From: Oikopleura dioica
Lineage: Eukaryota > Animalia > Chordata
NCBI GenBank assembly: GCA_907165135.1
Contig: OU015567.1
Span: 8,866,001-8,930,000, forward strand
Reading direction: 5' to 3'
Length of the DNA stretch: 64,000 bases
The stretch's first letter is position 1; each line of letters starts with the position of its first letter. The notes below the pieces were generated by a model. The model saw only the letters and a program-made list of their open reading frames with translations. It was not told where the DNA came from and did not search any database. Positions 1 to 64,000 of the stretch are shown here, piece by piece. A program made the translations under genes and the position numbers.

Positions 1-2659
1 GATAGAATTCTGAACCAAGCTTTTTCTCCGAACAATGTTCGTTTTCATCATCATTTCAGCTTGAAAAGCGCTCATTTTTTACTCTTTTGTTACTAATAAT
101 CACGTATTCTTTGAACGGAAATCTTGAATCGTCATCAAAACATGAAATTTGTCTACCGTAAAAAAAGATAAATAAAATGAACCTTGCCTTGATTCAATGA
201 GCCGCTATTGGACTGGTTTGCCATTGACTCGAGGTGCTCTTCTTTTACGGAGCTCTTCCGCCGCCCGATCTGAAGCGGTTTTGACATCAGGAGCAAAAAA
301 GAAAACTTATTCGAACCCTGATAGATCTGTTGGAAGTGAAAACAAATTCTAGGCGTATTTGAGCGCGTCCTCAGGGCAGGTGGATTCCGTAAATATCTGC
401 CAACAGCGTCCCCCTCCTCCCTAACTTCTTTCAGATCACTTCAGAACATTTTCTATATGCTGATTGTTTGATCTCTTTTATCTGGAATCGAACATAAACC
501 GCTCCTTTTCTATCAAATTTCGAATTAGATTTTTCTCCTAGCGTTTTTTCTCCAATAGCGTTGAGTAGATTCAGATCGATATTCTTTAGTCAAGCTCTTT
601 TAAATTATTCGATGGCGAAATTTTCTCTTTCCGCTGTTATTTATGTAAGGGATCTTATAGGAACTTAGCCAGGATCGTTAATAACTGTGGGCATTATCAA
701 TCACTGGAGCGGGTAATCTCGATTGAGCTTGAAAATTGAGCTACTGTTCAGTTGTAAGAGCTTTTAGTTGTCATCTCAGAGATGCTTGAAGACACCTTAC
801 TACTTATGATCGTTATCAAAATTGAAGTTTTTATGATTTTTCGGCAACTTTGACCTAAAACACAGAAATATTAATGGATTTTTTTTTGCAAATCATCATC
901 TTTGTCGAAGCATGAAATGATATTTTGTCGGCAAGTTTATATTTATGAATTGACAATTCGGGTTCATTAGAGTTAATTCAGCCGCGCTCCAAAGTAATTG
1001 CTCATTAGCAGTGACAAGGATACGCCTTGACGCCGATGGCGGTATCGACAGTGCAATGATTGACTGTTTTCTTGAGATGTGAGGGGCTGGAGACTTGTGA
1101 GTGTGGTTCAACTTGGGCTGAATTATCGCCCACGAGGGGCGAACACACTGCTGCCGGGGAGAGTTCGATGATGCGCGGCGCCCGTCAGCGACATGTGGCT
1201 GGGTGTGTGTCCTTGGGCACACTCTTACTACTCTTGCGCGAGACTTTAACTTTCCCCGCCCGGGCTATCCGCTCCAAATTGTTTCTTCCTTTTGTCATTC
1301 AGCGAAAAAGAGAGGCGTTAATTGAGCACGTGCGTGAGCGAAAAAAGGGATTAGATCACTGCCAGTGGCACCGAAAATAACGTATCTTTCATTCTTCGAC
1401 GTTTAACTTGCCCTTGGAGTCGGCGCATATTCGAAAATCGGAAAAATCAAAAGCCCTGAATTTATGATCGACAGAAGCTGAAACGTCGGATCATTGATTT
1501 TTATTGACGCATTCAAGAAGAGGGTCAAATTGGCAGAAAAGCAGACAACTGAAAAATCGCAGTTAAGAAGAATTAACGCGCAAAGAGAGAGTCTGTTTTG
1601 AAAACAACGAAGATACAAGTTATCACAAAAATCATGGGAAACTGCTGCGCAAGACCCAATGGAACAAAGGTAGCAAAACACTCGTCAACTCATTCATTTC
1701 GAACTTATTATTGTCGGACTAGAAAACAATAAGACAAAAAACGACCGCATTTTGGCCATCCAACGTCATAAATTTTTGAGGAGCCATGGCCCATGGGCTA
1801 GTGTCCGCAGTAATACATAAATCAAAATCGATAAAGTGGAATGGAAATTTTAAATATTAATTCTCATCCTTTCTATTAGCGTCCGTTTATCTGGACTACT
1901 CGATCTCTATTCAATTAGCTATTGTCGAGCTTGATTTAGAATTTAAATTTTAAACACTTAATAATCGTGGCCGTTAACTGATTTTTGCCGAAAAGAAGAG
2001 GTCTGGAGATCAATTTCTAATCAGGCATCATTCTCGCAAATCCACACTTGCTAGTTCATCATTAGTTTCTGATCGATTGCTGCTATTAGTAGATGAATAT
2101 ATATGTATGCAGAAGTTTTGACGCAATGTGAATTTGAACCTCGTTACATTATTATTAGAAATGTAATTTATTCAGATGAGCAGTTGGCTGCCGATACGCT
2201 CCTTGAGAGAAAGAAAGTACAAATCAGAATATGCAGCGCCGAAAATTGTAATCGAGCCTCCCACTCCTTCCCCTGGTGCATCATTCACAGAAAGGAAATG
2301 GTTTTTTAAAAATTTAATCAGCAGTATCTTCACCTCAATTCTTAATTGATCAAACAGAAGTTATACCTAATTAGTTTATTTAAAATCCGTTTCGATAGCC
2401 CAAGAATGTCAGTTCAAATGGAAAATGGAACAGTAAGGAATTGATGCTTAAGAAACTCCCTAACCTTCACTGTCAATAAAACAACTGTAACTTGCTGAAC
2501 TTTTACTGACGAACACCTGCTTTGTGCAAAATATTAGCAACTCATCAGAAAAAAAACTAAAAGCTACTCCTATCTGTAGCTCAGAAAAGAAAGAAATAAA
2601 ACTGTTAATATTATCAGTTGTCTGATTTATTCCTTCATCAATTTTGGGCAGCGTGTGAG

Positions 2660-3518
2660 CAGGGCTGCACAATTGGATTGGAATCCAATTGGTTTCCAAT
2701 TCCAATTGGATTGGATTGGTAAATTGGTTGGAAAAAAGGCGGGAAAATCAGGGTCTGTCCAATTGGACAGCCCTTCCAATTGGAAAATGGGGGTCCAATT
2801 GGCACCTGGTCGCCAATTGGTAAATTGGCAAAATGATTGGATCGAAGCACCTCTTTCCATGCGGAAATGCCAGATTATGCTTGAATCAGTGGCTCAAACG
2901 ACCAGTTGGGCAATAATTTTCGATCTTTAAGTCAAAAGAATTGGACTGATGGTGGGATTTTCGATAGATAAGGGCTAGAAAAATAAGTTTCGAGGGACTA
3001 TTGATTCAGTTAGAGGAGCAAGAGGGCAAAAATAGTTGTAAAGAATGCAAAAATTAGCGAAATTTAGGAATTTTCTTCGGCGAGGGCTTGCCAAACTGCC
3101 CGAAAGCGCCGAATTGCCCGAAAGTGCCCATATTGCCCAAATGTCCGAAATGCCCGCTCTTGCCCGGCCAAATTTTAGGGGCTTAAGCTAAAGCTCCGAA
3201 TGCTCGGCCGAACGCTTTTTCCCCGAATGCCCGATGCCGATTTGCTTTAAAAATTCCCTCGTTTGTAAATTTTAAAGGATTATTTTAAATGAACTCATTA
3301 AAAAAACTGAGTTTTCCAATTAGAATCCGATTTTTTTCGCGGACCAATCGGCAATTGGAATCTTGCTTCCAATTGGCAAGAGTTTTCCAATTGGACAGTC
3401 AAATTCCAATTGGAATTGGAATTGGATTGGAATTTGGTTGGATTGGCAAAATTTGGGTTGGATTGGATTGGCAGTTGGTTGGAAAAATCCAAATTTTTTT
3501 GCCAATTGTGCAGCCCTG
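2660..3518. mobile_element. Non-autonomous DNA transposon (MITE-like), 859 bp, with 17-bp terminal inverted repeats and a 7-bp target-site duplication
   Basis: CAGGGCTGCACAATTGG at 2660-2676 and its exact reverse complement CCAATTGTGCAGCCCTG at 3502-3518. GTGTGAG flanks both sides (2653-2659, 3519-3525). Subterminal arrays of CCAATTGG/ATTGG; no coding capacity. Confidence 0.85.
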
Positions 3519-4395
3519 GTGTGAGACAATCAAATGTCTAATTTTTCATTTTCAAAGTGAGTTCCTTTCGCTAGTTCTTTAAATTCCGCCTTGGCGGCTT
3601 TCAGTTCTTTTTTCAACCTTGCTGTTTCACTCGAAACAGAAGACTTGAAGAAAACGCTGCTGAAAATCGCCTTCATCAATTTTTACTAAACTCAAGCTAC
3701 TGTAAGAATTAAGTACTGTAGAAAGGATGATAGACGAGTTCCTATTTGGCTGCTGTCTATGGACGGATAATTTGCTTGACTTCAATTCTGCCTCTGCGAC
3801 CTTTCAGTCCGAGTTGATATGAATTTTTCTTTTCAACAAATGAATACTCAATGACGACAGAATGACTACTGCAACAACTCTGCCTGCATCTCTCGAATGT
3901 TACGCAGTCGGGCGACCAGAATATTTTCTTTTTCGTTTTGAGCACTTAGGTGGACTTTCAATTTAATCTGCCAGATTTGCTTTTCGATTTCGGAAAAAGT
4001 TTCCATTAGACCCCCAAGTATCATACCTTTTAGAATCGTCTTTAGCTGCTCTTTTCCCATATGGAAGCCGATTTTTGAATTTCGGACTTTTTATCGGATT
4101 TTTATCGGTTTTTGTGATTTCTAATGCATTATTCAAGTCCCTATAAGTTCCAAACGATTCTAGTTTTTAATTTTTTGCTCGATAAATAAAAATATCTCGT
4201 CGAGAGGATTCTAAAAGGTGTTAAAGTACTAGATTGGGACAATCAGGTGGAAATTAAGGTGCACCCTTGGCAGATTAAATTGAAAGTCCACCTTAGCTCC
4301 ATTTTTATTACTTTTCTCCTCTGAAATCAACGAAGAGATTATCATCAAACAAAGGGCAGTAAAAAGGCAGTTTACAGTACTAGTCAAATACAGTC

Positions 4396-4890
4396 TCAAA
4401 AGTCAGCATTGCCCTCTTTGTACTCTTTCATTTGCACAAGAAATCGTTCCTCTAGCAGTGACAGTTCTAATGAACAAAATTGATTGAAATAATTTGAAAA
4501 TGAAAATTTACCAGAAAGAAGATCAGTAATCGCATTTGTGAAAGCATCTTGAGGAGTGTAATCCTTCGTGGTTTGTACCCTGATGATTACTTTGTTCTCA
4601 AGAGGATGAGGGTTTTTGTAGCCGGCGAAAAGAACCTAGCAATATTTCGGCTAATCAACGAACTAATCCAGCAAGTGCTACCTTGGGATCTCGAAGAAGC
4701 TGAGTTTTGAGAATATTCCCCAAAGTGTGATCCTCTTTGTTCAATGTGAACAGGCACGCGTCTAAATTAAAATCTCAAGGTTACAGACAGCCAAGTTTCT
4801 ATTACCGGGAACATTAACTTCCTTCTTGACTTCGATCTTCTTCTCTCCATCATAAAGCATAAACGATTCGAATCGAGGAGGAGCATTCAT
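4396..4890 (-). CDS. POLR2J: RNA polymerase II subunit RPB11 (4 exons)
   Basis: Manually spliced: [21 protein letters not shown]... [75 protein letters not shown], near-identical to RPB11. Confidence 0.95.
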
Positions 4891-5048
4891 TTTTCTTCAC
4901 TTTCTTGAAAATTAAATTATTGAAGTTTGAATGGGAGATAGTTTCTTCAGCTGAATACTGCAAAAACGAAAAGATAAGATGGATAAACGAGCGAGTGTTT
5001 CTGAACACTTGGAACTTGGAATAACAGGTAGAGAAATAGAGAAATCGT

Positions 5049-7442
5049 TTAAAATGAAGAATGATCTTGGGAATTAGTGAAGACTGCGATTGGTAAAAAT
5101 CTGCTTTGAGTGGGCTTGATCTGAACATTTTATGTTAAAAACTATTGAAAAATTTCTATTGACCTGGAAAAATGAAATATTTTCGAACTCCTGGCCATCG
5201 ATGGAAACTCGCGCTGTAACTGACTTTTCCCTAGGCTTGAAGACGACGCGCGATGCAATTTCTCGACGCTCGCGGACACTCGCGTCATTATCTAATAAAG
5301 TATTCAATGATTTACAATGATGGGAAAAGTAGTTACCTTTTTTCTTCAATCCCGGGAGATTAGGACGCGTTCGCCGCCGGGAAATGAACTTCATTAATAT
5401 CGATGATTTCATCGGGTGGAATTCGAGTATTTTCAGCGTCTCTTTGATGCTGTGCTTTGTCTAAAATTTGGTTAGTACAGTATGAATGCGCAAGCCAACC
5501 TGTTTTTCGTCATCAGAAAGCCAGTACTCAACAACGACGTTGAGCTTTTCAGAAGATTGTATCCCGCCGTATCCATTAGCATTTGATGTATAAGGGCTAA
5601 AACAGATGTAGTTTCGTTAATAACACTTTTTTTCTCTACCTAGAAGTCGGACTCAAGGTAAATCGACCATCATCAGACTCGGAATCGTCTTCGGTTTCAA
5701 GGACAGCAAGTTCAACACAGAAGGGAATGACTTGATGCCCATCTGATTGGACATCCGATAAAGATAGCATTGCTTCGGATACAGGAAGATGTGCAACGTG
5801 ATTCGCGTCTATAATTATTTTTAAGCGAATTTTATCGGGTTTCCTACCCAGTTGAATTGACGATAACTTCTCAGAAATCCGGTTCAAGTCATTGGACTCT
5901 AACTCGCTATCAAGAAACAGTTTCTTGAAGGTCCCACATGTCTCGCCTATCTTCTTACAGAGATGGCTTTTTCCCACTTCGTCGAGAGGGATGAAAAAGA
6001 AGGAGATAAAGTTTTCGTTCATCTTTTTCGAGATTTTTTCGAAATAAAACTTGACTACGAAGTTGATATCTGGGGAGGTTCCGTGGACGCAGAACTTTAA
6101 CGGGTCTTCTGGAAGATTATCGGGATCGCTTTCGAGGAGGACTTGGAGGAAAGTTTCGAGGAGAAGTTGGAGTTGATCCGGCGCGACGTCGATGATTATG
6201 AAGGAGGAATTGATTGTTGACAATTTATCGATTAAACTTTCTGTAGCTTGAGATTGGACAATAACGAGTGTTGGTTTCAAGTTTTCTACTGCTTCGCTGA
6301 GACTTTGTTTTATCTTCTTTAGTTTTTCTGGATTCTTGTCGCACGTGATTGACCCGCGCGCTCGCGATGGAGGCTTTTCGCTGGTTTCTGGGAAATCATC
6401 TTGAGTAGTTGAGCTCTCGGATTTTGTTCGTTGATTCTCTTCGATAAGCCTTGGCATGGCTGATTTATTGCTACCGCTTCTTCGGCCTGATGAATAGGCG
6501 CCAATTGAGTTTCGAGCATGGAGGGAGCATTGTGAAGCGCTGTCAAAATATGGCTGGAGACTTGAATTCAAATGAGGACCAGTTGATGGTTTTAGTTTTT
6601 ACCTTGGTCTTGGGGTCGAGGCAATGCTCACACTATCGGCAAAGATTTCCTCTTCGTCCGAACTAACACCAAGATCGTCCAAATCATCGTACAACTGCAG
6701 CTCAGATAGATCCATCGTTTCGACTTGGTCCATGTCAATATCTTCTGGATTGATATGGGGGTTCTTTTTGATGACGCGTTCGAGCAGTTTGCTCAAAACA
6801 GCTGATTTGACCCTTGATGCCATGGAGAAAGAGTTTTTCATCTTTCTATCGTTCGGATTTGCTTCTTCGTCGTCGGAAGAATCCGATTGTGGGAAGTTTC
6901 CGTGGTCGTCTTCAGTTGGAATCGAAGAGACTTCTGATATCTCCAACTCGCCGATCTCATGGTGCTTTATGTCCCTCGAAATGCTGTCTGATTTGAAAAG
7001 TTTGATTGAAAAGCTTTTTGAAGGTGGAAGCTGAATAATTTCGTCCAAGTTTATTTGTCCTCGCGCGAGTGTTTTGTAACCAGGCACAGCTGCAGTTCTG
7101 TATCTCCGCTTTTTCTGCAGCGAAATATAGAGAATGTTTGAGCGGTTTTTCGTGAAATGCTGGTACTCGAAACTCATGTTCTGGGCGAACTCTTTCTCCA
7201 AAGAAGAAATGCAGATTTCATCCCTTAAATTTGAGTTCAAAATCATCAAAAGAACGTTTCGATTTTTACCCTCTTGCTTGAGGTCTTCTGCTGTTCGCCT
7301 GTAAAGTTATGAAGAAGGAGAGGCTGTCCCGCTTCTCAAGAGGCTTGGCAAGAGTGAGACGAGATATTTGAATGCAGCAGCTTCTTGGGACCGATGGGTT
7401 TGACAAAAAGTCCCCTGCGCGTTGTGCAAAAGTCCGACTCAT
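5049..7442 (-). CDS. PACS: Phosphofurin acidic cluster sorting protein (PACS1/2 family), multi-exon
   Basis: N-terminal FBR-like SVPRSCCIQISRL... QKKRRYRTAAVPGYKTLARGQINL; acidic LYDDLD..SSDEEE region; C-terminal RVSIDGQEFENISFFQ..RFLPIAVF matches the PACS VSIDGVEWNDVKFFQ..HFPVGLF motif. Confidence 0.9.
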
Positions 7443-7682
7443 ATTCTACGATGTTGCATTTTTCTCTGAAAAGAAAACATCTATAAATTGACAAATATTC
7501 CATTTATTAGTGAGAAACAAGAATAAGCAATCAATTTTTCGGACAATTTTAATTTTAAGAGAAAGAATTAAAGAGAGAAGACGACTTTGAATCGATGATA
7601 ACTGGGGCATGAAAATCTAAGAAGATCGAGACGATCGGTCAGCGAAGATGGTCAGAGTAAAGGCAGTTGAAATAATTGGAAA

Positions 7683-10135
7683 CTAGTATCGCGATTCAAA
7701 GGAGCCATTGCCGCCGTAGGAAATTCCTGAGACACCGGTGTTGTAGCCTCCCTCAGTGTTGGCGTATCGAGACTTTGGCGGGCTGGAGCGATAGGAAGAG
7801 CGGCCGTAATCGTAGCCCTGGGAGTCGCCTTTGCCTCGAGAGTAAGGAACGATCGGAGATCGAGATCGCGTGGAACCGCCGAAGCCATACTCGTCGTCGT
7901 CTTTACTCAGAAGGGTCAGTTTTCCGTCTTTTTTTGTTCAAAAATCGTTATTTATTATTGCCTACTTTTAAGGGACCCCGCCGACCGAGCCGCGCGCGCG
8001 TGTCACGCTCTTTTTCCTTGCAACTTTTCATCAGGATCTTTTCATTCGATTTTAATGAAATTTTACATACCAACTAAACTTTTTATTCTCTTTCTCATAG
8101 ACTTTTTAAAATTCTCATATCTTTCGGCTACGCCGAGTTATTGCTGAATCTTGGGCGCCCGCTTTCAAGTGTACATAAGTACTCGAAATCTTCGGATTGA
8201 CACTTCGAGACTACCATCATTGAAAAGCCCGGGCTTTCTTTGACAAGGCCTACTTATTGAGATTTCCTGGAAGCGTTTACTTAACTCGGTCGGCGGGGTC
8301 CCTTAAAGTGGGTCCCAGCGTGGCCTTCCACTAGACAAGTTAAACGGTCCAATTTAGAGTAAATATTTCTGATTTTCGAACCATTCCTAATTCAGCCTGA
8401 TGGAGAAGAATTTGCGATTTGATTTCAGCTCTATCTCTGATAAGACGCAAGAACTCTGGTGGAGGAGGAGGAAGATCTCGAGACTCAGCTGGGTAGGAAA
8501 GCAACTGACGCTCATAAGGATGAATGGTCTAAAGCGGTTTAAAATCGGATGGCGGTTAAACAAGTGTAATTCGATTACAACTCGCTCAGAAGAGAACGAA
8601 GAGAAATTGAACTTTGGTACCTCGAGTCTTTTTCGACGAACGATAAGCCCGTCAATATCGTTGGGACGAACGAGACGGACATTTGGCCGCTGCCCGGAGA
8701 GCTGCGAGAAATCATCGTAACAAAACCGAGGCGGGCCGGCGGGGCGAATTGGTGGGGGAGGACCGCCAAAACCACCGCCAAAATCATTAACACCGGCAAG
8801 ACCCATTGGAAGATTTCCCATCATACCGGGACCCTGATTACGAGTTCAAAAATGCGCGAAGAAGGGGAACCATCGAAGCTCGAAAATCAGATGAGCTTTG
8901 AAATGGACTCAAATAGGGAAAAGGAGGGACTGTGAAACTCGATCCTGACGATCCTGACCGCCTTGATTGTGTTTGGAAAACTGGACTTTGATAGTCTTGC
9001 CGAAGAAGTACGAGTTATTGATAGCATTGATAGCACGCTGGGCATAACGCTCGTCGATTCGGATAAAAGCTAAGGAAGATTGGATTAGCAAAATGAGATT
9101 TTAGTGGATATCAAAGATTCCAAGATTTTCCGAATCTCAAGGGTTCCAAATCAAGAAGAAATGGCCTGAAATGCGAACTTCTAAGAGCGAGTTCAACATG
9201 GAATCCTATTTTTCTCGAAGAAGAGAAGACCTAAAAGGGAAGAAAAAGATGGACTGTACCGATATGCTTCGACTTGATCATTTCCGCTTCTTCAACAGAT
9301 CCATACAAATCAAACTTTTTCCGCAAGATTTCAGAGTGATCCAAAGAGCAATCAGGCAAATTAGCGACGTGAAGCTTTGCCTACAAAAAACTTTAAAACC
9401 TGTCTTCAATCAACATTTTCAGTACCTTAGGAGCGCGCTTATCATAGTGCGGTTTATCCTGAAGCGTTCCATACTCAATCTTCAATTTTCTTCCATCATA
9501 ATCTTGGCCATTCAAACCGACCATCGCAAGTTCTGGGGCTTTTTCATCGATGTGGACGAAAACAATATCGCGATTTTGAATCGAGTGGACTTCATGGACC
9601 TTTCCGTACTCCTCTGAAAGAAAAATTACAAATTCTTTAAAATGTGAGAAAGAACTTGCTCACCGAATATTTTCTTGACTCTGTCGACATCGGGATTCAT
9701 TCCAACTCCGGCGACATGAAGCTTGACAGTTCCATTGTTGCTTCGATCACGATCGAAATTTCGATTCTCGCGGTTGTTTCCTCCTGAGTTGTTACTTCCA
9801 CGGGGCTTTCCAAGCGACATTTCGACATTTAGCTGCCTTCCTGAAGGGTTTGGGAAATTATAGCCCTTCCAGGGATCCAGTAAGCTCTCACCTTTGAATT
9901 CAGCATTGTCCATCTTTTCAACAGCGAGGAGAGCTGCTTCTTCCGTGTCGAAGCCCACAAATCCATAAGAACTAGAGAGAAACATGAAAGAACCAACCCT
10001 TTTCCCATGACTTTACCCTTTCAAATCGACTTCAGCAACTTTTCCAAACTCCGAAAACTTCTCTCTGATGTCAGAATAAGAAACCTGCTGCGTGTTTCCG
10101 ACGAAAATTCGAAATTGTCCTCGACGATCTCCCAT
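7683..10135 (-). CDS. Three-RRM RNA-binding protein with Gly/Pro and Arg/Ser/Tyr-rich tail (RBM4/RBM14/lark-like); probably alternative last exons
   Basis: RNP motifs FRIFVGN / YGFVGF, KLHVAG / IVFVHI and KLHVAN / AFIRI in successive exons, then GGFGGPPPP and an RSRSP/SYR-rich exon ending at 7683. An alternative exon ends GPRRPS* near 8281. Confidence 0.8.
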
Positions 10136-10401
10136 TCTTTCAAAAGGGACTTCTCTTTCCGACGAAAGTGAATTCGCGTGAGTCTGGAAAAAAGCGAAAG
10201 TTTTTTTACAAGCGGAGCTGATTGGAGGAAAAACGCGCGCTCTTTCTCGAGATGATCTGAATTATGAGGATCGATCAGAAATCTGCTTTTTTCGAAGAGG
10301 AAGATTTGGGGAGGCTAAAAATGACATTTATTCCAATAAATTTGAACTTTCTTTCAGAAACGGTTACTAATTTGCAGTGGCAGGGGAAAAGGGCTCTAGT
10401 T

Positions 10402-11205
10402 TTAGTCGGTGGTATCGTCGTCAGTCTCCTCGTCTGTGTCGTCGACCTCGGATTGAGTTACAGGCATCTCGGCGTTGAAGAATTTGTACTTGGCACTCTT
10501 CTTTCGGTTGTTTGGTTTCCAGGGAACGTAGCCGAGCTTCTGGCAGATCGCCTTTCGCTCTCGCCACCCCGAATCTGGACCCTCGTGGACGTTTGGATAT
10601 GGGGAGATCATCTTGTCCTGAAGTGCCTTCTTGATATTCTCCTTCTTCACGTTAACCAAGTTTTCTTAAAAAATAAAGTAAATGCATGTAATCAAATAAG
10701 GAGGGCGCTTTGAATCTTACCCTGTTTCTCAGCCGACCAGCGGAGCCCATCGTTGTAGGCCACAGTCCATTTGACCCAGATTCGGTGCTCCTCGTCTTGA
10801 AAAAATATTTTTGGCTCAGTTTTAGTGTGATTTTTACCTGGCTTCAAGTAGTACTGGGCTTTCATTACTCCGTCATCGTTGCGAACTTTTCGCTTTCCCC
10901 AGGACAGGCTCAACCCGCCGAGTTGCTAAATAAATAAATCAATTTTAAATTTGATATTTTTTAAATAAAATTACCTCGAGTTCCCACTCGGCTGATTCAT
11001 CAAACTCCTGCGCCGCCTTCTGAACATCTTGATCATCTTCCGACTCTTCGTCGATTGACTCTCTTTCACGCTCCTCCTCGGCGTCTTTCGAAGCTCTTGA
11101 AAGTCGTCGTTTTTTGTTGAGACTTTCGCGCTTAGTCACGGCCCCGCGAAGAATCTTCGACACCTTGTTCTTCTGGTGCGTGCTCTTTTTCGCCTTGTTC
11201 TTCAT
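10402..11205 (-). CDS. Basic/acidic protein with a divergent chromodomain-like module (3-4 exons)
   Basis: Lys/Arg-rich N-terminus and acidic tract, then EWELE..RIWVKWTVAYNDGLRWSAEKQENL, resembling the chromodomain pattern YEVE..YLVKW.GY..TWEPEENL. GT-AG-like introns lie between the ORF pieces. Confidence 0.45.
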
Positions 11206-12097
11206 TTTTTCAAAATTTAAAAGCGAGAGCGAATATTTTGAAAATGAAGAATTGTCCGCAGATCACTGGATCGAAGAAAACAAATGGCCAATTAGAATCA
11301 AGAAAGTATATGCGTGGTTTGACTTCAAATCTAGAAAGGCATATTCTCGGCGGTGACTCTCCAACGCTGTTGTGTTGGAGAATTTGAAATCAGCAAAAAT
11401 CTGAAATAAATTTTTGACTCATTTCTATGTCAAAATTTTGCATCATCTCAGAATTTTGCAACAACCGAGTCATTTTTTTCCATATTGCTGAGATCTCAAA
11501 ATCTCAAATCCCAAAATTTGGGAACCGCGCAGGGGCCGGAGATAAACTTCGCGCGCTTAGAGCAAGACTCGTGATTGGTTCAGATAGGTCCGAAATGCTT
11601 GAGATTTCAGAATCTCAAATGTCATTTAATTGCAATGCGCGTATCCAACTTACGCCGTTTTTGAGAAAATTAAGATCCAAGCATTTCAATTACAAAGTTA
11701 ACTCAAAAATTGGCCACCCAAAATTTGGCCGCTTTTTGTCTAAATTCGCTATTTTTGGAACCTGAAATCAACCCAAAAATTAGCCGCTTTTTCAAAAATA
11801 AGTAATTTTCCATCATCATTGGGCCCAAATGATGCCATTGTGATCATTTTTTGATTTTTAAAAGTGTTTAAATCATTAAAATGACTAAATTCTAATAAGA
11901 ATGTCTTCAAACAAGCAAAAATTTGAATGAAATTCATCAAAAATGTGAAAATCATGCCGATTTTTGAAAATTTCGAAAATTTTTTAAAAATTGAAAATTG
12001 AGATTTCAGACAGAAAATTTGCTGAGATCTCATTTTTGACATGGTTTGAGATTGCTGATTCATATTTTTTGGGTGTCTGCTCCCGAGAATGCGAGAG

Positions 12098-12180
12098 GTC
12101 GTCATTTGCCCAAGTCGTCATCTGCCCAAGTCGTCATCTGCCCAACTTGGGCAAATGACGATCTTGGGTGAAAGACGATC
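12098..12180. repeat. 16-bp unit GTCGTCAT(T/C)TGCCCAA x3 followed by inverted copies (palindromic cluster 1)
   Basis: Units at 12098-12113, 12114-12129 and 12130-12145; near-perfect inverted unit TTGGGCAAATGACGAT at 12147-12162. Confidence 0.85.
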
Positions 12181-12814
12181 TGTAATTTAATTATTATTTA
12201 AAAAAAGCTTTTCTGTGTTTCACAGGAACGGACTCATCACTGTCCAATTCCGGAAGTCCGGTCCATATATTTTAATAGCAAAGACTTACTCAGTTGGGCC
12301 TCGATTTTCTAAAAAATATCCTGAAATTCAGAGTATCATACTCTTCCATACTTGGAACTAGCTTCCGGAGGAGATTCATAACTTCTCTCTACTTTTCAAA
12401 AGTTATTACTCAAGATCAAATGTGAACCAAGACTCGGCCCGAGTACCCTCGGTTCCACTGGGACTGTTCCACTTCGACATTTTAATTCAATTAATTCAAA
12501 CAAAATTTCATTCAAAGTTCAGACTAAACACAAAACCGACTTTAGCACCTTTTTCCGGCGCCAAGCGTCAGCAAGGCGTATAGGTACGCGCAGTTTATTA
12601 GAATAGGCTATTGTTGGCGAAAACTCATTACATCTTGCTTTACGAAACGATGCTAATGTCCCAGATGAAATTGTTTTCTCAACAAAAACTGTCGAATTCG
12701 AAATGATAAGAGGCCACCTTCCTGCGAGCAGTCTTCTTGCAAGTAGTCAGTTAAACTTTTATCTTGCTGCATTTTTCTTAAATTTTGAATTCAATTGCAT
12801 AGTCATTCACGCAG

Positions 12815-12859
12815 GTCGTCATTTGCCCAAGTTGGGCAGATGACGATCTTGGGCAGATG
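12815..12859. repeat. Second palindromic cluster of the same 16-bp unit
   Basis: GTCGTCATTTGCCCAA (12815-12830), G, TTGGGCAGATGACGAT, C, TTGGGCAGATG. Confidence 0.85.
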
Positions 12860-13037
12860 GTTGGTAACTGAGCGTGAGCAAGCGGAGCTGCCTCTCAAGC
12901 TCCGCTCGTTCCGAGAGACACCCTCCGCTCAGCGGGTATCCACTCATGTAAGCTCACTGGAAATCTTTCACCTCACTTTCGGGTGATGGTGAAAGAATGA
13001 ACTTGGAACTTTGATTCAACTTCAAATAATTTAGATT

Positions 13038-13720
13038 TTATTTTGGAAATATCTTTGCCAAATTGAGACAGAAATAAATAACGCCTCCACTGAAGAGAGC
13101 GACAGTAACGACAATGATGAGCAGATCCTCTGTCGGCATTTGAATCTGAAAATCGGATTGTTATTCAACTCTCAAATCTAACCCTGTATCTCCTTTCATC
13201 GCTTTTGAATATATGCCGCAATTCTAAATCGACCTTTTTGAAATTTTTCCAACAAGTTTTTATCATAAACTTCGAAATAAACGAAATTCGCTGGGATTAG
13301 TTTTTATTGTAAACATTCTGTTTCATTGAACGGCTAAAGCGTTAATTTGTTGACGAGCGAAACCGTTTCAACTTTTTCTTTCTAGCGCTAATTGATGGTA
13401 ACTTGATTAATTTTTACGCTGCGACGATTTTCGTCAACCATCAACAAAAAAGATAACGAGCTCTAAAAGTGAACTTACCTCTGTGATGGATTGACTGCCG
13501 CTATCAAAAGCGATGGTGCTCAAACCGAGTCCTCTGAGAAACACTCCTCCTTGTCCCTGCTCTTCCATCTTCTCTGCAGAATCTACAAGTATCCCTATCA
13601 TCTCTAAAAAGATATTCTTTTCCTACTTGATCTGGTCAGTTCAATAGCCCATTCAGCGTAGCGACGATTTCTGATCGAGCTGGGTAAGTACATAGAAAAA
13701 TAGACGGCCGGCGCAGTGTT
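13038..13720 (-). CDS. Hypothetical multi-exon protein with C-terminal transmembrane segment (5' end unresolved)
   Basis: Exon ILVDSAEKMEEQGQGGVFLRGLGLSTIAFDSGSQSITE ends at a GTAAG donor. The last exon after TTTCAG reads IQMPTEDLLIIVVTVALFSGGVIYFCLNLAKIFPK*. Confidence 0.4.
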
Positions 13721-14236
13721 GGAAAAAAGGTTGAAAGATAGAACAAACAGCTAGAGTTAGGTACTGATTCGATCTGAAACGAGACGATCAAGTACAGGGG
13801 GAGTGGAACTCAAACAAATGATGATCGAAATCAAGTGATCTAAGCGTCTTCTCAGACCTATTTGAACCCTTTCCAGTCATGTCGAAATGACACGTTCTAG
13901 GGAAATGATTGAATATCCGCAGGTTCTTGGTTTATTGCCAATGAATACGGGAATCTCATTCTAGTTCTTGTGTTATGCGGCATAACTTATGCCTTACAAA
14001 AATTTCCTTCGTATATGTATTGATATGACATAAGCAGCAGCGCAAGCTTCGTAAGAATTATTCCTCAGTATGAGTTAAAACTAAATATTTCTCCCCTCAT
14101 ATTTTTGTTAAAAACTGACGGAGCATCTCCGTTCAACTCAACACAAGAAAGTACTCGCGCGCGCCCTCTGAGCGATCCTAATATAAAACCTTTCCGTTAT
14201 CTTTTTAAGATCCTTTATTCCAAAATAAAAAGAGAA

Positions 14237-16050
14237 ATGAAGATATTCTCACTTTTAATCGGAGGAATAATTTCACAAAGAGTCGACGAAAATGCGTCCG
14301 AGCTCTTCAAAAAGCTCAAAAAGAGAATCGAATTGATGGAGGAGCCTGGATCTGCGATAATATCTACCAGCCGAATAGTAGTTACAGTTGTACGGGAACA
14401 TGTGATGACGGGAGTGAGCTGAACGCGAGGATTGCTGTTGAATGCCCTAGAAACATTTGGCAAAATCCAGTGATTGAGAAAAATTTCCTGTTCACGCCTT
14501 CCTGTAGTTCGTTGGCAAGATCATCGAGAACTTCAACGAAATGCAGCGACTTCATAGACATAGCCGTCGAAGGCGGATTCATCAAAAAGACTGGAGACTG
14601 GAAAGGAAAAGTTATATTTTACAATCTGTTCTGCGGGGAAACGCTAGAAACTGCAGTGCTGAAGGAGCCGAAGCATAAATTCCAATGCAAAACGAAGCGG
14701 CCATTTCTGAAAGCATTGGACGGTGCGAATAAAAACGCCTGTGTTCCACCAAAACCAAAGGTCAAACACTGCCTGGATGAAGAAACATTGAAAGAGATTC
14801 ATGACATCGGAGATGGAACCTGGTCTTGTAATGGGAGAACAAGGAGATCGACATGTACTGCAATGTGTAATCATCCCCATGCGTCCGCAAACTTGGTCGT
14901 CAAATGCATTAGAGGCAACGTTCTATCTATCTGGTCAGGGACGAAAGGCAGCAAATGCGAGTTGCCAGTCGTCGATGAAACCTTTCTACAGCCGTTGAAG
15001 GCGATGCCGGAGCTGAAAAGCTGTGATGGAACTACCCATGGAGTCGGTGAAATGCCTTGGGTAGAAGAACTGAATATCACAACGGTAAACCACTGAATTT
15101 AACATCGTTTTCAGCACAAATTTTCAGATAAACGGTGATGACGTTACCTGCCGGGCTTCTCCTATAAACACCAACTGGTTGATGACATCTGCCAGTTGCT
15201 GCCACAAGGCTGCGGAAATCAAAAGATCTACTGACGGAACGAATCACGCTGAAAAGCACATCCATTCGTTCTGGAATGACCGAACTGACGGAACGCTCAG
15301 AAATCACGACTTCTGTCTCGTAAAATACGAAACACCGCACAATATTCCTGTCCCTTGTTTGGGTAAAGAGCAGCCGCCATTAGGCGCAGCTTGCTGGGCT
15401 TTTGGAGAGAATTACGGAGCAGGAACGGGTCATGAAATTTTATAATCAATAGTGATAAGCAAGGACCTTGCTGCAAGGTGATGCTTGTACCCCATGAGTC
15501 AATGGGCCCTTCACGTTTCTGACAGCTTTCGGTTTTGTTGAATAGTGCTTTGTTTATGAAAATAACACGAGATTCATATTAACAAGGACGATGCCTGACG
15601 CCGTGCCCGTTTTTTAGAAATGGCCAACAAATAGATAAATTCTTATCGATGTTAGGTTAAATATTCACATTATGTTGTGACTAATATGATATTCAAATGA
15701 ACAATTTCTGATCCAAGGTAAAAGCTGCTGTTAACTACTTGGGTACAGACTATTGTCAAGTTAAATCCGCAGTAAAGACCGAAAATGCCGAACTTTGCGT
15801 TGGAATCAGAGACGACAACCAAAACTTCATGGTTGATATTTTGCCTGCTAAGCTTGTCAGAGGAACTCCTCTTATCTGCGATATCGGTAAGATTGATTAA
15901 ATCGGACGACTGGCTAATTATTTTCAAGATGGAAATGCTGTTCTTTACGGAACTGGATCCATTGTTGACGACTGCAATAGCTTAGAAAACTTCCCTGCTA
16001 TCTTCACTGACTTGTCCGAAGCGAGTGACTGGATGCATACGATTTTATAA
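14237..16050 (+). CDS. Secreted Cys-rich protein with C-terminal trypsin-like serine-protease homologue domain (catalytically inactive)
   Basis: Signal-like MKIFSLLIGGIIS. Trypsin-fold motifs: CRASPINTNWLMTSASC, HDFCLVK, PCL, ELCVG, RGTPLIC, LYGTGS..C...PAIFTDLSEASDWMHTIL*. Confidence 0.7.
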
Positions 16051-16366
16051 GCCTTTTATGGAAATATAGTTTTTCAATTTTATATTCTGTAAATAAAGAA
16101 AACTCGTCGCCTAATTCTTTGATTTATCTGATAAGTTGAGTTTGTTGATTTATTTATCAATAGGAAAGTTTGTTGCAAAGTTCTGAAAAATGATGAATTT
16201 TGAACTATTGTAGGAGGTTGAAGACAAATCTTTGATGTTCAAAAACAAGATGATTGGAAATTCTGCTTGTTAATTATAAATAAATAAGGACGGACTTGCT
16301 TCCAGCGAAACAAACACAGGTAAAGATGAAGCGTTTTCTTCCACAGTCACAGTACGTTCGAGCGTA

Positions 16367-17882
16367 TTACAAGTCGAGCAACAGTCGTCGTGGGTCTTCG
16401 ATCTTTTGCTTGATGCCCTTGAGGAAGGTGACGGCTTCACGGCCATCGACCAGTCTGTGGTCGTAAGTAAGGGCGACATACATCATTGGTCGAATCTAGA
16501 TTTCAACATAAATGACGGCGGGGGATTAGACTTTCTCACCTCAACTTTGCCGTTGACAGCGACGGGTCTATCAAAGACACCGTGCATGCCGAGAATGCCG
16601 GACTGAGGAGGGTTGATGATGGGCGTTCCGAAGAGGGAGCCAAAGACGCCACCGTTGGAGATGGTGAAAGTGCCGCCTTCCATGTCTTCAATAGCGAGGT
16701 TTCCAGCTCTTGCGAGGCCGGAGAGTCGGGCGAGTTCTCGTTCAATCTAGGTTAAAACTCATTTTGGGAATAGATGAAGTGGACATACGTCGAGGAGAGA
16801 CATGGATTCCACGTTTCGGATGACGGGGACAACAAGGCCCTTGGGAGTAGCGGCGGCGAAGGAGATGTCGGTGTAGTCGCGGAAGATTATTTCGTTGGTA
16901 GCATCGTCGATGACAGCGTTGATTGCTGGCTCCTTGACTAGGCCGACGGACGAAGCCTTGATGAAAGCGGACATGAAGCCGAGTCGAGAATCGTGCTCCT
17001 TTTCGAACAGATCCTAAGATAATTAGAAAAGTAGATTTCTTGCAGTTGTTTTTACCTTGTATTCCTTTCGCATCGCCATAATACCAGACATGTCAATTTC
17101 GTTGAAAGTAGTGAGCATAGCAGCAGTGTTCTGGGCGGACTTGAGTCGCTGAGCAATTCGAAGTCGCATTCGGTTCATCTTAACTCGTCGTTCTCCTCGG
17201 TTTCCTCCAGCAGCAGGGGCTTCGGCAGCGGGAGTGGGCTGTAAACAAAGGTTTTCTTTTTAATTTTTTGGAAGGTTACCTTAACATCGGCGGTCTTGGT
17301 GGTAGAAACAGGCGCGGTTGGGACAGCAGATGGAGTTGGGGCGGCGGTTGGGATAGGTGCAGCTACGGGAGCAGCGGCGGCGGGAGCTTCTTCTAAAGAG
17401 AAAACATAGCTGGAGAATGAAAGAAATTTTGGGTACCTTTCTTTGCTGGAGCAGCTTCTTTCTTAGGAGCTGGAGCACCTTCGCCTTCTTCCATTTCAAA
17501 AAGAGGAGTTCCGGGGGTGACAGTTTCTCCATCTTCAACGAGGAGCTATGATTTCGGATGAATTTGCGAGTTCACATTAGAATCCTACCTTGGTAACAAC
17601 ACCTGCAGTAGGGGCATTGATAGGCAAAGAGGTCTTATCGGTTTCGACTTCGCCAACAGTTTCATCTGGCTGCACAGAATCACCGACCTCCTTGATCCAG
17701 GAAATGTCACCTTCGGAGATTGAGTCGGCAAAAGCGGGACACTCGATGATCTTGGCGAGGAGCTCGGGAGACATGTGAAGGGAGCGGGACATGCTGACGC
17801 TGTCCAGCTGGAGCATGGCGCGCGAAACACGAGCCGAGTGGCTCATGAAACGCGGCGTCAGTTTTCGACACTGGTGCCACAT
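16367..17882 (-). CDS. DLST: Dihydrolipoamide succinyltransferase (2-oxoglutarate dehydrogenase E2)
   Basis: Lipoyl domain [17 protein letters not shown]; catalytic domain [55 protein letters not shown]. Confidence 0.97.
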
Positions 17883-18131
17883 TCTAAAGCGCTGCTGTTG
17901 AGATAGGAAGCAAGTAAATGAGTTTGAAGGTTAATTTACGACTAGAAGTTTGCTCCTGTGCTGGTGGAAGGGTCAAATTCTTCCTTGAGACACAAAATAC
18001 AGTAGTTGACAAGATTTTCGTTAAAAGATGTGTTGCTTTCTTGAAGGAATGTGAAGAAACTAGTGTAGATTTTTGAAGATCTAGAGTTTGACTGAATCTT
18101 TGAAGGGGCTCTCAAACAATCCATTATTATT

Positions 18132-19453
18132 TTAATGAAGAGCAAATTCATTGATCCAGATTGAGTAACCCTTGCCTAAAATTGCACAAACAGTCTCGAG
18201 GCCAGAATCAATATGGTCCGTCATCTTTGGTGAATTTTTCTTTGGGCAGGCGTCGGAAACTTCTACCTTGGATTTTTCGTACTTGTCCGTGAGTTTTTCT
18301 TTCGCCCATTTTACTAGTTTGAAGCAGCTTTCTTTATCCTCTGTTGTCACTCCCTTTAGGCTAAAAAAGAAAAACGTTAGCTCTCAAAAAAGGGGGCTTG
18401 GTTTACCCTCTGAGCGTCTCGCAGACTGTGACTAATCCAAGGAGCGCTCTGTTTGAGCTGTTTCCTGAGAGGCGAGCAGCTTGACAGAAGTGCATTTTGG
18501 AAATGAGATAATTCTCAGCGCCGCCAATTGTGTATCGAACTTCCGCGTATCTCTGGAAAAAAGGAGCGAGTTTTAGTATTTTATTTTATTTTCATGGTAC
18601 CTGGTGGTATAAATAATTCGCGGGGGAGATGAGAATGAGCTCTTCGAAGCAATAAGCAGCTTTTTCGTACTCATACTCGCTGAGGTACAGTTCTGCTAGT
18701 TCAAGCCACGCCTCATTGTCGCATTTGTACGTTTCCAAGTACGATACAAGCAACTATAGAAACGTTTTATTTCTTAAACAAGCTCGGCCGCGAAGAAGTA
18801 CCTTAACGGCTTCGACAGTTTTTCCATTAGTTTTGTACATGCTGATAAGCCGTTTCGTCATCGCTGCATCGCCTGGGTTTTCCTCCAGCATCTCTCTTGA
18901 AAAATCGATTCGATTCAATGAAAAGCTCTTTGAAAAGACTCACTTGTAGAGTTCTTCCGCTTCTGCCAATTCTCCATCTGCTTCGTGGAGAACTCCAATC
19001 AGTCTGTAAACTCTCTTCGACTCCGGAAACTGCTCCTTGATTTGGCGAAGGTAGGAAAGGCCGATGTCGTTGATTCCCAAGTCGATGCAGGCGAAGAACA
19101 TTTGCTCGTAGACGTCCCAGACTTCGTTGCCGAGTTTTGAGGAGTAATTGTCGCACATGTACTTTCCCAGTTTGTAGGTAACTGTTGCATTTCTATTAAA
19201 AATAATATTAATTTTATAAAATAAGGAGAATCTCCTTAGAGATATTGTTATATTAACTAATTTAGATAATAATTGATCAATTAAAATTTATATTTATCAA
19301 AATTGTCTATCAAAAATTGATAAAATTACCCATTTTATCAAAAAAATTTAATCTTTCCTACCTAGTGCCATTTTCTCTAAATTTTCTCAGCGTCTTCCTA
19401 AGTTCGCCAAAGCTCATTTCTGCAGCATCCGTACTACTGTTAATTCCTTCCAT
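18132..19453 (-). CDS. EMC2: ER membrane protein complex subunit 2 (TTC35, TPR protein)
   Basis: KLGNEVWDVYEQMFFACID..QFPESKRVYRLIGVLHEA; DNEAWLELAELYLSEYEYEKAAYCFEELILISP; RYAEVRYTIGG..NRALLGL. Confidence 0.92.
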
Positions 19454-19606
19454 CTTCTTCAACCCTCTTTTTTGAAAGTTCGTTTCTCTTTCGACCCGTT
19501 TTCGTCGATGAAAAATTGGCGCGGCGCTTTTTTGGCCAATCAGCGCGTCAATTTCCGAGGCAAAAATTGATCACTGCGGAATTGGCAGAATCTTCAAAGA
19601 GAGAAT
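19454..19606. promoter_or_regulatory. Probable bidirectional promoter between EMC2 and MEMO1
   Basis: Only 153 bp separate divergent ATGs; the gap contains TTGGCGCGGCG (E2F-like) and a CCAAT box (GGCCAATCAG). Confidence 0.55.
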
Positions 19607-20744
19607 ATGGTGAACAGAAGAGCTTCGCATGCAGGATCTTGGTATTCTGGAGATCCAAGAGAATTGAAAAATCAACTGAAGAATTGGCTCGAAAAAACGA
19701 AATTTGAGGTACGTTTTCAGTCTTATTCTCCCCGATAATTCTATAACTGCCTTTTATCCACCAACATTTTTCAACCTTACGTAAACATCTTTCCTCTAGA
19801 ATTCTTTCTAGAAAAAAGCCAAAGCCGTGATCGTGCCCCATGCTGGCTACGCCTATTCTGGTCCAACTGCTGCTTGGAGTTTTGCTCAAATCGACGCTCA
19901 AACGACCAAGAAAGTCTTTATCATCGGACCATCCCATCATGTTTATCTTCCGAATTGTGCACTTCCAGTTGTGAAAGAATACGAAACGCCGCTGGGAAAT
20001 TTGAAGATTGACAAGGATATTTTAAATGAGCTTCAATCTACCGGTATATTCACGGTATATACAAGATATTGCCATAAATTGATGTCCCCTGATTTCAAAT
20101 GACCATAATTCAAGGCTTATTCTGCACGATGGATCCTTCAACAGACGAAGACGAGCACTCAATCGAAATGCAACTGCCATACCTCGCTCATCTCTTCCAA
20201 AACCGCCTTCAAGAAGTCACATTTGTCCCGATCATGGTCGGCTCAGTGAAGGAAGAAAAAGAAGCGCAGTACGGGCAAGTTCTGGCAAAATATCTAAATG
20301 ATCCAGACATTGCTTTTGTTATTTCTTCGGACTTTTGGTAAGCCCAAATCTTTCTTCTCCATAATCAGCGTATTCGTAGCCATTGGGGAAAGAGATTCAG
20401 ATATACGTTTCGTTTGGAAGAATACGAGCAGATCTACGAATCGATCGAGGCTGTCGATCGAGAGGGAATGGACCTGATAGAAACGAAAAGCCTATCGAAC
20501 TTTCACGATTATCTCCGTCGAACGAAAAACACAATTTGCGGTCGAAATCCTATATGTTTGCTTCTAGCCACAATAAATTATCTTGAGCAAAAGGTAAACC
20601 CTGGAAATCCGGCATATTTCTACTCGAAAATTCTAGGGCCAGATGCAGTCGAAAATCAAGTTTTTAAAGTACGACCAGTCGAGTCAAGTTCGTTCGCCAA
20701 ATGATTCCTCTGTTTCTTACGCTTCTGCTGTCTGTTATATTTGA
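19607..20744 (+). CDS. MEMO1: Protein MEMO1
   Basis: RRASHAGSWY; IVPHAGYAYSG; VFIIGPSHH; DEDEHSIEMQLPY; ISSDF; NTICGRNPI; DSSVSYAS. Confidence 0.96.
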
Positions 20745-21105
20745 GTTGGAAATTCTTACTGCTACAGTCTGTAGTTCCGAGATTAGTATTCATATAACTT
20801 CACGACACCACAAGATTCACGTTCTAACATACTGTGCGGCACAGTCTGTGCCCAATACACTTCAATGTTTTCGGTATTTTCATCGGTAAATCACCTCTCT
20901 AGGTGATTGTTCTCTGAAAAGTTCGGGTTTGAGTCTCATTGAGGGCAAGTATGTCCTACATCACCCGGCGGTTGAGTACGGTGCCGGTTCGGTAGTAACT
21001 ATTGGATTTGATATAATCTTCGACTACTAGTTGTTGAATTAGACAACACATATTTTTGGTGGAGCTAAAAAGTAGAACATATCCTTATGGTGTTTTTTCC
21101 TCAGA

Positions 21106-22544
21106 ATGCCTCGGAAAATCTGTGAAAATTGCAACGAAAGAGCAGCTTGTGTTCTTCGATATGATCGGAGCATCCTTTGCAGGGAGTGCTTTTGCCGAGT
21201 TTTTGAAGAAGAAGGTATTGAATCTCATGTTGCTTTTGCTCAAATCGTTTTAGTTCACCAAACCATCACAAAATACGAGCTATTCAAGCCCGGACAAAAA
21301 GTAGCAATCGGCGCTTCTGGCGGAAAAGACTCGGCAGTGCTCATGCAAGTTATGAAAATCCTTAACGAGCGGTACAACTACGGCTTGACGCTTTATCTAC
21401 TGTCGATTGACGAAGGCATTTCGGGGTACAGAGATCATTCGCTAGAAGAAGTCAAGTTTCACTCGAATAATTACGGACTGGAGCTGAAGATTTTGTCGTA
21501 TAAGGACTTGTACAATTGGTCGATGGATGAAATAGTCGCGGTTGCCGGGAGAAAGTCGAACTGTACGTTTTGCGGCGTTTTCAGGTTTATTCCCGACCAG
21601 TGATTACTCATAACAGCTGATTTTCTAGGCGCCAGGCTTTGGACAGAGGCGCATGGCAGCTGGGAGTGGACATTGTCGCCACAGGCCACAACGGAGATGA
21701 CGTCGCTGAAACTGTCTTGATGAATATGCTCCGTGGAGATGTAGGGCGACTTTCTCGCTGCACTGGTTCGTTCTCTCTCTTTTCGCTATTTTAGACTCAA
21801 TTTTCCTCAATTTAGCAATCACGACGGCGGACGATCCCAGTGGAATACCAAGAGTCAAGCCATTAAAGTATCAGTACGAGGCGGAAATTGTCAAGTACGC
21901 CAGACACTCAAAAGTTCGATATTTTTCGACAGAATGTACTTATGCTCCAGGAGCGCATCGAGGTCACATCAGGTAATTATAAATATTGAATATTCAGACG
22001 TCGGAAAAGTTAATTATTTTCTCGCAATCCAAAATGATTACTGCGCGTTTTTGCGACGGATGAGTAGGCCTTTTCAGAGAATATTTACGCGCCGCTACGA
22101 AAATACGTCCTCATGTCGTTTTGGATATCATCAAAGCTGGAGAGAGTTTCGAAGTCAAAGACGGAGTCAAGGTTAGACAGAATCAGGGAGCCTCTTATCG
22201 ATGAACCTATTTAGCTGCCAATTAAATCGCGCTGCACAAGATGCGATTACATTTCTTCCCAGCCAGTTTGCAAGGCGTGTCTTTTGCTTGAAGGACTCAA
22301 CACGGGCAGACCTCTCCTAGGAATAGGAAAAACAAAAGAAGGAAGAGTCAAGAAATACAAAACCATCAAAATTGAGAGTGGCGAAAAATGTGGGAAGACA
22401 GATGATTGCTGTTCGAAAGAGAAAGAAAAGAAGTGCGAAATTAATGACGATGAAATAGAAACTTGCGGAAATCCTGCAGCAGGTTTGCAGGCAAAAGATT
22501 TGGAGAAACTGAGTATAGCTGCCGAAGCCTCAGATCTGTTCTAA
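21106..22544 (+). CDS. CTU1: Cytoplasmic tRNA 2-thiolation protein 1 (Ncs6/ATPBD3)
   Basis: CENC..CREC zinc motif, [12 protein letters not shown]-loop, [49 protein letters not shown]. Confidence 0.96.
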
Positions 22545-22644
22545 TTTATTCAAGACTGTTCATAGAATATTACTCGGAGCGCTGACACTGATAAGGCTTG
22601 ACGGATCAATCCACATATGTTTTGCGTGACAGTCATCTTTTAGA

Positions 22645-23060
22645 ATGGGCAATCCAGAAGCAGAACCACTTATTCACCAAAATAAGCGGCAAGAGAATAC
22701 TTCAGAGTCTACTGAAGCTCCCCCTGATTATTCTGAAATCTCTACTTTACCAACAGCGCCGACTTTTCCGACAGTTGAAGCTCCATCTGATTTTACAGAA
22801 AATCCCGTCTTTGGTAATGAACCAATTTTGTGCACTTGTCCACACTGCCAATATGAGGTAAATAACAAGATATTTTCGCCTAGTCTACAATAAATCAGGG
22901 AGTTTCTCGAACAGAACATTCGATGGGACTCCTAAATTGGCTTGTCTGCTGCTGCTGCTGTATCTGTGTAGCGTTTTGCAGTGATGGGCTGAAAAATACG
23001 ACGCATTCTTGCTACCGATGTGGAAAAACTATTCGTGTTCATAAACATTTATGCTTGTAA
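22645..23060 (+). CDS. LITAF-domain protein, paralogue 1
   Basis: PPDY and PTAP motifs, CTCPHC, one intron, Cys-rich hydrophobic core WLVCCCCCICVAFC, THSCYRC. Confidence 0.88.
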
Positions 23061-23231
23061 ATAGGCCACATTTTCTCTTCCTTGATTTACTTCTTGATTT
23101 GTCCAACTGTTTTCGTCATTTCTGCCTGTTTCTTCAATGAGTTCCAATTCCAGTTCGATATTTGTACTATAGTACAGAAGATTGAAATCTCTTACAATCA
23201 AATATAATTTCTTAGAGTGTAATCTTTTAGA

Positions 23232-23722
23232 ATGGGTAATCCAGAAGACGAGCCAATAAATAAGCAAAATCATCCCCCAGAGAACTTTTCACAAGCGCCT
23301 AGTGCACCTCCTCCTGCTTATGCAGAAATCGCTTCAGCCTCGATTATTTCTCCACAGCCAGCATTTGCGCCTGGTCATTCTCAAGAAACACCGACAGCTC
23401 CGACAATTCCGATCATTCAAGCGCAACCTAGCGTTACAGTTAACCCTTATTTTGGAAATAAACCGACTTTCTGCACTTGCCATCACTGCCAATATGAGGT
23501 TAATAATAGTTAATAATCACTTCATAAATAAATAAGGGAATTACTCGAACAGAACATTCCACGGGACTGCTAAATTGGCTTGGCTGCTGCTGTACATGTA
23601 TCTTTGGCTGTTTCTGCGGTTGCTGCTTGGTCCCTTTTTGCCTTGACGGATTGAAAAATACAACGCATTATTGTCACCGATGCGGAAGAGTCATTCGCGT
23701 TCATAAACATCTGGGTGTTTAG
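23232..23722 (+). CDS. LITAF-domain protein, paralogue 2
   Basis: PSAPPPAY, PTAP, CTCHHC, GCFCGCCLVPFCLDGLKNTTHYCHRC. Confidence 0.9.
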
Positions 23723-23880
23723 TAGGATAAGAGTACCTTTTGTCTTTCTTGATTTCAACAATTGATTCCATCCCTTGATTCCCTCCACTGTATTATATTT
23801 TCTGTACGTACCTTTTTTCTTCAATCAGTTCCAATTCAAGTTCAATGTTTGTTTCATCAAAATAGTATGTCAGTCTTAGA

Positions 23881-24578
23881 ATGGGAAACCCTGAAGAGCA
23901 GAATCCTGGCTACCCTCATCAAAATCTGATGGGCGCACCAGACCAGCCGTACCCTGCCTCAGCTCCTCCAATGGGCGCTCCTCCAGCATATGGCGATGTC
24001 TACGGAACCCAGCCAGCTCCAATGGGCGGACCTCCTGTTGCAGGTAAAGGCTAATAAGTCTATCTCTATTTATTTCTGTTTCAGGAGCTCCTCCAGTTCA
24101 AACTCAACAACCAGCTTATGCTCCTGGCTATGCTCCTCCTCAGCCGCAAGCTGCCGGTTACGGAACAGCTCCAACAACAGTGATAATCCAGCAACAAGCT
24201 CCGCCAACAATCATCAACCAGCGATTTGGCAGTCAGCCACAGCATTGCATCTGCCCACACTGTCAGCATCAGGTTCTTTGAAATCTCTATATCTGAGGTA
24301 TCAATAAGATTATAAATTATCTGCTTTCTTCTGTACTAATGGTTTTGAAGGGTGTCTCAAAGGTTCATCATGAATCTGGCCTTGGAACCTGGCTTGCTTG
24401 TGGTGGAATTTGCCTCTTTGGTTGCTGGGCCGGATGCTGCCTCATCCCCTTTTGCCTCGACGATCTTAGAGTAAGCTTTGAAATTAAAATGAACAATTTA
24501 AACATTTTATTTTAGGACACAGTTCACAAGTGCGAGAATTGCAACAAGCTGATCCGAGTGAAAAAGCTCATCTCCTAA
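23881..24578 (+). CDS. LITAF-domain protein, paralogue 3 (multi-exon)
   Basis: PPAY motif, CICPHCQHQ, GCWAGCCLIPFCLDDLR DTVHKCENC. Confidence 0.92.
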
Positions 24579-24983
24579 CTCCTTTACTCCTTCCCTACTG
24601 AAAGTACAGCCCCTTTATTCCTATAAGAGCATTAGAAATTGATTTTAATGCCTTTCTTCTTGTACATTTGCCCAATGAATTCAATTCAATTGAAAAAGAA
24701 AATTCCTCGTTTCCAATCATTATTTTCAAAATACTTGAAGGCACGAAATTTCAGAAAAGAAAAGCCTCTTTTAACCATCATCTTTCATAAATATTTTACC
24801 TCGTTCACAATTTTTCTCTCTTATCCATCCGAAGATAAAATGCGTGTTCTCTTCCTTGATTCCATCAAGACCAAGTAGCATTTTTTACTAACATGTACTA
24901 CAACCCATCATTGCTTCTCTCAATAAATACTTCAATAACCAAACAACCGACAAAAACGTCCACTATGTAAGAATGACGCGTGG

Positions 24984-26154
24984 ATGACACAAAATTGCGA
25001 GCCTTGTCAACCCTTTTGTGGACGGAAAGTATGCTCAGAAGATAACTCAACTTCCCTTCAAGAATGCGGCCCCTGCCCCTGGGGCTGGCAGAACACCACG
25101 ATCAACTTGAGCGAATGTTCCATTTGCCAACCATGCTCGGATCAAGTGGATCTTTATGACTGGCTGTTTTTTTGTTTTCATCATGATTGCCGTGTATGGA
25201 ATTCATTTTCAAGCAATCATTCGACTCTCCGGTAGATTAATTCTTCATTATCTCGTAGACACATTTTGTAGTTGGAAACATGAAATTCATGCTTTTCGAA
25301 ATGATGTCTGCTTTTTTCGAAGTTTACTTGGGCTTTTTGGTCACGATTCTTTCTTTTTCTCCTCGTGGCTCGCTTCAATTAACCTCTTGCTACACTTCCG
25401 AGGTAAATTTATCGCACTGTACAATTGTGTCACATCTTTAAAGAAAGTTTATCTGGAGAAATGGTACCCTTTCGTGGATGCAGTTCCTGGAAGATACGAA
25501 CTGTTTCAAAGCCAAAAAAGCGAGTTCAACGGGGAAGGATGTCTATATGAAGTTGTTTATCCCCGATTTTGCCTTCCTCTCTTCTCGATGCTTCTGTCTA
25601 TCGTCCTGACTTTATTCGGCCGGCCAGCATTCCTCTACTTCAGTGGGAAAACTGGCGTAGAAAAACCAATGGAACCATATCTCTTCAGCCCATACCTCGA
25701 AGCGCTTCATAGACTGCCATATGCTATTTTGACATGGATATCAAATACTGATTAGATTAGGAGTTTTCAAAAATATTTGATATCCGATTGGAAGATTTAT
25801 TTTATCTCCTGTGGAGTTCTCTACGTCTCATTTCCCTACGCAGTTCTGATTTTCTCTGTTATCGCTCTCAGGTAAGTCTAAAAAACACCATCCGCTTCTT
25901 CAATCTATTCTAGCGCTTACATAGCTGCCGCAATCCAATCAACTCCATCGCGGAAGATCCCGAAACATGTCCCGTTCATCTACTTGAACATGCTAGCCAT
26001 GCTGTTCGGCCTTGGAGGAGTCATCTACGCGAATGGTTTTTCCTTCTGGTTTCTGTTTCTTTCCACGTTTCCGGCGTTCTTTTTCTTTTCTACTGAAAAA
26101 ATGAGCGATTTACATGTCTTGCGCGCTGAAATGGCTTATACGATCGCTGAATAA
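24984..26154 (+). CDS. JKAMP: JNK1/MAPK8-associated membrane protein; +1 frameshift at a T7 run (25167-25173) as written
   Basis: N-terminal FCGRKV..ECGPCPWG..CQPC..DLYDWL, multiple TM helices, CLYEVVYP, EKMSD. Removing one T gives LYDWLFFVFIMIAVYGIHF, which aligns to JKAMP LYDWLYLGFMAMLPLVLHW. Confidence 0.82.
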
Positions 26155-26380
26155 ATAATAAATTATTCTTAATTTAAAGAATATTTTGATTAATTTGCAT
26201 TTTCTTCGAAACCATGACGACTGACTGAAATGATGAATATCATTTGAAACAAAAGAATAGCAGCACTAGTCTAAGAGCGTCGTAAAATGCTTGGAATAAC
26301 AATAAATTCGCTCGGTCTAGTGATTCTTGTGAGCGTCTTTGGCATTTATCTGAAACAGAGCGCAGAGACACAGTCTAAAA

Positions 26381-26859
26381 ATGGCACAAAACCCAGGCTA
26401 CAATCCGAACTTTGACACTCAGTGGAGCACCAATCAATGGAGCAGTACTACTGCACCTCCACCAGCTTATGGACACACCCCACTTCCTGGCCAACAGCCC
26501 GGTTAGCAATATGGTATTTTAATTTCTATATTCTATTCAAAAACCCATCCTTCATCATAGTAATTTATCAAATTCTAGTGTTCGCACAGCCGATGCCAAA
26601 TCAACCGACAAATCCGAGACATCTGGGATCAGAACCGATGTTCTGCGTTTGCCCTCACTGTAAAAAAGAGGGAATGTCTTCTACTCAAAAAGATACAGGT
26701 CTTGGAAACCATCTTGGTGCTCTCGGATGCATCATCGTCGGATGTGTCCTCGGCTGCTGCTTCATTCCTTACTGCATCGACGATCTGAAAGATACTGTTC
26801 ACACATGTTCAAGCTGCCAGAGAGTTATCGGCACAAAAACTCATTTCTTAATATTTTGA
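26381..26859 (+). CDS. LITAF-domain protein, paralogue 4
   Basis: TAPPPAY, LGSEPMFCVCPHC, GCCFIPYCIDDLKDTVHTCSSC. Confidence 0.92.
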
Positions 26860-27029
26860 ATAAATGACAAAAATGTTCTAAATCGACTTTTAACTGGATT
26901 CGTAGGATTAATTAGGAAAAAGAACCGGAAAAGTCGCCATGGAGAAATCTTTGAAGTTCGGATCTATTCGCTTGTTCCATTATAAATTCAATCACTTCTC
27001 GGCATAAGCATAGATAGCCAGGGAGAGAA

Positions 27030-27449
27030 ATGACTGAAGTTCATCCAGAGACAAAAACGCCAATCGATGATCCTCCACCACCATATGCCGGAACCGAACT
27101 GAATACTGTTGCTCAGCCTCCTGTCCAGGCCTATCGTGCCTTAATACGTCAGCCTTATGGATCGCAATCACCTGAATGCGCCTGTCCGTCTTGTGGAACG
27201 ACGGTATAATCAAGTACTAATTCCCCTGTAACAAATATAAATAAGGCACGACTTAATTTGAAAAGAGAACCCGGCAATGGAAACGCTCTCGTCTGCTTGT
27301 TCTGCTGCCTAGCCGGATGCTGGATTTGTTCCTGTTGCGCATTCTGTATTTCCGAGTTGATGGACACCTTTCATGAATGCAAAAGCTGCAAAAAACTCAC
27401 TAAAGTCGACGAGTTCAGATTTTGTCAGAAAACTTTTGTGAATGAATAA
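27030..27449 (+). CDS. LITAF-domain protein, paralogue 5
   Basis: PPPPY, CACPSC, CCLAGCWICSCCAFCISELMDTFHECKSC. Confidence 0.88.
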
Positions 27450-27737
27450 CTAAGTTACTTTCGATAACTGAGAATGACTTTAAATAAAATTGCGTCTTGA
27501 CTCACGTCTTAAATGCCAGAAGAGCTTAGTGAAATCTTCCCAAAATTGACGGGTCGTTTAAAATATCATTCTCGCTTTCCTGTTAGAGAAAAATGTCTTC
27601 TTTGGACGCTGAAGGACAAACTAAGATTGCTGAGGAGCAACCAACTGCAAGTACACGCATTTTTCTTGCAAAAATAATTCAACCGTCTTTTAGTAACAAC
27701 ACCAGCTGGGGAAAAATCCGATCTGGAACCAACGAAA

Positions 27738-28039
27738 TGCTAGCTTCGAAGACTCCCGCGTTGCCGTTTATGCATTGAGATTCGAGCGGGGGCGGCGCTC
27801 GCCGCTCGCGCTCCATAAAAGCTCAGAACGCCCGGGCGCTAACTCACTCCCGAGTAGGTCCGGGGCACGAAAATATACTTTGATTTTATTGTCCGCCAAG
27901 TTCACCGTCCCCGGAATAAAATAGATACAGAGAACTCTTCTCGACTCCTTCTTCAGCAGGCAGTAGCTTAGTTCAGTGAGGCGTAGTAAACTAGCCGAGC
28001 AATGCATCTTGGGGCTGCAAGGGTTGTTCGGAGCTAGTA
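27738..28039 (+). repeat. 5' LTR (302 bp)
   Basis: Runs TGCTAGC...GCTAGTA; no differences from 35623-35924 seen by eye; contains CATAAAA (TATA-like) and AATAAA. Confidence 0.95.
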
Positions 28040-28040
28040 T

Positions 28041-28050
28041 TGGTGTCAGA
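28041..28050 (+). other. Primer binding site TGGTGTCAGA (tRNA-Leu-type)
   Basis: Starts 1 nt after the 5' LTR; complementary to the 3' end ...TCTGACACCA of animal tRNA-Leu(CAA/CAG). Confidence 0.7.
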
Positions 28051-28757
28051 TTTGTCCTTGACTTATTGACTCCTTAGATTGGCTATCCTAAGCGAGTCAA
28101 AGTGGCTCTCCCAGCAAAAGTACGCTGTATTTTTGCTCGGATGGCCGCGGAAACTTTGTTTATCATAATTATAGTTACCCACTGGTCTAAGAAATCAAAG
28201 ACTCAGGATTAGGGAGCAGACGCGCAGAATAAGACTTATTCTGCGAGTACTGTGACGATCCGGCAGCAAAGTAAGTACAGTTGCTAGGATTACAAAACCA
28301 CTGTCGTCGATGCGCGAACCAATCACGGCGCGAGTAGCCCCGTGCCACGTCACCAGTGCACAGTGGCGACCCAACGGTCGCGCGCGAACCCGCTTGCGGG
28401 TGGGCAGCCTAACTGCCACGCAGTGCAAAAATTTAAAAATATTTTTCGCGCGGGCGATGTAGACCTTAGGCGAAATACTAGTTTTAGGTCCATCGAGGGC
28501 ACAACTCCAGTCGACATACAGTTGTAGCCCCTGGCCCCCAACAGAATTTTACGATAAATCAGTGAATTCTAAGCGCGCTCAAAGTCTGAAAATTCCTTTC
28601 GACTTAGAAATTTATTTTCAAATTAATTTTTCCTTCAAAATAATTTACACACGTCGCGGGTAGCTGGTCATAGTTTTTCTAGTGGTCTTCTTCGGTGAAT
28701 TTATTTAAGGACAGTAATTTTTCATGCCCTTACAGAGCCAACTTCCATTCATTCATC

Positions 28758-30133
28758 ATGACTGGAGCTAACTACGCATCATGGGATATGCAGACGCTTA
28801 CCATGGAATATAAACTTCGTGAACAACTTATTAAGAGCTACGAAGAGAGGCCTCCTGAGGATGACGAACATAAGAAAAAGTTCGAAAAAGCCAAGAAAGA
28901 TGAGGCCACTCTGAGAAAAGAATTGCTCAAAAGGGCGATGAGTGGTCAGGTCGCATCCTCTCAGCCCTCTGGGGGAGCGAAGCGAATTTTTACATCGATT
29001 CCCAGATTCTCACTAGTCATATGTCGAAGTTGGGCCGATTCACCGGTAGCAACAGCGAACAAACAGCGGCTTTTACCGCAAAAGTGAAAGGGATCATTGA
29101 CGCCTGTCCATCATTTACCTGGAAGAGGATCTACGGTGCCATAAAGGCAAACATCAGCCAGAATGTTCTAAAAACATTAGAAGCTTCGGATGTCAAGGAT
29201 TTTAAGACCTTCGAATCGGTTCTCAAAGAGCACTATGGCATACTTTCAAACACGTATCAACAGCTGGAAGACTGGCTTACCAAGTGTAAGCCAATCGGCC
29301 AGTCGTTCACGCATCATCAGTCAGAAACGGCTCAGGCCTTAGAGCCAATAATAGATTCATTCGAGAAAGAGTTGATTAAACTCAAAGAGGAAGCTGGAGT
29401 TAAAAACTACCAGCCTACCTTCCGCGACGGATTCTCCGCTCTCAGGATCCTGAAAGTGTTGCAAGCCGTTCGCCAGGATTGCGACCAGACATATTCAGCG
29501 ATCGTGATTGAGCTCAAAGGGTTCAAGACTGCTGAACAGATTGCGCAGCGCGCTACAAGCCTCTCTGTTCAGACAGCATTCAAATCGGTTAATACTGCCG
29601 AAGGGGGTGATGCGGCTTCTTCCAAGAAAAAGCGCAATAATCACCGCAATAAAAATAAAAATGATAAAAAGGATGAGATGAGCGGTGACGATCGCCAGTC
29701 CCAACCTCACAATAGTAACAATAACCGCGGACGTGGGGGTCATCGCGGTGGATCCTCCCGGGGCGGCCACAGCGGCCGTGATTCCAACGTCCAAGGCGGC
29801 TCTTATCACAACCACGGGGCGGGCCGCTCTAACGAGGGTCGCTCTAATGGTGGTCAACGAGGTGGTTCTCGAGGCGGTCAAGGGGGTCACCGTGGCCGCC
29901 ACTGGACACCAAGCATCAGGTCAGATGGTGTCTACGGTGGATCCAACAGCAATGCCAATGCCACCTTCACCGACTACGAGTACCAGCCATTGGGATCTTA
30001 TAACCATGAGCAAGATACTGCACCAACTGGTGATTACTACCAGAGTAGCCAGGCTTACTACGGCAATGATGGCTATAACTATCATTCGTACAATGGATCC
30101 TATTCTACCTTCGGTGCCAGTCCAAAAAACTAG
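28758..30133 (+). CDS. Gag (two overlapping frames joined by -1 shift, most plausibly at the G5 run 28971-28975)
   Basis: ATG at 28758 opens a helical ORF. The second frame is open from 28904 to 30133 with an LGRFTG (xPxFxG-like) capsid start, then RGG- and Y/Q/N-rich C-terminus. Confidence 0.8.
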
Positions 30134-30166
30134 GTGAGTCCGACATTGTTGATGACTTTGTCGGAC
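30124..30166 (+). promoter_or_regulatory. -1 programmed ribosomal frameshift signal (gag-pol)
   Basis: In-frame heptamer A_AAA_AAC directly before the gag TAG, 7-nt spacer, perfect 8-bp stem GTCCGACA / TGTCGGAC. The -1 frame is open into pol. Confidence 0.88.
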
Positions 30167-33100
30167 ACGTGAATCCTCAATTCAAACAATACTACCCAGC
30201 CAATTCCGGTCCGATGTACGTCCCCGTTTATTTTTCTGAGCATCCACGATTAATAATTAAAGCACTTGTCGATTCCGGAAGCTTTGCTACACTAATCAGT
30301 ATAAGACTTGTACGTGATTTAAAATTGACCATGTTTGCAACTACTCAGACAGTAAGAGGCATCGGTGGTGTTCAATCCAGAGCCCTTGGCAGAGTTGAAA
30401 CTGACATCAGGGTCGGTCAAAGTTATTGGCCGAAAGTGGAAATGTTTGTCCTTCCCGAGAATTGTATCAGTATTCCCTGTATACTTGGCCGAAGGCCCTT
30501 GAACGAGCGTTGCTTAGAAATCAACCAGGATCTCCAGAATCGAACGATCACTCTGCGCTCGCAGGGCAATCAGATTTCTAGAATTCCGTATATCAATGAT
30601 CCGAGAACTGAATGTTTGAAGGGACCCGGTGAGACTCATGTGGCTCTCGATTCAATGAATGCGACAGAGCTTGTGGAGCTTGTTCTGAAGGAACTTGGAG
30701 CCACAATCAATGTTGAAAACATCGAAGAGGCGCGCGCGGTCGCTATCATTCTGCTCAAACGCCGAGGAGCTTTCAAAACTCCCGATAAGCCAATTGGCAC
30801 GTACAAGGCTTATGAAGCAGAGATAAACACAATTCCCGGTAAGTCAAAGCACGTTCCCCAGTTCAAGGTGGCTGAGCGCCATATCGTTCCCATTAACAAC
30901 CAGATTACTAAGCTCAAGAAAATCAAGGTTCTCGTGCCTTCCGACAATAGTTGTGGATGGAATACTCCCCTTGGGGGCGTTCCAAAACCAGATGGTGGCA
31001 CTAGATTGATCCTTAACTTGAACTTAACCGTTAACCCCTTGTTGCAAAATTCAGACACTTTCGCGATTCCTAACATAGACGCTTCCATGGAGTTGCCGCT
31101 AGGCATACGCTATTTTGGCGTTATGGATATCGCAAATGGGTACTGGAATATAAAGGTCAAGGAGTCAGACCAGGTCAAACTTAGCATTTTTTGGAACGAT
31201 GAATGTCTTAAATTTACACGATTACCCTTTGGCTTGAAGAGCTCGGGGCACTTATTTGTCCGAGCTATCACCCACGCCCTGAAGGGCATGAAGTACAGGG
31301 AGAACGTGAAAATTTTCGTTGATGACTGTCTCGTGTTTGCGAGGGATTTTTCAACCTATTGTGCCGCACTCGCGGAGCTGCTGGAAAAAATCGAGGAATA
31401 CGGATTTGTCGTTGGAGGATCCAAGACAAAATTGTTATTTCCGGAAAATAAGTGGCTGGGCAGAATTGTTGACTCTAATGGCATGCGAAGCGATCCTAGT
31501 AACGTAGAGGCCATTGCCAAAATGCAGCCGCCTAAAACGTACAAAGATCTACAATCGTTGATCGGGTTACTGAATTGGTGCAGATCCTTTGCTTCAATCA
31601 AGCCCGGTGACACTGTCGGTAGTGCGAGCTTCTCCCACATCGTCAAAGACATCACCGAGCTCCTCAAGGTTAACAAGCCTAAACAGAAACTAGTCTGGTC
31701 TCCGAGGGCAAACAAGGCCTTTAATAATGTCAAAGCTAAACTTTCCTCCGATTCCATGATTTGGTTCCCCGATTATTCAAAGCCATTTATGCTCGTTACT
31801 GATGCTAGCGCAGCAGCCGCTGGATGGTGTTTGATGCAAAAAGTGGACGGTCGCGATCGGCTCATTCGAGTCGGGTCGCGCACCTTTACTGAGACTCAGT
31901 CAAGATATTCGGCCACAGAGCGTGAAGCTAACGCCATTATTATGGCAGTAAGTGACTGTAGAGTTTACCTTCTTGGCCGGAATTTTGTACTTAAAACGGA
32001 TCATAAAGCCCTAACCTTCATCGATTCCAAGATAGCCAAAAATGACAAATTGATCCGTTGGTGGAATTTACTAAGCGAATACAATTTCACTTGCGTATAC
32101 ATCGAAGGCGCCTGTAACACAGTGGCTGACTATTTCTCGCGCCCACCGGGCGTCGATATGTCCCGCCCAACTTACAAGGGTGAAAATGAGCCAGCTGGAA
32201 AATTTCACAAGTTCCACGCGTTCGATATTTACGTCCCATCTTGGTGTAAAATCGATGAAGTGCCCAAAATCGAATTCAACAGTGATGATCTTACCACAAG
32301 CGACAACGTCGTCGCCCACGTGTGCCATAAGGTCCCCACTGAAAAAGGTATTTTTGAGCGTATGTCCATCACCAGCGAACAAGCTCAGAACGAAGCGTGT
32401 CGCGCGGCGATAGACGCTCTGACTAATGACAGTACTATGAGATACGATAGACATTGCGAAGAAGCTGGTTATCTGTGGCGTCATTTCAATTCTCTATCTA
32501 TCTGCGAAAAGACCGGCGCCTTGCTGGTTAAGAGTAAAATTTACGTTCCGAGTACGCTGCGTCCGAGAATATTGATGGATTTCCATGATTATCGAAATCA
32601 CAGCGGCGCCGAGCGCATGAGGGACAATATGAGTCACCTGACTTGGCCCAATATGTCTGATGATATTAGTGCATATTGCAGGTCCTGCATTTGTAGCCAC
32701 TCAAAAGGGGGTCGTGGACACCATTTGGACCCTGGGTTCTTACCGACCGAGAAAGGCAAATTTCCGTTCCAACTTGTTTATGTAGACTTTATCGAGCTCC
32801 CTGTCTCTCGCGGAGGGCTTCGTTATTGTTGCACTATGGTAGATTCGTTTTCAAAATACTTGATCGCCGTTCCGACTCGTCGAGCGCGAGCAGTTGACGC
32901 TTGCCAGGCGATAACGGAGCATTTGCTCGATCATTACCCTCATCCCGAAGTCATTTCGAGTGATAGGGGCACTCATTTCACCAGTTCATTGAATGCCACT
33001 TTCAGCGCAATGAACGGCTTGAAATGGCGTCACCATATCGCATTTAGACCTCAGGCGTGTGCACTCCTAGAAAGTAGGCATCGTGAGTTGAAGAATGTCA

Positions 33101-34071
33101 TTTTTATCGTTACTAACTCCTCCAACCTCGATTGGCCTAGTGTCATACAACGCGTCGTTTACATAATGAACGCCTCGAAAAATGCATCTACAAAAACTGC
33201 TCCGTTTGAAGTTGTTTTTGGTAGACCCGCAAAGTTAAGCGCTTTTGACAAGGACTTTGACCCGCCATCTGGTGAAAACATTCCTGAGTTTTTACGTAAC
33301 AGAGCGCGCGTCACTGATCTTCTCTTCAAAAAGATAAAAATTTGTCAGAAGATGGCCGACGATGTGGTCCGCTGGGGCCGGCCTCGTCATCACCCAGAAA
33401 TCCTCGAGCCAGGAGATGAAGTATTTCTCAAGCGAGAGCACTCAGCCGTCGCTAAGTCAAAGCATTTGAAATGGCTCGGTCCTTACGTAGTTGTCCGAAG
33501 TAACGGACATATCGTACAACTCAGCGATCAGGCCGGTCACCTTGACTGGTTCCACAGATCGGATATTCTCAAGAAAGTTCCGCGCCCTCCTAGGTTAGGA
33601 GCGGTGCCGTACTTCCCTTGCATGAGAGTACCTCTGCCCCAAACGTTACCGACGCCACCAGTCACGCAAAAACCGCTGATTGATAGCGCCCCTGACAATG
33701 TAACTACTCTTCCTGAGCTCAGAAATAGCGAAAATCCGATTTCCGAGGCGAATCGCCCTGAGGCAAGTGCTGGCGAAAATTTGACCCCTGGCGAGAGCCC
33801 GATTGGGTGCTCGCCTGGACCGTCAAACGACAATAATCTAAATCCGCAGAGTTCTGGCAATGCTAGAAGCTCTACATCTAGAAAACGTAAATCACCTAGT
33901 GAGCCCTCAACAGATTCAAAGAAACCAAAAAGTTGGCCCGACTCGCGCTGCGAGAGAGCCTCCACTAGATCACAGTCGGCAAAAGCAGCAGAAATGCTAC
34001 GTGAGGATGAAATTTATGCTCAGCAGCTCCAAGATGCTGAGCGAAGAAGGTCGTCAAGAAAGCCACTGTAA
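30130..34071 (+). CDS. Pol polyprotein: aspartic protease, reverse transcriptase, RNase H, integrase, low-complexity tail
   Basis: LVDSGS; MDIANGYWNI, RLPFGLKSS, FVDD; TDASA, YSATEREA, TDHKAL; H-x3-H...CRSC, VYVDF, SDRGTHF, ESRHRELK, WLGPY. Confidence 0.97.
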   Translation, partial: LGESDIVDDFVGHVNPQFKQYYPANSGPMYVPVYFSEHPRLIIKALVDSGSFATLISIRLVRDLKLTMFATTQTVRGIGGVQSRALGRVETDIRVGQSYWPKVEMFVLPENCISIPCILGRRPLNERCLEINQDLQNRTITLRSQGNQISRIPYINDPRTECLKGPGETHVALDSMNATELVELVLKELGATINVENIEEARAVAIILLKRRGAFKTPDKPIGTYKAYEAEINTIPGKSKHVPQFKVAERHIVPINNQITKLKKIKVLVPSDNSCGWNTPLGGVPKPDGGTRLILNLNLTVNPLLQNSDTFAIPNIDASMELPLGIRYFGVMDIANGYWNIKVKESDQVKLSIFWNDECLKFTRLPFGLKSSGHLFVRAITHALKGMKYRENVKIFVDDCLVFARDFSTYCAALAELLEKIEEYGFVVGGSKTKLLFPENKWLGRIVDSNGMRSDPSNVEAIAKMQPPKTYKDLQSLIGLLNWCRSFASIKPGDTVGSASFSHIVKDITELLKVNKPKQKLVWSPRANKAFNNVKAKLSSDSMIWFPDYSKPFMLVTDASAAAAGWCLMQKVDGRDRLIRVGSRTFTETQSRYSATEREANAIIMAVSDCRVYLLGRNFVLKTDHKALTFIDSKIAKNDKLIRWWNLLSEYNFTCVYIEGACNTVADYFSRPPGVDMSRPTYKGENEPAGKFHKFHAFDIYVPSWCKIDEVPKIEFNSDDLTTSDNVVAHVCHKVPTEKGIFERMSITSEQAQNEACRAAIDALTNDSTMRYDRHCEEAGYLWRHFNSLSICEKTGALLVKSKIYVPSTLRPRILMDFHDYRNHSGAERMRDNMSHLTWPNMSDDISAYCRSCICSHSKGGRGHHLDPGFLPTEKGKFPFQLVYVDFIELPVSRGGLRYCCTMVDSFSKYLIAVPTRRARAVDACQAITEHLLDHYPHPEVISSDRGTHFTSSLNATFSAMNGLKWRHHIAFRPQACALLESRHRELKNVIFIVTNSSNLDWPSVIQRVVYIMNASKNASTKTAPFEVVFGRPAKLSAFDKDFDPPSGENIPEFLRNRARVTDLLFKKIKICQKMADDVVRWGRPRHHPEILEPGDEVFLKREHSAVAKSKHLKWLGPYVVVRSNGHIVQLSDQAGHLDWFHRSDILKKVPRPPRLGAVPYFPCMRVPLPQTLPTPPVTQKPLIDSAPDNVTTLPELRNSENPISEANRPEASAGENLTPGESPIGCSPGPSNDNNLNPQSSGNARSSTSRKRKSPSEPSTDSKKPKSWPDSRCERASTRSQSAKAAEMLREDEIYAQQLQDAERRRSSRKPL

Positions 34072-34235
34072 AATAATTTTTCTGTATTTTAGTCGATTAA
34101 AGTGTACCCTCCTGTTTAGGGGTAGTACTATGATAAACAGTTGGATAAACTTTGTGCTTTTTATACAGTGATTTTACATGTACTGTACATTCAGCTCATC
34201 GTGCTTACCGTGTAACTTAACATCTGTTCAGTTAG

Positions 34236-35475
34236 ATGGTTCGTATCTCGGAAATGACCGACGCGCTCGACGTCGGCCTCGACTGCGACACGATGGAACT
34301 CGACACTGGTTCATTGATGAACCCCACTATGTCCTCGGAGGCCGAATCGAACGAAAGTCCGGAGCAGGGGGTCTCAGAAAACCCTGAGCTCGCTGATTCA
34401 GGTATTTCTAGCCCTCCGAAGGTTCCTCCACTAAAAATCCCTTAGCACCTGAGGCGCCCGCGGTTGCGGCTTCCTCAGCGTCAGATCCGGCCGCGGCGTC
34501 GACTTCTGCGCCGTTGGCCCCGACAAACGCAGTGGCCACTGCTTCCCAGACTCACCAAACATTGCACCCACCGCGCGACTGGGAGGACTTGTGGAGTAAC
34601 CTCGATGGACGAGAGTTCGAACTCTCCATCTACTCCGATAACGCCGCGGTGGGCAAAAACTGCTCAACGAGCTCATCTCCAAGTCCAAGCAGCAAGGCAA
34701 AGTGCTGGTCATCAATGACGTGGTCCAGCGGACTCAAGGTGGAGTCGACCGTGTCAAGTACCTCCAGCAGATATTGCTCTCTGAGCTCGCCGAGCACTCT
34801 GACCGGTTACACTTAGCCGAATTTCGGGACGGTCCGGCAATGAAAAGCATCGTTGCCCTCGCTCAAACATTGTTTGCGAGTGGTTCCAAGTACGCCGAAG
34901 TCGCCCACTTCATTGTGAAGTCGAACTTGGAAACAGCGAAAAATCGCCAGAATAAATACCGTGCCGGACCGCCGCCAACACCGGTTATCACTGTCTCAGA
35001 CTCCCCACCAGCTCCTCGGATCGTTTCAATGAGAAACAATTTGTTGGCGTCGCCAACGGTCGCTCCTGCATCTGCCGCGGTTGCGGTGGGTGCTGGAGTA
35101 GCGCCAACCACATTGGCAACTGTCACTGGGGCAGACTGGCCCGCTCCCTCATCGGCACCAGCCGGTTGGGGTGCCCCATCGACATCCACAACTCCCTGGC
35201 CCGTGCCGGTTACCACATCAGGCTTGGTAGCCCCGCCGCGGCCAGCTACTCCCATCCAGGCCCAGGGTGTCCCACTTCAGCGTCAAAATGAATTACTCCG
35301 TGCTCAAGTGGACGCCTTGATTAGTACGATCAATGCTTACACCGAGGACGCCAGTGCTCCGCAAAATGGCAACCGGAGCGACCGTGGATCTGCTCGAGGC
35401 CGAGGACGTGGCCGAGGCCAGCGCCGAAATCAACGAGGCCCATATGTACGAGGCTCCTTCCGTGGCCGCTACTGA
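34236..35475 (+). CDS. Retrotransposon ORF3 of unknown function (spliced; non-env-like)
   Basis: ATG follows TTAG. GT-AG intron 34402-34445 joins the frames. A -1 shift at A5 34655-34659 links to the 257-aa ORF ending in an RG-rich tail. Confidence 0.65.
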
Positions 35476-35614
35476 GCCGTCATCGCAGCTGCCTTCACCT
35501 AGTCCCTGCCAAATTTCACCTCGATTGCCTAGATCTTCACGAAGCGCTGCCATTTTTCACCTGCCCTGCTAAATTTACACTGTCGCTGCTAGTAATTCCC
35601 GCCGAATTCGATGC

Positions 35615-35621
35615 AAGGGGG
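35615..35621 (+). other. Polypurine tract AAGGGGG
   Basis: Purine run ending 1 nt before the 3' LTR. Confidence 0.65.
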
Positions 35622-35622
35622 T

Positions 35623-35924
35623 TGCTAGCTTCGAAGACTCCCGCGTTGCCGTTTATGCATTGAGATTCGAGCGGGGGCGGCGCTCGCCGCTCGCGCTCCA
35701 TAAAAGCTCAGAACGCCCGGGCGCTAACTCACTCCCGAGTAGGTCCGGGGCACGAAAATATACTTTGATTTTATTGTCCGCCAAGTTCACCGTCCCCGGA
35801 ATAAAATAGATACAGAGAACTCTTCTCGACTCCTTCTTCAGCAGGCAGTAGCTTAGTTCAGTGAGGCGTAGTAAACTAGCCGAGCAATGCATCTTGGGGC
35901 TGCAAGGGTTGTTCGGAGCTAGTA
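35623..35924 (+). repeat. 3' LTR (302 bp)
   Basis: Same sequence as the 5' LTR; the ORF track gives identical 79-aa antisense ORFs at an offset of 7885 bp. Confidence 0.95.
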
Positions 35925-36290
35925 GAAAAATCTGAGCTTGGCGAGGAGCCTCAAATTTGCGTCTGTCCTCATTGCAAGTATCAGGTGAGCAGAATCGATA
36001 ACCGGATGATGAGCAAGGTCGATTTTAGGGCTATTCCTTTGTCGAAAGAGACCCTGGTTGCTGCATCTTTCTGATGTGTACTGGCTGCGTCTGCATGGGC
36101 TGCGTCGCTGGTTGCTGTCTCATGCCCTGCGTTGTTACTGATTTCAAGGATGTCACTCATTACTGTGTCAACTGTGGCTTGAAGATCGGAACACATCCGA
36201 TTTTCTTCTGTTGAAATTCTGATTCAATACACTTTTCTTAAAATAATTCTTTGCAAAATTGTCTTTTATCGAATTTTCTTTAGAAAAATC

Positions 36291-37375
36291 ATGGCTGAAG
36301 TGTTGATACCGGATCAGCCTGTTGAACCGCGCGTGGTCCGCCGAAACCGGCCGGGTTCGAAACGCTCCGAGTGGTGCAAATGGCCCGATCAGCAGTTTAA
36401 TCAAATCGAATCAATCCACGCGCAGCAGATGCTCATACAGCAGCGCATTCGCAATAATAAAAACAATGTCGAGTTTATTCTTACGCCGCCAGAAGGAGCG
36501 GATGAAGATGTTTGGAAATACGAGCACTTGCGTCAGTTTTGCCAGGAACTCAACGGACTAGCCACGCGATTACAGGCTGAATGTTCGCCGGAAACTTGCA
36601 ACCAGGTAAATATCACGACGCCTACTCATTTAAAAATTTATTTCGTAGATGACTGCTACTGATCAATGGATCTTTCTGTGTGCCGCGCATAAGTCCCCTA
36701 AAGAATGCCCCGCCATTGACTACACCCGTCACACCCTTGACGGTGCCGCTCTTCTTCTCAACTCATCCAAATACTTTCCCTCGCGAGTTAGTATGAAGCA
36801 AACTTCTGTCGCGAAATTAGGCTCTATCTCTCGGCGAATTTATCGAATCTTCTCTCATGCTTTCTATCATCACAAGCCAATTTTCCTGGATTTCGAGGTA
36901 GAATATACCTTTTTTCGCTTACTTACTGTATGTTCAAGAACCAAACGCAACTTTGCCGACGATTCAGCAAGTTCGTATTGACTTACAATCTCATGCCAGC
37001 CGAAACTCTCATCGTCCCTGTTGACTCTCTCGAAGCTGGACTTCCTACTGAAGCTGCTGTTGAAAAAGCCCCGGTAATTGACCGTGCTTTATTCAGTATT
37101 TTTAGCCTTTCTCAATTTAGGAATTTGAAGGCTACGCTACTGCAACAATCGCCCGAGCAACGGAGCCTGTAAAAGGCGAAGGAGGGGCTGAACCTAATCT
37201 TGAATCACCGTCTAGCTCCGTCATCTTGGACTCCGGAAGCTCTGGAATTTCACTTATCACCCCAGCGGAAGAGGCCTCGGTTGAAAATTCCATCGGGGAG
37301 TTGTCCCTCGACGACACCGCCACCAACTCCGGTGAGCAGACCGTCATCGAAAGCGAAGACGTTTCCACTGCATAA
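36291..37375 (+). CDS. MOB4: MOB kinase activator-like 4 (phocein)
   Basis: RRNRPGSK; [26 protein letters not shown]; [34 protein letters not shown]; FPSRVS; acidic C-terminal extension. Confidence 0.96.
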
Positions 37376-40375
37376 CATTTCTATCCACCCACCAAGTCCA
37401 TTTTTCCATTTCATCTCAAACTCAAAACTACCACTTGTTTCGTAAGCAATTGTTTCTGTTTCATTCATTTCGAATTAAAAATAAAATTGTCGTTTCTATT
37501 TTAAATACTTCTTTCTTTTTGAAAGCCGCAAAAAAGGCTTCAAAGCGAAAGATCCTCTAAGACGTGTTCAAGATTTCTCGATAAAAAGGTTGACACGAAA
37601 AAATACCGGTGCGACCATGATTCTTCATTGCCACCAATCGCATAAATGAGGTGGTGACATTTTATGAATTCATGTTCACAAGCGCTGTTTACATCAAAAC
37701 ATGCGAAGGTGACATTTATCGTACCGTAATTTAGAGCTTCGTCTAATCGAATCTAACCTCAGTGACGCTTAGTTGCGAGAATTACCCTGAGACAGTCAGT
37801 GCTTGAAAATTACAGAGACTTGACACGAAATACGAAGAAGTATGCAGGGCCTGATGTTTATCATTACTACTTTAAACAACTAAAAACGGCTTGCAGACAG
37901 CCTTCACAGCATGTCTTCGCATTCCTAACACGATCAAATACGTCTGTAGTGAATTTACGTTACGAAAATACTTCGGGAGAGAAAAAGTGAATGCATTGTA
38001 TGAATCAATCTTTGAAACCGAATCCCAGCCCTGTGCAGCTTGATGAAGTGGGCAACTCAACCAACAGTTGTGCAATTCTTTTCTCGCGTTGAGCATTGGA
38101 ATTTCCGTAAAAATCCCATCTTGATGGATGTTTTTTACATTTGCTGACGATTCCTTGAACCATGGCTTTTTGAACGTCATTTATTGACCGCGTTATTAGT
38201 AGTTTGGCTTGAGAAATGGTTTTTGAGTTTACCAATCAATCATTTTTCATAACACTTCAGCTTTTAAAATCTCTTGAGTGGGGTCCAAGTGGGCTAATAT
38301 CAATTTATTTGCGGATAAGTGATAGACTTGTACTTATGTAATTTCAAGTAGCCACGCATGAATATGACAATTGCAATAACAACTGCGGAACGTTAAACGA
38401 TGTTAATTTTGTTGATGCAACTTTCGAAGAAATGCGGTATTCAACTTGAGTGCGACAATAACAAGTGAAATTGGCAATTTCAAATTGCATGGTTAGTTGG
38501 TCGTAAATCTTATTGAGGATGAATTACAGTCACACACAATTTCCTCTTCGTATCGATTTTTCATTCTTATTGGGCCACTTGAACATCTTCTTTGGTGTTG
38601 TTAAGGGTGTTAAACATGCAATTTTAATATCCAAAGGATTGCTCTACTGAAATAAGAGCCGTTTCAATTGGGATATAAAATGCATGTTATTGGTTTTTCC
38701 CAAATGTTTGCGGTTTTGCAATCTTGACGTTAGTACTGGCCTCATCTTGAAGTGCCCTGAGGCGTGAACATGACCGGGCACAAAATCAATGGGGATTCCA
38801 AATAGGCCTACTTGAAGAGGCCTTTGAGCCCAGACATATCATTTGAATATATTATTGGTATTATCAATAATATATGCGGGGGATGCATCCTAAGACTTGC
38901 CCCCAAGCGAGAGAGTAGACTGGGATTGACCACGGCTCAATTGGCACCACTGAACGAGCAGTGACAGTCCCAGATACATAAATCCAATTACTTGAATATT
39001 TTATTTTCGTCTCTTTTTGCTTCTTTATTTTCATTCAGAAAGCAAAAAGAACAGTTGGGCCCAGAGGGCTCATTAACTTCTGCTAAAAAGGAAGAAAGGC
39101 AGATAAAAGAAGAGATCCCTTACTAGCTGAAAAGAGAGCGAAGAACCAAGACATAAAAGTAAGGAGGGAAACACTTAAATTTTTACGCAGGTGTAATATT
39201 GGATAAGCTAAAAGAACAAGTTTGTCAATGTGTTGAATATTTTATTCAATCTCACGTCACAGCTTGTGAGAACGCTGATAACTGTTTCCGAAAACCACAC
39301 TTCATACGTGAGCAAAAATGTGGCACTAGAAAACTGTATATTACATGATTTGCAATTGAAATTTGTGCAAAATTGTTTTTGCAAATAGATTTTCTGAGTG
39401 ATATCGACAACTACTGTAGCTTTGTGTCGTTCGGCTTGGCCCTTAGCCGCGGCTTATCCGGCTTGATAGTTGCATGAATTGATGCATTTTGGCGCCCCGT
39501 GGACAACACTTCTCCACTCTAGCTTGGGCGCTTCGATAAATTGCCGATCGGGGACAGACTTTTATGGCCCATCAAGTCAAAAACACTCATTTTTAACACT
39601 CTCATTTCAGCAAAATTGGACAGCGTTTGAGAATAATGAAACAAAGATGAGGAAAATTCAACCCAGAGGAAATCTTATCTGCTGCATTCTATTGTTACGG
39701 GCTCAAAAAATAAATCTTTAAATTTTTCAACGAGCAACTTTATTTGAGCCTTGACTAAAGCTTTTCTGTTCAATAATTTTGATAACCTTGGTCAAAGAAA
39801 TTTCCATACCACCTGGAGCTAGAGCAGAAAAACTCGAGAGAAAAGCTTTTATTTCGAAGAAAGAAGCAGGAACTTACATAAAACAATCAAAAGAGTTCCA
39901 CGAAGAGAACGTTTTCGATCCGATTGCCATCGATGAAACAGTGGACGATTACGATACTGGCGCTAGAATTTATGCTAAAGGATTAGAAATGCGACTTTTA
40001 GAAACTCGCTGACTCGTTTAAAATTGTGTAAAAAGAAAGACGCTAGCTAATCCAAACAACAGAAACCGATGATGACGATTACGAAACTCTCCAACGCAAA
40101 GTTCGCCAGTATTACGAAGCATAAGCTGTAAATACGCCTCTATTGCGGGAAAAATTGAAACTACCGCCGCTGAGTTTTGACTACAAGCAGCTTTGTTCAC
40201 AGGCAAAATGCTTGTTACTGGATCATTATCTGTATATTTTACCTTTTTTAGGCTTCTTCGAAAATGAATAAATTTTACGGAGGCTAATTTTTTAAAAAAA
40301 GGACTTTATTCACAAAATACGGAGTAATCGATAATATCTTAAATAGTTCTTTCTTCTACGCTTCTAATGCTTCTT

Positions 40376-41913
40376 TCATCCCTCGATTGCCACCATGAGC
40401 TTATCAATCTGTCTCCTCATGCCAATTGTCATGAGCGAGGATGCATTGTATCGATCAGAGGAAACACCGTCTAAACATAAACTTAATTAAAAATTGAAAG
40501 GCCTCAATTTCAAGCCTGTCTGTTTTACCTCAAATCAGAAGAAAGGGCTTATAAACAAAATATCATTACTTATTCATCAAAAGATTGCTCCTAATTTACT
40601 TTCAAAGGAGTCAGTAGAACTTACTGTAAGTTGGTCTGGGCATGGAAGATCCTCTTCGACGAGATTTTTTGCCACTTTTGCTCGAGGTAGTAGATCCTCG
40701 TCGGTTTTCCTTATCTTCATGAAGCGAAATCGGAGTATTTCGAACCAACTCTTCGCATTTCGTACAGTCAGAGCATTGAGTACAAATGGTTTGCTGAAGT
40801 CGAAGATAGGATTTTAAAATTGGCTGTTCGTATTCCTCCAGCTTTATTTCAAAGTTTTTAATTTGGATCTTTTAAAACGGTGATTTTTTAAAGGTTCTTG
40901 GCGCTCGTTAGAACTTTTCCTTGGAGTTAGACGAGCAGATGCCGCTGCCAGTTGAGTGTCCGTCAAGAGAAGACATTGATTCAATGCCAGAGGAGCCCGA
41001 GGAGACAGATCGGACAAATTCAATTTCCTTCTTGGCCGCGCTCGAGCGACGACGCTTCTGAAAACTCAAAGTTTAATCTCAGACACCTACCACCTTGACG
41101 TGTTGTCTGGTTGCTCTTTTCTTTACCTTTTTGGTTGAACTTTTGATGGAGGAAACAGATTTAGTGGGAGCCATCAAATTTGATGAATAATGAGACTCTG
41201 TCATGCTCAAACTCTTGAGCGTCTCATTTTCGTCCGAATAAGTAGGAGCGGAATGACAGGCGTTTTTCCTGCTCTGCAGCGTTGCTGACTTCCCAAGCGA
41301 AATTCTGAACGAGAAGCTTGTAGTTGAAATTCTTGCGGGGGCTAAATGGGTTCCATACCTGCCAAAGCTCCGCGCAAGAAGGTCATATGATTGGTAATTT
41401 GGAAATTCCAGCCCCATCCGGTCGTACAGCATTAGAGAGGCTGCCTCATTTGATGTTGAGCAGAGACGAGACAAGGGGGGAGCTGTTTTTTGGTACGACT
41501 GGTAAGCTTCTTAGTTTTGGATGATTCTAGCAACAAAAAAAAAAAGCAATTTACTGTCCGGAATTTTTGATATATTTCAGAAGATGAAACTCCTATTTTA
41601 ATGTCTTCATCGTGAAATTTAGGTATTTGACTGTATTTAATTTAGAAGGACCCTTTGGAGCGTTTATTTTTGATGAGGTAAATTAAGACTAAAAGCTGGA
41701 AACGACTAGCTCCTCAATTTCCTGATTTGCTGCAAAAAGTACTGCCGGCATTTTGGCCGATATTTTTTGAGCGCTGATTATGCTAAAATATTTGGGCAAA
41801 CCCATCCGGGGTCGCCGATGGGTATTTCTTATCGAGCACGACTTCCGCTTATCACTCCACGTCGCTTCTACACACCTTTTCATACAGTCACTCGAAAGAT
41901 GAGTTTTACCCAA
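40376..41913 (-). CDS. Hypothetical Ser/Arg-rich multi-exon coding region, possibly the 3' part of the CAP-Gly gene
   Basis: Several stop-free segments bounded by AG/GT, e.g. KRRRSSAAKKEIEFVRS, IQIKNFEIKLEEYEQPIL..CTQCSDCTKC, DGVSSDRY..VAIEG*. No recognisable domain. Confidence 0.35.
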
Positions 41914-42115
41914 TTTTGGTATTATTGAGAATCTTTATCCAGTCCTAGAATTTCCAGCGTTGGCTGAAGATGTCCATTTTCCCCGACTTTTCTAAGCTTT
42001 TTCGGGTCGATTACAGACTGTCACTACTGTGAGACCTAAGAAAACAGAAATTTTCACCCCTAGAAAGCCGCTGTATTAGTGATAAAAGTCCGCTTATCAG
42101 TATATACACGTCTTA

Positions 42116-43280
42116 TCAGAAATGGACCCGTGCCGAGTTCGTTGTCTGCATGTGTTTAACATATTGATATCCAGGGGAGACTTTGTGGAGCACACGGCCG
42201 AGCTCGACCACTTCGCGGACAGCGGCGTCACTTTCTAGCTTTTCGCTTTTTGAAAATTTCGATCTGATGCATTTCACTTTTCGGAAAGGAACCATGATGC
42301 CGTAGCCAACTTCGCACTCGAAATATTTCTCAAAAAGCAGTTTGAAATTGGATTTTTTCATAAAAGAAGTTGTTAAAAAACAGATTAGAGTTTTCGTTAA
42401 AACGTGAGTCACGTTACGTGCTAGATTCTAGTAGCTTAGGTCAAACTGATTCCTTATCATCGAATACCCCGCTGTGCCGGGTGATGCAGTCGTCAAGTCG
42501 GATTCCGACGAATACTTCTTCTGTATTGACTGCGCCGATGATCGGACCAACATATTTGCAAATGCCTGGAAAGAATATTTAGACGCAGTCGAGATGAAAA
42601 AAAGAGGATTGGAAGGTGCAGAATTTCGCGTCTAAGTCATTTTTCGTGCGAAAAATTATGATAAGACTCCGGCCGTGAATTTTTAAAAATTTAAATTACA
42701 GTGGCACGGTGTCATTTTGGGAAATCTTGTGGTAAGGTGGTATCCCACCGAGTGGCGTAATTTAGACACTCAAACGGAGCAGCCGATTAGAGCTCCCATC
42801 GAGTGGCTGTTTGAGCCGACTCCTGCCGAGAGCTTATCACGTGGTTACATCAGCGGCCAGTTGAGCTGGATTTCTGGAGCTACTCTCTTTCATCCACGCA
42901 TTTAACTATAACTCTCTCTAATCGATAAGCCTCTTAATTAGCCGGTTTATTATCAAAATAAAAATTACGTTTTTGCCGCGAATTATCGCGCCAAAGTGTT
43001 CTTCAGTCTCTCTAATAATTTGTCTACAAAACATTTATTGTTGCTCTCCGGCAATTCTTGGAGAAAGAAATCTATTTTCGGTAAATACGGGTACTTATCG
43101 GAAACCAAATATTTTTCGAAAGCCTTATCAGGGGCCAAGAACCCGCCAGTGCCTGTAGCGCGTAATTTCGTTGAATCACAGCGGGAGATCATATTTTCAT
43201 AATCCTTACCTGTATATTTGCCTTTGATGATAACTCGATCGCCTGGCTTGATCGGGCCGTTTTCGTATACTTCCAAACTA
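42116..43280 (-). CDS. CAP-Gly domain-containing protein (partial model)
   Basis: Three exons join to IKPGDRVIIKGKYTG-ICKYVGPIIGAVNTEEVFVGIRLDDCITRHSGVFDDK-KYFECEVGYGIMVP, matching the CAP-Gly pattern G.VRYVG...WVGVELD...GKNDG...RYF.C...G.FV. Confidence 0.7.
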
Positions 43281-43774
43281 GAAAAAAGAACGGTAATTAT
43301 ACATTTTTAACGAGCAAGTTTAGTATAAGAATCGGATACGTGTAGCTGCTGATAAGCCCAAGCGCTGGCGATATTATGTAAAATAATAGGACCCTTGTTT
43401 TAATGAGTTCCTGAGATCCGGTCGAGCCTACTTTTTCATTCTCGGAGGTGACGTCTTACCGACGAATATTCAAGCAACTCCTCGGCGAAAGTATCAAACT
43501 GATAAAATTTTCATAAGCTCCCGCCGAGCGCGGTGATAACAAAGCCGAGCTCGTTGAATTAGAGGAACATGTCACAAGGGTTGGGTAGACAGTTTTTGGG
43601 CAGAGATAATGGTGGATTTATGACTCAAAAACGATCTTCTTACATCCTTTACGAGGGTCAAAGAGTAAACATTCATAAGGCAAATAACGACTGTTTGCCA
43701 AACTTTTCTCTATTCTCTGCTGTTTGTGCTCGTACGCCGGTCTAGATCACAGAGAAAATAAAAAAATATATAAG

Positions 43775-44431
43775 ATGGGGGATATTTACGAGAAAGCCAA
43801 AGAAAAAGTGAACGCCGAAATCGACAAAATCAAAGAAGAGAATGAAAGGAGGCTAATTTCAAAAAAGGATGAAATACAGGATAAACTCGGCGCGATTTCA
43901 TTTGTAAAGCAACAAATAGATGATGATAACAATGAGATAGAAGTAATGAGGAAAGAAATGTGCAAAATCGTCGAAGAAAAAACGATGCTCGATGAAGAAA
44001 TGAAAGCTTTGGAAAGTCGAATGAACGAAGTTAATGATAAAATGATGAAAAAACATTTCGATATAGGAAAAAAGAGCAGAAACATTTCTACTAAAGAGAA
44101 ACATCTGCAAGAGCTTGAAGACGAAAGAAAATCCTTAGAGAAAGAGCTCGATGATGTCGAACAGGAGAATATTGCAAGAATGAATGCATTTTCTTTTGAA
44201 GAAACACCATTTGCTCCACGAAATATTGCAGCAACGGATGATAATACGTGTCAAATTTGCATGGAAGAATACGACAAAGAAGATCACTTCCACAGCTGCA
44301 TTACAGTCTGTGGTCATAGATTCGGTAAAGCTTGTCTCGAAAAACTTATTCAGATCTCGCGATATAGGACTGCGCGATGTCCTAACTGTAACAAATCCTT
44401 TAATAATGGGCAGATTCTTCGCCTGTACTGA
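43775..44431 (+). CDS. Intronless coiled-coil + C-terminal RING finger protein (RFWD3-type C3HGC3 RING), paralogue 1
   Basis: Long heptad-rich E/K region, then CQIC..CGHRFGKAC..CPNCNKSF..ILRLY*. Confidence 0.85.
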   Translation: MGDIYEKAKEKVNAEIDKIKEENERRLISKKDEIQDKLGAISFVKQQIDDDNNEIEVMRKEMCKIVEEKTMLDEEMKALESRMNEVNDKMMKKHFDIGKKSRNISTKEKHLQELEDERKSLEKELDDVEQENIARMNAFSFEETPFAPRNIAATDDNTCQICMEEYDKEDHFHSCITVCGHRFGKACLEKLIQISRYRTARCPNCNKSFNNGQILRLY

Positions 44432-44588
44432 AAGTTTTAGAAACAAAAACTCTTTGAAAATTCTTGGCCGTTTATTGCAGGGCACGAGAGGTCGATAAAG
44501 GCGGGATAAAGTCGTTAAATTAGTAATAAAAATGAGTACACGATTCCCTCACAAACATTAATCTACTAGCGCACCGTTGAATTTAGCA

Positions 44589-45199
44589 ATGGCAGAGCAA
44601 AATATCTATGAAAAGGCAAAAGAAAAACTCTCAAAAGAAATTGATGAGCTTGAGGAGTCATACAAATCTGAGATATCTCAGAGCCAAGCAGGCATTGATG
44701 AAGAGAAGACAAAACTCATGAAGCTTGAAGACGAGATAAAAGAGTCCGAGAGCGAGGTTCAACAAATGACTGCGGAAGCTCAAGGCCTCGGCCGAAGAAT
44801 TCAAACGCTTCAAGTTCAAATAGCTGGTCTTCAAAGTGAGCTGACGGAGAAACACTTTGAAATTCAGTCGAAAGAACGGCTGGTCAAAGCCAAAAAGACC
44901 GAATCCCAGAGGTCAAAAGACAAGATTACATCCCTAGAAAGGGAACTGGACGAGAAAATCAAAACTAATGTTGAAAGGATGAGCTCTCTCTCCGTTAATG
45001 TTGAACATGAATCTTCAAATGAAAAAGTGTGTGATATTTGCATGGAAGAATACGACAAGAAGGACCACTTCCACTGCTGTATTTCCCTATGTGGCCATCG
45101 ATTCGGAAAGTCTTGCTTAGAAAAACCTTGCTTATTCGCAAAGGATGCCCAATTTGCAACAAAAATTTCAAACCTGTCCATATTATCCGACTCTTCTAA
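44589..45199 (+). CDS. Coiled-coil + RING paralogue 2; frameshift at A5 run 45121-45125 as written
   Basis: Shares IYEKAKEK and CMEEYDK.DHFH.CI..CGHRFGK.CLEK with paralogue 1. Adding one A yields TLLIRKGCPICNKNFKPVHIIRLF*. Confidence 0.8.
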
Positions 45200-45315
45200 A
45201 ATAAAAAAAGTATTCGAGTATTTTCGCCAGCATTTAAATTACGGAAATGCATTCGGCCAGCAACTCTTAATTTCAAAAATGCACTTAGCGGGCTCGCATC
45301 AGACATGCTCTCGGA

Positions 45316-46018
45316 ATGTTTTTAAATAATTTCGAAAAGTTACGCTCAAGATGTCGAATTCCTCCAAAGCCACGCTTTCCTCCACCTCAGTTTTTCGTGA
45401 ACGCAAAGGGCAAAAACAAGCGGTGGAAATTACCGCCAAATAAAGTTACGCAAGGGCGAGCTTTGCGAAACAAAAGGACTACAGCAGATTTCCGGGCAAA
45501 ACCGGATTTTCAGATTTTCGACGAAGGTCGAATAGTCTCTAGAATGCAGGTTGATGTTTTGGGAAAAATGAAAAAACTCGTCAGTTCTAAAAAATCAAGT
45601 TTCAACAAACATGTTCGTTTTCAGAAGCGCGCTACGAAGAGGCGCTGCTTCAGTTCGTTTCTATCGCACAAAGCCTAAAATGCTCAGGTAAAGAGCTTTT
45701 CGAAAGAGCTTCTTTTAACCGACATTCAGCGAGTTGGCCAAATCCCACGGAACCGATAAATTCGCCGTCTACGTCTCCACCTTCATGCTCTCCTACATCG
45801 GAATCATGCTCACGGAAGACATGTCCGCCGACGACATCGCCGAGAGTCTCCACAGCTTCAAGCTCGCACTGCGAAACACGAACTTCGCCGATGAAGTTGG
45901 GGAAATAACCAAGCACTCGACAAGCTACTTGGCAGATGAACATCCGCGAAAGACCTTTTTGGCCGCCACTCTGGGCATTTATTTTTTGATGACGAAAATA
46001 AATTCCATTTCCTTGTAA
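45316..46018 (+). CDS. Hypothetical protein (3 exons)
   Basis: Frames join via GTTGAT..TTTTCAG and GTAAAG..ATTCAG introns: basic N-terminus followed by a helical C-terminal part. Confidence 0.4.
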
Positions 46019-48902
46019 AGTCAGAATTCCAGTGGTAAGAAAAAGTACACGGAAAAGTTCAATAAAGTACTTTTTCTTTCGATTTTTTTACCACTGATAT
46101 TCATTTTATATCTCTTTTATGTACTTATTAATGCTTCAACGAGATGATTATGAGGGTCATGAAAGTTAGGGATGAGCCGATGTTCCGCCGACCAAAACAT
46201 AATAAATAATATCGGCAGTTACAAATTTTGGGGTCGCGCGTTGACGAGATAGTAAGTAAACTTAAATCGCACTAGAATAAAAGACAATTTCTCTCTCTTT
46301 GCTCATCACGTTTTTTTCTTGTGAAAGTGTCGTGGAAATCCGTTTTTCCAGTGGCGGGATCTTTTGCGGCCCTGGAGATTTTTAAGCGCCTTGGCTCAAG
46401 CGTTTTTTCTCACAGCTACTCAAATTTTAAAAGTCTTGATCTAATTATAATTTTAGACAGGATCTCACCTAGAAAAGAGGGGTATTTTGAGACGTTTGTT
46501 TTCGGATGAGTTGGAAGGTGTAAGTTCAAACGTGGCGCAAGGCAGCGAAAATGTATAAATTCAAGATCTTGGACTACTTTTGGGAAGTGCAATGAAACTG
46601 AAAAGTGACCGGAACTCAGCGTGACTTGAAATTGATTGGGTTTTGATTGACGTTACAGTTTTTGGGTCAGTACGTGTAGATGGGTTAAAAGTCTTAAACT
46701 AAATGTTCAACACCGTGTTTTTAAGATTGCTTTAAGATATTTTTGGATCCTAAAATTAGCCTCAAACACATTTGCGCGAAAATTTAGGTCAACCTTTTTT
46801 CCTTTTTTTAGTTTTTGGTTAACTTTTGTACAAATTTCTGGTCCAAAACGCCAACTCCAAATTTCCAATCCAATTACGAACGTCTCTGACCTTTTCGTTG
46901 CCATAATTCGCTACATAATACTTCGTTACAACTCACAACTCCTAAAATGTTTATCCAAAAGCAGCACTTTTGGATTCTTCTAATCGCCGAAATTCTAAGT
47001 ATTTTCGCGAGGTGATTTCTAAAGCTCTTGACCAGCCATAATATCAATTAAATCTTTTTTGGCATTTTTCATTGCTGGCTAATTTTAGGCTTCCTGTCTT
47101 TTGCGGTTTTGAGTTTTCGGAAGCGAGATTTCGCGATTTTTTGATTATTTGAAATTTTTACCTGTCGGTTTTCTTCATTTGCATTCTCTTTGTTGATTTC
47201 AGCTCTCAAGTACAAAAAGATCTAATACAAAAAATAGGGAGCTCCTCGTCAAAGGGATGAAAAACTACGCGCGGCAGAAAAACGCGGCGCGGCGCTCAGG
47301 TCGGACGGACTTTCCTCCTCGCGAGCGCCCCCTGAGCCTTCTCGATCCACACTCTTTCTTTTTCAGAAGATTCAGAATTAGTGGAAGTAATAATGCGCAC
47401 GTAACCCGCCACTCGCGCGAATGTAATCATAAGCCACACTTGCGGAGATAAAAATTAAAATAACTTGCCATTATTTTCATTTTTCACGTTTAACCCTCTA
47501 AAAATGGATCGTTAATACGTAGGGTAAATCCGTATTTTGGTGAAAACGAAGGCGTTTTTATTTGAAAGCGGAAGATTCTTTCATTTATAATGCAAACTTT
47601 TTAGAAATTGAAATTTTCAAAAATCTGACCACCTGATTTTTGCCCTGAACAAACATAGTGACACCCTTATTCGATCCTTCCGAAAATGGCTTTCGAATTT
47701 TGTGAGAATAAACCTTTTTTTATTTATTTCTTGAATCGCTTAAAAAGATCAGAAGCAAACCCTTTTAGAACCAATTTGTTGGTCCAACCAAAATTTCATA
47801 GTTAAGGCTTTGTCCAGCATAATTGCGTAATTATGGGAATAGAGGGTGCGTTGGCGGATGGCGATTTGCATAATGCAATCGTTCGGGAGCATTACTCGCC
47901 AATCCCGGCTTTGAACTTCGCGGAAAAACGTGAATTTAACCAGCTTATCCTTTCATCATTTATTCAAGATTCCAAAAACGTCTGAAGCATCTTTCAAAAG
48001 CGCGAAATTCAAGGCAGAACCTGGCTTACTTCCGGCTTGGCGAACAAAATGACGTTAGGCATGCTTCTGAACAGGACGATTTCGCGAGTTGGGACTTCTC
48101 CGAATCTCTTGTAAATTAAGTCCCATCTGGATTTTGTCGACATTTAATCCTACGTGCGATTTTATCTAATCCCTTGTGAAACGTGTGAATGAAATTTAAA
48201 GCCCGGTCATTCCATCCGCGGATAACTTAAAAAAGTGCATGCCACTGCTGGAATTTCTCACATGTATATTCATCACTATACTCAGACAGAACTGCAGAAA
48301 TCAGAGTTTGTTTTAAATACGATGGGCGCGCTGTACCATGTCGAAGTAGAAAACGAATGAATAAGTTCCGAGCTGGTAACGACGCTTCCATTCCAAGAAA
48401 GTTTTTCTACTGTTCCGACTTCTGAATCTTTGAAACCGCTGATGGCGAATATTGAGGCGCTTGCTCTGGTCAACAAGTAATTGTTTAAAAAAATATGAAT
48501 CTCTTTTTGACCATTTACCCAAATGACAAAGCACGACTGCCTTCATCCAGACGATATTGAAGAGAACCAACTGTTGTCCAAGCATCATTTCTAAGCAAAT
48601 CGATGCGTTGAAGCTCATTTCCGTCTGAATTTATTCCTCCAAGAACGAGAACTCCATTCTCGACCTCCATACATGTATGACTTCGGCGAGCACTAATTTT
48701 TTGATAAACAGATTTTTTTGCTATTGAAATGAATTACATTGGATGTTGATAAGCAGTGTTAGTCCAGGTTAGATCGCTATCGAGTTGTTCAACTATCTTG
48801 TTTGTTATAGATTTTGAAGTTTGACTTCCACCGACTACCAGCGGCAAATTTTTGTATTTGATAAGACATGATCCTTTTCAGGAGTTCTTTCTTTTTAATA
48901 TT

Positions 48903-49900
48903 TTACAATTGAAGAATGTATGAACCCTTTATTTTATGATTGGCGTTTGTCATCGCGCTGAAGGTCGAAACAGAAGCACCGTCGAAAAACTCGCAAGTCT
49001 TGGTGTCATCAGAGAAACAGACTAAGACCCCAGCATCGCCCTTATGAACAATTCCCGATGATTTGTTATCCGCTGCAAGGGTGAGTCGAATTGACAACTC
49101 GGAGAATTCGCAGCAGCTTAATTTCGCAATCTCTTTTTTATGAAGTGGTTTTACTAAAAAAATACTTACCTTATAATAATCCAATGTTCCGCCAAAGACG
49201 TAGCTTTCATCTTTCCATACAATATGGAAAACTTTTTCAAAATAATAATCGGTCGGAGCTGAAATACTTTGAGTTGTTTTTGTCGACCCATCAGTCGAGA
49301 GAACATAATTTAGCCTTGTGGTTGCATCTTTATCAGCAAGAATAAATATTGAGTTTCGCTCCTTCATTTCCGTCGAACATTCAAGCTTGAGGGAGTCAAC
49401 TTGGTTTGCTCGTGTCGTAACGCGCATTGTTTCGAATTTCCTGTTTCGGCAGACACTTGCAGTCCTAAATATGCATTTAAAGTTGTCCAAAAATAATCGA
49501 TCAGTACCTTAAACTTAAGCCTACAGCAGTTACGGCTTTGTTATCAATTATCGTAAAATTATGTCTCTGAATAAGGAGGTTACAACTGTTGATGTAGACA
49601 TCGTAATCTTTCATCGTTATAGCGGCTTCAAATGTCATCATCTCCCCCAATTTGTCTCCCCCAGATATTGACAGTGTAATATTAGCTTGCATGTCTGGAG
49701 TTTTCCCGCTACTGGTCTTCATCGCCAATAATTTTACTTCCTTCTCAAAGCTCGCAGTGATGTTTTCAGCCGCGGCTTCTGTACAAGTAAGCTCTTGAGC
49801 CGATGTAAGGTGAACAATATCTCCATTTATGTCAATCAGGTGGACGACAAACGCTTGAGTTCCATCAAAACAGCTACTGTAAGATATTGTAGTCGTTCTT
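48903..49900 (-). CDS. Hypothetical or truncated gene with ZP-like Cys/beta region and a beta-propeller (Kelch/galactose-oxidase-like) fragment
   Basis: DVYINSC..FTIIDN..FKC..LECS, then YVFGG, IAKLSCCEF, LVCFSDDTKTCEFFDG; ends shortly after NANH. Family assignment is by eye only. Confidence 0.35.
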
Positions 49901-50063
49901 TGAAGCTGACATTTTTACGATGTCTAATGATCCTATGAAGACCTGCATAAATAAATTTCGTCTGACACTAGGTCTCTTCCTGACGGTAATAAACCTCTCG
50001 AAAGTAAAATTGTTGAACAATGAAGTGTGTATTTACAAAGAACATGTGTGAGTATTTTTCAGT

Positions 50064-53000
50064 TTAAACTTTCTCATGAATTCCTTCGATCATCTTGATC
50101 TTCTCTTGAATCAAAATTTCCAATTCCTCAGCGAGTTGTTTTTCTCCAGCTTTTGAAGCAAGAGCTTTTCCTTTTCGAAGCTGCTCTAGTTCGAGATTGG
50201 TTTCTCCTTCGAGTTCAATTAGATGATCACGGTGACGAGATTTGGTTGCTTTTGTCGGCTGACCATTTTGCATAATTGCCCTATAAAAATTGAATTCAAA
50301 GTGAAAAATAAGAAAAGTTTACCTTGACGGTTGTTCAGCGACAGCAAGCTCTTTCTTTCGATCGTATCTTAGATTGACAATTCCATCCTTGATCGGCTGG
50401 TAGCCCAAAGCAGGACCATAGACTCGTGATTCAAGAAGATCGTGATCCGCGGCGGCACGTGGATGATTCATGGATGTCGTCTTGGCAGATAGATGCAGCA
50501 AGATTCGGATAGTTTCAAAGAAAGCGGAAAGGAAACCGAGGTCGGAATCGTTGGTAAACTCGTTCACTTTCAAGTGCGCGGCAAAATGCGCGATGAGAAG
50601 AGCAAGTTGGCCTGGTTCTCTCATTCTTGAAACGTGGATGTATCCGAGGTTGGCTCTAGAATCGAAGAAATAGGAGTTTCTGAAGACATTATGACTGTAG
50701 TTCGTATGTGGTAGCGTTTCAGCGATCAGAAGCGTCGGAATCTGAGCGTTGACACGGGAGCAAAGTTCGTCCATAAGTCTCGTTGCCATTACGAAATTGG
50801 GCTTGAGCTCTTCAGGGCACTTTTCAATGACGGTCAATTCTCCATTTGTTGGATTTTCGATGTCGAAGACGTCGATAAACGGCATTCCAATAGATCCTTT
50901 CACCGGTTTATTTGCATCAAGCGTCATTTGCTCGGCAATTCGCTTTTCAAACTCTTCAATGCTCTTCATTACAGGCAATTCTTTCAAAATCGCGAGAGGA
51001 TTCGCTGCGTACTCGCTGACGTCAAGATGTAGAACTTGCTCACGAAGCTCTTCTTCTGTAGGAAGAGAAAAGTCAAGTTGGTTGAGATCGGATAACTCGG
51101 CTTCAAGCTGTGCTTTCTGGGCATTTTTGACTTGTCGAGCTCGGAGACGCTCTTCGATTTGTTTTCGATGAGCAGCGTGTCTGTTGGCGTACTTGGCGTT
51201 TAGAATGTCTTTTTGAGCATTGAGATCGGCCATAAGCTGATCAACGTCTTCGTCTGAAGCTGCTAAATTATCAGGTTAATAAAAATTTAAAATAAACAGT
51301 ATGAAAACTACCTTCTCGGATCTTTGATTGAGTTTTCTGCTCAAGTCGTTTTTCCTCCATCGCTTTTCGTTTTTCTAATTTTGCGCGTTCCGCAGCAGCT
51401 TCTTCTTGCGCCTTTTTCGCCATTTCTTCGTCCTTTCTGCGCTGCTCCGCCTCAAGCTGTTCGAGCCGTCTGAGCTTTTCTTTCTTCTGCCGTTCGATCT
51501 CAAGAGCCATTGCCTTTGCTGCTTCCTCTCTTGAGGCTTTTTCCATTTCAGCTTTTTGCTGCGCTTTGCGTTCTGCGTCAAGTTTCATTGCATACTCAGG
51601 TGATAGTTTTTCTAGCGCATCTTGGACCTCCTTCATTTGCCGTTCTTTCAACTCATTTTTGCGTCGAATCAGCTCAAGTTGATCTTCTGGTGTCATTTTG
51701 GCTGCTTTTGCAAGAAGCCGTTCAGTTTCAGCGTCGAATTTAGCCAGTTCTTCAGGATCGGTTATGTTTTCGCGAAGTTTCATGCGCTCTTCTCTGATCT
51801 TGTTCTGTTTCTCAAGTTTTGCCATTTCTTGGTCTCTGAAAAATGCCTGTTCTAAATCCTCCATTTCTCGTGCGTGTCGTTTTGCCATTATACGATAAAC
51901 TTCTGCTGGATCTGCTGCACCGCCGGCAATGTTCGCAAACTCTTCATTTTCTCGAGCAAGATCTTCTTCGCGTTTTTTCTTTGCGGCAGCTTCAGCGGCT
52001 CGTTTCGCAGCTTTCAGCGCAGCGAGGTCTTTCATTCGTTTTCGGAGAGCTTCCCGCTCTTGTTGTTTTTTGAGAGCTTCAGCGTCGTATTGGTCTTGAG
52101 CTTTTCTGAGGTGTTCTTGCATCAATCGCTCTGCATCAGAAGGATCGAGGTTTTCCTCTTCAGCTTGTCTTTTAGCTTCTTCTTCTGCCGATTTCAGCAT
52201 ATTTTCCTTCAGTTCATCATTCATTTCAGAGTCTTCCTGCTTTTCATCTGATTCAGATGCATCGTCAGACTGATGAATATCATCAAGGATTTTATCCGCT
52301 TCGGAAATACTCATTCCACGCTCAACCAGACCTCGTCTTTGCGCCAGCCTATCTCGGAGACGATCTTTTTGTCTCTGTCTTGCAGCATCAGCATTTTCTC
52401 GAGCTCTTCGCCTAGCTTCTTCAAGTTCTCGAATGAGCCTATCTTTTTCAGCTTGCGAGAGGTCGTCGTTGTCTTCAATTGCCTGTTGCATTTGCTTGAA
52501 CATTTCAATTTCCGCGATGTTTTGAGCCAGGTCGTTGATTTCCGACTGATGAATGTCAATTGAGTCCGTAGCGAGCTCAATTTCTGAAGCTTCAAGGTTC
52601 GCACTTGCCATAAGATCGGAGAACATGTCGTCAAGATCGTCTTCTTTGAGACCTGCTTGCTGGAAGAATGGCGCAATTTCTCGGCGGAAAATGTCTTCCC
52701 AGAGACTGTCGTCGATCTTTGACAAATGTTCGATTTTGTCTCGCGACATTTCATGGATCGCTTTGTGCCGTGCGGCCATTTCGTCGACGTAATCGTCCAC
52801 TTCCTGCTCAGTTAAAAGATTCGACAGACCAGCCTTGTCCAGCTCGCTTCGATGATCATTTTCGAATTTCCTTACCTTGAGTTTTCCTTCCCGTTTAGCC
52901 TCATCAACAATTCTAGCGGCTGCGATTGCTTTTGCTCTTTCGTTTTCCGCAATGATTCGTTTTGCTTGATCGTTGAACTGTCTGAAGCTTTCTTTGCGTG

Positions 53001-56000
53001 CATGTTGATCCGAGGGAATAGTGGACAAAACTTCTCTTCGTAGCTGTTCTAGCTCATCGCTCGCTTTTTTGTCGTACATTTCGTATGCTTCGTCCAATTT
53101 TTTGCCGTATTCCGCGTCAAGCATGTGTTTGAGAGCGTATTTGTTCTGTTCGACCATTTGGAAGATATCATCAGATGAAGATCCTTCTAGGTTCTTACTA
53201 CCTCCTTCAACAGCGATCTTGTCAGTATGGAACAAGCCATATTTACTGTTAGGTTCGAGAATCGTCACCATTTCTTTCAGCTTTTCAAGGAACTTTTCTC
53301 CGCGATCATCTCGTTTCTTTCGAAGACGGATATTCATATCGGCATTGATGACTGAAGAAGACTCGTAGATTGTTCCGCGAACAAGATCTTTGGCGATATT
53401 TGCGTTGACCTTTGCCATATCTTCGATGTATCCAAGAAGATTCAGCTGAAGAAGAACGTAGTGCAATTTGATATCAATTTGCTCGACAAATTCAGAGAAA
53501 ACTCGAGCTTGGGCAAGTTCGTGTCTCCGTTCAAGCATAGCTAGTTGATTCATATCTTCAGTTCCAACAATATCAGCAAGGCGGTCTTGATAATTTTGCT
53601 CTTCATCTTCAACTTTTTCGATGTAGTTGTAAAGTTTTCTATCAAGTCGATCGAGAGCGCTAGTTGCGTCTTCCAAGATTTTCTTTTCTATTTGATCGGA
53701 ATCGGTCAAAACGCTTACGACATTGCTTGAAACGGAGTTCTCAAGCTGCATAATTTTATTCTTTCTGCGTTTTTCTTCAATTTCGAGTAGTCTTCTGAGA
53801 TCTTTCGCTGTCTCCCTTATTTGCTGAGAGTAGTACTTAATGTCATCTTTGTCCAGTTTGAGGTTGACTAGATCATTTCTTATCGGAGTATTCTTATCAG
53901 CCAAGTCGACAGCAGTCTTGTCAGCAATGAGCTTTACTTTTTTGATGAAATTCATTCTGGCGCCGTATTCAAGTTCGAAGGCGTTAACGTAATTCGGAGT
54001 GTGTCTCGGTAAGAAAGGCCCAACTTGGATGACTTCCTCAACCACCTTCAACTTGTTGGACCATTTCAAACCAGTAACGTAGCCTGATTGTCCAGACTTG
54101 TTCTTAGTCTCTGTTCCAATAGTTACTGGCTCGCCAGATTTAGAAAGATAAAGAGGAATATCTTTCTCGTTTTCGTAATCGTAATGAATATTAAGAATCG
54201 GACAATCATTGACCTTCCAGCCGTGAATAACAGGAAGAAGCTTTCCGGTGTCCTTAAATTCCATGTATCCGATAACTCCGCCGAATCTTCCCAAATTCGT
54301 AAAATTACGCCATTGAGAATCAAGCAGAGATAATTTGGTCTGGGCATATTCCATTTGGCTTTGAACTGCAGAATTGATTCTATCAATAAGACTCTTGATT
54401 TCGCCAAGACTTGGATCTTCTTTTTCAAGCTCGTCGAGAAGAAGCTCAAATAAATGAATTTTTCTTTCGGCGACGAAATCCTGGTGATCTTTGGTTTCGA
54501 ACAGATAGAGTTGTCGCTGATCATCTTGATGATCTGTCATTCCGTACGGCTCTTGTGGAACAAGAAGGCCAGTGACAGCAGATGTTGTAGATTTGCCGAC
54601 AGGAACGCAGCTTTTATCGACAATTTTCGCGGCCATGATTGGGACAGTAAGACCAGTAGTACTGTCGATTACACTCTTCCAAAGTCGGAAATTTGCTGGA
54701 CTCTGAACTTTGACAGTCTGAAGAGCTTGATCGGAAGAATCGAAGGGTATCAACAGGCAGTTCGAAACATCTGCAGTGATTTCGTCGAAAACAAGAAGTC
54801 TGAGGCGCCCTGGATCGAGAAGAACATTTCCACGAATAGGGAAAATTCTGCCAGTAGCTGGTGAGATGCAGTGATTTTCCGTTATTGTGATAATAGCGTC
54901 TGTTTTGAGGCATTTTGCGCTCGATCCCGTGGCTGGAATAAGAAGTCCAGTCGATGCATCTTGAGAGATAAGATCAGACCTGAGCAGTTTTCCATCAGAA
55001 CCGAAAAGTTCTTCGCGACTGTATGTTTCTTCGTTATTTCCACCTTTCATTAATTTGAAATCGGATGTAAGCAAATCGCGCTGCTGGGACTCAATTTGAC
55101 CACGCATTTTCGAAGATATCTCGTCTTTTCTGTTCTCAGAAGTTGATGCCATGAGCTCAGTAGCGAGTGCCATGAAATTTGCATCAAATTCAGCGTCAGC
55201 TTTCAGTTTCTTACGCTCTGCTGTTGAAAGCGCCTTGAGTTGAGCAGCATTCGTTTCACCGATTGCTTTTCTGCGGGCAATTTCTCGCATAATCTCAGAC
55301 TCAGTTCTTGAAAATTCGTCGAGATCATCTTGACTTATGCCCTGGTTGTCATTATTCTTCATCTTGTTAAGTCGATTCTTCCAGATTCTCTTGAGAGACT
55401 CTGTTTCTGCTTCAGTCTGAGCATATGCAAGGTCAGCATTGGCAGCCTGGTCATCAAGTTCGATCTTTGCACGGTGCACTTCAGTGTCAATTAGACTGAA
55501 AACATTGTCAGCACGGAAGTCCTCGACCTTCTTTTGCTCTTTGTAATCAAAGAGTTCGTCTTCTGGAAGCTCATCTTCTTTTACAACTCCGATTTTTGCA
55601 GAAGGATGAAGTTTGTGTTCCATCTTTGTGTCAGCCTGGCGGCTGTGGTAGCCAAAGAGGTTCATTCCAAGATTGAAACGATGGTACCAAGTATCGGTGT
55701 AAACAGTTTGGTACCAACCATATCTGTCGGTAAGCCAATAAATAAATAGGCAGAGGAGAATAATGAAGAGAAGAAGACCGATGAAAGAGAAAATAAATAT
55801 CCAATCGGGTTCGAGTAACAATTGCTGATTCTGCTCAACATTCGCTTGGTTCAATGATCTTGGACTCGCAGAAAAGAATGGGCCTGTGCTAAAGCATGTG
55901 CCTTCCTCTTCCATAACTTGGATGTAAATATGACGGGCAGCGTCATTCTTACCAAGGCGAATAGAGAAAACACCGGGGCTTCTGAACTGATAAAAGAAAG

Positions 56001-59000
56001 GAGTCGGCTCTGTAACGGACTGTAAATCTTCTTCGAGCTGCAAGAATGCGCCATTGTCGAAGTCTCCTTCATTGAAGAGGATAGAATCATCATAAACAGG
56101 GAAGTTGTTTTGATCAACCATGAACATGACAACTTGATTTAGCTCGAAACAAACGACTGGTTGTTCAATAATTGATGCTCCAAGTCCTTCTCGGGGGGAA
56201 ATTTGATCAGCTTGTCTTCGTTTTCGTCGAGATGAAATGAGTAAATCAACAAGTTCAGAAGGATCAGGGTTGTATAAACCTAAGAACTGCTCATTCTCCA
56301 TCGAAACGATAAAAATTGACTGATCTAATTCTTCACTGTTTTCGCATACGACAGATTCGATATTCAGACCACCGATATCTGTTTCGATTCCGTCGATAAC
56401 AAATGTCGGTTCATCTCCATCAAGCGGATCTGGACACTTGAACTTGAAAATTTCTTCATTTGCTCTTCTGCAGTTGATATCACAGGTTTCGTCGAGAGGA
56501 CTAACTTTGCATTCACAGATTCCAAGCTGAGTATTGACACCGACAAAGGTACCCTCTGGACACCCGGAATTTCGGCAGTCTTCTTCAAGCGCATCTTCTG
56601 TTAGGCATTGACCGTTTGACTTTCGGAACTGATCGGAAGCGCAGATTTCATAAATTACTCGTCGACAATCACCTTCCTCGCCATCTTCTTCGGAAGCTTT
56701 ATAACCTGTTCGACATGGGCATTTTCCACTTGATGGTTGGAACACGCGGTTTTTGCCATAGCACTGACATTTGTTCATTCCTTCTTGTTTTTGTTCAGCA
56801 AGGTCGCCACAAGGAGAACATTCAAAGGATCTTTCATAATTTGAAAACGTATTTACAGGGCAAAGCTCGCAAACTTCTTCAAATTCTAAGCCGAGATTGT
56901 CAGTCTCATTCAGATTGTAATATGTTCCTTGAGGACAAGGTATCGGCTCGAGAGCTGCTTCTGGACAAAAGTAGCCATCAGGACACTTGATAGTGTTCGT
57001 GTTATTCGCGATCGTTACGTTCCATAAGTCAGTAATTGCTGGTGAGAAACAAAGAACACCACTTCGGCATGGTAAACAAGACTCTGTTACGCGAGTGTCT
57101 AGCTCCCTGTAATAACCGGGTGGGCAAGCTTGGCAAGTATCATCTTCCGATTCTCTCTTTGACTCTTCAAGCTCAAAGTATCCGGAAGAACATCGGCAAG
57201 GCGAAGTGTTATTTGCAGAAATACCGAGATCTTCGCCTGTAAATTCATCATAACCACATTGTCCGTCTTCTGGACAATATGTTCCGGGAGGACAAGTTGT
57301 TGGGAACGCTGAACCTTCCGGGCAGTAATAGCCAGCTGGGCACTTTTCGATCTTGTTTGTTCGGTCACAGAAGTATCCTTCTGGACAAAGTGCTGGTTCG
57401 GTAGAATTTAAATCTGCCACAGTTTCAGTTTCAACGCAATAAGAGCCTTCTGGGCATCCGAGCTGATAGTCCATTGCTTCATCGGGACAGAAATATCCAG
57501 GAGGACAAGGAGTGCACTCCAATATATCTTTCGAAGCTGTCTTCGCGAGGAAAAATCCTGGTAAACATGGTTCTTGAAAGTCCATGCTATCTGATCCTGT
57601 CTCATTAATGAAATAACCGGCTTGTGCTGGGAATCGCTCGGGCTCAGTCATTCCTTCATGGGGACAGGTGTGACCGACTGGACAAGGCTTACATGCACCA
57701 GCTTCAGATTTTCCTGATGTTTCGTCATTGTATGTACCTTCTGGGCAAGGAAAGAATTTTCCGTCTTCGCACCAGCCTCCTTTTCCACACTCAGCTACTG
57801 TTTTGGCGCTTTCAGGACAATATTCACCATCCAGACAAGGTTTGCAATCAGCGTCACTTGGCTGACCGGTACCTTTGATGAATTCTCCGTCATCACAGAT
57901 TTGAGTTTCGTTTGTGCCCTCAGGACAGTAGTACCCATCTGGGCAGATCTTGTCGGGATTGTCTTGATTTGGAGTTGACGAACCCCCGTAGCACATCGTT
58001 CCGCCATAACAATCTCCTTCGATAAAACCGTTGTTACAGTACTTTCCTGCTGGACAAGGCTTACAATCGCTCTGACGACCCATATTATTTGATTCATCAT
58101 TGTATGTTCCTGGCTCACAAAAGGACGAGAATGACGAAGAACTGCAGAATTTACCAAGAGGACACTGCTCGGGGAAAGCAGTTCCGGCCACGTCGGCCAT
58201 CGAACCCTGTGGATTTGGAAGACAGTCTCCTTGGCCGGCAGCTGATTGATATCGAGTTTCTCGGCATTCTTGGTGTCTTCCAGCTTGGCAGGAGCTACCT
58301 GGGCGACAGATAAAGTTCATTGGATCTGGAACTGTAATGAGTGTATCATCAGTTACATTTTGTGGGTCGCAATAGAAGCCATCTTTGCATTTAAAGCTGT
58401 TCAGTGGATATTCCAACGAGTTCATCGATTTATACGGACAGTAGTTGCCAGCAGGGCAAGGATCACACGAATCCGCAGATTCAAGCAATTTTGCCTGACC
58501 ATGACGGCCAGGAGCACACGGTTTCGGAAGAACAGTTCCGGCTTCGCAATAATATCCCCTCGGGCACTCGCCATTGCCGTTTTGGTCAAATGATGGTTTT
58601 CCTGATGAAGCACCGCGCCTGCAGAAGTAACCAGCCTCACAAATATCTATGTGATTCTCACCCTCGCAGAAGTGACCCGCTGGACACTGTTTACATTGAC
58701 TCGACTCATAAAGACCAGTGACATTAGAATAAAATCCAGGAGAGCATGGGATTGGGTTTTCAAGTCTAGCAGGACAATAATGACCGACTGGACAAACTTC
58801 TGGCTCGTGTGTTCCAAGTTCTTGGCAAAAATAACCTCTTGGACATGGCTTGCAGTCAGATTGAGCATATTGATCTTGGTAATATCCACGAGCGCAGATG
58901 TCAAGCTGCTGTGCTGCTGATCGTTGATGACATCGGAATCCTTTCGGACATGGGAATCCAGTGTATCCAAGGTCGTATGCTTTGTCGATACAAGCTTGTC

Positions 59001-62000
59001 CGTGAGAATATGTCTCATTCGTTCTTAGGCCATCGCAATCAAACGTAGGGCTAAATGGATCTGTGCTATTGTCATCATTTGGTGCTGGAAGATATGCTCC
59101 TTCAACGCATACAAAGCCCTTCTCGCAGCGTGTCTCAGTTATACTCTCAACATCACCAGAATCACCAAATCGGCAGTAATATCCAGCTGGGCAGGGCTTG
59201 CATTCATCAACTGAAACAGCTCCAGCTTTGCTTGATCTTGACGTTCCTCTTGGACATGGATGATAACCAGAAGATCCCGCCTCACAATAGGCACCTCCGG
59301 GACACTCTTCTTCGAATTTACTGATAGAACCAGCTGGACAGTAGTATCCTTCCTCGCAGAGTTTTTCAGTCGGATCGTCATTTGTCTTTCCGTCACCTGT
59401 AGAATGGCCTTCACTCGGACAGTAGTAACCACCCCAGCAAGGTGTGCACTCAGTTGGATCAGTTGCACCAAGAACTCCGTTGTAACTTCCAGGTTCACAC
59501 ATGGTCTCGGAATAGTCACCTGTTTCTGGAGGGCAATAGAAGCCAGCTGGGCAAAGCGCAGGAACAACAACTCCAGTTTCACCTGAGCCATCGTTGTTCA
59601 CATAGCAGTAAAAGCCAGCGGGGCATTTCTTACAGTTTGCCTGACCTCTTTGATCTTGATATACACCACCATCAGAGTCGCCAGCTTCGACGTTGCACGC
59701 AATTGGCATTTCACTACCTTCTGGGCACATAAATCCTTCGGGACAAACGAGTTGATTTCCTCGGTCGCTTCCAGCAGGGCAGTAGTAACCAGCCAAACAA
59801 GGTTGCATAGTATCTGGAGTGTTTCCATATCCAGGACAGAAGAAACCCTCGGTACATTGTTCGCAGTCGCCTTCGTCTGAGAGACCTTCTTGAGGTCCGT
59901 AATGACCCGGTGGACAAAAAACTGGATGCGATGTTGCTGGTTCACAATAACTACCGATAGGACAACTGATAGCGTCTGATGATACACGCATTCCGGTTGG
60001 GCAGAAAAGTCCTGGTGGACAGGGATTCTCTGTGAAATTTTCGATTCCCCCTTCAGAGCAGTCGTATCCAGCTGGGCAACGAATAGGAGAAGCACCAGCA
60101 TTATTCTCTGGTAAGTTTGGACAATAGAATCCTTGAGGACATAGTTGCTCGATTGCAGATCCTTTTGGACAATAATGTCGCGCTGAGCAAAGGTTATCCG
60201 CTGTGACATCAGACATTCCTGAGTTAGGGCAGACGTATCCTCTTAGACACGGAAAGCAATCCAATTCTTTTGATATTCCATATGGTCGCGGATTATATGT
60301 TCCTGGTTCGCAAGGAATTTGTATGAGACCACCAGTGCAAATATATCCTGGTTCGCAAGCGTAATCCTCAATATCAATAATACCAGAATCATTGCAAGCA
60401 TAACCATCAGGACATTCGATACATTCACTTGCTTTTCCATGTGGCATGTAAGATCCTGGGTCACAAGGAGTTTGCCTTGCACCGTCGCACCAATGTCCAG
60501 GCTCACACTCAGCTGATGATGAGGAAGGAAGGCAGGCAGTAAAATTAGCGGTATCAAATGGATATTCAGCAAAGCCACCACTGTTGCAAACAAAGCCACC
60601 AGCACAATCGCCAGTTGTGTCCCAAGGTTCTGCACCGTCACAATATTTACCCAATGGGCATTCAAGGCATTCACTATTTCCTTCTCGAATTTTATATGTT
60701 CCTTTCGGGCACTTTTTGAGTGGTTCATCCTCGGAAGCCATTTTGCAAGTAAAACCTTTGGGACAAGGAAGAGTTCCACCTTCGCGAGGATCACAGAACT
60801 TTCCATCTGGGCACTTTTGACAGTCGGGCTGACCGGTCTCCTTGTTATAAAATCCTGGTTTACAATCTTGTTCATCTGCTGACCCTTCTGGGCATTGCAT
60901 TGTTCTCCCGCACTTATTCCTAGCTGATTTGCTTCCAGCTGGGCAATAATAACCTTCTGTACATTCTTCACTCACGTCGGTTTGTCCGTCGGTCTCACAA
61001 TAAAATCCAGGAGTACATTCTGTGCAGGAAGGATCGTCGTTGTATTCTGCGGCATTGTAGGAGCCCTTTTTGCATGGACTCTTAGAAGTTGAAGTGCTTC
61101 CTTTTTCGCAGTAATGACCTGCTTCACAAGGATTTTGATCGAAAGGAAGAGACGGTGGCGCTAGCTCCAGAGGATCAAATGAACTTCCAAATTCATCTAT
61201 AGCTCCATACAACCTTGTTGAACCTTTGATATCACAGTTGAACTTTGCTGCGCATTCAGTTGTAGCATTTGGTTTTATATCAATTCCAGTTTCACCGCAA
61301 AAGTGGCCAGCCGAACATGGATAACAATCATCCTCGTTCTCAGCACCACGTCGATCTCGATAAGTTCCAAGAGGACATTTGATGGGATAAGTTATTTTCG
61401 AAACATCAGTATTATCGCAGAAAGTTCCGGGCTCACATCGACCTGTCAAAAGGAAGCCTCCAAGCTTAGTCGTTGATGGATTTCTTTTTGTTGCACCAGA
61501 AATGCAGGTGTATCCACTCTCACAATCTTCCATGTCAGCTATCGCAGCAATACCTCTATCAGGACAAGCTTTGCCATTTGGACATCTATCGCAGGAACTG
61601 ACATTAACTTGCGCTTGAAGACCTAGCCAGGCGCCTTTCGGACACAAGGTCTGTTTAGCATTAGCGCAGTAGCTACCTTCTGGACATGGATCTGCAAACG
61701 GATCAGTGAAGTTTTTCACGCAGAGGAAACCATCAAGGCACATTTCGCATTCTGTCTGACCCTGTGATGGCTGGAAAGTGCCTTCAGAGCATTCTTTAGC
61801 TTCTGAACTGTCATCTGGACATTTTGACCCCGCAGGACATTGTTTGAAATCTGGTCGGTCCGCTTCTTTATCACAGTAGTATCCACCAAGACATGGGGTG
61901 TCGATATTGTTCAATGTGCCGCCGAGGCCAACTGCATCACAAACTTCATTTTCACATGGAGTGCACCCATCGATACTATCTTCAGATATGCCAAAGTTTG

Positions 62001-64000
62001 ACGTGCCTCTATTACAGCTGATCGGATATCTGGAGATAGTCGCATTACAGAAGTGACCCTCAGGACATGGAAGAATGACAGATCCTATCTTGCATGCATC
62101 TCCTGCGCCGCAATCAACAGCATTTGTTCCATCACACTCATAACCTGGCGGGCAAGCGGTAGGAAAACGCGATCCCGACGGACAGAATGATCCAACAGAG
62201 CAACTTTCTTTAGAAATATCCGTGTTTCCACCTGCACAGTAGAAGCCGGCATCACAATCAAGAGCATTGGAAGTATCGATTGCTCCTTCTTCTGGACAAA
62301 TTTTACCAGCAGGGCATGGGATGCAATCCTCAAGAGAACCTCCAGTCGTGTAGCTATTATAGGTTCCAGCAGGACAAAGAAGAGCTCCAGCGCTAGTACA
62401 ATATTTTCCTTCTTCACAGTCTGTCACATTATCACCGCCATTACACTTGTAGCCTTTGTTACACGGAGAGCATTGAGTTGAACCGACTTCGATAGAAAAT
62501 TGATTTTCTGGACATTCAAATGTAACTCCATTATTGCAAGCATTTCCTGCTGGGCAAGCTTCTTGAGCTTCAACTCTACTTCCCTCTGGGCAGTAGCTTC
62601 CATCGCCACAATTCTCCAGGTTATCTGTTCCTTGACCTGGGATGTTGCAATAAGACCCTTCAGGACATGGTTTGCAATCATCGGCTTGAGCTGCTCCTTG
62701 TGATGGGCCATATTTTCCAACAGGGCATAGATTTTGACCCCCAGGCGGATCTGAAATAGCACCATAACCAGGACAGTACTTTCCGTAAGGACATGTTTCT
62801 CTGATCGATTTTCTCTGCCCGTTCGAGTCAGCATCTGCGTAGAAGCAAGTAAAACCGCTTTCACAGGGATCACAACTTGCTTGCCCTGGTCCAGAATAAT
62901 GAATAGGCTCACATTCCAAATAGATTGAACTTCCGACGGGACATCTGAAACCTGTCGGACATTGTCTTTCAGTTCCTCTTGACGATCCTTTTGGACAGTA
63001 GTATCCTGGATTGCATACATACGATGAGCTTATGTCTGAAAAACTAGCAAGAGGTGGATCCCCATCAACGCGTTGTGGGCAATAATATCCCTCTGGACAA
63101 TCGTAGCATTCATCCGCTGATTTGAGTCCGAGACGATCAGTCCAAGTTCCTTCAGGACAATGCGCTTTTCCGACACCAGGCGCGCAGAAATATCCAGCTG
63201 GGCATCTCACAGTAGCATTCGCACAATCGTAGCCTGCCGGACACTGGCTATCAGCAGTCATTGCTTCATATGGACAATCTCCTGTACAATCGATGCAGTC
63301 ATTTTCAGTTTTGGCACCTTGAGATGGATTATAGGTTCCCGGAGGACATGGTTTTCGTTGATTTCCATCTTCACAGAAGTATCCAGCGGGACAGATAGCG
63401 GCATCATCGATGTATCTACCGGATGGCTGAGCAGCATCACCAAGCTGTGTGCAGAAGTATCCAGGCTCACATTCATTGGTTGTATTGAGTATGCCGGTTC
63501 GATCGCAGAAGTAACCTTCTGGGCAAGTAAAACAGTCCTCTTCGGTGACGCCATATTTAAGATCTCTGTAATAGCCAAGATTTGAGCTTCCACAAGTATT
63601 TTCTTCGCCGTTCTGACAGTATTTGCCTTCATCACAAGGCTCTGGAATAATTTGCTGATTATCACACATGAAAGCATCGGGGCAATCAATGCACTCGCTA
63701 GATCCTTCAGTTGGAGAATACGTTTTAGCATCGCATGCTTCTTTTTCTCCGGTGTTACTGCAGAAACTTCCCGGCGGACAAATGATTGAAGTTGCTTCGT
63801 AATTCGGCTGAGAATCAGGACAGTAGTAGCCGTCATCACAGATGCTTGAAGAACTTTGAGTTGTGCCGACACCTGGACAATATCGTCCATTACCACAGTT
63901 TTTACAGGCGACTGACTCATCTGATTGATTGAACTGGTCATTATATGTTCCCATATTACACGGTTGCGGGTAGACTTCAGTGGAATTACAGAAATGACCT
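50064..64000 (-). CDS. Giant type-I membrane protein: dozens of GCC2/GCC3 (ephrin-receptor-like) Cys-rich repeats, single TM, long cytoplasmic coiled coil; 5' end lies beyond the window
   Basis: Frame is open from the window end to 51312; repeated CPAG(Y/F)YC / CPEGTY motifs; TM WIFIFSFIGLLLFIILLCLFIYWL near 55735-55805; introns 51263-51311 and 50281-50322; stop at 50064. Confidence 0.9.

Follow-up and report, generated by a model that had tools for sequence, protein, structure and literature searches.

Does the third open reading frame of a young Oikopleura dioica retrotransposon, which sits in the place of an envelope gene, encode an envelope protein, and does it need an internal intron to be read at all? 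These questions are raised by a 64,000-nt stretch of contig OU015567.1 (assembly GCA_907165135.1, positions 8,866,001 to 8,930,000 of the forward strand; hereafter "the window", to which coordinates refer unless another element is named), in which an LTR element of 8.2 kb (27738-35924, plus strand, as are all of its features given below) carries an open reading frame downstream of pol (ORF3, 34236..35475). A first-pass annotation had read ORF3 as a non-envelope gene opened by a 44-nt intron and a 1-nt shift, and as a candidate silencing suppressor. Overall, our analysis indicates that a gene structure with splice and frameshift is likely artefactual, and that ORF3 is a real accessory gene of non-envelope type.

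The element displays Ty3/Gypsy hallmarks, i.e., LTRs, a target-site duplication, a primer-binding site (PBS) and a polypurine tract. The 5' and 3' LTRs (27738..28039 and 35623..35924) are 302 nt each, identical to one another and bounded by TG...TA ends, and are flanked by a 4-bp target-site duplication (27734..27737, right copy 35925-35928). A PBS-like TGG motif (28041..28050), which we take to be of tRNA-Leu type, follows the 5' LTR, and the polypurine tract lies at 35615..35621. Contigs from DNA runs X1 and X2 (two of the four DNA runs) contain the empty-site joint 27735-35926, so the insertion is polymorphic. Together with the identical LTRs and the 4-bp duplication, this confirms that the element is young, and the order of its pol domains is that of Ty3/Gypsy elements, both as first annotated. 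At its site, the element interrupts an apparent coding exon (27590-27737 / 35925-36214). It belongs to a LITAF-like zinc-ribbon gene that is clustered with others of its kind, is matched by PF10601 on its downstream part, and is likely disrupted by the insertion. A Mob1/phocein-family host gene (PF03637) is found just 3' of the element (36291-37375), and the window also holds a 16-nt tandem unit with an inverted copy ~650 nt away (12101-12853), presumably MITE-like ends, as well as, in minus orientation, a long gene of Cys-rich repeats (56955-63897).

Within the element, gag (28758..30133) has an RGG-rich tail and is broken in the window copy at a G run (28971-28975), with an uninterrupted counterpart of 453 aa in a related element, L001. 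The pol frame, 1330 aa from stop to stop (30079..34071), contains protease, RT, RNase H and integrase in this order (Pfam), lies in the -1 frame relative to gag, and ends at 34071 as previously described. The end of gag is conserved as AAAAAAC-TAG, with pol in the -1 frame, in both elements (window 30124-30133; L001 ~1622-1631), and from its sequence is likely a ribosomal frameshift site. The best Pol match is 86% identical over residues 250-1180 and belongs to a cluster that holds the O. dioica records CBY12840.1 and CBY32766.1, with more distant relatives (P0004-P0010) at 31-40% identity. As the nearest records are O. dioica gypsy Pol, the element is likely a Tor. Scans of viral contigs with ORF3 and pol revealed no relatives, and tRNA and Rfam searches gave no matches. 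One record of DNA run X5 (record 28) is an internally deleted copy that lacks 31391-33986, i.e., most of pol, and keeps gag and ORF3, possibly as a non-autonomous derivative.

In the window, ORF3 is split into three overlapping frames (34236-34445, 34412-34816 and 34642-35475), which the first-pass annotation joined by a GT..AG intron of 44 nt (34402..34445) and a shift at a run of five A (34655-34659). Both the GT..AG pair and the run exist. However, a public 413-aa protein (P0001), with 12 differences over 409 compared residues (97% identity), runs without interruption and includes the amino acids that the supposed intron would encode; this interval is coding sequence in P0001 and its relatives, so the intron is not supported as a biological one. 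Likewise, P0001 and three of the four DNA runs (X1, X2 and X5) read without the shift, and the argument that full-length RNA must escape internal splicing falls with the unneeded frame-rescuing intron. Frame-shifting GT..AG intervals of 36-55 nt are so common in pol (spanning 250 of 515 sampled positions, or 49%) that the one at 34402-34445 is explained by chance; equally good intervals also span the A run and the gag break. The GC content of the claimed intron is 45%, vs. 28-32% in three host intron stretches.

What the breaks have in common is that all of them are homopolymer runs (28971-28975 in gag, 34433-34437 and 34655-34659 in ORF3), the lengths of which differ from the window in X1, X2 and X5, from two studies. 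Outside pol, the window element has 31 runs of five bases and none longer, vs. 13 and seven, respectively, in L001 (Fisher p 7e-4), a pattern of homopolymer under-calling. Against this reading, three runs of six are kept in its pol. Moreover, five of the window's run lengths (at 28293, 28441, 28970, 34118 and 34432) recur in the remaining DNA run, X3, which has both forms at 34654. It is also very fragmented, with two further letters missing in the gag-pol region, and may thus represent error-prone reads behind the assembly. Given this agreement, the breaks would be due either to a systematic error of the reads that also affects X3 or to genuine lesions, and we consider the ORF3 breaks as likely homopolymer read errors, or else lesions of this one copy.

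A gene structure in which ORF3 must both lose 44 nt by internal splicing and shift by 1 nt thus appears highly improbable, even though removal of the interval would restore the frame, X3 carries the window form at one ORF3 break and partly at the other, and L001 has an in-frame GT..AG interval of 45 nt at the same place. Such conservation is also seen by chance, with GT..AG pairs kept at both ends at 4/55 and 2/18 control positions in similarly diverged coding DNA. An optional in-frame splice at 34402-34445 is possible, if weakly supported, and is unneeded to open the frame. More generally, this locus is a caution that homopolymer errors can pass for short introns.

An exhaustive HMMER search retrieved six representatives of the ORF3 family at E-values of 1e-10 or better, including P0001, while a word-index search gave only two proteins and missed known members. 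We considered seven diverged full-length members of 408-426 aa, namely P0001, P0063, P0091, P0092, P0095 and the ORF3 of L001 (P0102) and of a further element, L002 (P0103), and excluded the fragments P0093 and P0094 from motif counts. Besides P0001, five full-length clusters or loci share 24-45% identity (varying with the alignment). Family records named O. dioica are CBY12839.1, CBY32766.1 and CBY15547.1, and a close relative among the O. dioica records is 86% identical in pol and 39% in ORF3. The gene lies 3' of pol in all three elements whose DNA extends that far (window, L001 and L002), with a spacer of 164-207 nt (the DNA of L003 and L004 stops within pol). L002 is the most distant member (pol 58% identical), and its ORF3 (L002 positions 4099-5340) is permuted, its middle being long, basic and rich in Pro, and its helical core being C-terminal.

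Evolutionarily, four pieces of ORF3 compared between the window and L001 (38-54% identity) gave pS values of 0.57-0.86 and pN values of 0.35-0.48. The RT and integrase regions of pol are much more constrained (pN 0.07-0.10), and this dN/dS-type comparison, which had been proposed as a check, reveals constraint on ORF3 rather than neutral decay. The gene is uninterrupted and constrained in seven diverged members, and we conclude with little doubt that ORF3 is a real non-envelope gene needing no internal intron.

A hint of how ORF3 may be expressed comes from the pol-ORF3 spacer (34072..34235), which ends in an acceptor-like AG (34234-34235), so that the ATG at 34236 directly follows GTTCAGTTAG, exactly as first noticed. 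The AG abuts the ATG in both the window and L001, and L002 has TTTCAG 10 nt upstream, i.e., an acceptor-like AG precedes the start codon in 3/3 elements examined. The supposed likeness to host genes of the window extends to an AG near the start, but not to its exact placement, since at two host starts the AG lies 1 and 7 nt before the ATG and does not abut it. The conserved AG makes a subgenomic ORF3 mRNA, spliced or trans-spliced, likely on sequence grounds. In Tor3a elements, a splice was mapped by RACE from the 5' LTR to an acceptor upstream of the third ORF, with a GA donor near the gag start, while internal promoters are described for Tor3b and Tor4b (Henriet et al., 2015, PMC4402516); in the element studied here, an acceptor-like AG is conserved. 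Near the gag start, a block of 20 nt is identical in the window and L001 (within 28724-28771 and 230-277, respectively) and opens a short upstream frame (MPLQSQL) that overlaps the start of gag. This block could act as a first exon or as a signal for splicing or translation, and it is tempting to speculate that in the window and L001 alike, a GA inside the gag start codon would link the MPLQSQL frame to ORF3 in phase.

The spacer is 74% identical to that of L001 (120/162 aligned bases) despite near-saturated synonymous sites, and a predicted hairpin within it shows a two-sided change in only one of 30 pairs (two-sequence alignment). A 60-nt spacer block (34099-34158) also occurs in L001 and in a related element detected through 3-5 loose-ended RNA reads of run X13, and may be a promoter or an RNA element. 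Coverage of ORF3 by the four RNA runs is scant, with one 236-nt contig in X8 (35375-35610, depth 2) and 9, 24 and 1 reads in X12, X13 and X9, respectively, and no joint was reported among them; none of these reads is 95% alike, which points to another population or element. Over pol (31383-31964), a very small number of related-element reads from X12 and X13 are mostly first mates on the plus strand, which suggests antisense RNA under the convention of most stranded libraries.

The ORF3 protein is mostly disordered by prediction, and the model suggests the following architecture: a compact core between disordered arms. The N-terminus (34236..34430) is acidic and predicted to be disordered, with a net charge of -11 to -18 over the first 70 residues in all seven members and a conserved hydrophobic-acidic motif near 34260-34283. 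The conserved folded core (34574..34968, ~130 aa, predicted to form two short strands and five helices) is directly followed by a stretch resembling a SUMO-interacting motif (SIM; PVITVSDSPP, 34981..35010). Further downstream come a P/A/G/S/T linker in which three Trp motifs recur at intervals of exactly 10 residues (35134..35208), a short predicted helix with a heptad pattern, likely a coiled coil (35275..35340), and a basic RG-rich tail (35383..35472). The peptides quoted in the first-pass annotation are all present in the sequence.

The core was modelled on L001 with a 12-row alignment (pLDDT 89.2, pTM 0.78), whereas a single-sequence fold of the whole P0001 was poor (pLDDT 43). Foldseek returned no match to the core at E 0.001 or better in PDB and BFVD, and VIA-align no significant one among 48,161 representative chains. 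The helices of interferon-gamma were considered (VIA-align Z 6.8, rmsd 3.0, 66 aligned residues) and dismissed as a common helical arrangement. At the sequence level, Pfam searches with ORF3 members gave nothing above E 0.03, a PDB profile search had a best E-value of 0.31, and the ESM Atlas yielded no usable feature matches, with structure rows at TM 0.42 or lower. The core fold, as modelled, is thus unmatched in PDB and BFVD, although such an absence leaves a new fold unproven. A homodimer prediction for the core scored 0.00, but did not use the alignment and carries no weight either way. A structural match to an envelope- or gag-derived protein, which would have spoken against the non-envelope reading, was sought and none was found; the best E-value against the element's own gag was 0.12.

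Could ORF3 nonetheless be a highly diverged envelope protein? Its position is that of env, Tor3 and Tor4b elements have been published as env-bearing, and the Tor3a env, as presented there, is without the motifs of the others (PMC4402516). The protein itself speaks against this reading. The best 19-residue Kyte-Doolittle window of the window protein (1.47) corresponds to an Ala/Val/Gly linker that is not kept in relatives (0.61-1.21), and by this measure no signal or transmembrane stretch is found in any of the seven members. P0001 has a single Cys and no RxK/RR furin site, no Cys is invariant among members, and the core of this protein, predicted to be mostly disordered, has no significant match to a viral fusogen. 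The absence of a signal peptide, membrane helix and Cys pattern reported at first pass thus extends to the family, and an envelope identity is hardly credible.

Looking across the family, only two modules are kept in 7/7 members, namely the acidic-hydrophobic N-terminus and the core. L002 has part of the core at its C-terminus (hhalign E 1.3e-5, probability 80.6), with neither Trp array nor RG tail nor SIM match; since it keeps only the two shared modules, these are the oldest parts, and the Trp and RG modules do not represent the ancestral function. P0095 similarly lacks the spaced Trp array and the RG tail, and misses the SIM rule. A SIM-like match (a V/I core followed by acidic or Ser/Thr-Pro residues) occurs within 15 residues after the core in five of six canonical members and not in the permuted one (chance 0.003-0.02 per protein). 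Three to five Trp spaced 9-12 residues apart are present in 4/7 members by a strict rule (shuffle p 0.009 or lower), with a fifth member near, and are missing in 2/7, while an RG-rich tail after the short heptad helix, resembling the RGG tail of the element's own gag, is found in 5/7. The Trp and RG motifs therefore do recur in relatives. L001 has four tandem GW-type motifs produced by a 33-nt tandem repeat, the flanks of the Trp motifs are 21% Pro, and an adjacent Gly is found in only one of the three window motifs. As the Trp, SIM and RG motifs were spotted post hoc, and the sequences are related, they are to be taken as leads only. A clathrin W-box and a PTAP late domain were also considered, and neither is conserved.

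With the SIM-like motif added to the Trp and RG motifs, the idea of a silencing suppressor remains plausible, and we tentatively favour, as the main function of ORF3, a soluble accessory protein that would shield the element from SUMO- and Argonaute-based silencing. Its mRNA would be spliced onto the AG just before the start codon, either in cis from the 5' LTR as in Tor3a, or by spliced-leader (SL) trans-splicing after transcription from an internal promoter. The SIM-like motif would then dock on SUMOylated silencing complexes, the Trp motifs, given their 10-residue spacing, would fill the Trp pockets of Argonaute (or of a deadenylase), the coiled coil would multimerise the protein, and the RG tail would tether it to the element RNA. 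Several lines of published work make the targets reasonable: SUMO is required in piRNA-guided transposon silencing in flies (10.1101/533091), O. dioica is reported to have several Ago proteins and one Piwi (PMC4402516), the Argonaute sites of TNRC6 have two Trp ten or more residues apart (PMC9262622), and a functional SIM of ICP0 reads IVISDS (PMC3174244). On the other side stand the members without SIM match, Trp array or RG (L002 and P0095), the Pro content and scarce Gly of the window Trp flanks, the rarity of TE-encoded anti-silencing factors, and the fact that tandem duplication by itself, as with the L001 repeat, gives a regular Trp spacing. In its boldest and less probable form, this counter-silencing reading would make the Tor ORF3 a new-fold envelope replacement misfiled as "env", which decoys both arms of small-RNA repression through a SUMO motif and Argonaute hooks, with hook number growing by tandem duplication in an arms race.

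Other functions have to be weighed against the same evidence, and the readings are not mutually exclusive. The main rival, unlikely yet by no means negligible, is a CERV- or Rev-like regulator made from a spliced mRNA, in which core and RG tail would bind unspliced RNA in the nucleus and act through export or a splicing block. The conserved acceptor at ORF3 implies splice signals within the full-length RNA, the conserved spacer could serve as a response element, and precedents come from Tor3a, where the ORF3 mRNA is spliced from the 5' LTR and Tor3a-1 RNA is described as mostly nuclear (PMC4402516), and from CERV of the gypsy-type element Cer1 (PMC10309623). However, we found no sequence or fold link to CERV or Rev, the Cys loop of CERV has no counterpart in a protein with one Cys, the RG tail is missing in two of the seven members, and the spacer hairpin shows next to no paired change. 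An activator of the LTR or of an internal promoter in trans, with the acidic N-terminus activating and the core binding DNA or a cofactor, would agree with the universal presence of these two modules, L002 included, and SIMs are common in viral transactivators, e.g., ICP0 and IE2; as the core matches no DNA-binding fold and P0001 has no clear basic NLS cluster outside the RG tail, we regard it as rather improbable. The same holds for a particle-associated or granule factor that would co-assemble with Gag and RNA, or route particles within or between cells as a stand-in for an envelope. ORF3 occupies the env slot, its RG tail is gag-like, and envelope-less cell-to-cell spread is reported for fly elements (PMC11952523), but a hydrophobic anchor is absent in all seven members and neither similarity to the element's own gag nor a capsid or fusogen fold was detected.

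Non-envelope third ORFs as such are already known from rotifers (PMC5408684) and Cer1. Neither the ORF3 family nor its fold or set of motifs turned up in the literature searched, although the supplement of PMC4402516 may already show the sequences, and three motif look-ups in PMC13524379 supplements gave nothing. At minimum, the model would imply a new folded domain in an accessory gene. Beyond this, the family offers a concrete counter-silencing candidate whose host is a chordate that can be injected and breeds quickly; its named motifs lend themselves to knock-out, and members with and without them occur naturally.

Among known systems, plant VANC is likewise a TE-encoded accessory protein proposed to act against silencing, with no sequence relation to ORF3; such factors are described as rare in a review, with none known against piRNA pathways as of 2019 (PMC6719617). 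The HSV-1 ICP0 motif SLS-4 shares with ORF3 a V/I core followed by acidic or Ser-Pro residues (PMC3174244), whereas ORF3 is unrelated to ICP0 in sequence and lacks a ligase domain of the RING or any other type, judging by the absence of a Cys pattern and of Pfam matches. As in GW182/TNRC6, Trp lie ~10 residues apart in disordered, G/S/T/N-rich sequence (PMC9262622, PMC4615383), but ORF3 has only 3-5 motifs, in Pro-rich flanks, which are absent in two of seven members, and no UBA or RRM; the Trp motifs are candidate hooks. Bdelloid rotifer elements have lineage-specific third ORFs in the env position as well, which are described as recognisable enzymes (GDSL, DEDDy) or transmembrane proteins, unlike this ORF3 with no match in Pfam, PDB or BFVD (PMC5408684). 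CERV of C. elegans Cer1 likewise serves a gypsy-type element as an accessory protein that is no envelope and is unlike retroviral proteins, and its mRNA is spliced, as is likely for ORF3; yet CERV exceeds ORF3 in size and has a Cys loop and three structured domains, where ORF3 has a single core plus linear motifs (PMC10309623); no homology between the two was found.

A close parallel is with the Tor elements themselves, which share a gypsy-type gag-pol with a third ORF, near-identical LTRs, target-site duplications of 4-5 bp and polymorphic insertions (PMC4402516). The Env of Tor3b and Tor4b (F- or gB-type) has a signal peptide, a C-terminal transmembrane helix, seven conserved Cys and a furin site, none of which is seen in ORF3 (hydropathy in seven members; Cys and furin site in P0001). 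In contrast, the mRNA of the Tor3a "env" uses a splice acceptor located 5' of the ORF, and its product is presented without the Tor3b/4b Env motifs (PMC4402516). The chances that the element belongs to the Tor3a group are about even or slightly better, and ORF3 may be the very gene published as "Tor3a env". If so, the label looks wrong for a protein without envelope hallmarks, and, as Tor3a makes up half of the "env"-bearing Tor elements, their reading as infectious retroviruses may change; if not, ORF3 represents an undescribed type of third ORF.
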